From positions 124,001-188,000 of the forward strand of contig NIVC01001935.1 in assembly GCA_002269645.1 (NCBI GenBank): DNA of 64,000 nt. Reading direction: 5' to 3'. The translations under genes were made by a program, and so were the position numbers. Source of the stretch: Macrostomum lignano. Its lineage: Eukaryota. Positions 1 through 64,000 of this stretch are shown here, piece after piece. The notes under the pieces were generated by a model, which was given only the letters and a program-made list of their open reading frames with translations, did not search any database and was not told the DNA's origin. How positions within the stretch are numbered: position 1 is the stretch's first letter; each line of letters begins with the position of its first letter.

Positions 1-3000
1 TAAGCTGCTGATGACGCTGACTCCTGGGGCTGGTGCTGGTGCTGGGGCTGAGTCTGGTACTGCCGATGCTGACGCTGAGGCTGCTCAGAGAGCTGCCTGT
101 GCATTCGCATTCGTTGCGGCTCGAGTGTGGCTTCTGGCCAGAGCTGGTGCTGGTGCTGGTTGTGCTGCTGCTGCTGGTGCTGGAGAGGCATTGTAGCAAA
201 GTGCTGCTCACTGTCTGGATAAAGTAGAAGAGTCTGCGGCTGCTGCTGCTGCTGCTGAGACAGGTGGTGCCTCATTAGCGAGCTGGACTCGTGAACGAAC
301 TCATCTGGCTGGTCCGGCTGCTGCTGCTGCTGGTAGTGGTGGTGGCGGCGGCGGTGGTGGGACAGATATTCGTCAGGCGGGTGACTGCCCTGGGTGACGT
401 AGACATTCAGCTGCGGCCGCGGCTGCTGCGGCTGCTGGTGCAGCTGCGCCCTCTCGTAGGTGCCATATGGGGCTGCGGCAGCCAGCGGCGGGTGCTGCAC
501 CGTTAGATAGCCGAGATCCGCGTGCTGGAGCTGCTGCTGCGGCCGCGGCTGCTGGTTCAGCCGGTGAGCCGCCGGCCGCTGCTGCCTGGACGACTCGTTG
601 GTTGAGTGCGACCGGCTGAGCAGCTCCCGGCGGGGCCGCGAATTGATTGGCGTCATCGCCATGGCCATCCCGGTGCCGAGGTTCAGGCTGCTGTCCGGAT
701 CCATCGGCGGCAGCAGGGGCAGCGGCGGCTGTGGGTCGATGCCGGTCGAGCAGGTGTCCCTGGGGCCGATGCTGTAGTACCCCGGCATGTCGAGCTCGGC
801 TCTGTGGGGCTGCTGCGGCTGCTGCTGCTGCTGCGGCCTCTGCAGAGACGTTGACGGGAGCTGCGGCGGCAGAATCTGAGCGGAGGTGGACGTCTTCAGC
901 AGGTCCAGCTGCTTCTGCAGCTGCTTTACGGAGTCCCTGCAGGCGGCCAGGCGGCGCTTGTAGCAGCAGAAGGCAGCTGAAAATGCGATGCAGGCGGTCA
1001 GGGCGAGGGACAGAATCCAGGCGGCAGCCACCGCGCCCACGGTCGGGTAGGCCAGGCTGAGTTCGCTGGCGTCCAGCACTGCGGCCGAGGTGGTCAACTT
1101 CTCTTTTGGCGGCTCCTCGGTTGCCGGCAGCACAGCGTCTGGGGGCTCCCCTGACTTGCTGGCTGAGGGGCTGCAGACCTCGGCCTGCTCCAGATTGCCG
1201 CGGCAGTGGGTGGTCATCAGGGAGGACACGGGCGGCAGGGTGCACTTGCGGGTTCGGAAGCGCACCTTGTTTTTGCACGGGCCCCAGGCCGACCACTCGG
1301 AGAGGTCTGCAATGGGTTGGAGGGTTCGGCGTTACAGTCAGGCGGCCCGCTGAGGATGTCTATGGCCAAAAGATGGCCGGATCCTCTTCGACCCCGGGGT
1401 TTTTGCCGCAGACAGTCTTGGGTCGGGAAAAATATTCATTCAAATTTTGCATGTTCGCCAGTTGAAGAAGTCACCCTGGTAGGCTCACAGTCGCAGGGTT
1501 GAAGCGAGCACTCTCGCTCTTCGGCGCTCGCCTCCGCGGGGCAGTGCGCGGCGCTGCCCGCCTCGGACGGTCCCACCGGAGCTCCGTTCACCTGGCAGGT
1601 GCGCAGGCGCACTTGCTTGCCGGTACCGCAGCCCGCGCCGCCGCCGGTGCCCGGGTTCTGGCAGTCGCTCCAGCAGCCCCAGGCGCCCCATTCGGCTGTA
1701 TCCAGCGGAGAGAGAGAGGGGTGGGAGGGAAAGTCAGCGCGTGGGAAGTTCGCTTCCGGCATCAAAATCCCGAGTACTCATTTCCCAAAATTTAATCATG
1801 CTCACTGCAACTCCAGTGAAGGCACTCCAACCAGGCACTCCGACCCGGGCACTCCGACCCGGGCACTCCGACCCGGGCACTCCGACCCGGGCACTCCGAC
1901 CCAGGCACTCCGACCCAGGCACTCCGACTCAGGCACTCCGATCCAGGCACTCCGACCCGGGCACTCCAACCAGGCACCCAGGCACTCCGACCCAGGCACT
2001 CCGACCCAGGCACTCCGACCCAGGCACTCCGACCCAGGCACTCCGACCCAGGCACTCCGACCCAGGCACTCCGACCCAGGCACTCCGACCCAGGCACTCC
2101 GACCCAGGCACTCCGACCCAGGCACTCCGACCCAGGCACTCCGACCCAGGCACTCCGACCCAGGCACTCCGACCCAGGCACTCCGACCCAGGCACTCCGA
2201 CCCAGGCACTCCGACCCAGGCACTCCGACCCAGGCAGATCCGACCCAGGCACTCCGACCCAGGCACTCCGACCCAGGCACTCCGACCCAGGCACTCCGAC
2301 CCAGGCAGATCCGACCCAGGCACTCCGACCCAGGCACTCCGACCCAGGCACTCCGACCCAGGCACTCCGACCCAGGCACTCCGACCCAGGCACTCCGACC
2401 CAGGCACTCCGACCCAGGCACTCCGACCCAGGCACTCCGACCCAGGCACTCCGACCCAGGCACTCCGACCCAGGCACTCCGACCCAGGCACTCCGACCCA
2501 GGCACTCCGACCCAGGCACTCCGACCCAGGCACTCCGACCCAGGCACTCCGACCCAGGCACTCCGACCCAGGCACTCCGACCCAGGCACTCCGACCCAGG
2601 CACTCCGACCCAGGCACTCCGACCCAGGCACTCCGACCCAGGCACTCCGACCCAGGCACTCCGACCCAGGCACTCCGACCCAGGCACTCCGACCCAGGCA
2701 CTCCGACCCAGGCACTCCGACCCAGGCACTCCGACCCAGGCACTCCGACCCAGGCACTCCGACCCAGGCACTCCGACCCAGGCACTCCGACCCAGGCACT
2801 CCGACCCAGGCACTCCGACCCAGGCACTCCGACCCAGGCACTCCGACCCAGGCACTCCGACCCAGGCACTCCGACCCAGGCACTCCGACCCAGGCACTCC
2901 GACCCAGGCACTCCGACCCAGGCACTCCGACCCAGGCACTCCGACCCAGGCACTCCGACCCAGGCACTCCGACCCAGGCACTCCGACCCAGGCACTCCGA

Positions 3001-6000
3001 CCCAGGCACTCCGACCCAGGCACTCCGACCCAGGCACTCCGACCCAGGCACTCCGACCCAGGCACTCCGACCCAGGCACTCCGACCCAGGCACTCCGACC
3101 CAGGCAGATCCGACCCAGTCGACAGGGCTGTTGGGTGCAACTTTCGATCTGCTTGGCCTCGCCGCCGCTGCAGTAGCTGCCGGAGCCGCTGGGTGGTGGG
3201 TTGTCGCACTCTCGGTGCCGCTGCCGGAAGCCGCTCCCGCAGGAGCTGCTGCAGGCCGTCCAGCTGCTCCAGGCGCCCCAGTTCCCGTTGACGCTGACGC
3301 TGCTGGCGGCTGCAGAGGATGAGGCATCGTTTGAGTTGATGAAGAATTTTGAAATAGATTTGCGCCTACATACGAGCACTCCAGTGTCTGCGGGCTCACG
3401 TACGGTACGTTGACAGTCGACTGGGAGAAGTGGCGCCCCATTTCATTTGAGGGCGCGCCATTTCAGTTGAGGGCGCGCCATTTCATTTGAGGGCGCGCCA
3501 TTTCATTTGAGGGTGCGCCATTTCATTTGAGGGCGCGCCATTTCATTTGAGGGTGCGCCATTTCATTTGAGAGGGCGCCATTTCATTTGAGGGCGCGCCA
3601 TTTCATTTGAGAGGGCGCCATTTCGTTTAACAGGGCGCCATTTCATTTGACAGGGCGCCATTTTGTTTGAGGGGTGCCAGTTTTTTCAGGGGGCGCCATT
3701 GGAGCGGTTGAGACGTAAGAAGTCTAACTAACCGCAGCCAACTGCGCTTAACTTGTAGAGGGCACTGGTGGCTAGTGCAGCAATGACCGAAAGAATAAAA
3801 ACCCATTGCACAAGCGTCCTGAAGCCTGAGCACCCTCATCCGGGAAGCAGTGCAGGCTGTATATTTAATGGCCAGCATGGCCAATCTCATGCAGTTCATC
3901 GCGTTCTCAATAAATGGACTCGGCGGACGCGTAGGGCCCGGGCAGTCCACAATGAAGGAGGGAAAGCTTCTTTATTTACAGGCAATGTCTGCTAGCCTAG
4001 GCTGGCGCTGGGTTGGGCAGCCATTGTGAATGAACAGCTCTCAGTCCTGCCCTCCTGTCGCTATAAACAAGTGGCTGGGGCGGCCTCAGCGAGTGCGCGG
4101 TCGCCACGGCACCGAGAGATGCAGAGGGGGGGGGCTGCCTGCGCAAATGCAAAATTTGAGTTTGATAAAAAATATGAAAGGCTGTTGGCTGCAGGCAGCC
4201 TCTGAGCTGACCTCTGCTTGCTCGAGAGGGGCTTGCGCTCTGCATCTCTCTTTCTCTATGCTCGCTTTGAGCTGCTCGAATGCGTGAGCAATATTGGGAG
4301 GCAGGGAGAGCGCGCAAGTTGAAGGCTTTGACAAGAGAGCCAACGAAGGCACTTCTAAACCTTTTGTTTTTCTTCAGCCTGTCCCTGCCTGGTGCGCTGC
4401 AGCGGAGTTCTGTTTAACAGCAACAGAAAACACGTCAAGCAATTCAGCGCAAGTCATGTAACTGGGCCAGCTGGGTTGCTTTCGGGAAAAGGGGCCATTG
4501 GCGCCACAGTCACGCTTACCTTGAGAGGCGCACTGGGCTGCCGAATCGCACACCTGTGTCCGGTTGCTAAGGCTCAGCTTCACCCGGTACTCGCCGGATT
4601 CGGCTGCGTAGGCCCTGCAGTCCGCCACCATCTGCTGCCACACCGGCTGGTCTGTGGCTGAGCTGCGGTCCGCTGTTCGAATCCAGCCCGTCTGTTGCAC
4701 TTTTTGCACTGTTGGACAAAGATTTTAAATGGAGTTGCTATCATTTGCAATCGAAATGGCTTGGTACGGCTCGTAAACTCCACCTCACTCCCCGCCCATT
4801 CCTACCCCACCTCACTCCCCGCCCTTTCCTACCCCACCTCACTCCCCGCCCATTCCTACCCCCACCTCACTCCCCGCCCATTCCTACCCCACCTCACTCC
4901 CTGCCCATTCCTACCCCACCTCACTCCCTGCCCATTCCTACCCCCACCTCACTCCCTGCCCATTCCTACCCCACCTCACTCCCTGCTCATTTCTACCCCC
5001 ACCTCACTCCCTGCCCATTCCAACCCCCACCTCACTCCCCGCCCATTCCTACCCACACGACACTCTCCGCCCATTCCTACCCACACGACACTCCGCCCAT
5101 TCCTACCCACACGACACTCTCCGCCCATTCCTACCCCCAACTCCACCCCTGCCCCAAACCATGCGTCTCTCACCAGCCAGACAGGGCGCCGTATTGCAGT
5201 CGCGCCATTCCTTGGAGTCGCCAACGCAGGGCAGGCCGCCGTTCACCGGCTCCCGGCAGAACCGGACTCGCTTTGACTGGCCGCCGCCGCAAAGCCGACT
5301 GCAGCTGCTCCACTCGCTCCATGGGCTCCACGTGCCGTTCACTGGCAGGTGCACGTCTGGATTAATTTGTTGATGCACCATTGAAAGTTTTCGATAATTT
5401 CCTTCATTCGAAATTTAGTGGGTCATAATGGGGTGGAAGGGTCATGATGTCTTGATTTGTCGCTTATCGCCCTGATGGGTAATTAACTCTGACCCAACCA
5501 AAGATCCGTCAGGCTGTTACAATTAAATTAAACAGGAGCTTTCAAATGATCCCAGGCTCGCAGCAGTTTGGCCCGCTCCAGATGAATAAATAAACAAACT
5601 GGGCTCCGAGAAGGCCGCGAGACGGCAGAAGCAATAAAACGACAAAAAGCAGCAGCCAGTGGACAATGGGCGCTGATCTGCCAGCCAAGCAGAAGACAAT
5701 GGCGGTCCTCGCCTTCGCTTCTGCCCGCTGTCTCGATTATAATAAAAAACCAAGAACAGAACAGTAAAAACTGGCATTTGGCGAGGCGTGCGTGACATCA
5801 GCAGCTGCTCTTAAACCTGCCGAGTGAAACTCGGATGGCAGGCCTCTGAGCGCCTCTCGCCCGAGCTCAAGCTTTTTTTACAACTGCACTTGAGACAATT
5901 ACTGCATCCGAAGTTTCAATCGAACTGTTGGATCTGGTGCTACAAATTATTCACAATTGTACACTTTCATCCCAGCTCATCCCAGCTCATTCCAGCTCAT

Positions 6001-9000
6001 CCCAGCTCATCCCAGCTCATCCCAGCTCATTCCAGCTCATCCCAGCTCATTCCAGCTCATCCCAGCTCATCCCAGCTCATCCCAGCTCACCCCAGCTCAT
6101 TCCAGCTCATCCCAGCTCATCCCAGCTCATCCCAGCTCATCCCAGCTCATCCCAGCTCATCCCAGCTCATCCCAGCTCATCCCAGCTCATCTCAGCTCAT
6201 CCCAGCTCATCCCAGCTCATCCCAGCTCATCTCAGCTCATCCCAGCTCATCCCAGCTCATCCCACATTATCCCAAATTATCCTCATCTCATCGCACCTTT
6301 GCAGTCGGGCACGTCGCAAACCTCCGTCTGGCCGGGTGGCCCCTCGCACGGAGCACCGCCGTGGGCTGGCCGCGGCTGCGAGCAGGTCCGGGTTCGCTCC
6401 CGAGTGTCCGGCCGGCCCCGGGATGCTCGGCAGGTCGGGCAGGAGCTCCAAGCGTCCCAGGCGCTCCAGCCGCCATCAACGAGCAGTTGGCTGTCTGCAC
6501 CTCGCTGAGCAGATCGTGGAATTTCCCGCACTGCCTGCCGCCGTTGTTGGGCGCCGGATTGTCGCAGAGCCGCAGGCGGCACTGACAGACGCTGCCACTG
6601 CCACCGCCGCTGCCTCTTGGCGGCTGGCACCGCTGCCAGGGGCGCCAGTCGGACCAGCCGCCGTCGATGGGCACGCTGCGGTCCGGGCAGACGCGGCCGT
6701 GCTGCGGGCTGATGTCCTGCTCCCACTGGTCAGTGTTGGCCGGCCGCACGGTGCAGGCGAAGGCGGCGCGGTTCCAGCCGCAGTGCGGGTCCCTGGCAGC
6801 CAGGCAGGAGGTCCGCAGAGCGTGGCGGCCGCAGCGGCTGGTGGGGAGTCGCAGCACGCGGCTGCTGGTGGACACGATTAGGTGCTCGCCCGTCTGCGTC
6901 AGCTGGATGTCGTTGATGCGCCCGTCCAGACTCTTGTCCAGCTGCATCTCCTCGAGGACGCAGCGGCTGCCAGCTGACAGAATGATCTTCTTTATCGAAT
7001 CCGACTCGGTGACCACGAAGGCCACGGTGTGCTGGAAGTCCGGCTGGCTGCTGGGCACGCGGGTCACCAGCAGGCGGCGCCAGTTCTCCCTGCCGGCCGC
7101 CAAAGGCTCGTTGGTGTCCTGGATGACCCGCGCGGATTTGAGGAAGTAGAACCGGTTGTTGCTGGTGTAGGTGGCGATCTCGTCTTGCCGAAGCCTCAGG
7201 TTTGAGCACTGCAAGGTTCAAAGTTCGGCAAGTTAGCGACTGGCGGCACCGCCACTTGCTCTTCCTCCCCTGTTCTACTAATTGCTCTACTCTTGTTCTA
7301 CTTTTTGCTCTACCTGCAGCCGCACTCACATCCGATCTGTTGTAGCGGTCTCTGGCGTCAGTGAAATAGGCGTAAGGCACGTCGCCCTTCCGATAGTCCC
7401 AGTGCTTGATTCGGACTGTCTGGTCGCCAAACACTTTGTTGAATGTCGAAATCGGGAAGCCGCAGATTGCGCTGGCCTTGATGCCGCTTCTGAAATTTTA
7501 AAGTACATGTACGAGTGCACTTGGAGGACTCGACAGTAAATGATAAAATAATGATGATCCGCGTGTCCCAGGTCTCACTTTGCCGCGGTGAACAGCCCGT
7601 AGATGTGCGTGTCCGTCACGTAGGTGTCCTGCAGCAGGTCGTAGTAGAAGGCGGAGCTCTCCTCGTCCCCGGGACCGTCCGGCCGCACCCAATTGCCGCC
7701 CTGGGCGCAGATCAGGCGGCTCTTGGAGAAGGACAGCCAGTAGAAGCCGTAGCCGGGGTCAGACTTGCACATGCGGGCCACGCGGCTGATTATGCGCTGG
7801 GGTGGGGCAGAAGGGGACGGAGAGGTGGTGTACATTGGAGCGGCAATGTACACGAGAGAGGCGGGCAGTATACATTCTAAGTCACGTATCACTTCTTTTA
7901 AGAGTGACCTTGGGAATCTCGCGGTGCGTTTGTCGCTACTGGCTCAGAAAAAACACGTGACCAGAATTGCCCTATTGTTATAAATAGAAAAGGTTCGACT
8001 GCTAAACTCAGAACAAGAAAACTTACTTGCGATTTCGCGCCGCAGGTGGACATTTCTTCGAAGTTTTCTTGGAAGAAGTAATACGCGTAGTCTCCGATGA
8101 TGTGGACGCTGATGAACTTTGCCGGCTCTGCGAATACACCAGGGCAATTAGGCGTGCTCGAATCTTATTTTCGAATCTTAGATTCACGGCATGACATGCA
8201 AAAGTACATTCATGCTACTCGCATATTCAACTCACGATAGATCGGTTTCAAGGTCCGAGACTGTTGCACTTCGTTGCTTGTTCTCACCGCTGGCTCGTCA
8301 GTGCTCAGACTGGACCGATACAGGGCCGGGTCAGTGCCGCTGGTCAGGTAGGCCCCGATGTACACATTCCTGTCCTCCATGGTCATGGCCTTCGCCAGGC
8401 GGTTGTCCGTGTTGCCCAGCTGTACACCGAAGGAATCCAGCGAGTGGTCCGGCTGCATCACCTGGCGCAGCGAGCAGTTGAATCGGCCGTCCACGGTGCC
8501 GCAGACCAGCAGCTTCTCCTTGCTGATGAGCAGTTCGAACACGTGATTGTTGGAGCAGTCAGTCTGCGGTTGGGTGGGGGAGACTTCTTGCGGATTCTGA
8601 GCTGATTCTGAGTTCTGGCGAACACAGGGCCTGACAATATTATTCCATGTCAAACAAGGAGATTCTCGTGTCTAACACGGAGATTCTCGTGTCTAACACG
8701 GAGATTCTCGTGTCTAACAAGGAGATTATCAGGTCTAACACGGAGATTCTCGTGTCTAACAAGGAGATTCTCGTGTCTAACAAGGAGATTATCAGGTCTA
8801 ACAAGGAGATTATCAGGTCTAACAAGGAGATTCTCGTGTCTAACAAGGAGATTCTCGTGTCTAACAAGGAGATTCTCGTGTCTATCAAGGAGATTCTCGT
8901 GTCTAACAAGGAGATTCTCGTGTCTAACAAGGAGATTCTCGTGTCTAACAAGGAGATTCTCGTGTCTAACAAGGAGATTATCAAGTCTAACAAGGAGATT

Positions 9001-12000
9001 ATCAGGTCTAACAAGGGGATTCGCGTGAACCAATAGTGCTAAGATAGTATATTTATACTTAAAAGCTTTTGTGAGTCGCGATTCAATATACCATGATTCA
9101 ATTGACCAGTCCACCTACCATTGAGATGCCCCTGATGTGGCACTGCTGCAGCAGGGTCTTATCCGTTGTGCCGGTCGACCAGGTGACTCGCTTTTCCAAC
9201 TCAAACGGTTCCAGGGACAGGCGGACCACCTGATTTCTGCGAAGGTGTCAATCAACTCGATTTCATTAGATTAAATTGCTTTTCAAAATCATATAACTTG
9301 CAAAATCGATCATCTAATCCAGCAAACAGTCAGAAATGAACTCACTGAGCGGCCACGTAGACAAACCGGACATTTTTGTTCTGCGGCACCGCGATGCGGC
9401 TGAAGTTCCGCAGGCCGTCCTGGGAAAAAGCGGAGCCCAGCTTGGCCTCGACCAGGCCTGCAAGTCAAGGCAGAGCTCGCGTCTGGGTCACAAGTCTTGC
9501 GATAAGGGGGTTCGAACCCCGGACTCCGAACCCCAAGGGGCGCCAGTGTCCTGGTGAGCACCCCTGTCTCTTGGTGAGCACCCCTGTCTCTTGGTGAGCA
9601 CCCCTGTCTCTTGGTGAGCACCCATGTCTCTTTAGTGAGCAGCCCTGTCTCTTGGTGAGCACCCATGTCTCTTGGTGAGCACCCATGTCTCTTTGGTGAG
9701 CAGCCCTGTCTCTTGGTGAGCACCCATGTCTCTTTGGTGAGCAGCCATGTCGCTTGGTGAGCACCCCTGTCTCTTGGTGAGCAGCCCTGTCTCTTGGTGA
9801 GCAGCCCTGTCTCTTGGTGAGCAGCCCTGTCTCTTGGTGAGCAGCCCTGTCTCTTGGTGAGCAGCCCTGTCTCTTGGTGAGCACCCATGTCTCTTTGGTG
9901 AGCAGCCATGTCGCTTGGTGAGCACCCCTGTCTCTTGGTGAGCACCCCTATCTCTTGGTGAGCACCCCTGTCTCTTGGTGAGCAGCCCTGTCTCTTGGTG
10001 AGCACCCATGTCTCTTGGTGAGCAGCCCTGTCTCTTGGTGAGCAGCCCTGTCTCTTGGTGAGCAGCCCTGTCTCTTGGTGAGCAGCCCTGTCTCTTGGTG
10101 AGCAGCCCTGTCTCTTGGTGAGCAGCCCTGTCTCTTGGTGAGCACCCATGTCTCTTTGGTGAGCAGCCATGTCGCTTGGTGAGCACCCCTGTCTCTTGGT
10201 GAGCACCCCTATCTCTTGGTGAGCACCCCTGTCTCTTGGTGAGCAGCCCTGTCTCTTGGTGAGCACCCCTGTCTCTTGGTGAGCAGCCCTGTCTCTTGGT
10301 GAGCACCCATGTCTCTTGGTGAGCAGCCCTGTCTCTTGGTGAGCACCTCTGTCTCTTGGTGAGCAGCCCTGTCTCTTGGTGAGCACCCCTGTCTCTTGGT
10401 GAGCAGCCCTGTCTCTTGGTGAGCACCCATGTCTCTTGGTGAGCAGCCCTGTCTCTTGGTGAGCACCTCTGTCTCTTGGTGAGCACCCCTGTCTCTTGGT
10501 GAGCACCCATGTCTCTTGGTGAGCAGCCCTGTCTCTTGGTGAGCACCCCTATCTCTTGGTGAGCACCCCTGTCTCTTGGTGAGCACCCATGTCTCTTTGG
10601 TGAGCAGCCATGTCGCTTGGTGAGCACCCCTGTCTCTTGGTGAGCACCCCTATCTCTTGGTGAGCACCCCTGTCTCTTGGTGAGCACCCCTGTCTCTTGG
10701 TGAGCACCCATGTCTCTTTAGTGAGCAGCCCTGTCTCTTGGTGAGCACCTCTGTCTCTTGGTGAGCAGCCCTGTCTCTTGGTGAGCAGCCCTGTCTCTTG
10801 GTGAGCACCTCTGTCTCTTGGTGAGGGCCCATGTCTCTTGGTGAGCAGCCCTGTCTCTTGGTGAGCGGCCCTGTCTCTTGGTGAGCACCTCTGTCTCTTG
10901 GTGAGGGCCCATGTCTCTTGGTGAGCAGCCCTGTCTCTTGGTGAGCACCTCTGTCTCTTGGTGAGCACCCATGTCTCTTGTTGAGCGCCCCTGTCTCTTG
11001 GTGAGCACTCCTGTCTTTTGGTGAGCACCCATGTCTCTTGTTGAGCGCCCCTGTCTCTTGGTGAGCACCCATGTCTCTTGTTGAGCGCCCCTGTCTCTTG
11101 GTGAGCACTCCTGTCTTTTGGTGAGGCCCTTCTCTTTAGAGGGGGCAAAAGTTGAGTTTCTGCCATTCGTTTCTGAAAAGAGCGCCATATTCAACATTTA
11201 TCGATCTGGAGGGGGCGCAGTCCTCAGGCCCCCTCTGCGTGCGTGCCAACAGTAAAAGTTTGCAGTCAACCAACTGCAAAACCACAGCCAGCCAGTTTGG
11301 CAAAAAGAGCAGCGCAAGACGCCTGAAAAGGGCAAAGCTGACTGCCCGCCACCTGCTAAAGCCTCAGCGAAAGAAGCGTGACAGAAGCGAACCGAGCTGA
11401 GCCCAACACCCCCACTCTGCAGCATAAATTATGGCTCATGCCTGAGCTCGCGGCCTTAAGAAGCCAAGCGTGAATACGGGAGGGGGGGTAGGGGTTGGGC
11501 GCAGAGCTCCAAGCCTTGCCTTGCCAGTCTTGCTTTTGCTTGAGCATCTTCTAGTTTTTGGGGGCAGTGCGAGGCGGCCCCACCCTTCCTCCCCGCTGTT
11601 GCACCGCAGCAGCACAGCCAGAGAGGCTGGCCGCACAAAAGAAAGATAGCTATTGCCCCAGCTGCTCTCAGGGACACCAAGCCGTCAGTGTTGGCTCTCC
11701 CTGCGCCTGCCTGATAGCCAACAATGGCTGGCACTTTGGCTGCAGAACTTTCAAAATAAGCCAAGAGGTTGCTTGGGGTCACAGAGCTGCACCTCTTACT
11801 GCTGGGCCTAAAATTGCTTGCGCGCAGGAAATCTTGCAATGTGTCAGCTTGCAGCCTGCCCTATATTGGCTAAGGGAAGTACTGATTTAAAAATTGCTTT
11901 TTTTAACTGCTTTAGTCTCTTTGCAGTTCCGCGTCTGACCCTTTCCGTCTTCTTTCCCTGCGTCCTTGTGTCCGCTACCTGCTCTCCCTGCATCTTTTTG

Positions 12001-12736
12001 TCTGCTCCCTGCTCTCCCTGCATCTTTGTGTCTGCTCCCTGCTCTTCCTGCATCTTTTTGTCTGCTCCCTGCTCTCCCTGCATCTTTATGTCCGCTCCCT
12101 GCTCTCCCTGCATCTTTGTGTCCACACCTGCTCTTCCTGTATCTTTGTGTCCGCTCCCTGCCCTCCCTGCATCTTTGTGTCTGCTCCCTGCTCTTCCTGC
12201 ATCTTTGTGTCCGCTCCCTGCCCTCCCTGCATCTTTGTGTCTGCTCCCTGCTCTTCCTGCATCTTTGTGTCTGCTCCCTGCCCTCCCTGCATCTCCAAGG
12301 CCGCACCCTGCCCTCCCTGCATCTCCAAGGCCGCACCCTGCCCTCCCTGCATCTCCAAGGCCGCACCCTGCCCTCCCTGCATCTCCAAGGCCGCACCCTG
12401 CCCTCCCTGCATCTCCAAGGCCGCACCCTGCCCTCCCTGCATCTCCAAGGCCGCACCCTGCCCTCCCTGCATCTCCAAGGCCGCACCTTGCCCTCCGTGC
12501 ATCTCCAAGGCCGTACCCTGCCCTCCCTGCATCTCCAAGGCCACACCCTGCCCTCCCTGCATCTCCAAGGCCGCACCCTGCACGCTGGTCACAAAGGCGG
12601 GCGCGTCGCTGTCCATCTCGGCGCCGGGGCCCGCGGCCCGGGTGATGTCATCAGCAGAGGTGCCGGCCGGAGCCAGAAGGCCGCCGACCGCAAGCAGAAA
12701 GGCGAGAATGTGGAGTTTGGGTAATTTTTCCTTCAT
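1..12736 (-). CDS. SEMA5: Semaphorin-5-like: signal peptide, Sema, PSI, thrombospondin-1 repeats, TM helix, Gln-rich tail; 13 coding exons; 1-bp frameshift near 6481; stop codon at or just past the window edge
   Basis: Exons with GT-AG boundaries and matching phases: 12577-12736 (MKEKLPKLHILAFLLAVGGLLA), 9346-9457, 9119-9236, 8236-8563, 8027-8127, 7579-7796 (RVARMCKSD), 7330-7489, 6297-7208 (PSI CLAARDPHCGW plus two TSP1), 5174-5356, 4520-4708 (degenerate TSP-like), 3115-3309, 1489-1695, 1-1306 (TSP, TM VGAVAAAWILSLALTACIAFSAAFCC, tail). The Sema+PSI+TSP1+TM architecture is diagnostic of class 5 semaphorins. Confidence 0.92.
1830..3114. repeat. 14-bp minisatellite (CAGGCACTCCGACC), ~90 copies, SEMA5 intron
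   Basis: Near-perfect tandem array abutting the exon at 3115. Confidence 0.98.
3435..3700. repeat. 20-bp minisatellite (GGGCGCGCCATTTCATTTGA)
   Basis: About 12 tandem units. Confidence 0.95.
4783..5145. repeat. ~26-bp C-rich minisatellite (CCCCACCTCACTCCCCGCCCATTCCTA-like)
   Basis: Degenerate tandem units. Confidence 0.9.
5968..6263. repeat. 10-bp minisatellite (CCCAGCTCAT)
   Basis: About 29 tandem units. Confidence 0.97.
8652..9015. repeat. 21-bp minisatellite (AACAAGGAGATTCTCGTGTCT)
   Basis: About 17 tandem units. Confidence 0.96.
9550..11125. repeat. 20/21-bp minisatellite (GAGCACCCCTGTCTCTTGGT)
   Basis: About 78 units with several variant types. Confidence 0.97.
11950..12580. repeat. 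30-bp minisatellite with two subtypes, anchored on the SEMA5 exon-1 donor
   Basis: Units CCGCACCCTGCCCTCCCTGCATCTCCAAGG grading into TCTGCTCCCTGCTCTCCCTGCATCTTTGTG. Confidence 0.96.
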
Positions 12737-13009
12737 CTTTGTTGCCGACTGTCAGCTTCCATTCTGTGCCGCTGGTGTCGGATCGCATTACCACCGGGCC
12801 GTTCACATGTGGGCTGCTGCAGCTGGGCAGGTGGTGAGCGCTCGGCCTGAAACTTGCAGAACCTGTCTTCGACTGCCTGAACGAGAAATGGGATTGAATG
12901 AGGCAATTTATTAACTACCAAAGATTCTTCCTCGGCTCAGCCGCACACCGACATTTTCCACAATAACTTTTTCTGCAGAAAACTCTACAATTAATAATAA
13001 TTCTGTTTT

Positions 13010-13380
13010 TGCAGGGCCAGCCTCCCAGATCCTCAGTTGCTGGGCCAGCCTCCCAGATCCTCAGTTGCTGGCCAGCCTCCCAGATCCTCAGTTGCTGGGC
13101 CAGCCTCCCAGATCCTCAGTTGCTGCGCCAGCATCCCACATCCTCAGTTGCTGGGCCAGCCTCCCAAATCCTCAGTTGCTGGGATAGCCACCCAGATCCC
13201 CAGTTGCTGGGTTAGCCACCCAGATCCCCAGTTGCTAGGCCAGCCTCCCAGATCCCCAGTTGCTAGGCCAGCCTCCCAGGTCCCCAGTTGCTGGGCCAGC
13301 CTCCCAGGTCCCCAGTTGCTGGGCCACTTCCAGATCCCCAGTTGCTAGGCCAGCCTCCCAGGTCCCCAGTTGCTGGGCAG
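13010..13380. repeat. 28-bp minisatellite (TGCTGGGCCAGCCTCCCAGATCCTCAGT)
   Basis: About 13 degenerate units. Confidence 0.92.
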
Positions 13381-14344
13381 CATACTTACGGAGTGCACAA
13401 AAAGCAAGCTGTCTGCAGAAATGAAGACTTGAGGCAGAATCGGCAGGAGCTTTGTATCCTCCCGGAATCGGTCTGTTGTTAATCAAGCCTTGGCTTTATT
13501 TAAAAATTGAAAGTGTCAGTGGCTGAGCGAGAGGCGGAGATAGCGGGGCTTGGAGGGGGCGTGTTGCTGCGTTGCTGGGCTGTGCGAACGCTGTTTTTTA
13601 TCAAATGGTTGGCCCCGCTCTGCTCCATTGAGCACTCTGACTCCCCTCTTTGTCTCTCCACTGCCTCGCGGTGCAAACGCATTGGCTGCGTGCTAGCTGG
13701 GCTGAGTCCAACGGGGAGTGGGGCGGCTGCTCGGAGCAGCTCTCGATCTGCAGGGTCGCCATTGGCTGGCGACGTAGCCTTCTCTTGGCTCTCGCTGCCC
13801 TCCCCCCTTGCTGGCGAAATCAGCGCGTGGGGGTGGGTGGCGGCCCCCGAGCTGCTCGCAACTGCCGAGCTTTATTAGGCCGTAAGCGAGGAGAGTCACA
13901 ATGCACTGGGGCAATGGGCCAGCTCAGTAAAGTGACTCAACCACTGGAGTAAGGAAAGAAAGTACTCAGGCTTGGTGGCAGGCGTGCAGCCTGTGCTGCA
14001 CTGTCGGTCCTCCCGAGTCTGGCAATGCAGCTCCAACTTCGCAGAAATGCGAGCATGAATGGCACGGCTTGGCGCAAGAAATGCAGTCCAAATTTTGCAG
14101 GCCAGCGAATAAGTGTGGAGAACTGCATATTGTCAGGTCTGCTTTTTTAAAAGCAGAGATTGTTACTCCTTGTGGCACGAATTCTTGCTAATTGACTTAA
14201 AGGTTAGTAATTAGGGCTGTGAAAACAACAGGATAGATGCATGATAGGGTGGCACTGCAATACAGTGACAAAATGCAGCTCAGCATCCTTGCTGTCCTTG
14301 CCCACGAGTTCAGTAATTAGATTAATTTCCCGGATTATTGATTT

Positions 14345-14615
14345 TTATTGTTTTGGTGAGGTGGTGGCAGTCAGTTTTATTGATCTGGTGAGGTGGTGGC
14401 AGTCAGTTTTATTGATCTGGTGAGGTGGTGGCAGTCAGTTTTATTGATTTGGTGAGGTGGTGGCCGCCAGTATAATTGATTTGGTGAAGTGGTGGCAGTC
14501 AGTTTTATTGATTTGGTGAGGTGGTGGCCGCCAGTTTTATTGATTTGGTGAGGTGGTGGCCGCCAGTTTTATTGATTTGGTGAGGTGGTGGCAGTCAGTT
14601 TTATTGATCGAGTGA
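14345..14615. repeat. 32-bp minisatellite (GGTGAGGTGGTGGCAGTCAGTTTTATTGATTT)
   Basis: About 8 units. Confidence 0.92.
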
Positions 14616-15389
14616 GGTGGAAGCCACGTGGGCTAGTGCCAACTTGTATTCATATATTGACCACTGTTGATTGCACAAAAGCTTGAAAACATGAAATTCG
14701 TGAATGGAAATGCAGAGCAAGGGCTGCTCCGCCGATTCTCTGTTTGCAGCCAGATCTGCGTATGTATTTTGCCTGTCACTCCTTCTCTTCGTGTTGAGGT
14801 GAATTTGGGGGGAAGGGTTGCAAACTGAAATGAGTGACGGGCTGACCTGACCCAGCTGTGCGCTCCCCGACTCATTCTAAACTGGTCTCTGAGCCACTCG
14901 AAGTGCAAACTCGGGCCTGCTTGGGTCTTACTGCATTGCTTTCACTGCCTACAGCTCGCATGCCATGAGCGCAGGCCACTCAGTGAGAGACCCGGGTGAA
15001 TGGCGAAAGATAAGTAGCTCCACAGGCTCTCCTCTGCCTCCACCTTGCACAGCTCAGGCCGCAGGCCTAGGCCAAGCAAAGAAAGGGGCGCGCATAAAAA
15101 ATAAAGGCTTGAGCCCCGCAGCGGAAATCGCTCCGTGCCGTACGCAGGCGCGGACTGACTGACACTCGCAGGACCAGATAAGCCAGCCGCGGCCGCCCAG
15201 GCCGGAGGCGTTGAGGACCTGCCCGTCCGTCTGTTTTTCTGCTGTCAACAGAATTGTAGAGTTTGCGCCTCAGAGGTGACTCTGAATTGCTCAGGCCGTG
15301 TGGCGGGCTGGGTGCTCAAACAAACGGCAGGCTGCTGTGCTGGGGCCACTCACTTTCACCTTCCTGCGCTCAGCAGCTTACAGTTATAA

Positions 15390-15560
<171 letters not shown>

Positions 15561-16139
15561 TCATTATCCCCCCCCCACGAAGCCGCAGCTCAAGACGACA
15601 ATCTTGGGAAAACATTTCCTGCTATCGCTCAAAATGGACTCGGGGAGGGGGGGGGGCAGACAACCACAGGAATCGCAGTCGAGAGCAGGCTGGAATCGCA
15701 TGAAATGGTGACAGTTCCCGATAAGGCAGCCTTGGAGTCTATATTAAAAGAGTTAAAAAAATTGTAAACAAAACTATCAGAACGCTAGCAATGCGGTCTC
15801 ATCGGAAGATGGCGAAGGGTGCGTTGCCTTGAATTCTATGCAGTGTTAATTTAGCAGAACTAACAGGCTTATGGTTTGTGTTAGAGATGAGGGCCAGAAG
15901 CTCCTCCCCTCTAGTATTGGTGTCTTTGCTGCCCCAATGCTTGTGATGTGCGTTGAGGTCGCCCCCTAAGCACAGCTCAGCGTTCTGGGACTCGCAGTAC
16001 TGCGCAAGACGCAGTAGACTCTCAGGTGCAGGGTCTCTGTCGCCTGAAATATAAATCGAAGATACGAGACACGTCCGCGGAGAGAAATGATTAGATTGGA
16101 TGACACAGAGGTCTCCATCTGAAAGATCAGTCCTCAGCC

Positions 16140-16194
16140 AATACTACTACTACTACTACTACTGCTACTACTACTACTACTACTACTACTACTG

Positions 16195-16240
<46 letters not shown>

Positions 16241-16333
16241 AACTACTACTTCTACTACTACCGATACTACTACTACTACTGCTACTACTACTACTACTAC
16301 TACTACTACAACAACTACTTCTACTACTACCGA

Positions 16334-16376
<43 letters not shown>

Positions 16377-16401
16377 GCTACTACTACTACTACTACTACT
16401 G

Positions 16402-16483
<82 letters not shown>

Positions 16484-16680
16484 TACTACCGATACTACTA
16501 CTACTACTGCTACTACTACTACTACAGCTACTACTACTACTACTACTACTGGTACTACTACTACTACTACTGGTACTACTACTACTACTACTACTGGTAC
16601 TACTACTACTACTGCTACTACTACTACTAATACTACTACTACTACTACTGTTACTACTACTGCTACTACTACTACTACAG

Positions 16681-16739
<59 letters not shown>

Positions 16740-16890
16740 GCTACTACTACTACTGCTACTACTACTACTACTGCTACTACTACTACTGCTTCTACTACTA
16801 CTACTACTACTATTACTACTACTACTACTACTGCTACTACTACTACTGCTACTACTGCTACTGCTACTACTACTACTACTACTAGCTTTA
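16140..16890. repeat. (TAC)n microsatellite, ~750 bp
   Basis: Direct reading, with TGC/TTC/AAC interruptions. Confidence 0.98.
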
Positions 16891-17984
16891 CTTCTACAAG
16901 TACTACTAGTAACTGATCTATAGGCCACACCTGCACTGCTGTAGTGCATTCTGGCCATTAGTTATTTCAAATAAAAAACTGTGACCTTCATGCAACCAAA
17001 TACAATAAGCAAAACGGCAAGGCTGTCACAAGTTGAGTTCCACCTGAGCTGTTTACAAGCACCTGTCTGGCCTGGAAAAGCAGCAGATGCTGATCCAGGC
17101 CCTGGCAGCAGCAACTCAAGCTGCCCGCTGTTGCGTTCGCGCAGACAGTTCAATAAGATGAATGCAACGGTCACGTGATCTGCTGGGTGCAAATGCAGTC
17201 AGACAATGTACAGATGCTGAGCAGCAGCTTCATCTTTCTACAACCGTCTATTCCTTTTGCTGCTCGGAAGAGGCAACAGGCAGAGCGCATGCAGGCCCAG
17301 AACGCCAGCACTTCTCCTTCTGCCCCGAGCTGAATTTCCAGCCCATTAACGCTAATGCTTCTATTTTTCTATTATTTTTCTTTAGCAAAGCTTCGAGTCG
17401 GATAAACAAGAGCTGCTTGGCAAAATACACACAGCAGATGCTTCTAGCCGCGCACTCTGACTGCCAGACCTCACTGCTCAGTTTCTGAGCAGCTCAGCTC
17501 ATCTGAGAAAGCAAAGGCTCTTAAGCGGAAAATTTAACTTTCCTCCTTCAATGAAACAAAAGACGTTTAATACGATTAACGATTTATTGCCAAGGCGAAA
17601 TTAATATCACTGACTTGCGCAGAAAAAGCACGGAATCGAGAGAAACAGCAATGCTATATTAGAAAATTGAAGCCACAAGTTCAGTTAGTGCAACTCGGCT
17701 CAACTGCGTGTAGTTTGAGGCAAACTCTAAACGCAAATATGCTAATGTTAGCACGACATGTAGCCAAGGAGAATTATGATAGACAAATTATATGTACTGG
17801 CCATCTACAAGACAATGTGGGTCGGTGATAGAAATCTCCACTGTCCAACTACTATTGGCTACTCGCATCATTGTACGCTTTTAGCAGCGACACCCGACTA
17901 ACAGCAACTTAATGCACGCGATGCAACTAGAGAACAGGCTAAAAAAACAGCCAAATTATAAAAACAACCCCCTCTCTACCTGCT

Positions 17985-18600
17985 TCCATGACTAACCACC
18001 CCTCTTCCTGACTTTTGTATACACCTCCTCTCTCCCTGCCCCCATGATCAACCACCCCACTCCTTGCCCCTCATAGCCACCCCCTCTCCCCCTGCCCCAA
18101 TGGCCAACTACCCCACTCCCTGCCCCTCATAGCCACCCCCTCTCACCCTGCCCCAATGGCCAACTACCCCACTCCCTGCCCCTCATAGCCACCCCTCTCA
18201 CCCTGCCCCAATGGCCAACCACCCCACTCCCTGCCCCTCATAGCCACCCCCTCTCACCCTGCCCCATGGCCAACCACCCCACTCCCTGCCTCTCATGGCC
18301 ACCCCCTCTCTCCATGCCCCTATTGACAACCACCAGAATTCCTGACTTTCATAGCCACCCCTCTCTCCCTGCCTCCATGGCCAAGCACCCCTCTCCCTGG
18401 CTTTCATAGCCACCCCTCTCTCCCTGCTCCCATGGCCAACCACCAGACTCCCTGACTTTCATGGCCACCCCCTCTTTCCCTGCCCCTCATAGCCAACTTG
18501 AACCTTCCTGCCTGCTGCCCTGCCGCTTCTCTTCCTGCCCATGGACAACTGCCCCCACTCCCAGCCCCACATAGCCAACCACCTCAATCCAGACCCAATA
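17985..18600. repeat. ~55-bp C-rich minisatellite
   Basis: CATAGCCACCCC recurs at 18072, 18128, 18184 and 18239. Confidence 0.88.
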
Positions 18601-19378
18601 GATTCTTACCATTGATTCTTAATCAGCAAATCAAGAAACACACGAACACAAAAAATTACATTCTCTAAAATAATTTCGCATTATAGTAGATACACTACAA
18701 ACGTTATCATGTGAAGAAAAAACGGAATTAATACAGCTAAATTCATTCAACTTAAATCATTTATGCCTTTTACTTTGTAATAAAATCATCACGAATAAAA
18801 TTGCTTTGGCCTAATAAGAAGGTCTATTTACGCAATACATAGCACATGAAATTTAAACGGACGCAAGATACGGGTCCATTATAGAAAAATATGAAAATTT
18901 TATGAAGAAACAAAAGTAATACCAATTCAAAACGCTTTATATGGCCTCGTACGCTTCATCTCCGTTGCATGCCAAAAATAAAAAGCTGTTAATGCTTGTT
19001 TGCAATATCTTATCTATCTTCTGAATTGCAGTCCATGCACCTTATCCATATCTTGGCGTTTCTAGAAATTTTTTATTGGTGTTGAAGAACATAGTGAAAA
19101 AGTATTCATTTGCCGAGAGAAAACCGCACTGTTCAGTAATAAAACACACTTTTTTGTTAGACTGTTAGACCATGTCAAGGGGGGTCAGCTGACCTCATTC
19201 AGGGGTTAATTGACCCTGTCGAGTGGGGTCACTTGACCTCATCAAAAAGGGGTTCATTTGACTTAACGAATGAATTAAGGGAGCAGTCAGCTTACAGACA
19301 CCATGAGCAGCAGAATGCAGAGCGGCAGCGCAGTTTCAGATGATCAGACGATCCACAATGACTCAGCCGGGCACCGCT

Positions 19379-22300
19379 TCAGGCGTTCGGCTCGCTGATC
19401 TGTTGCATGAAGATTTGAAAACGGCCCGGATGGCGGAGATCCGGGCTGGTGTGAAGGCAGAAGCGGGACTCGAACTCCATCTGACCCACGCACTGCGGGG
19501 CGATTGCGGTCTTGACAGGTTTCTTGTCTCAGGGCGTCACCTGTGTGCCTGTCTCAGGGCCTCACCTGTGCCTGTCTCAGGGCCTCACCTGTGCCTGTCT
19601 CAGGGCCTCACCTGTGCCTGTCTCAAGGCCTCTCCTGTGCCTGTCTCAGGGCCTCGCCTGTGCCTGTCTCAGGGCCTCACCTGTGCCTGTCTCAGGGCCT
19701 CACCTGTGCCTGTCTCAGGGCCTCACCTGTGCCTGTCTCAGGGCCTCACCTGTGCCTGTCTCAGGGCCTCACCTGTGCCTGTCTCAATGGTTCACCTGTG
19801 CCTGTCTCAAGGCCTCACCTGTGCCTGTCTCAGGGCCTCACCTGTGCCTGTCTCAGGGCCTCACCTGTGCCTGTCTCAGAGCCTCACCTGTGCCTGTCTC
19901 AGGGCCTCACCTGTGCCTGTCTCAGAGCCTCACCTGTGCCTGTCTCAGAGCCTCACCTGTGCCTGTCTCAATGGTTCACCTGTGCCTGTCTCAGGGCCTC
20001 ACCTGTGCCTGTCTCAGGGCCTCACCTGTGCCTGTCTCAGGGCCTCACCTGTGCCTGTCTCAGGGCCTCACCTGTGCCTGTCTCAGGGCCTCACCTGTGC
20101 CTGTCTCAGGGCCTCACCTGTGCCTGTCTCAAGGCCTCACCTGTGCCTGTCTCAGGGCCTCACCTGTGCCTGTCTCAGAGCCTCACCTGTGCCTGTCTCA
20201 GAGCCTCACCTGTGCCTGTCTCAGGGCCTCACCTGTGCCTGTCTCAGAGCCTCACCTGTGCCTGTCTCAGGGCCTCACCTGTGCCTGTCTCAGGGCCTCA
20301 CCTGTGCCTGTCTCAAGGCCTCACCTGTGCCTGTCTCAGGGCCTCACCTGTGCCTGTCTCAGGGCCTCACCTGTGCCTGTCTCAGAGCCTCACCTGTGCC
20401 TGTCTCAGGGCCTCACCTGTGCCTGTCTCAGAGCCTCACCTGTGCCTGTCTCAGAGCCTCACCTGTGCCTGTCTCAATGGTTCACCTGTGCCTGTCTCAG
20501 GGCCTCACCTGTGCCTGTCTCAGGGCCTCACCTGTGCCTGTCTCAGAGCCTCACCTGTGCCTGTCTCAAGGCCTCACCTGTGCCTGTCTCAGGGCCTCAC
20601 CTGTGCCTGTCTCAGGGCCTCACCTGTGCCTGTCTCAAGGCCTCACCTGTGCCTGTCTCAGGGCCTCACCTGTGCCTGTCTCAGGGCCTCACCTGTGCCT
20701 GTCTCAGGGCCTCACCTGTGCCTGTCTCAGGGCCTCACCTGTGCCTGTCTCAATGGTTCACCTGTGCCTGTCTCAATGGTTCACCTGTGCCTGTCTCAAG
20801 GCCTCTCATGTGCCTGTCTCAAGGCCTTTTCTGTGCCTGTCTCAATGCCTCATTTGTGCCTGTCTCAGGGCCTCACTTGTGCCTGTCTTAAGTTATCACC
20901 TGTGCCTGTCTTAAAGCCTTACCTGTTCCAACCCGCTAATGTTTCCCGTCACGTGCTGCAATCAGCTGGTTGATGCTACTCAAGTTAGATACTACTAGCA
21001 AAAGTAGCAAGGCTTGAAAATGTAGCAGGTAACAAATGTGACAAATATAATTGGATTTTTGAGCTTGTTGGTAATTAAAACACTTAAACATTTGCAGCCA
21101 GAGGGTCTTGAATTTGCACACTGGGCAGCTCAAGATGAATGCACTGAGACTGGCAGCTTTCTATTCAAGTAAGCGCTGTGCCAATGCTGTTTAAGAGGCC
21201 ATTAAATTCCCGCCAGCTGTACAGCAGCGCAGCAGGCCGTTGCTGAGCACTCACCTCATCAGTGATGCTCACGGGAATTCCGCCAGGGCCGTGCAGCAAA
21301 ACCTGCGAGATTTTGTCCGAATCCAACTGGAACAGGCCGGACACCTTGGAGCAGAGCTCCGCCTGCGACAGCTGCGCCAGGTACACCGGGTGGAACACTG
21401 CAATATTGGGTCAGGGGTCATTGGGTACACCGGGTGGAACACTGCAATATTGGGTCAGGGGTCATTGGGTACACCGGGTGGAACACTGCAATATTGGGTC
21501 AGGGGTCATTGGGTACACCGGGTGGAACACTGCAATATTGGGTCAGGGGTCATTGGGTACACCGGGTGGAACACTGCAATATTGGGTCAGGGGTCATTGG
21601 GTACACCGGGTGGAACACTGCAATATTGGGTCAGGGGTCATTGGGTACACCGGGTGGAACACTGCAATATTGGGTCAGGGGTCATTGGGTACACCGGGTG
21701 GAACACTGCAATATTGGGTCAGGGGTCATTGGGTACACCGGGTGGAACACTGCAATATTGGGTCAGGGGTCATTGGGTACACCGGGTGGAACACTGCAAT
21801 ATTGGGTCAGGGGTCATAGGGTCACTGGGTCATAGGGTCACTGGGTCATAGGGTCACTGGGTCATAGGGTCACTGGATCATAGGGTCACTGGGTCATAGG
21901 GTCACTGGGTCATAGGGTCACTGGGTCATAGGGTCACTGGGTCATAGGGTCACTGGGTCATAGGGTCACTGGGTCATAGGGTCACTGGGTCATAGGGTCA
22001 CTGGGTCATAGGGTCACTGGGTCATAGGGTCACTGGGTCATAGGGTCACTGGGTCATAGGGTCACTGGGTCATAGGGTCACTGGGTCATAGGGTCACTGG
22101 GTCATAGGGTCACTGGGTCATAGGGTCACTGGGTCATAGGGTCACTGGTTCATAGGGTCACTGGGTCATAGGGTCACTGGGTCATAGGGTCACTGGGTCA
22201 TAGGGTCACTGGGTCATAGGGTCACTGGGTCATAGGGTCACTGGGTCATAGGGTCACTGGGTCATAGGGTCACTGGGTCATAGGGTCACTGGGTCATAGG

Positions 22301-25300
22301 GTCACTGGGTCATAGGGTCACTGGGTCATAGGGTCACTGGGTCATAGGGTCACTGGGTCATAGGGTCACTGGGTCATAGGGTCACTGGGTCATTGGGTCA
22401 TAGGGTCACTGGGTCATAGGGTCACTGGGTCATAGGGTCACTGGGTCATAGGGTCACTGGGTCATAGGGTCACTGGGTCATAGGGTCACTGGGTCATGGT
22501 TCATTGTTCCCATGGTTATTGGAGCAACTGATCATCATGAAGCACATCAGATGAAGCACAGGAGTGTCTGTCCACTTGAGCCATTGGGGTGCACACTTCA
22601 GGCACTTCAGGCACTTCAGGTCATATGCTAGCTCATAGGAACATGAAGCATGAAGGGTCCCGCACCGCTCTCGCTCTCCTGGCTAACGTAGATCAGCAGC
22701 CGCGGCCGCTGCCTATTTCGGCCGGTCAGGCAGTTGGCCAAGCGAATGCCTTCAACCCGGCCGCACAACTCGGCCAGGTCGGCCCGGTTCAGCCGCAGCA
22801 GGTCGGTTCCGCCGAAGCCGGCCAGCCTGCCGATGAGTTCCGGCTGGAACCGGTGCCGCTGCAGCCAGTCCGCCACTTGGCGAGGCGAAGTCGACGGCGA
22901 GATTGACAGCGGCTGTGGCCTCGCCGAGGCGTCGGTGGTCGAAGGCGGAAACGGCGGATGCGGAGGCGGTGAGTGCGCGGACAGCGGGCTGCCTGTTGAG
23001 GCGCCGGAGCTGAAGGAGCCCGCCGGCTGCTGCTGTGGCTGCTGGCTGCGAAGGAGGGAGAGAGCAGGGTAATGGTCGAGTCATTGGCAGGTAAAACCGG
23101 TTAGTGGCGACTGAACGATGCGTCCAAGAAGTGATGTAAACCCCAGTCCAAGGAGTGACGGAAATTCCAGTCCAGGGAGTGACGGAAACCCCAGTCCAAG
23201 GAGTGACGGAAATTCCAGTCCAGGGAGTGACGGAAACCCCAGTCCAAGGAGTGACGGAAATTCCAGTCCAGGGAGTGACGGAAATCCCAGTCCAAGAAGT
23301 GACGGAAACCCCAGTCCAGAGAATGACGGAAATCCCAGTCTAAGGAGTGACCGAAAGCCCAGTCTGGGTTTTTTAAGGTTGGAAATCCAGTTGCAAATGG
23401 CTATTTTTGGTTGCCCATTGGCAACTAGCCAAATTCTCAAGGACAGACTAAGCACTGTATGACTGCAGGAATAAGACTGTCTGGGACTTGTTATTTGCAT
23501 TTTCATTTTTCGCAACTTAGTATTTGCCACAACTTAGATTCATATGCCACTTTTATTATACTTTACAAAATCATTTTTTGAAATTGGCAACTAGCACAGG
23601 GAAAATAAAGTTGCCAGATTGGCCTCTGATGCCAAAAATCCAGTTGCCAATGAGATTTTTAAGGGGCCAAAAACCCATATGGCCCAAAAAATAAACCCAG
23701 AGCCCAGTCTAAAGAGTGACAGAAATCCCAGTCTAAGGAGTGACGGAAATCCCAGTCTAAAGAGTGACGGAAATCCCAGTACAAGGAGTGACGGAAATCC
23801 CAGTCTAAAGAGTGACGGAAATCCCAGTCTAAAGAGTGACGGAAATCCCAGTCCAAGGAGTGATAGAAATTGATCCCAGTCAAATGAGTGTCCTAAATAG
23901 CACTTACGAGAACATCTCAGGCTCCGCAGGCGCCATCTGTGCAAGCGCGCTTCCCAACGAAGACTTGCCGAGAGCGCAGCAGTGGCTCGGCAGACTGCCG
24001 CAGCTGCTGGTGCTGTTGTGCCGGTGGGTCCTGCTGTCAGCCGCGGTCGTGACTGGCGGCGTCAGGGCAGTTGGCCGGAACAGGGTGACCGGCGCAGACG
24101 GCTGGTACTTGCTGCGCTCGGCGTCCGTGCGCCTTTCGAATTTCTTAAAATCCATCTTGTGCTTGCGGTCGGCGCCCTTCGGCTTGAACACCTGCGCGCC
24201 GGTCACGGGGGGGGGGCGGCGCTGCGACTCAGGGCAAGGCGGCTGGAGAAGGGAGCACAGGTGTGGGCCAAAGGAACGGAGGGTAGGGAATTGTGAGGAA
24301 GGGATGGGGAATTGTGAGGGAGGGATGGGGATTTGTGAGGGAGGGATGGGGAATTGTGAGGGAGGAATGGGGATTTGTGAGGGAGGGATGGGGAATTGTG
24401 AGGGAGGAATGGGGATTTGTGAGGGAGGGATGGGGAATTGTGAGGGAGGGATGGGGAATTGTGAGGGAGGGATGGGGAATTGTGAGGGAGGGATGGGGAT
24501 GTGAGGGAGGGATGGGGAATTGTGAGGAAGGGATGGGGAATTGTAAGGGAGGGATGGGGAATTGTGAGGGGCGGATGGGGAATTGTGAGGGAGGGATGGG
24601 GAATTGTGAGGGAGGAATGGGGATTTGTGAGGGAGGGATAGGGAATTGTGAGGGAGGAATGGGGATTTGTGAGGGAGGGTTGGGGAATTGTGAGGGGAAG
24701 TGGGAGGGGAAGTGGGGATGGGGAATTGTGAGGGAGGGATGGGGAATTGTGAGGGAGGGATGGGGAATTGTGAGGGAGGAATGGGGATTTGTGAGGGAGG
24801 GATGGGGAATTGTAAGGGAGGGATGGGGAATTGTGAGGGAGGAATGGGGAATTGTGAGGGAGGGATGGGGATTGTGAGGGAGGGATGGGGAATTATGAGG
24901 GGAAGTGGGAGGGGAAGTGGGGATGAGGAATTGTGAGGGAGGAATGGGGAATTCTGAGGGAGGAATGGGGATTTGTGAGGGAGGGATGGGGAATTGTGAG
25001 GGAGGGATGGGGAATTGTGAGGGAGGGATGGGGAATTGTGAGGGAGGGATGGGGAATTGTGAGGGGAAGTGGGAGGGGAAGTGGGGATGGGGAATTGTGA
25101 GGGAGGGATGGGGAATTGTGAGGGAGGGATGGGGAATTGTGAGGGAGGGATGGGGAATTGTGAGGGAGGGATGGGGAATTGTGAGGGAGGGATGGGGAAT
25201 TGTGAGGGAGGGATGGGGAATTGTGAGGGAGGGATGGGGAATTGTGATGGAGGGATGGGGAATTGTGATGGAGGGATGGGGAATTGTTAGGGGAAGTGGG

Positions 25301-27324
25301 GATGGGAAATTGTGAGGGAGGGATGGGAATAGTGAGGGGAAGTGGGAAGGGAATGGGGAATTGTGGGGGAAGTGATAGGGGAATGGGGAATTGTGAAAGA
25401 GTGATGGTGAAAGTGAGGGGAAGCGGAGGAAATGGGGAATTGTGAGGGGAAGTGGGAGCGAAAGCCAGAAGCAGCAAAACCGGAAACCATTGAACCACAA
25501 CTCTCACCTTGACCTGAGCGGCCACGCTGCACAGGTGGTCGCCGCTGTCTTGGTCGAAGGTGTCAATCTGCAGGCGGAAGGGGACTCCCTTCTCTCCGCC
25601 GTGCTTCCTGGTTGTGAACTCGGTGCTGATGCAGTTGAGCTTCACGCAGGCAGCGCACGGAGCTCCCGGCTGCCACAGGACCTCCACCGCGTTGATGCAG
25701 GCAGGGGAGGCGGCGATCCCGCGCAGGTTGTAGGACAGCGGGATGTCGATGTCGAGAACCCGTTCGCCAGGCCGGTTCTGGCGCCAGCACTCCAGGTGCT
25801 CCTGCTCCATGAACTGCAGGCGCCGGTCGTAGAAGCCGGCTCGAAACTCGCTCTGGGGGTTGCCAGGCGGGGTTGTCGCAGTGACTGGGCTTTTGCCATT
25901 GGCTGCTGCTTAGCTAAATGACCTGCTGATCCCCTCCCTACCTGCTGATCCCCTCCCTACCTGCTGATCCCCTCCCTACCTGCTGATCCCCTCCGTACCC
26001 GCTGATCTCCTCCCCACCTGCTGATCCCCTCCCTGCCTGCTGATCCCCTCTCCACCTGCTGATCTCCTCCCTGCCTGCTGATCCCCTCCCCACCTGCTGA
26101 TCCCCTCCGTACCCGCTGATCCCCTCCGTACCTGCTGATTCCCTCCCTACCTGCTAATCCCCTCCCTACCTGCTGATCTCCTCCCTACCTGCTGATCCCC
26201 TCCCTACCTGCTGATCCCCTCCCTGCCTGCTGATCCCCTCCCTACCTGCTGATCCCCTCCCTACCTGCTGATCCCCTCCGTACCCGCTGATCCCCTCCCT
26301 ACCTGCTGATCCCCTCCGTACCCGCTGATCCCCTCCCTACCTGCTGATCCCCTCCGTACCTGCTGATCCCCTCCCTACCTTTGATCCCCTCCCTACCTGC
26401 TGATCTCCTCCCTACCTGCTGATCCCCTCCCTACCTTTGATCCCCTCCCTACCTGCTGATCTCCTCCCTACCTGCTGATCCCCTCCCTACCTTTGATCCC
26501 CTCCCTACCTGCTGATCCCCTCCCTACCTGCTGATCCCCTCCCTACCTTTGATCCCCTCCCTACCTGCTGATCCCCTCCCCACCTGCTGATCCCCTCCCT
26601 ACCTTTGATCTCCTCCCTGCCTGCTGATCCCCTCTCCACCTGCTGATCTCCTCCCTGCCTGCTGATCCCCTCCCCACCTGCTGATCCCCTCCCCACCTGC
26701 TGATCCCCTCCCAAGATTCTGAATTCTGATCCTACTTAGCCGCTCAGCAACATGCTCAGAAGATTTCTCACTCTAAGATTTCGCGCTATGTCCGCACTGG
26801 CAGAGCAGGACATTGTCACTTCATACGGCTGACCTGCAATTGAGAAACAATTTGAGGATTAGGTGCGGAATTAAAATCAAGAATTAAAATTTTTGTTAAA
26901 CTATAACTGTGGACTCGCCTTGATTCAAATAAGTCAGCGGCTCCTCATTGAGCTTAATCAGGGGCGAGGTGCAGGCAGACAAAGCGAAGTTGAACTGAAG
27001 CTCCGCGCCGCCGACAGACCGCTCCGGACAGGCGAATGACGCAGCGCCGGCATCGTGCTGGGCGGTGGTGGCAAGCTTGAATGGAGCCAGCGGCAATGGC
27101 AGGACCACGGGCGGCTCTGCAGATGCGACTACAGGTGACAACAGATGGAGCTGCTGAATTTGATCTGGCCCAGCAACCAGACTGATCAGCTGGTTCTCAA
27201 AGCCGGCTACAGTTAGCAATGGCGGGATCATTGGCTGCCACTCGCCAGTCTGGAATCCTGGCCTGAGTTGCACAAAGCCTGCAGCTGAGCCCTGTGCCAG
27301 GGGCAGAGGTCCGTTGGCTGACAT
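19379..27324 (-). CDS. TFCP2: CP2/LSF (TFCP2/gemini-like) transcription factor, 7 coding exons
   Basis: Exons 26919-27324 (EPLTYLNQG), 26772-26833 (GQPYEVTM), 25508-25852 (FYDRRLQF; CISTEFTTRKHGGEKGVPFRLQIDTF), 23908-24191 (VFKPKGADRKHKMD), 22666-23045 (SAM-like WLQRHRF...GTDLLRL), 21255-21397, 19379-19492 (ends TGA). Phases all agree and the motifs are hallmark CP2-family sequences. Confidence 0.93.
19520..20930. repeat. 23-bp minisatellite (GCCTCACCTGTGCCTGTCTCAGG), last TFCP2 intron
   Basis: About 60 units. Confidence 0.98.
21381..21820. repeat. 44-bp tandem repeat containing the TFCP2 exon-6 acceptor
   Basis: 10 essentially identical units GTACACCGGGTGGAACACTGCAATATTGGGTCAGGGGTCATTGG; the first overlaps the exon. 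Confidence 0.98.
21817..22497. repeat. 16-bp minisatellite (CATAGGGTCACTGGGT)
   Basis: About 42 units. Confidence 0.98.
23120..23365. repeat. 24-bp minisatellite, block 1 (CCAGTCCAAGGAGTGACGGAAACC)
   Basis: About 10 units. Confidence 0.93.
23700..23875. repeat. 24-bp minisatellite, block 2 (same family as 23120-23365)
   Basis: About 7 units in the same orientation. Confidence 0.93.
24285..25460. repeat. 21-bp G-rich minisatellite (GGGAATTGTGAGGGAGGGATG)
   Basis: About 55 units. Confidence 0.96.
25921..26712. repeat. 20-bp minisatellite (CCTGCTGATCCCCTCCCTAC)
   Basis: About 39 units. Confidence 0.97.
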
Positions 27325-28010
27325 GGTCAGTTCAGTCAGTGTGACTCAAGTTAGAACATGAGATGCAAAGCCACATTGAGTTTAACACTCAGTAGGGAGT
27401 GTAAAGCGTTGCTCAAAGAGAAACAAACTTATTCTATGAATCCAAATACAAAAGTTTTCACATCTTTCATTTTTTGCTTAGCATGTAGCAGACAGACCTT
27501 GAATTCCCCTTAATCAGATTTAGCTATTAAAAATAATAGGTCTGTAAGCTTACACAAAAGAGTAAATAAATTATTATATGCAGCAAAAAATATAAAAAAG
27601 AATGTATTGTATATTGTAGACTAACTAGACTTCATATAACATTACAATTTTAAGCTATACCAAATCAAAGACATTATGTAAAATTATATTAAAAATATTC
27701 AAATCATATATTATGTATTAAAATTCACATTGCAAATCAATCAAATTAGTTGCACATAATTTAAAATAAAAGCATAAGTCTGCCAGTTTTGATATGAAAG
27801 TAAATTTCTTTGTGGTCTCTTTAACCTTTGTGGCTGTGTAGGTTTATAGCCAAACCATTTAATAGTATAACAAATTGGTTCAAAACTATATCATTAGTCA
27901 AAACAATGCGAAATAAATTGTGAGTTAAATTTCTTTTATGACTTGATTCTTTATGCCATAAAAACCAGAAGCTTATGAGTTTGACAGGACTCTTTCAGCT
28001 AATTCAAAAT

Positions 28011-28261
28011 CAAGAACTACTTAACAGCTCAGGACGTTACACTCGCGAACCGCTTGCTTTAGCTGTGTCTATGGCTTTTTAATAGCCTTTTCAATAAAGA
28101 AACAAGTGCTAAAATATATCTAGTGATAGATAATTATAATTTTTTCGCGTTATAATATTTATTTTCACAACTATACAAACAGCTAAAGCAAGTGGCCTTT
28201 TCTAGAATTTCTACCATTCGCGACCGCGAGTGTAACGCCCTGAGTTGTTAAGTAGTCCTTG
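28011..28261. mobile_element. MITE (~251 bp) with ~40-bp imperfect TIRs
   Basis: CAAGAACTACTTAACAGCTCAGGACGTTACACTCGCG at the left end and its near-complement CGCGAGTGTAACGCCCTGAGTTGTTAAGTAGTCCTTG at the right end. Degenerate 8-bp flanks TTCAAAAT / TTCAACTT. Confidence 0.7.
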
Positions 28262-30685
28262 TTCAACTTTCTCTAAAATAAACGAACGAAGACCAGAAAA
28301 AATGACAAACGTAATGTATTATAATATAGTATTAGCTAGTATACATTGACAAATAATTAGGAAATGAAATTATTATCAACGATTCAAGTAACATTGTCCT
28401 AGAAAAGAAAGCACTCCTAAAGCGATTGCGATATTCTCAAATATTGCTTGTCATTAAATACACAGCGGAAGGTGGTGGCGGCTTGAGCGCGATAATTTTT
28501 ATTAAATTAAATATCTTCGTTTAAAAAGTTAATGTGCTTAAATAAGCAAAATATCATAAAAATAAAGCACACTTTAAATTATGCTTTTGCTAAGTGTCTT
28601 GCTACTTTTAAGTCACAAGCTAATTTTTTTTCGGTAGTGGGACGTTCTCATTTGTTTAAAAGCATAAGTTAAAAACTACAACACCGTTGACTACAATAAT
28701 GACTCTAAAACACTACAACACACGCGATAAACTACGTGCCAATAAAAGTCCCACGTCAAAAATGTACAGGGATTAGATGGCGTTTTAATACGTGTATTCT
28801 AGCACTTTTTGAATTTAAGGCGTAAAAATTTGTTCTAGCTTTAAAAGATTGGTTATAGTTATACCAATTGCAACTAGACCCCCTATATTGAAGTACATGT
28901 ATGCATAGCATAGCATAGGAATAGTTCACTCATTTTGGATTAAAGATCATTTGTATTAAAGAATAAAGATCACTTGTAGCAAAGTGTACCCCCTGATTGT
29001 CATTTATTTTTACCTTGGTTTTTTGTCTTTTCATATACTTTGGGTGTGTCAAAGTTTGTCACTGTATACCTGTCTAGATTATATAGGCATAGGCCTATAC
29101 ACTTGTGGGTAGTGCAGCTACAAATTATATTTAGTGTAAGCTATACCAGTGCATTTAACTTTAAGATGCATTAGGTGTTTACAGACCAACCTATTGGAAG
29201 AGTTTAATAAGTAGATTTAGCAGGGACAGCACAATCAAAATTTGTCTATGCAGCAAATAATAATCATCATGAATCTTGACAAGATGCCTGCAACCAAGCA
29301 GATCTGCAAGGTGTTTAGTAGCTGGGGTTTGAAATTTGAATGACAACCTAAACTGCCTGGTTGCTAAGGATGAAACCTGGTTCCACCTGGATGGCAAGGG
29401 CAGCAAGGCAGACATGTTGGTACTCATGTTGGGTTGGATAAAGTACCCATCAGCACTCTGCTCCAAAAGCAGTGCCTTGCCATGCCAATAGAAGCACAAT
29501 GCTGCATCCCAAAGCAACTGTTGAGTTGAACTACTAGTGATTGCGCCAATGTATCTTTGTGGCTCTTATATGTAGACTAAAAATTGGCAATTCGATATAG
29601 ATAAACATGTCATTATAGATAAAAGACTATGATAAAAATCTACAATAAATCAACAAAAATCAACAGCTTTAGATATTGGTTATTAACTTAAAAATATCTA
29701 ACAGTAAAATAACTATTTATATCCTGGTTTGACCTTACAAAAGAGACCTAAGGATGCCATTGCCAAACATGCATTGAACAAAGACCTAGCACAATCCACA
29801 ATGTTCTCATTGATTGCCTTTAGCTGCAACAGAAGCTTGATAGAAATAGCAGTACAGTTAGAAGCAGAAGCTTGAGCTTTAGAGCTGGGGTGCAATGGCC
29901 AAAATTCATGTCAAATTAGGCTTCTAGAAATGTCTGTGCAAGTGCAGACTTCAATCGCTAGGCTGATTTTATCAGATCACTTGTCAAAGCAGATGTAAAT
30001 TGATTACAATCATAAAAAATGGACAATAAAAACTACATTAATAGTTTGCTAATATAGTAAATATAGTAACTAATTAGAGATTTAGTATATTTGCAATAAA
30101 ACAAAAAAACAGGAAAGAAACAAACAATACACAATTTCTTAACATCAATATTTTTAATAAAATAGTACTTGATGAGATAAAGTAGGCCTAAATGAACAGG
30201 AGCTAAAGTTATTTTTATATTTACCACTGTCATCAACAAGTACTACCAATCTAATTGCAAGCTCTTCAATGCAGGTAGGCCTACACCATCAATGTAAAAC
30301 CAATTTTTGCCCTGAAGCAACAACATAGATGTAACCCTATGAATGTGAAAATAAAACAATAAGGGTAAACTCTCCTTTACTATTGTGTCTAAGAACATGT
30401 CTAAGTGACAGAAACAATAAATGGCCAGATTAAAAAAAACAAATGATGGAAGAGTTAAGAACTTACATTCCACTGCTCAATGGTATGCGGTGGGTTATGG
30501 CTATGTTGGCTCTAAAGACAATTGGCACACAGTTGCAAAAAGTGGCACAAGGTGCACCAAAAAATGTGTACTATGAGCTGAATTGAATCATACATGCGCA
30601 ACTTCTGAAATTACGCTGGCCGTGCGACTTAGTTTTCGATCAAAAATGCGACTTACCTATGTAAGAAAGCTAAACAAAGAATTGT

Positions 30686-30750
30686 GGGTAAACGGCAGGA
30701 GTAACTATGACCATATTTTAAAGGCTAAATGCCTCGCCAGCTAATTAGTG
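30686..30750 (+). other. Diverged 65-nt 28S rRNA fragment (H68-H71 region, R2/I-PpoI target); not an rRNA gene
   Basis: GGGTAAACGGCAGGAGTAACTATGAC-14 nt-TAAATGCCTCGCCAGCTAATTAGTG. Against the canonical 28S sequence as recalled, the flanks match 25/26 and 22/25 and the core matches 5/14. Confidence 0.85.
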
Positions 30751-31179
30751 CAGATTTCGCGGTTTTTATTACAGCTAATCAGTATATCATAGTGGCGGCC
30801 TGAGGCAATTAGTAATGATGACAATGAGTAAAGACATGTAATGACAAAAGTCATTATTCATGAATGTCTAGAAGTAAGTGAAGTGAATACAGTGTGGCCT
30901 ATAGCTCAAGAATAATTTCACTTGCTAGACGATTTGGCATGGAAGATGAGAGCCCTGATTCAGATGGCTCATCAGATGCAGAATACAAATCCAGTAGAGA
31001 TACAAGCTGTGAAAACCCACAGATTTTGAAACCACTGAATTCCAATTCCCGGAACTATTTTGCATAGATTCTTAAATTTGAAGTCATGCTCAAACAAAAA
31101 CTTGTTAACAGTTAGGAAAAAGGCAAACAAGGATGGGAGTAAATGCATGTTAAATTAAGATTTGAGGCCTTTGCAAATT

Positions 31180-31885
31180 CTCTCCTTTCCTCAATCTTCT
31201 CATCCTCTTTTTCTTTTCTCTCTCATCCCTCATCCCTTCTCTCCTTCCTCTCCTCTCTCCTCTCTTTCCTCCTCTCTTATCTCTTCTGTCTCCTGTCTAC
31301 ATTCTTATCTCTCCTCTCGTCTCTCTCCACTTCACTCTACTCTCTCATCTTATCTCTCCTCTCGTCTCTCTCCACTCAACTCTCTCATCTCATCTCTCCT
31401 CTCTTCTCTACTCTCTTATCTCTCCTCTCTTCACTCTCCTCTTATCTCCTCCTTATCCTCTCTTCTCTCGTCTACTCTCTTATCTCCTTTCTTCTCTCCT
31501 CTTTCCTCTTTCCTCTCTTTTCTGATCTCATCCATCATCATATCTTTCCTCTTTCCTCTCATCTCTCTCATCTCTCTCCTCCCTCAGCTTTTCTCTCATC
31601 TTCTATCTTTTCTCCCATTGCATCGCTCGCCTCTCCTCTGTTTGCTTATCTCTAATCTTCTATTCCCTCTACTTTGAAGTAAGAAAATATGCACACATTT
31701 TTGCTGAAGATAAGAGGAGAGAAGAGGGCATTGAGGAGAAAGGGTAGAGAGAAAGGGGGAGAAAGGAGAGGGGAGAAGAGAGGAGAGTAAAAATGAAAGG
31801 AGAGAGAAGAGGGAAAAGGGAGAGAGAGAGAAGAGGGGAGGCAAGGTAGAGAAGAAGAGAGAGATGAGAGTTGAAGAGACACTAA
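31180..31885. repeat. Low-complexity CT-rich block followed by a GA-rich block
   Basis: Pyrimidine-rich 31180-31660 and purine-rich 31710-31885. Confidence 0.9.
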
Positions 31886-32099
31886 CCTTGCTAGTTAGAA
31901 AGTTTCAAAGAACCCGAGGGGCGAGGGCCAGATAGAGGGGCTTCGCGAGCTGGACTTTGCCGACCCCTGCTCCGGAGTTAAAGAAATCAATGGGAAACTG
32001 TTGACATAGGCTGCTGATTTCAAAGATCTTGTCTATGGTTGAAGGCTTCTATTCTGTTTTTTTTGCTCTCCTGCCACACTTGCACCTACTACCCCTTGA

Positions 32100-33180
32100 T
32101 CGCCTCTGATTGCGACTTACTTCCCTCTTATTGCGACTTAGTTGCTCCTTTTGCAACTTACCTAACCCTTTTGCGACTTACCTAATCCTTTTTGCGACTT
32201 ACCTAATCCTTTTGCGACTTACCCAATCCTTTTTGCGACTTACCTAATCCTTTTGCGACTTGACCTAATCCTTTTTGCGACTTAGTTGCTCCTTTTGCGA
32301 CTTACCTAATCCTTTTTGCAACTTAGTTGCTCCTTTTGCGACTTACCTAACCCTTTTGCGACTTACCTAATCCTTTTTGCGACTTACCTAATCTTTTTGC
32401 GACTTGACCTAATCCTTTTTGCGACTTAGTTGCTCCTTTTGCGACTTACCTAACCCTTTTGCGACTTACCTAATCCTTTTGCGACTTACCTAATCCTTTT
32501 TGCGACTTGACCTAATCCTTTTTGCAACTTAGTTGCTCCTTTTGCGACTTACCTAATCCTTTTGCGACTTACCTAATCCTTTTTGCGACTTACCTAATCC
32601 TTTTGCGACTTACCTAATCCTTTTTGCGACTTAGTTGCTCCTTTTGCGACTTACCTAACCCTTTTGCGACTTACCTAATCCTTTTGCGACTTACCTAATC
32701 CTTTTTGCGACTTGACCTAATCCTTTTTGCGACTTAGTTGCTCCTTTTGCGACTTACCTAATCCTTTTGCGACTTACCTAATCCTTTTTGCGACTTACCT
32801 AATCCTTTTGCGACTTACCTAATCCTTTTTGCGACTTACCTAATCTTTTTGCGACTTGACCTAATCCTTTTTGCGACTTAGTTGCTCCTTTTGCGACTTA
32901 CCTAATCCTTTTGCGACTTACCTAATCCTTTTTGCGACTTACCTAACCCTTTTGCGACTTACCTAATCCTTTTGCGACTTACCTAATCCTTTTTGCGACT
33001 TGACCGAATCCTTTTTGCAACTTAGTTGCTCCTTTTGCGACTTACCTAATCATTTGTGCAACTTAATTTGCTTCTGCTGCAACTTGTTTTTCTTTTGCTT
33101 CACCATTTTACTTCCCTATATTGCTCTTTCCTCTTGCATTTTTTCGTTTTTGGTCAACTCAATTTTGCGACTTACCCTGG
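32100..33180. repeat. 20-22-bp minisatellite (TTTTGCGACTTACCTAATCCT) inside the TIR element
   Basis: About 45 units with a TTAGTTGCTCC variant. Confidence 0.96.
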
Positions 33181-33484
33181 TCCACCACAATTTACGGTGG
33201 CCGGATCGGCCAGCTCGGCCAGCAGTTGCGCATGTATGATTGAATGCAGGTACCCATTGGCTTTGCAAATTTGCCATAGGCCACTTGATCATGTCTTTGT
33301 TGCTCCTCCCAGCCTGTTTCGGCAGCCTTAATGCATTCCTCATAGTAACTATTTAGTTCCTCATAGTTATCACAGGGTGGCTCATTAGCTGGTAATGTAG
33401 CTGTAACTGTCGCAGCTTTTTGGCCAGGCTGCATGCTGATATGAAAAGAAAAGACTCTAAGAATCCTACTTCTCTTGTCTCCCT

Positions 33485-33753
33485 ATTGCAGCGCATGGCT
33501 TAAGTACGCCAGACGCCTACACAACCTGCGCCACGCTGTGAAATGACTTACCTGTGAAAGAAACCTAAAGCAAAGTTAACGCAGTTTTGGGTAAACGGCA
33601 GGAGTAACTATGACTGTCTTATCAAGCCTAAATGCCTCGGCATCTAATTAGTACTGCGCCGCGCCGTACTAATCGCCGCGCGCGTATGCGCCGCGCCGCG
33701 CCGTATTAGATCCGCGCCGGACGCCGTCCGCCAAAATGCCCATGCGCTGCAAT
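33485..33753. mobile_element. MITE-like element (269 bp) carrying a 28S-derived segment
   Basis: 14-bp inverted repeat ATTGCAGCGCATGG (33485-33498) / CCATGCGCTGCAAT (33740-33753), with GC-rich GCGCC repeats near the right end. No convincing TSD. Confidence 0.55.
33589..33653 (+). other. Second diverged 65-nt 28S rRNA fragment; not an rRNA gene
   Basis: GGGTAAACGGCAGGAGTAACTATGAC-14 nt-TAAATGCCTCGGCATCTAATTAGTA. Flanks match recalled 28S 25/26 and 22/25; core matches 7/14. Confidence 0.85.
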
Positions 33754-36328
33754 CAGGTCTTGTCTGTTGCTACCTAATCAATTGTTTTAAAATATAAAAC
33801 GATGAAAATTGCCTAGTATGGGGGATTCCATGCAGACCAAAGGGATTTTTTATTATACTTACTATCTAAAGGTTTATTAATAGTCATCAAACAAGCTCAA
33901 AATGTTTAAGAATTATTGAAAATATCAGTGAAACTAGATGCGACTTATAAATATATTAACTTCATTTAGCCTAGTTTAAATAGATGCATTTCATAGTTTC
34001 CACTTGACCATAATAATTTAAGCAAAGATGAAAACTTACAAAACTTAAGCATAACTTACAATGCCTGACTGTTATGTATAGAAATCTGTCACTTGACAGC
34101 TTGTTGGTCAGGCACATAGTGCCGTGAAGAAAACTGCACATTGGAAACCTTTTCATGCAACATTTTGGCTTGCCTTGATCTCTAAAATATATCTTTTTTA
34201 TATATTACAAAGCAGAAAATTTCTTAAAAAACTTACTTAACAAAACAGTAAAAAAATCTATGTACTATAGATAGAATTTCGTACCATATTTTCACATTTA
34301 TTATAGAAATAGAATTTAATAGAAATTGCTATTAAATTCAGCATAGAAATTCAGCAAATTCAGCAAATTTAGCATTAATATAGAATTTTTTTCAATAATA
34401 GAAATATTAAATAGAAACAAAATTTATACAAATATAATATACTAAATTATGTCTATTACAACAAGAAAAAGGAATTAAAGGCAATTGGCAAATGGCAAAA
34501 TTATAGCAAAATGGAAAAATTGTTTTCTATGTTCCCCTTGTATATTTTAGGCCTAAGAAAATTAAAATCACAATCACAATCACAATCAATCATTTAAAAT
34601 TTTACTATATAAGCTTAACTTCATCTACAAAATCAACATTCACTTTTACACAATCTACACCATTGCATTATATGTAGAAAATTTTTGCCAATTACTCCAA
34701 GCATTCTTCAAACTCAAAAAGATATCTTTTTAGGCCCAAAAATCTCTAGGCTCAACAAGATGATATGCCTAAAGCAAGGCACAAGATATGTCAGCATTGA
34801 TGCATAACTAGTCAGCAAATATTATTTTACTTTGCTTCTCCACAAAACTAGCAAGTTTATCATGGCTATCTCCAATGAAATAAATACAAGCAAGTCCTTT
34901 GCACTACATGCTTCAGTAATTTTTTTCAATGGTAGAAACATTATTTGTAGCTAACAATGCCATAGACTGTCACCTTCCCATGTTTGCAGCCAATTATAAA
35001 AGTCCTTTATTTTTACAACAGCTTTGCTAGGCTTGTAAAAGTGGAATAGAACACATTGAATTATCATAGACCTCTTCTTGAAGAGCAAATTGTAGGTAGT
35101 CTAGACATCATATCTTGGAACAGCCTTTGACAGAACTACTTGGTTCTTACAAGCAATTTCAGCTCACTTATATCAACTTTGTTTTTAGCATGTCTTTACT
35201 GGTATGACTCACAAATGTGCTGCAACAATTGAGACTTATAAATTCCATGTTTGGCACCATCGGGTTCACTTGACTTCCTAAATAGAAAGATATAACTGAT
35301 GCCTTGACTCTCCTTTTCTAGGCTGGTTTTTTCTTCCAATTTAGGGCACACTTGTTCTGGCTAGTTTTCTTGTTGCTGCTCTTCATTCTTCACATTCTTC
35401 ATACATTGGTTAAACTTCTGGAAGCTAAGGCTATGCTATTGTCCTTGGTAGCTACAGTCTCTTCATTGGTGCCACCAATAGCAGGATGTCTAGAAGCAAC
35501 AATAGAATCAGTGTCTGCCCTGCTAGTTGAGTCATTATCAGGATCATTTATCAAGTGTAGAGTCCTCTTATTCATGCCTTTTCTATTTGGAATAAGTAAA
35601 TTAGTTGATAAGTGTTAAGTATAGCAGGATTTTATTAAAACTTATATTGTGATATAGTACAATAGTCTTCTATTTGCTAGCCAACTTGTCCAATTCAAAT
35701 CTTTCTATCATTGTCCTTGAATTCTACTTTTCTTTCTCTTTCTCAATCTTCAGAAACTTGTTAGTTGACAATGGGATTAACTCATCCTTGAAGACCAAAT
35801 GGCATTTACCATCAGAAATGTCATCCCAATAAACCAAGACATGTTGCCTTCTAGAGGCTATTGCACTGAATTGATGGTTGCAGGAGGCCTTTTGGTACCC
35901 TGGCGCAACAAATTTAAAGTTGAGTCAAATTAATTCATAGTTGATGCCTTGCCTTATTCCTGGCTTAGGTTGGCCTGGAAATGATAGTATATTTAAAAAA
36001 ATCATTTTTAAATAATAATTTCAGTCACACTTTTAGTAAATATGCCAAAATCAAGTATAAAACTTTTCTTTGATATTATTATAAAGTATTTTAATAAGAA
36101 AATAGGCCTAAATAAAAGATGTACAATTTGTATTTCTAATTGCTATTAAAATAAGAACGTGAAATGCATTATCAATATGCTTATGGTCATGCAATCCATA
36201 TCCACTATGGCACCTGAATATTCAATAATGTGGTTTGTTTCCTTTGTTATCTTACAAAATATGTTTAATGAAACCAGATGAAATCCAAGCTATCCCATTA
36301 CCCAAATTCCCTCAGCCTAGCAACTGGC

Positions 36329-39300
36329 ATGACAGGTTCTTCACCAGACTTGCTTGGTCGTCGCATTGAACTAGATGGTCATTTTGGCATTGTGAAATAC
36401 ATTGGGCCAGTGGGTAGCAGTCGAGACACTTGGCTAGGCATAGACTGGGATGAACCTGAGCGCGGCCGGCACAATGGCACGCACAATGGAGTACAGTACT
36501 TTAAGGTAGGTGTTGCATAAGATTGTTACATGGCTGCTCTCAGTCATGGTTAAATGTGCACTGCATAGGGCCAATAGGTTAATGTTAAAAAGTATATACA
36601 GCTGAAATGGTTTCTGAGAAGCTTTCATACTAGTAACTAATATCATTCGTAGGAAGAATGATAAAAGGCACAACCTAAAAGTAGACCCAGAAGTATGATA
36701 AAAGACAGCTAGGAAGGAAACCGTCAAACATAAAACCGTCAAGCATGAAACTGTCAAACATGAAACCGTCAAACATGAAACCGTCAAACATGAAACCGTC
36801 AAACATTAAACTCTCACAAGTAACACTGGCACTGAATCCCTTCATCCTGCCGAGAACGGCCGTCGCTCTGGTGCCTCGTCTCTCTGTCGCTACTGTCACC
36901 GGTTGCTCTGGTCGCGCTGCACTGGTCATCGAGTCCTGCCGTTGCTGCGCAGCCGTGTCGCTCCGTTAGGACCCGTCAACGCCGGTCCACCTCCGCTCCG
37001 CTGTCCCTGGGTCTGCACTGCAAAGTCCCTAGGAAGACACAGCCTCAGCCAGCGCACGAATCCCACAGCCTACGGAGGGCACCCAGGACCAAACCCTGGC
37101 GTCGCAGGTCGAACAGCGGAAACACCACCATCACCGACATGTAGACCGCTTGGCGACTCCACCGACGAACTCCGTGCCCCGGATACTTGCGGCCGTCGCG
37201 CTCGACAAACCCAAAAACTTGCAGGAACAACTCCGGGGCGAATTCTCTGAAGTCCACCCGGTTGACAGCACACAGAGGTTTCAGGGCAAAAACTACACAG
37301 AAGAGGGCCCCACGATCACCGCTCCGCACTGCTTGGTGTAAGCGCTTTTTTATCAGCCCGATTCCAGGAATTTCGGCGACTCGAACCGGTGGACGCGGGG
37401 TTACCTGTAGCTGGCTTATTTTCCGTAGGAATTCTGCGATGAGTTCGGCGCATCCTCCGCACGCTTCCTCTCTTACCCAGCTACTGTCGAGAACGTCGAA
37501 CCCGGCCCACTGCAGACGAAACTCTCTTCCCTCCTCAGTTTCGCGCACTGCCAACACATTCAAAACTTCAAACTCCTCCTGGCCACGCTCCGCTACGTTT
37601 TCCTCGTCCGTCACTGCGTAACCAATTTCACTATTCTCCGTCTCGGTTTCGCCCGCTGACTCCCATTGCCGCTGGAACGTTTCTTCGGCCAACCTGTCTC
37701 CTTCTGTCGAGAAAATAATAAGAGTAAACACACTACGTTTAAATTAGGTGTTAAATTGAATAAGGAGCCAGCAAGTCGGCACAAGGCCCAAACCGATATA
37801 TTTATATGACATTAACTTTAGGGGTGCAAGATAAGACAAGGGGGTGGGGTGCGCGACTGAGGAAAAAGGCGAGAACGGAGAGCCAATCAGAACGCAGCAA
37901 GGGAGAGAGAGATAAGAATAACAAGATTGAGCTAGACAGAGAGAGAGAGAAAACAGAGACAAGTGAAGGTGAACTAAGAAATGACTAGGAAAGTCGCGAC
38001 ACTCCTCCCAAAAAATAGAACATTTTTTTGAATTCTCGAGTACTAACAGAAATTATGAATGAGAGTTCAAAACCCAATAATTTTTTGCAGTAAATTAACA
38101 AATTGTGTACAAATATGACTATGACTATCGACTATGACTATGAATTTCACTACAAAACCTATAGAGTAAATGCAAAATTGACCAAAAAATTTAACATGTG
38201 CGATTTTAAATAACGAATTATTATAACCAAATTAAAAACTGACTGTATCCTCCCCCCAAAAATTAATTTAATTTTCTTTACATTAAGACTCTGAGGAAAA
38301 AAAACAAGGACAACAAGTTAGGTTAATTAGTTAAGATGTCCAGGCTTGCGCATCACTTCGTCCCGTAGATCATCCGGCATCTCGTCGTCGTCCAGCATCT
38401 CCTCCGCAATTTCCAGTAGCCTATCGGGCTCCAAAATCATGCCTCCGAACCAATCATATAGCTTTCGGCGGAACGGGCAGGATAGCAGCCGGTACGCTTC
38501 CTCGCACTCCTGGAACTGCTGCTTGAGGATGCTCTGTCGCCTCTCTTGTCGGGATGGGACTCCCGAGCTCGACGGTAGAATGCTTTCCGGATTTCTGAGG
38601 CCGTCGCTTCTTTGGCAACACCCAATCGCTCATACAGATTCGACATCTTAAAACCGTTTAAAACTTCTGCTACTAGTATTAAATGGGTTTATCCGCTCTC
38701 TTCGCCGATATCTCTATACTACGCGTCGTACGCTTGCCCGGATCAGAAGTAAACCGGCTGTCCGAACCGGTCCGGGGGTCTCCGTCGTCGTCGCGGTCGG
38801 ATACCCTCAGGCGGAGGCTCGGGTTCGATCTCCACTTCCTGGTGTGGTTCAATCACTTCAGGCTCCGGTGGCTCCAGCTCAGCCATCCTTTCCTCGTTCT
38901 CCACCAGTAATCCCTCGTCGCGAATCAGATGAATTCCTTGTCGGACGCCTTCCTCAAGCTCTGGCAGTCTAGCGCAGAAGATATCGTCCTCGTCGTCGTC
39001 GTCCTCAGCATTCTCATCCTGTCGCAGTATCGGCTCAGCAATGCGGAAAAAATCTGCGATAAATTGTCGGTAATACCCGCACAGTCCCAGGAATGACCTT
39101 ACTTCCTTGGCATTCTTCGTAGTTGGCCAGTCACGAATTTCGGCAATCTCTTCTGAACTCGTGGAGATTCCATCAGCTGACACTATGTGTCCCAGGAAGG
39201 TCACTGACTTCAGCAGGAATGCGCACATCTTCGGCTTCAGTTTGATGTTCGCTGCTCGCAACCGTCGAAAGACCGTTTGCAACCGCTCCAGGTGCTCCTC

Positions 39301-42300
39301 CACCGTTCTTGACCACACTAGCAAGTCGTCCAGATACACCAAACACGTCTTCCAGCACAACTTCCCCAACACCACATTCATTAGTCAGCTGAATGAAGCC
39401 GGCGAATTCGTCAATCCAAATGGCATAACGTCCCAGGCGTACTGCTGTACCCGGTGTGAAACGCCAAAAGCCGTCTTTAGTCTGTCGCTGGGTTCCACTG
39501 CCATTTGCCAGTATCCTGACTGCATGTCCATGGTCGAAAAAATCTTGGCACCGCCTAGGCTCTCCAACAGGTCATCTGTCCTGGGCAACGGCACTGCATC
39601 CCTTTTGGTCATTTCATTCAGTTTCCGATAATCACAACAGAACCTCAGTGAACCGCCCTTTTTCACGCACACCACTGGCGAGCACCATGGGGACTGGTCC
39701 TTGCTGATTCCCCCAGCTTCCAGCAAGTCATCCAACTCCTTGTCCACTTCCTGCCGCAGGGAGTCCTTAGCAAAGACAGCCTGATGTTGGGAAACAGGTC
39801 TCTGAAGTCGGCTTCCTTCTCCTCCCACAGGCCACACGAACCCCACTCGCGGAACTCTTCGATCGGGTTCCATGCCTCCGCTTCATTCTTGGCCTCTACC
39901 TCGTCGTCCAAGCGCATCCCTTCTTGACCCTGATCATACAACTGGATGTATTCAGCAGTCTCGTCTGCAGCCGTCCATCCTCGCCGGGCGCTACCCGCTA
40001 CCAGAGCTCGAGCCAGTGCCAAATCCTTCTCAGCGACCCTTACCGGCTTTTCCGTGATGCCGACCGATCCGCAGTTTCTTGCGCCCTTTTTCTCCACCCT
40101 GGCTGGCATGATCACTTCTTGTCCAGGTTCCAGAAATACCGTTGTCTCGGCTTTTATTCGACACATCACAGGCAGCTAGCCTTTCTGCCATATTGGAACT
40201 TTGACATCACCAACTCGAAACACAAACTCGGAATAGTTGATGACGCAACGATGCTGTTAGAAAAATTCGGACCCGAGAATTACGTCATAACGCAATCCGT
40301 CCACTACAAAAAAATTCGCTGACCACCGCTCGCCACCAATCTCCACGTCCAACACAATACAGCCTCTCATCCTCATCGCACCTCCATTGGCCGTTGAAAG
40401 GGCCCCGCCCATTGCAGTCAGTCTCTCCCTCACATCTTGTGGCAGCCTCAGGAAAACATCACAGCTCAGCACTGACACACTCGCACCACTGTCTAACAGC
40501 AGAGCCACTGGCTTGTCGAAAACCGCACCGGAAATAAAAACTGTCACGGGCTCCGTTGATACTGACGAACACGCCTCTTGAACCAGGTTGCTCTTTGAAT
40601 TCCAATCACCAGAGACGCACTTGGATTTATTTACAGGGTTAGTGAGCAACACCGGTCCTCGCTCCTGGGAGACTTCACTTCCTGGCAGGGTACCGACTCT
40701 CCCCGGTCGGTCCCCTCGGCCCGTTTCCCGACTTCGGACACTTAAAGGATAGGTGGCCTTCACTGTTGCATTTTTGACATCGTACTGGCGATTTCCCGTT
40801 TCCACTTGTCTGGCTGGTCTTCTTTGGACACTTTGATGAGATATGGCCCCACTCTCGACACGAAAAATACTGCACAGCCTTCCGACTCGCCGGGGTCGGC
40901 TCTGCCGCTTCTCCAGACCTCCGCTCCTCCATGTCTTTCATTCGCATCTCCATGGCCGCAAGCTGTTTTCGAAGCATCTCGACCTCACTTCTTTCGGAAG
41001 CCTCCTGGTCTCAGCCGTGATAGCACAGACGGTAGCTCTTTTTGATCCCTGACCTGATGGACCGTGACTTGCCCTAACCGCCACTTCCAGCTGATGCACT
41101 AGACACATCGCGTCCGCTAAGGTCTCCGGCTGGCTCATGTACAATCGCTCCCGCACAGCCACCCCCGCACGGACGCCTCGCATGAATCGCTCTTTCGCAA
41201 GATCATCGCGCACATCGGCAGGCGCATCAGGAAAGGCGTTTGCGACCAACTCAATCACAGCTTCAGAGAAATCTTCTACCGACTCCTTCTCGCTCTGCTC
41301 TCTATTGCTCAGTTCGGTGCGGTAGTCGACGACGGTACGGTGCATAGTGAACCTATCCCTCAAGGCCTGGGTAAACTCTTCAAATGGCAAGTTGTCCTCA
41401 AGGTTCATGTTGTCAACAACTTGGAATGTGCTGAAGTCTAGTGAGCCGCAACCACTTCACGAAGTTCATGCCCAGAGCGAACTTCACTGGCCGCTGAATT
41501 CCGAGAGCACCAGCTTGCTGCATGTTCTGCTGGATCTGGGCCGTCAACGCAGCGACCAGGTCGTTTACACCGAAAGCCGCACCTCCCGCAGCACCTCCGG
41601 CAGCACCTCCAGCAGAACCTCCGGCAGCATCTCCAACAGCATCTCCAGCAGCACCTCCAATAGCATCTCCAGAAGCACCTCCGGCAGCACCCCCAGCCTC
41701 CATGCCTCAGCTTCCCAGTCTCGACCTCAAAGTCTCAAAATGTTCCGCGCCTCCAGTCTCCTTCCTTGCTTAATCTTCCGCAGCGCATGGTCCCACCAAG
41801 GATGCCAATTTGTGGGGCTCAAGGGCTCGGTCCCTTCGTACCCCTTTCCAGACCCGGGTTCGCGTACTGACCCTGGATGCGGTCCTCCACTGACACGCGT
41901 ACGACGCGGTGTCCTTCGTGACCAGGCTGCTCGAGCGTACGACGCGCGATAGCCTACAGTCTCGCGTACGACGCAGAGCTGCTTAGGGGGGGGGGGGCAG
42001 GCGTACGACGCTCTTAATCCCTCTAAGGTGCCTAGTTCAGATACAGACCCAAATGAATAGCAAAGTTGAAAGCTTACCAGCCGCGATTTCGATCGTTCAA
42101 CCCGGAAACAACGCCGACAGAGCGGTGGGAGTCTTCTTGGTATTCTCTATTTGTATTTCTATTTATTTAGAACAATTAGGACAATTAAGGACAATTTAGT
42201 GTAATAGCAACCAACACTGGCAACAATCACCGGGGAGCCACGAAGACGACGGAAATGGGGTCTCACGGGGGTCCGAATAAATAGGCAGCAAACTGGGGGT

Positions 42301-45300
42301 TGAGGGCGCGGGATGAAGGCGGTCACAGGGGGGGGGGCTTAGACAACAGCATGGGACAAACATGAGACGTACCAGTCAATCGCCGGGGCGCGGCACGGTA
42401 GTCTGGGACTGGCAGCCAATCACAAACTACAGGGGCGGGGCAGCTAGGCTTACAAAAGAATGGGGCGGGGTTGCACGCAAAGAATCGGGGGTCGAAGGCC
42501 GGCCAGACTGCCCCGACGTAGAATAGTGAACTTAACTCGTCACAATAACACATTCATGACAGAAGTATCATGAAATACAACCTGAAGAGTTGGAAGTATC
42601 CTGAAAGACAACCTGAAGAGTTGGAAGTATCATGAAAGACACAACCTGAAGAGTCGGAAGTATCATGAAAGACACAACCTGAAGAGTCGGAAGTATCATG
42701 AAAGACACAACCTGAAGAGTCGGAAGTATCATGAAAGACACAACCTGAAGAGTCGGAAGTATCATGAAAGACACAACCTGAAGAGTCGGAAGTATCATGA
42801 AAGACACAACCTGAAGAGTCGGAAGTATCATGAAAGACACAACCTGAAGAGTCGGAAGTATCATGAAAGACACAACCTGAAGAGTCGGAAGTATCATGAA
42901 AGACACAACCTGAAGAGTCGGAAGTATCATGAAAGACACAACCTGAAGAGTCGGAAGTATCATGAAAGACACAACCTGAAGATTTGGAAGTATGATAAAA
43001 GATACAACCGTAAGAGCCGAAAGTATGATAAAAAAAATAGCCGAAAAAGCTTCGGTTACATTAGCTTATGTTGATTCATCCTATAACGGTTTACATGTGT
43101 GCCAAATGCAAGCAGATAAATCTCCAGACAGTTCTGCTGTCTCAATGCTTGCATCCTGACAAGTCCCAATCCCGCGCATTCGCCAGGCTGCGCAGGCCAC
43201 GTCGGCCTCCTTCGTGAAGGCCAGCCGCGTCAATGCGGGCATCGGGCTGCTGGAAGGCATTATTCAGCGGTACACCGCGCCAACGGACGATTTCTGTGGA
43301 CTCAGCCAGGCCGAGCTGGCATTCGAAGGCGATCACAACAGAGATGCCAAGCCTATTGAGCTGTTCGGCATGGTCAAAACGGCTCAGCGAATTTCACAGC
43401 TGGCAACGCTGCAGTCGGTTCTGCTGACGGGTGAAGTTCTACTCCTTGCACCTGCCGCTTGCGCTGAGATTGGGGGCCTGGTTGTCGTATGTAAAAGCGA
43501 GAAAATTCCTATTATGAAGATAAAAGCCCCTAAAATCTCCACCCTTGAGTGGGGAACCCCTATTCTTCAGCGAGGAATCCCTATTCTTCAGTGAGGAATC
43601 CCTATTCTTCAGCGAGGAATCCCTATTCTTCAGTGAGGAATCCCTATTCTTCAGCGAGGAATCCCTATTCTTCAGTGAGGAATCCCTATTCTTCAGCGAG
43701 GAATCCCTATTCTTCAGCGAGGAATCCCTATTCTTCAGTGAGGAATCCCTATTCTTCAGCGAGGAATCCCTATTCTTCAGCGAGGAATCCCTATTCTTCA
43801 GCGAGGAATTCCTATTCTTCAGCGAGGAATCCCTATTCTTCAGCAAGGAATCCCTATTTATTAGTGAGAAGTTCTTTAAATACTTAATCGGAAAATATAT
43901 CTAATAAACAGCATTCGGATCTCACGATTGCAGATTTTTCTTCACGTATAAAATATTGGTTTCAATTGCAGTCTACGATCTGAAATGCAAATCCTGTTAT
44001 TTATAACCGCACCAAATGTCTGCACCCAGGCGTTCCCGTGGCATTCTGCAGCACCGGAGATGCCAGCGAACTGAGCAGCCGCCTGCCCAGCCTCACCGAG
44101 CTGGACCTGAGTCTCACCCTGTTCCACGATTGGGCCGAGTTGGCCAGAGTGGCCAAGGCTTTGCCAAATCTTCGGGTGCTCAATCTCAGCCAGAATGTGC
44201 TCGCCTCGCCTGTTGGTGCGTGCGGTGGACTGACTGTAATGTTTTTATTAGGATAGAAAGGTATTTCCAACAGGTACAGGTAGATAGAGGCAGATAGAAC
44301 AGATAGAAAACAGCAGATAGAAAACGGCAGATAGAACAGGTAGATAACCGCAGATAGAACAGGTAGATAACGGCAGATAGAACAGTCAGATAACGGCAGA
44401 TAGAACAGTCAGATAACGGCGGATAGAACAGGTAGATAACGGCAGATAGAACAGGTAGATAATGGCAGATAGAACAGTCAGATAACGGCGGATAGAACAG
44501 GTAGATAATGGCAGATAGAACAGGTAGATAACGGCAGATAGAACAGGTAGATAACGGCAGATAGAACAGGTAGATAACGGCAGATAGAACAGGTAGATAA
44601 CCGCAGATAGAACAGGTAGATAACGGCAAATAGAACAGGTAGATAACGGCAGATAGAACAGGTAGATAATGGCAGATAGAACAGGTAGATAACGGCAGAT
44701 AGAACAGTCAGATAACGGCGGATAGAACAGGTAGATAATGGCAGATAAAACAGGTAGATAATGGCAGATAGAACAGGTAGATAACGGCAGATAGAACAGG
44801 TAGATAACGGCAGATAGAACAGGTAGATAACGGCAGATAAAACAGGTAGATAACAACAGATAGAACAGGTAGATAACGGCAGATAGAACAGGTAGATAAC
44901 GGCAGATAGAACAGGTAGATAACGGCAGATAGAACAGGTAGATAATGGCAGATAGAACAGTCAGATAACGGCGGATAGAACAGGTAGATAATGGCAGATA
45001 GAACAGGTAGATAACGGCAGATAGAACAGGTAGATAACGGCAGATAGAACAGGTAGATAACGGCAGATAGAACAGGTAGATAACGGCAGATAGAACAGGT
45101 AGATAACGGCAGATAGAACAGGTAGATAACGGCAGATAGAACAGGTAGATAATGGCAGATAGAACAGTCAGATAACGGCGGATAGAACAGGTAGATAATG
45201 GCAGATAGAACAGGTAGATAACGGCAGATAGAACAGGTAGATAACGTCAGATAGAACAGGTAGATAACGGCAGATAGAACAGGTAGATAACGGCAGATAG

Positions 45301-57089: not shown

Positions 57090-60000
57090 ATGGCCGCCTC
57101 GTCCGCCGGTTCTGACAGCCCGCCATCGGTGCCGCAGTTCAACATCACCGGCCGGCTCGGGGCCGGCACCTACGCCACCGTCTACCAGGCCATTAGACAG
57201 GTGTGAAAGCTGAGTCCAGACTGTGGGAAGTCGAAGGCTGCCTGTTTTGCGCAGCAAAATCAGAGTTTGAAAAAGCGATAACCGGGGCAGAGCAGATAAG
57301 CGTCAAATGGGCCAGGGTGTACATGCTTGGCAATTAGAAAGTCAGGGCCGCTGTGCACCCTGTGTGAGCGTGTTTGAGAGTGCGTGACTGCGTACAGTAT
57401 TGGGGGGGGGGGGCTTGTATGTGCTCAGAAGTCAATGGTTTAACTCCCACAATGATCCATGGCAACTCCCACAATGATCCATGGCAACTCACACAATGAT
57501 CCATAGCAACTCCCACAATGAGCCATGGCAACTCCCACAATGAGCCATGGCAACTCCCACAATGATCCATAGCAACTCCCACAATGATCCATAGCAACTC
57601 CCACAATGAGCCATGGCAACTCCCACAATGAGCCATGGCAACTCCCACAATGAGCCATGGCAACTCCCACAATGATCCATAGCAACTCCCACAATGAGCC
57701 ATGGCAACTCCCACAATGATCCATAGCAACTCCCACAATGAGCCATGGCAACTCCCACAATGAGCCATGGCAACTCCCACAATGATCCATGGCAACTCCC
57801 ACAATGAGCCATGGCAACTCCCACAATGAGCCATGGCAACTCCCACAATGATCCATAGCAACTCCCACAATGAGCCATGGCAACTCCCACAATGAGCCAT
57901 GGCAACTCCCACAATGATCCATGGCAACTCCCACAATGATCCATGGCAACTCCCACAATGAGCCATGGCAACTCCCACAATGAGCCATGGCAACTCACAC
58001 AATGATCCATGGCAACTCCCACAATGATCCATGGCAACTCACACAATGATCCATGGCAACTCCCACAATGATCCATGGCAACTCCCACAATGAGCCATGG
58101 CAACTCACACAATGATCCATGGCAACTCCCACAATGATCCATGGCAACTCCCACAATGATCCATGGCAACTCCCACAATGATCCATAGCAACTCCCACAA
58201 TGATCCATAGCAACTCCCACAATGATCCATAGCAACTCCCACAATGATCCATAGCAACTCCCACAATGATCCATAGCAACTCCCACAATGATCCATAGCA
58301 ACTCCCACAATGATCCATGGCAACTCCCACAATGATCCATAGCAACTCCCACAATGATCCATGGCAACTCCCACAATGAGCCATAGCAACTCCCACAATG
58401 AGCCATAGCAACTCCCACAGTGAACCATAGCAACTCCCACAATGATCCATAGCAACTCCCAGGATGAGCCATAGCAACTCCCACAATGAGCCATAGCAAC
58501 TCCCACAGTGAACCATAGCAACTCCCACAGTGAACCATAGCAACTCCCACAGTGAACCATAGCAACTCCCACAGTGAACCATAGCAACTCCCACAATGAA
58601 CCATAGCAACTCCCACAATGAACCATAGCAACTCCCACAGTGAACCATAGCAACTCCCACAATGAGCCATAGCAACTCCCACAGTGAACCATAGCAACTC
58701 CCACAATGAACCATAGCAACTCCCACAGTGAACCATAGCAACTCCCACAATGAGCCATAGCAACTCCCACAATGAGCCATAGCAACTCCCACAGTGAACC
58801 ATAGCAACTCCCACAATGAACCATAGCAACTCCCACAATGAACCATAGCAACTCCCACAGTGAACCATAGCAACTCCCACAATGAGCCATAGCAACTCCC
58901 ACAGTGAACCATAGCAACTCCCACAATGAACCATAGCAACTCCCACAGTGAACCATAGCAACTCCCACAATGAGCCATAGCAACTCCCACAATGAGCCAT
59001 AGCAACTCCCACAGTGAACCATAGCAACTCACAATGGCTCTTACCACTTGCAGGGCGGCTCTCGCGAGGTGGTGGCCATCAAATGCGTGAGCAAGAAGAG
59101 CCTGACCAACACTTCCAAAGAGAATCTGCTCAAAGAGATCGAGCTGTTGAAAACGCTGAACCATCCGCATATTGTCCGGTTGATTGACTTCGTGTGGGAC
59201 GCGAATCACATTCACCTCATCCTGGAGTACTGCTCAGGTGGCGACCTGCTGCGGTTTATCAAGCTGCGCCGCTGCCTGTCCGAGTCTGTGAGTCTGGCGT
59301 GCCTTCTGTTGATGCAGTGGATTCGATCTCAGTAAAGTAGGTCACCTTGGAGCATTCAAGATTGGAGATTTAAATCAGGGCTGGGGTGATAAGAATGGAG
59401 GAGGTAGATTAGGCTTAGATGATGAGAGAATGGGATTAGATGATGAGAGGATGGGATTAGATGATGAGAGGATGGGATTAGATGACGAGAGGATAGGATT
59501 AGATGATGAGAGGATGGGATTAGATGATGAGAGGATGGGATTAGATGATGAGAGGATGGGATTAGGTTATTAGAGGATGGGGTTAGATGATTAGAGGATG
59601 GGATTAGATGATTAGAGGACGGGGTTAGATTATTAGAGGATGGTATTAGATGATGGGAGGATGGGATCAGTTGAATGGAGATAAGATTGGATGAGAGATG
59701 ATGCGATTAGATTGGAGAGGAGATATTGTTATTTACAGGGGATGACGGGTAACTATCTGGGCATCTCCCACGCCCCCCCCCCCTAAGCTGGTTCGCCGGT
59801 TCCTGCAGCAGCTGGCCCTGGCGCTGCGCTACCTGCACAGCCGCAACGTGGTCCACATGGACCTGAAGCCGCAGAACATCCTGCTGACTGGCGGGGACAG
59901 CCCCAAACTGAAGATTGCCGATTTCGGCTTCGCGCATCACCTGAAGTCGGACAGTCACGCTGACCAGGTGCGCGGCAGCCTGCTGTACATGGCCCCGGAG

Positions 60001-63000
60001 ATTGTTGTTGACAGGCGGTATAGCCCGAAGTGCGACCTGTGGTCGGTGAGTTACCAGCTTGTTCTGCTCTGTGTAATAGTAAGGGATTTCCAGCCTTTAC
60101 TGTTGCTAAGGGATTTCTCCATCTGTCTACTGTTGCTAAGGGATTCCTCCATCTCTTTACTGTTGCTAAGGGTTGATTCCTGTTGATTCCTCCATCTCTT
60201 TACTGTTGCTAAGGGATTCCCCAGCTTGCTCTACTGTTGCTAAGGGATTCACCAGCTTTCTCTACTGTTGCTAAGGGATTCCCCAGATTTCTACACTGTT
60301 GCTAAGGGATTCCCCAACTTTCTCTACTGTTGCTAAGGGATTCCCCATCTCTATCGTTGCTAAGGCATTCCCCTATCTCTTTATTGTTTCTAAGGGATTC
60401 CCAGCGTCTTTACTGTTGCTAAGGGATTCCCAGCTTCTTTACTGTTGCTAAGGGATTCCCAGCTTCTTTACTGTTGCTAAGGGATTCCCAGCTTCTTTAC
60501 TGTTGCTAAGGGATTCCCCAGCTGTCTCTACTGTACTGTTTTTCACTGCACTGTACTGGTTTTCACTGTACTGTACTGGTATCTCTACTATGATTTCAAT
60601 CATACGATCAGCTAAAGCATCTCCCTGTTTCTATCCTACTCGTACCCGAAGCTACGGAATTTCTCACTTCTTATCCATCGCTAAGGGATTCCCCCCATCT
60701 CTTTTCTGTTGCTAAGGCATTTCCCAGCTTCCTTCCTACTCGCAGTTAGCAGGTCTCGAACACTCCCGCAACCCAGGTGGGCATCATCCTCTACGAGTGC
60801 CTGTTCGGCCGAGCCCCGTTCGCCTCGGAGACGCACGAGGATCTGCTGCGCAAGATCGCCAGCCCGGACCCGGTGTCCGTGCCCGCGGTCCAGTGCCTCG
60901 CCGGCCGGGAGGTGCCCCTGACGGCCGCCTGTCAGGACCTGCTGACCAGGCTGTTACAGCGCGACCCCCGTCATCGCGCGGACCACGCGGCCTTCTTCGG
61001 GCACTCGTTCATTGACTTGGATCACGCGCCATCGGCCGAGTGCCTGGAGAAGGGCAAGAGTCTGGCGCTGCGGGCGGTCAAGGCGGACTCCGGCGGGGAA
61101 CTCGAGGAGGCATTTCGGCTGTACCGGCTGGCGCTGACTTACCTGGTGCCCGCGCTGCACTGTGAGCTCCAGTTTTGGCGTTGGCTTGGCTAGTCATGCA
61201 CTTGAACTGCTCATAGTCCAGCCGTGCACTGTTTCTCAATTGCCATTTGCTTCCAGACGAGGACAGCGCGCAGAAGAAAGAGCAGCTCCGCGATCGGGTA
61301 GGCAGTGCCTATTGGCTGATAGAGGCACAAGACAGCAGTCTGATTGAGGCCCGATAGTCACCTGAGACAGCCTGATAGTCACCTGAGAGAAGTCTTATAG
61401 AGAAATGGGACAGTCTGATAGACATACGAGACAGTTTGATAGAGAACAAGAGACAGTCTGAAATAGACACGAGACAATCTGGTAGAGACACAAGACAGTC
61501 TGATAGAGACAAGAGACAGTCTGAAATAGACACGAGACAATCTGGTAGAGCCACGAGACAGTCTGATAGTCACCTGAGACAGTCTGATAGAGACACGAGA
61601 CAGTCTGATAGAGACATGAGACAGTCTGATAGAGACAAGAGACAGTCTGATATAGACACGAGACATTCTGATAGTCACCTAAGACAGTCTGAAAGAGACA
61701 CGAGACAGTCTGACAGAGACAAGAGACAGTCTGATAGAGACACGAGACAGTCTGACAGAGACAAGAGACAGTCTGATAGAGACACGAGACAGTCTGATAG
61801 AGACACAAGACAGTCTGATAGAGACACGAGACAGTCTGATAGAGACAAGAGACAGTCTAATAGTCACCTGAGAAGTCTTATAGAGAAATGGGACAGTCTG
61901 ATAGACACACGAGACAATCTGGTAGAGCCACGAGACAGTCTGGTAGAGGCTCGAGACAGTCTGATAGAGACAAGAGACAGTCTGATAAAGACACGAGACA
62001 GTCTGATAGAGACACGAGACAATCTGGTAGAGCCACGAGACAGTCTGGTAGAAACTCGAGACAGTCTGATAATCACCTGAGACAGTCTGATAGAGACACG
62101 AGACAGTCTAATAGAGACAAGAGACAGTCTGATATAGACACGAGACATTCTGATAGAGACAAGAGACAGTCTGATTGTCAACTGAGACAGTCTAATAGAC
62201 ACACGGGGCACTGATAGACACACGGAACAATCTGATAGACACAAGACAGCCCGATAGACACACGAGACAGTCTGGTGGACACATGGGACAGCCTGGCGGA
62301 CACACTTCAGTCCGAACCCTGCACCACCGCCCAGATCTATGAGTACATGAGCCGAGCCGAGTACCTGCAGTCGGAGGTGACGCAGGGCCGGCCGAAACGA
62401 CCCCCCGTTGCCGAGTCGCGCTGGAATCGGTTGCGTGAGTCAGCTGGCTGAGGCCGATTACTCATACTTGCACTTTTACACAGCTTGCGTTTTGAATTGC
62501 ACTTTATTCACTGCATCAATTTTAGTGGAACTGTGCAAGCCCGACCAGGATATCATGGCCAGCCTGAAGGAGATATCAGCCTTCAATCATAAGGTGATTT
62601 TTTCTCAACTTTTCGCTACTTTCAGTAGGCAAATTGAGCATCGTGAGAATATTTTTTCAGAATTTGAATTTTTTGCGTTTGCTAATTCTTGCTTTTCAGT
62701 TATAAAAACCCTTCTGTTTCTTTGTTCCAGCTGAGCTTGGGCGCCCACGAGGAAGCCCTGGCTCTGTTCGAGACTTGTTGCGACAAACTGCTCGAGTTAA
62801 TCAGGAGTGAGAATTATTTTTTAATCATATTTTGTGTGAGAACTAGTCTACGTAGTTCTGTTCGTAACTTTTTTATACCTTGTGCAGAAGAACCCGAAGG
62901 TGAAAGAAGGACCCTGCTGTGCGAAGTGGTAAGAAAATTGAAATCCATTTTTCACATACCAGGTTTTTTATTGTTTCTTTTGTCTCCGATTGTCTCCAAT

Positions 63001-63586
63001 TGTGTCCGATTGTCTTCAATTGTGTCCGATTGTCTCCAATTGTGTCCGATTGTCTTCAATTGTGTCCGATTGTCTCCAATTGTGTCCGATTGTCTCCAAT
63101 TGTGTCCGATTGTCTTCAATTGTGTCCGTTTGTCTCCGATTGTCTCCAATTGTGTCCGATTGTCTCCGATTGTGTCCGATTGTCTTCAATTGTGTCCGAT
63201 TGTCTCCAATTGTGTCCGATTGTCTCTAATTATGTCCGATTGTCTCCAATTGTGTCCGATTGTCTCCAATTGTGTCCGATTGTCTTCAATTGTGTCCGAT
63301 TGTCTCCAATTGTGTCCGATTGTCTGTAATTGTGTCTGTCTCCAATTGTGTCTGATTGTCTCCAATTGTGTCCGATTGTCTCTAATTGTGTCCGATTGTC
63401 TGTAATTGTGTCTGATTGTCTCCGATTGTGTCCGATTGTCTTTAATTGTCTTCGGTTCTCTCCAGGTGGACTTCAACCTGTCAACTGCGGAAAATGTCAG
63501 AAAGTTCATTCGCTCCAAGAATAGCGAGAAACCCAAGGCTGAGCTTCAGAAGGCTTTGGAGACTGACCAAGAGATAAAGTCGGAGG
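57090..63586 (+). CDS. ULK3: Serine/threonine kinase ULK3-like (kinase plus two MIT domains); 3' end lies beyond the last exon found
   Basis: Exons 57090-57200 ([10 protein letters not shown]), 59054-59287 (VAIK), 59788-60045 ([16 protein letters not shown]), 60777-61161, 61257-61297, 62335-62434 (YMSRAEYL), 62526-62593, 62731-62806, 62888-62928 (or 62925), 63466-63586. The last exon ends in phase 1, so the gene continues. Confidence 0.9.
57443..59035. repeat. 22-bp minisatellite (ATGATCCATAGCAACTCCCACA)
   Basis: About 72 units. Confidence 0.97.
59400..59700. repeat. 21-bp minisatellite (GGATGGGATTAGATGATGAGA)
   Basis: Degenerate tandem units. Confidence 0.9.
60075..60530. repeat. ~30-bp degenerate minisatellite (TACTGTTGCTAAGGGATTCCC core)
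   Basis: The core recurs more than 12 times. Confidence 0.9.
61340..62280. repeat. 21-bp minisatellite (GAGACAGTCTGATAGAGACAC)
   Basis: About 44 degenerate units, with an internal duplicated variant at ~61375 and ~61860. Confidence 0.94.
62980..63450. repeat. 20-bp minisatellite (TTGTCTCCAATTGTGTCCGA)
   Basis: About 23 units. Confidence 0.95.
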
Positions 63587-63589
63587 GTG

Positions 63590-63740
63590 AGACTGGGGAT
63601 TGGCTGACCCACTAGGGGATTGGGGCTGACCCACTGGGGAATTGGACTGACCCACTGGGGAATGGGGCTGACCCACTGGGGAATGGGGCTGACCCATTGG
63701 GGAATGGGGCTGACCCACTGGGGAAAGCAGCTGACCCACT
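63590..63740. repeat. 21-bp minisatellite (GGGGCTGACCCACTGGGGAAT)
   Basis: About 7 units just after the donor. Confidence 0.9.
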
Positions 63741-63774
63741 CAGGAATGGGGTGGTTAACGTATAAATAGTTAAC

Positions 63775-64000
63775 CCCCTGAGAGTCAGGAGTAGCTGACA
63801 CCCTCGGAGTCAGGAGTAGCTGACACCCTGAGAGTCAGGAGTAGCTGACACCCTGGGAGTCAGGAGTAGCTGACACCCTTGGAGTCAGGAGTAGCTGACA
63901 CCCTGGGAGTCAGGAGTAGCTGACACCCTGGGAGTCAGGAGTAGTTGACACCCTGGGAGTCAGGAGTAGCTGACACCCTGGGAGTCAGGAGTAGCTGACA
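63775..64000. repeat. 25-bp minisatellite (GAGTCAGGAGTAGCTGACACCCTGG), runs off the window
   Basis: About 9 units. Confidence 0.94.

What the first reader, a model, noticed from the sequence alone, without database searches (positions are those of the whole stretch)
37045..37731. Stand-alone HP1-like chromodomain gene at the 3' end of a Gypsy element
Seen: an uninterrupted 228-codon frame with an acidic N-terminus, a chromodomain with an intact aromatic cage and a possible chromo-shadow-like segment, same strand as pol but ~1 kb past its stop. It has TATA/CCAAT boxes upstream, a strong phase-1 acceptor and no ATG. Established: chromovirus chromodomains are fused to integrase, and HP1 reads H3K9me via the chromodomain and dimerises via the shadow domain. 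Inference: a retrotransposon-encoded HP1 mimic for anti-silencing or heterochromatin targeting, possibly located within the 3' LTR-like segment.
Basis: partly seen in the sequence, partly recalled or inferred. Interest (0 to 1): 0.85.

Follow-up and report, generated by a model that had tools for sequence, protein, structure and literature searches.

The report
Retrotransposon J-domain–chromodomain accessory gene, decayed copy
The flagged frame is the broken back part of a third gene carried by a flatworm Gypsy retrotransposon; in intact copies this gene joins an Hsp70-recruiting J domain to an HP1-type histone-mark reader, a combination I found no report of in a mobile element.

Summary
The 228-codon frame is real. 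It lies on the minus strand at 37045-37731 and holds a genuine HP1-class chromodomain (Pfam E 8.6e-7). It is not a stand-alone gene. It is the 3' two-thirds of ORF3 of a Ty3/Gypsy element. The 5' third lies at 38646-38348 and carries the ATG and a J domain with an HPD motif. A frameshift and a ~640-bp AT-rich insertion separate the two parts.

In Macrostomum lignano the homologue is an intronless 328-aa protein (DnaJ plus Chromo). It starts 99 bp after pol and lies inside 835-bp LTRs (99.6% identical, 4-bp target duplications) in two full-length copies. It follows pol in a third, rearranged copy and in a chimeric gene model. The integrase has no chromodomain.

Behind the chromodomain is a small helical domain with no detectable relatives. 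It is not a chromo shadow domain. dN/dS between intact lineages is 0.18.

The window copy is dead: RNase H and integrase are deleted, there is no 3' LTR, and stops and frameshifts are present.

I read ORF3 as a chromatin-directed Hsp70 co-chaperone. It may counter silencing or may serve integration. I found no published description.

The parts
41802..42561 (-). 5' LTR of the decayed Gypsy copy (boundaries approximate)
   Evidence: blastn against the L001 element: LTR position 1 aligns to 42561 and position ~824 to 41813, at about 82% identity. It matches both L001 LTRs. It abuts a 33-bp tandem array that begins at 42562.
40678..41703 (-). gag with CCHC zinc knuckles, now split over three reading frames; about 20 codons are missing near 41443
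   Evidence: tblastn with L001 gag gives 91-93% aa identity in frames -2/-3/-2. Pfam finds Retrotrans_gag and zf-CCHC. dS to L001 is 0.09-0.20.
39780..40741 (-). Aspartic protease region with two in-frame stops
   Evidence: Pfam finds Asp_protease_2 and RVP_2. tblastn gives 77% identity to L001. Stops counted.
39019..39759 (-). Reverse transcriptase, first ~248 codons only, with one in-frame stop
   Evidence: Pfam RVT_1. tblastn aligns pol aa 25-272 at 91.5%. dS to L001 is 0.16.
38743..39018 (-). Acidic C-terminal tail of pol (…RRRRPPDRFGQPVYF, then stop) joined directly to the RT. RNase H and integrase (about 750 codons in L001) are deleted.
   Evidence: ORF translation compared with the L001 pol tail …RRPPDRFGVPVYHY. 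No tblastn match to pol aa 273-1023 anywhere in the window.
38348..38646 (-). ORF3 5' part: ATG at 38646 preceded by AG, and a J domain with HPD at 38548-38556. Between the conserved GACAAG and TTCCAGGAG motifs at about 38516-38544 the window has 29 nt where L001 has 27, which shifts the frame.
   Evidence: tblastn aligns P0001 aa 1-34 in frame -2 and aa 41-99 in frame -1. Sequence read. HPD coordinates.
37705..38347 (.). AT-rich insertion (35% GC, about 640 bp) that splits ORF3 between codons equivalent to P0001 aa 99 and 102. It contains the TATA/CCAAT-like motifs and the apparent acceptor.
   Evidence: P0001, P0003 and P0005 are continuous here. GC is 0.35 against 0.57 in the flanking coding parts, and there is no other copy in the window or the loci. 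No terminal inverted repeats or target duplication were found.
37045..37704 (-). ORF3 3' part (the flagged frame minus its first 9 codons). It comprises an acidic linker (37576-37704), the chromodomain (37420-37578), a conserved helical core (37174-37392), a tail (37048-37173) and the TGA stop (37045-37047).
   Evidence: tblastn aligns P0001 aa 102-327 as a single in-frame stretch at 56% identity. Pfam Chromo. Alignment A1. Coordinates.
36786..37044 (-). Remnant of the 3' untranslated region. The element ends here, without a polypurine tract or 3' LTR.
   Evidence: The blastn block 36786-37258 matches L001 11258-10765 at 85.7%. Nothing below 36786 matches the element, even at word size 7.

Best explanation
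What it is (shown):
- The flagged frame is the 3' two-thirds of ORF3, an accessory gene of a Ty3/Gypsy LTR retrotransposon family of the flatworm genus Macrostomum.
- The copy in the window is decayed and lies antisense in an intron of a TBCE-like host gene.
- In intact copies ORF3 starts about 100 bp after the pol stop and lies before the polypurine tract and 3' LTR.
- It encodes a 287-328-aa protein with four parts: a J domain with the HPD motif, an acidic linker, an HP1/Swi6-class chromodomain, and a short helical domain without detectable relatives.
- The integrase of these elements has no chromodomain of its own.
- The window copy cannot make the protein. Its J domain is frameshifted, ~640 bp are inserted into the linker, no in-frame splice exists, RNase H and integrase are deleted, and the 3' LTR is missing.

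How the intact protein most likely works (inferred):
- It acts as a chromatin-directed co-chaperone. The chromodomain docks it on methyl-lysine-marked histone tails. The J domain switches on the host's Hsc70 at that place, so that a protein complex sitting there is taken apart. Auxilin does this for clathrin coats, and the polyomavirus T-antigen J domain does it for Rb-E2F.
- The outcome I favour (about 0.35) is loosening of repressive complexes on the element's own silenced copies, that is, anti-silencing.
- The main alternative (about 0.3) is docking and uncoating of the element's pre-integration complex on chromatin.
- Expression is probably from a spliced or trans-spliced subgenomic mRNA, because an AG sits directly before the ATG in three diverged copies (inferred).
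For: Homology and linkage:
- The only full-length relatives found are P0001/P0003 (M. lignano, DnaJ+Chromo, 328 aa, intronless) and P0005 (287 aa). Both databases were searched: 5.8 billion clusters and 1.84 billion representatives.
- L001 has 835-bp LTRs at 3718-4552 and 11560-12391, 99.6% identical, TG…CA, with target duplication GCTT. Inside them lie gag, PR, RT-RH-IN and ORF3 at 10001-10987.
- L002 is a second full-length copy with target duplication CTTA. L003 is a third, rearranged copy.
- P0004 is a chimeric model with MutS domains flanking IN-DnaJ-Chromo.

Domains:
- Pfam finds DnaJ at 4.7e-16 and Chromo at 1.4e-12 in P0001, and no chromodomain in pol.
- The predicted J-domain fold superposes on solved J domains at 1-1.5 A.
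- The best solved-structure matches of the chromodomain are H3K9me readers: Swi6, CBX5, CBX1, CDYL and MPP8.

Selection:
- L001 against L004 gives dN/dS 0.18 at dS 0.82. By region: J 0.13, chromodomain 0.13, helical core 0.14.
- Window against L001 gives dN/dS 0.18 for the ORF3 core.
- HPD and many core residues are invariant.

Decay of the window copy.

Other:
- AG|ATG is present in L001, the window and L004.
- Precedent for a reader of a repressive mark acting with a J protein against silencing: Arabidopsis SUVH1/3-DNAJ1/2 (PMC6711733).
Against: - No expression, binding or chaperone data exist. Every functional step is inferred from domains.
- The third aromatic cage residue is V (P0001) or L (P0005) in the intact proteins and aromatic only in the dead window copy. 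Methyl-lysine binding may be weak or redirected.
- The full-length AlphaFold2 model gives the chromodomain a pLDDT below 50, from a 4-sequence alignment.
- The role of the helical domain is unknown. Its last two helices (the tail) are absent from P0005.
- Only five loci support the linkage, all from one genus.
- Gene callers often skip transposons, so database counts underestimate the family and could hide solo or host copies.
- The AG before the ATG is only a dinucleotide.
Confidence: 0.75

Rival explanations
1. ORF3 is a trans-acting integration factor. The chromodomain tethers the pre-integration complex to marked chromatin, doing in a separate protein what the integrase-fused chromodomain does in chromoviruses. 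The helical domain would bind integrase or Gag. The J domain would recruit Hsc70 to uncoat or import the particle.
For: The integrase lacks a chromodomain while the same element carries one in ORF3. Chromodomains are a known accessory domain of LTR-retrotransposon polyproteins (PMC6338049). That chromodomains direct integration to heterochromatin in chromoviruses is from my own knowledge (Gao et al. 2008). An orphan C-terminal domain under purifying selection (dN/dS 0.14) could be an element-specific interaction surface.
Against: Targeting alone does not need a J domain, yet the J domain is the most constrained part (dN/dS 0.13). At least two of five known insertions lie in introns of conserved housekeeping genes: the TBCE-like gene in the window and a MutS-family gene in P0004. 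Heterochromatin targeting does not predict this, although the sample is tiny and biased by survival. No interaction has been tested.
Confidence: 0.3
2. ORF3 is a passenger. A host J-domain/chromodomain sequence was captured by the element and does nothing for it.
For: LTR retrotransposons do capture foreign ORFs (PMC5408684, title and abstract). A J+chromodomain architecture also exists as an ordinary intronless gene in an unidentified microbial eukaryote (P0103 in L005), so the fusion can arise in host genomes.
Against: There is purifying selection across all three modules at dS 0.8 to above 2. The gene is retained in at least three deeply diverged lineages (L001 type, L004 type, window type). 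A related Gypsy integrase is also followed by a similar J-domain ORF (P0009). A useless passenger should decay on that timescale.
Confidence: 0.1
3. One reading: the frame at 37045-37731 is the last exon of a live, spliced, stand-alone HP1-like gene at this locus, with its own promoter (TATA/CCAAT) and an upstream exon.
For: The frame is open for 228 codons and has no frameshift relative to P0001. An AG with a pyrimidine run precedes it.
Against: Relatives are intronless and continuous at this point. The only GT donor near the end of the upstream coding part is phase 0, and all nearby acceptors are phase 1 or 2 (read). The upstream part is itself frameshifted. The promoter-like motifs lie in an inserted AT-rich segment. 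There is no chromo shadow domain.
Confidence: 0.03
4. The chromodomain gene is a host gene or an independent retrocopy that merely lies next to a Gypsy fragment.
For: In the window alone, the missing 3' LTR leaves its position relative to the element's end undefined.
Against: The same gene follows pol at the same ~100-bp distance in L001, L002, L003 and P0004. In L001 and L002 it lies inside LTR pairs with target duplications.
Confidence: 0.02

Closest known systems
Chromoviruses (Ty3/Gypsy elements with a chromodomain at the C-terminus of integrase)
   Same: A Ty3/Gypsy LTR retrotransposon that carries a chromodomain, presumably to read histone marks.
   Different: The chromodomain is not part of integrase or of pol at all. 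It lies in a separate ORF after the pol stop, fused to a J domain and a helical domain. Clade membership by RT phylogeny was not tested.
HP1 / Swi6 / CBX1-5 heterochromatin proteins
   Same: The chromodomain is closest in sequence to this class (Swi6 1.7e-10, CBX5 and CBX1 about 1e-9 for P0001). An acidic stretch precedes it. The first two cage residues are conserved.
   Different: There is no chromo shadow domain. A J domain lies at the N-terminus. The third cage residue is V or L in the intact copies. The gene is encoded by a mobile element.
Arabidopsis SUVH1/SUVH3-DNAJ1/DNAJ2 anti-silencing complex
   Same: A reader of a repressive chromatin mark is coupled to a J-domain protein, with the result that nearby transcription is enhanced (PMC6711733). 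This is the closest functional analogy for the favoured mechanism.
   Different: That is a host complex of separate proteins, in plants, and it reads methylated DNA through an SRA domain. Here there is one polypeptide, in an animal, with a histone-reading chromodomain, encoded by the element that would benefit. No homology is claimed.
Targeted J-domain proteins: auxilin and polyomavirus large/small T antigens
   Same: The architecture is a J domain with HPD plus a targeting module, which delivers Hsc70 to one specific complex for disassembly. T antigen shows that a virus-like element can encode such a protein (my own knowledge).
   Different: The targeting module here is a chromodomain. The client complex is unknown. 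There is no sequence relation beyond the J domain.
Accessory third ORFs of LTR retrotransposons (errantivirus env; bdelloid rotifer captured ORFs; plant Retand/Ogre extra ORFs)
   Same: An additional ORF sits between pol and the 3' LTR, probably needing a subgenomic mRNA (PMC5408684, PMC13524379, PMC11963269; titles and abstracts).
   Different: The content is new. It is not env-like and not an enzyme domain. No paper in the searchable library mentions a J domain, or a J domain plus chromodomain, in a retrotransposon ORF.

Membership tests
HP1/CBX family | N-terminal chromodomain (Pfam PF00385) | tested here: met
   Window frame: E 8.6e-7, 29.2 bits against a cut-off of 25.1. P0001: 1.4e-12. 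The best solved relatives are HP1-class. The domain is not N-terminal in the full protein, because a J domain precedes it.
HP1/CBX family | Three-residue aromatic cage for methyl-lysine | tested here: inconclusive
   Window copy F54/W75/F78, P0001 Y/W/V, P0005 Y/W/L, at the positions of HP1beta Y21/W42/F45. Binding was not measured.
HP1/CBX family | C-terminal chromo shadow domain (dimerisation; PF01393) | tested here: not met
   No Pfam hit at E<=10 for the C-terminal 87-129 residues of three family members. No PDB sequence hit. The AlphaFold2 model is five helices, pLDDT 83.7, from a 3-sequence alignment. Foldseek best E is 0.6-0.8.
Chromovirus (chromodomain-containing Ty3/Gypsy clade) | Chromodomain fused to the C-terminus of integrase | tested here: not met
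   L001 pol has RVT_1, RT_RNaseH, Integrase_H2C2, rve and Integrase_p58_C, but no Chromo. The chromodomain is in ORF3, beyond the pol stop and a 99-bp spacer.
Chromovirus (chromodomain-containing Ty3/Gypsy clade) | RT/IN phylogenetic placement within the chromovirus clade | not tested
   No reference set of Gypsy clades was available. M. lignano Ty3 elements are reported to fall in Mag, CsRN1, Gmr1/Osvaldo and Mdg3/Micropia (PMC12801592).
Ty3/Gypsy (Metaviridae) LTR retrotransposon | Paired LTRs (TG…CA) with a target-site duplication | tested here: met
   L001: 835-bp LTRs, 99.6% identical, duplication GCTT. L002: duplication CTTA. The window copy has only the 5' LTR.
Ty3/Gypsy (Metaviridae) LTR retrotransposon | Gene order gag - protease - RT - RNase H - integrase | tested here: met
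   Pfam on the L001 ORFs. The window copy keeps gag, PR and part of RT only.
J-domain proteins (class C / type III) | J domain with an HPD motif between helices II and III | tested here: met
   Pfam DnaJ 4.7e-16 (P0001) and 3.7e-15 (P0005). HPD is invariant in alignment A1, including the window copy at 38548-38556. The predicted fold matches solved J domains.
J-domain proteins (class C / type III) | No G/F region or zinc-finger/C-terminal DnaJ client domains | tested here: met
   No DnaJ_C or DnaJ_CXXCXGXG Pfam hits in P0001 or P0005.
J-domain proteins (class C / type III) | Stimulates Hsp70 ATPase | not testable with these tools
   Needs a biochemical assay.
Errantivirus-type three-ORF Gypsy elements | ORF3 encodes an envelope-like glycoprotein | tested here: not met
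   ORF3 consists of DnaJ plus Chromo plus a helical domain, and Pfam reports no envelope-family domain. Signal peptides and transmembrane segments were not specifically predicted. A hydropathy scan of the tail only peaked at about 1.35 (19-residue window).

The most novel reading that the evidence does not exclude
A family of animal LTR retrotransposons encodes its own anti-silencing factor. This would be a single protein that reads a repressive histone mark through an HP1-type chromodomain and uses a J domain to set the host's Hsc70 on the heterochromatin complexes sitting on the element, reopening silenced copies. The ORF3 core also seems to move between element lineages as a cassette: its synonymous divergence is saturated while the flanking gag, RT and 3' end differ by dS 0.1-0.3.
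Probability: 0.3. Interest if true: 0.85.

Novelty: new variant of a known kind. Interest (0 to 1): 0.68.

Why it matters
- Mobile elements are known to be silenced by H3K9-methyl heterochromatin. Some are known to use integrase-fused chromodomains to choose integration sites.
- Element-encoded proteins that act on chromatin through the chaperone system have not, as far as I could find, been described.
- A J domain welded to a histone-mark reader offers a simple, testable way for an element either to undo its own silencing or to dock and uncoat at chromatin.
- Macrostomum lignano has working transgenesis, and heat-shock-responsive LTR elements are already documented there (PMC12801592). The idea can therefore be tested directly in that animal.
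- The case also warns annotators. In GenBank these ORFs are labelled as ordinary 'J domain-containing proteins', and in one model the ORF is fused into a MutS-family host gene.

Tried and rejected
- **LTR pair inside the window.** blastn self-comparison found none. Only the 5' LTR is recognisable, through L001.
- **Chromo shadow domain.** Rejected.
- **F-box-like motif.** My own by-eye idea was that 'FGPELMLQILGYL…VRRW' is F-box-like and 'KKLHQAMRKGD' ankyrin-like. Pfam at E<=10 reported no family at all for this region, and the Foldseek PDB list showed no F-box protein. Dropped.
- **Intron reading of 37705-38347.** Rejected, because there is no phase-compatible GT-AG pair and relatives are continuous there.
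- **Nature of the ~640-bp insertion.** No terminal inverted repeats, target duplication or other copy was found. It stays unidentified.
- **Heat-shock elements in the LTR** (a possible link between the J domain and heat-induced M. lignano elements). None in the L001 LTRs or the window's LTR region.
- **Source of P0009** (J-domain ORF after a related integrase). Not on record, and a word-index search returned only generic bacterial DnaJ proteins.
- **Exact look-up of six window ORFs, to identify the source assembly.** None is in the collection. The species is inferred from the 90-94% nucleotide identity of gag and RT to M. lignano elements.
- **First dN/dS run for RT and PR.** It was wrong because MAFFT dropped stop symbols. 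It was redone.
- **Supplementary tables of PMC12801592.** Not held.
Full report
**1. The observation**

The coordinates 37045-37731 contain several stops on the + strand. On the minus strand they form an uninterrupted 228-codon frame ending in TGA. The frame has no ATG before its chromodomain.

Pfam finds a Chromo domain (PF00385) at residues 54-103 with E 8.6e-7 and 29.2 bits, above the curated 25.1. A search of solved structures returns only HP1-class chromodomains: CBX1/HP1beta 8.6e-6, then CDYL, MPP8, Swi6 and CBX5. In the alignment to HP1beta the cage positions Y21/W42/F45 are F54/W75/F78. The stretch before the chromodomain is acidic, with 14 D/E in 43 residues.

On the same strand upstream lie gag, zinc knuckles, protease and reverse transcriptase. 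The pol stop codon is at 38743-38745. The core of the observation therefore stands, with the strand made explicit.

**2. What the frame belongs to**

A search of 5.8 billion protein clusters with the frame gave one hit: P0001 from Macrostomum lignano, 328 aa, E 2.3e-70, 56% identity, carrying Pfam DnaJ plus Chromo.

The window has the missing front of that protein. An ATG at 38646 opens MSNLYERLGV…HPDK, a J domain. tblastn with P0001 aligns three stretches:
- aa 1-34 to 38646-38545, frame -2
- aa 41-99 to 38524-38348, frame -1
- aa 102-327 to 37704-37051, frame -2

Two defects follow from this:
- Between the first two stretches the window has 29 nt where L001 has 27. This is a frameshift.
- Between the second and third stretches lie ~640 bp of 35% GC sequence (37705-38347), against 56-57% GC in the coding parts. 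This segment is found nowhere else in the data at hand. It has no terminal repeats or target duplication.

The relatives are intronless and continuous at exactly this point. The only GT near the end of the upstream part is phase 0 (GAA|GTG). The AGs before EGDRLAEE are phase 1 or 2. The segment is therefore an insertion, not an intron.

**3. Is the gene part of the retrotransposon?**

Yes.
- In L001 (M. lignano NIVC01000672.1) two 835-bp direct repeats, 99.6% identical, lie at 3718-4552 and 11560-12391. They start with TG, end with CA, and are flanked by the duplication GCTT.
- Between them lie gag (4661-5761), protease (5695-6750), RT-RNase H-integrase (6747-9818, tail to 9901) and the DnaJ-Chromo ORF (10001-10987). 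About 570 bp, including a purine-rich tract, then precede the 3' LTR.
- L002 is a second full-length copy, 97.8% identical, with both LTRs and duplication CTTA. Its gag-pol is broken but ORF3 is intact.
- L003 is a third, rearranged copy.
- P0004 is a 2,698-aa chimeric model. MutS domains I and III precede, and IV and V follow, a block of integrase, DnaJ and Chromo. It represents a copy in an intron of a MutS-family gene.
- The integrase has Integrase_H2C2, rve and Integrase_p58_C but no chromodomain.

**4. State of the window copy, gene by gene**

- 5' LTR: about 41802-42561, 82% identical to L001.
- gag: split over three frames, with about 20 codons missing.
- Protease: two stops.
- RT: codons 25-272 only, with one stop.
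- RNase H and integrase: deleted. The RT runs straight into the acidic pol tail …RRRRPPDRFGQPVYF.
- ORF3: broken as described in section 2.
- 3' end: homology stops at 36786, and there is no polypurine tract or 3' LTR.

The remnant lies antisense between a CAP-Gly exon (36278-36520) and LRR exons (44038 onward) of a + strand TBCE-like gene. The species is inferred as Macrostomum. gag and RT are 90-94% identical in nucleotides to the M. lignano element. I could not confirm the assembly.

**5. The family and its evolution**

HMMER against 1.84 billion cluster representatives found only one more full-length relative. P0005 is 287 aa and 76% identical, from a 1,134-bp contig of run SRR24204725. 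A profile search of the larger database found nothing further.

Alignment A1 shows the following are invariant:
- the HPD motif and much of the J domain
- a DDLR…DRLAEE linker motif
- the chromodomain core
- a C-terminal block P..PV.VA…LHQA.R.GD…VDF.EF.PEL.LQ..G…DGRKY.GH

Nei-Gojobori estimates from my own script give:
- For the two intact genes L001 and L004, dN/dS is 0.18 at dS 0.82. By region: J 0.13, linker 0.31, chromodomain 0.13, C-terminal core 0.14.
- Window against L001: dS is 0.09-0.20 in gag, 0.16 in RT and 0.29 in protease. It is about 2.5 (saturated) in the ORF3 core, and 0.10 again in the last 45 codons.

L004 matches L001 from exactly the AG before the ATG to codon ~280, and not beyond. 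The ORF3 core thus behaves as an old, selected module that has been exchanged between otherwise similar elements.

A further protein model, P0009, has a Gypsy integrase C-terminus 43-48% identical to L001's. It is followed at once by a J domain 51% identical to ORF3's. This suggests the J-domain ORF is older than the Macrostomum family. Its source could not be traced.

**6. The rest of the protein**

No Pfam family matches the region behind the chromodomain, even at E<=10. No solved structure matches by sequence. AlphaFold2 on this region, with a 3-sequence alignment, gives a five-helix bundle with pLDDT 83.7 and pTM 0.76. Foldseek finds nothing in the PDB or in viral models; the best E is 0.6-0.8.

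This region is not a chromo shadow domain. The last two helices are the 'tail', which is absent from P0005. Only about three helices are therefore conserved.

The full-length model is poor, with mean pLDDT 60.5 and the chromodomain below 50. Its J domain nevertheless superposes on solved J domains.

The third cage residue is V in P0001 and L in P0005. The 'intact cage' holds only for the dead window copy.

**7. Mechanism**

Shown: the domain composition, the position of the gene in the element, and purifying selection.

Inferred: the J domain activates Hsc70, as the defining property of J domains with HPD. The HP1-class chromodomain places the protein on methyl-lysine histone tails. Together they deliver chaperone activity to marked chromatin.

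I favour disassembly of repressive complexes on silenced copies, at about 0.35. The analogies are:
- auxilin and T antigen (my own knowledge)
- the Arabidopsis SUVH1/3-DNAJ1/2 complex, in which a reader of a repressive mark plus a J protein enhances transcription (PMC6711733)

A trans-acting integration or uncoating role is nearly as likely, at about 0.3. It does not by itself explain why the J domain is the most constrained part. Two of the five known copies sit in introns of housekeeping genes. This is weak evidence against heterochromatin targeting.

An AG directly precedes the ATG in L001, the window and L004, although the upstream sequences differ. This hints at a splice or trans-splice acceptor.

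**8. Comparison and novelty**

- The element meets the tests for a Ty3/Gypsy retrotransposon.
- ORF3 meets the tests for a class C J-domain protein.
- It fails the defining test for HP1, because there is no chromo shadow domain.
- It fails the defining test for chromoviruses, because the chromodomain is not fused to integrase.
- ORF3 occupies the env position but is not env-like.

Five full-text searches found no description of a J domain, or of a J domain plus chromodomain, in a retrotransposon. The paper on M. lignano LTR elements does not mention one; its supplements were not available.

I rate the finding a new variant of a known kind: an LTR retrotransposon with an accessory ORF and a chromodomain, but with a new gene and a new architecture. 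The window copy itself is a pseudogene. The interest lies in the family it reveals.

Noticed in passing
window 36278-36520 (+), 44038-44256 (+), 45884-46219 (+), 46285-46548 (+): Exons of a + strand host gene with a CAP-Gly domain followed by leucine-rich repeats, the architecture of tubulin-folding cofactor E. The retrotransposon remnant lies antisense in the ~6.7-kb gap after the CAP-Gly exon (Pfam).
   Followed up: partly
window 32057-33043, 36730-36810, 42562-43033, 43471-43931, 44176-45900, 46423-48000, 49454-49998: The introns are packed with minisatellite arrays of 15-33-bp units, for example 23 bp in more than 60 copies at 44.2-45.9 kb and 33 bp at 42562-43033 directly abutting the 5' LTR. 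They create long spurious ORFs in several frames.
   Followed up: no
window 37705-38347: An AT-rich (35% GC) ~640-bp insertion of unknown origin lies inside ORF3. It has no terminal repeats, no target duplication and no second copy in the window or the fetched loci.
   Followed up: partly
window 36903-37250 (+) and L001 10773-11174 (-): A 115-133-codon frame is open on the strand opposite to the ORF3 tail and 3' UTR in both the window and L001. This is the block that is unusually similar between them (dS 0.10). It could be chance in GC-rich sequence or a conserved cis-element.
   Followed up: no
L005 794-1585 (ENA ERZ25067524 contig, 8.5 kb): P0103 is an intronless 263-aa gene with a DNAJB12-like J domain and an HP1-like chromodomain. 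It sits among ordinary genes (NUP50, complex I 49 kDa) in an unidentified eukaryotic metagenome contig. This is an independent, apparently host-encoded, instance of the J+chromodomain architecture.
   Followed up: partly
P0009 (498 aa; source not traceable): A protein model with a J domain, then a Gypsy integrase C-terminus (43-48% identical to L001's), then the same J domain again (51% identical to ORF3's). It hints that J-domain ORFs after pol occur in a wider Gypsy subgroup, possibly without a chromodomain.
   Followed up: partly
L002 3773-12395: In this second full-length copy gag-pol is broken into at least four ORFs, yet ORF3 is intact and differs from P0001 by one residue. This is either chance or a sign that ORF3 is kept when the rest decays.
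   Followed up: no
window 24893-25810 (-): An ORF with a CP2/grainyhead-type transcription factor domain (Pfam CP2, E 5.7e-18). It is probably an exon of another host gene.
   Followed up: no
window 30682-30749 and 33585-33652: A 68-nt direct repeat, 87% identical, 2.9 kb apart, of unknown nature (family D20).
   Followed up: no
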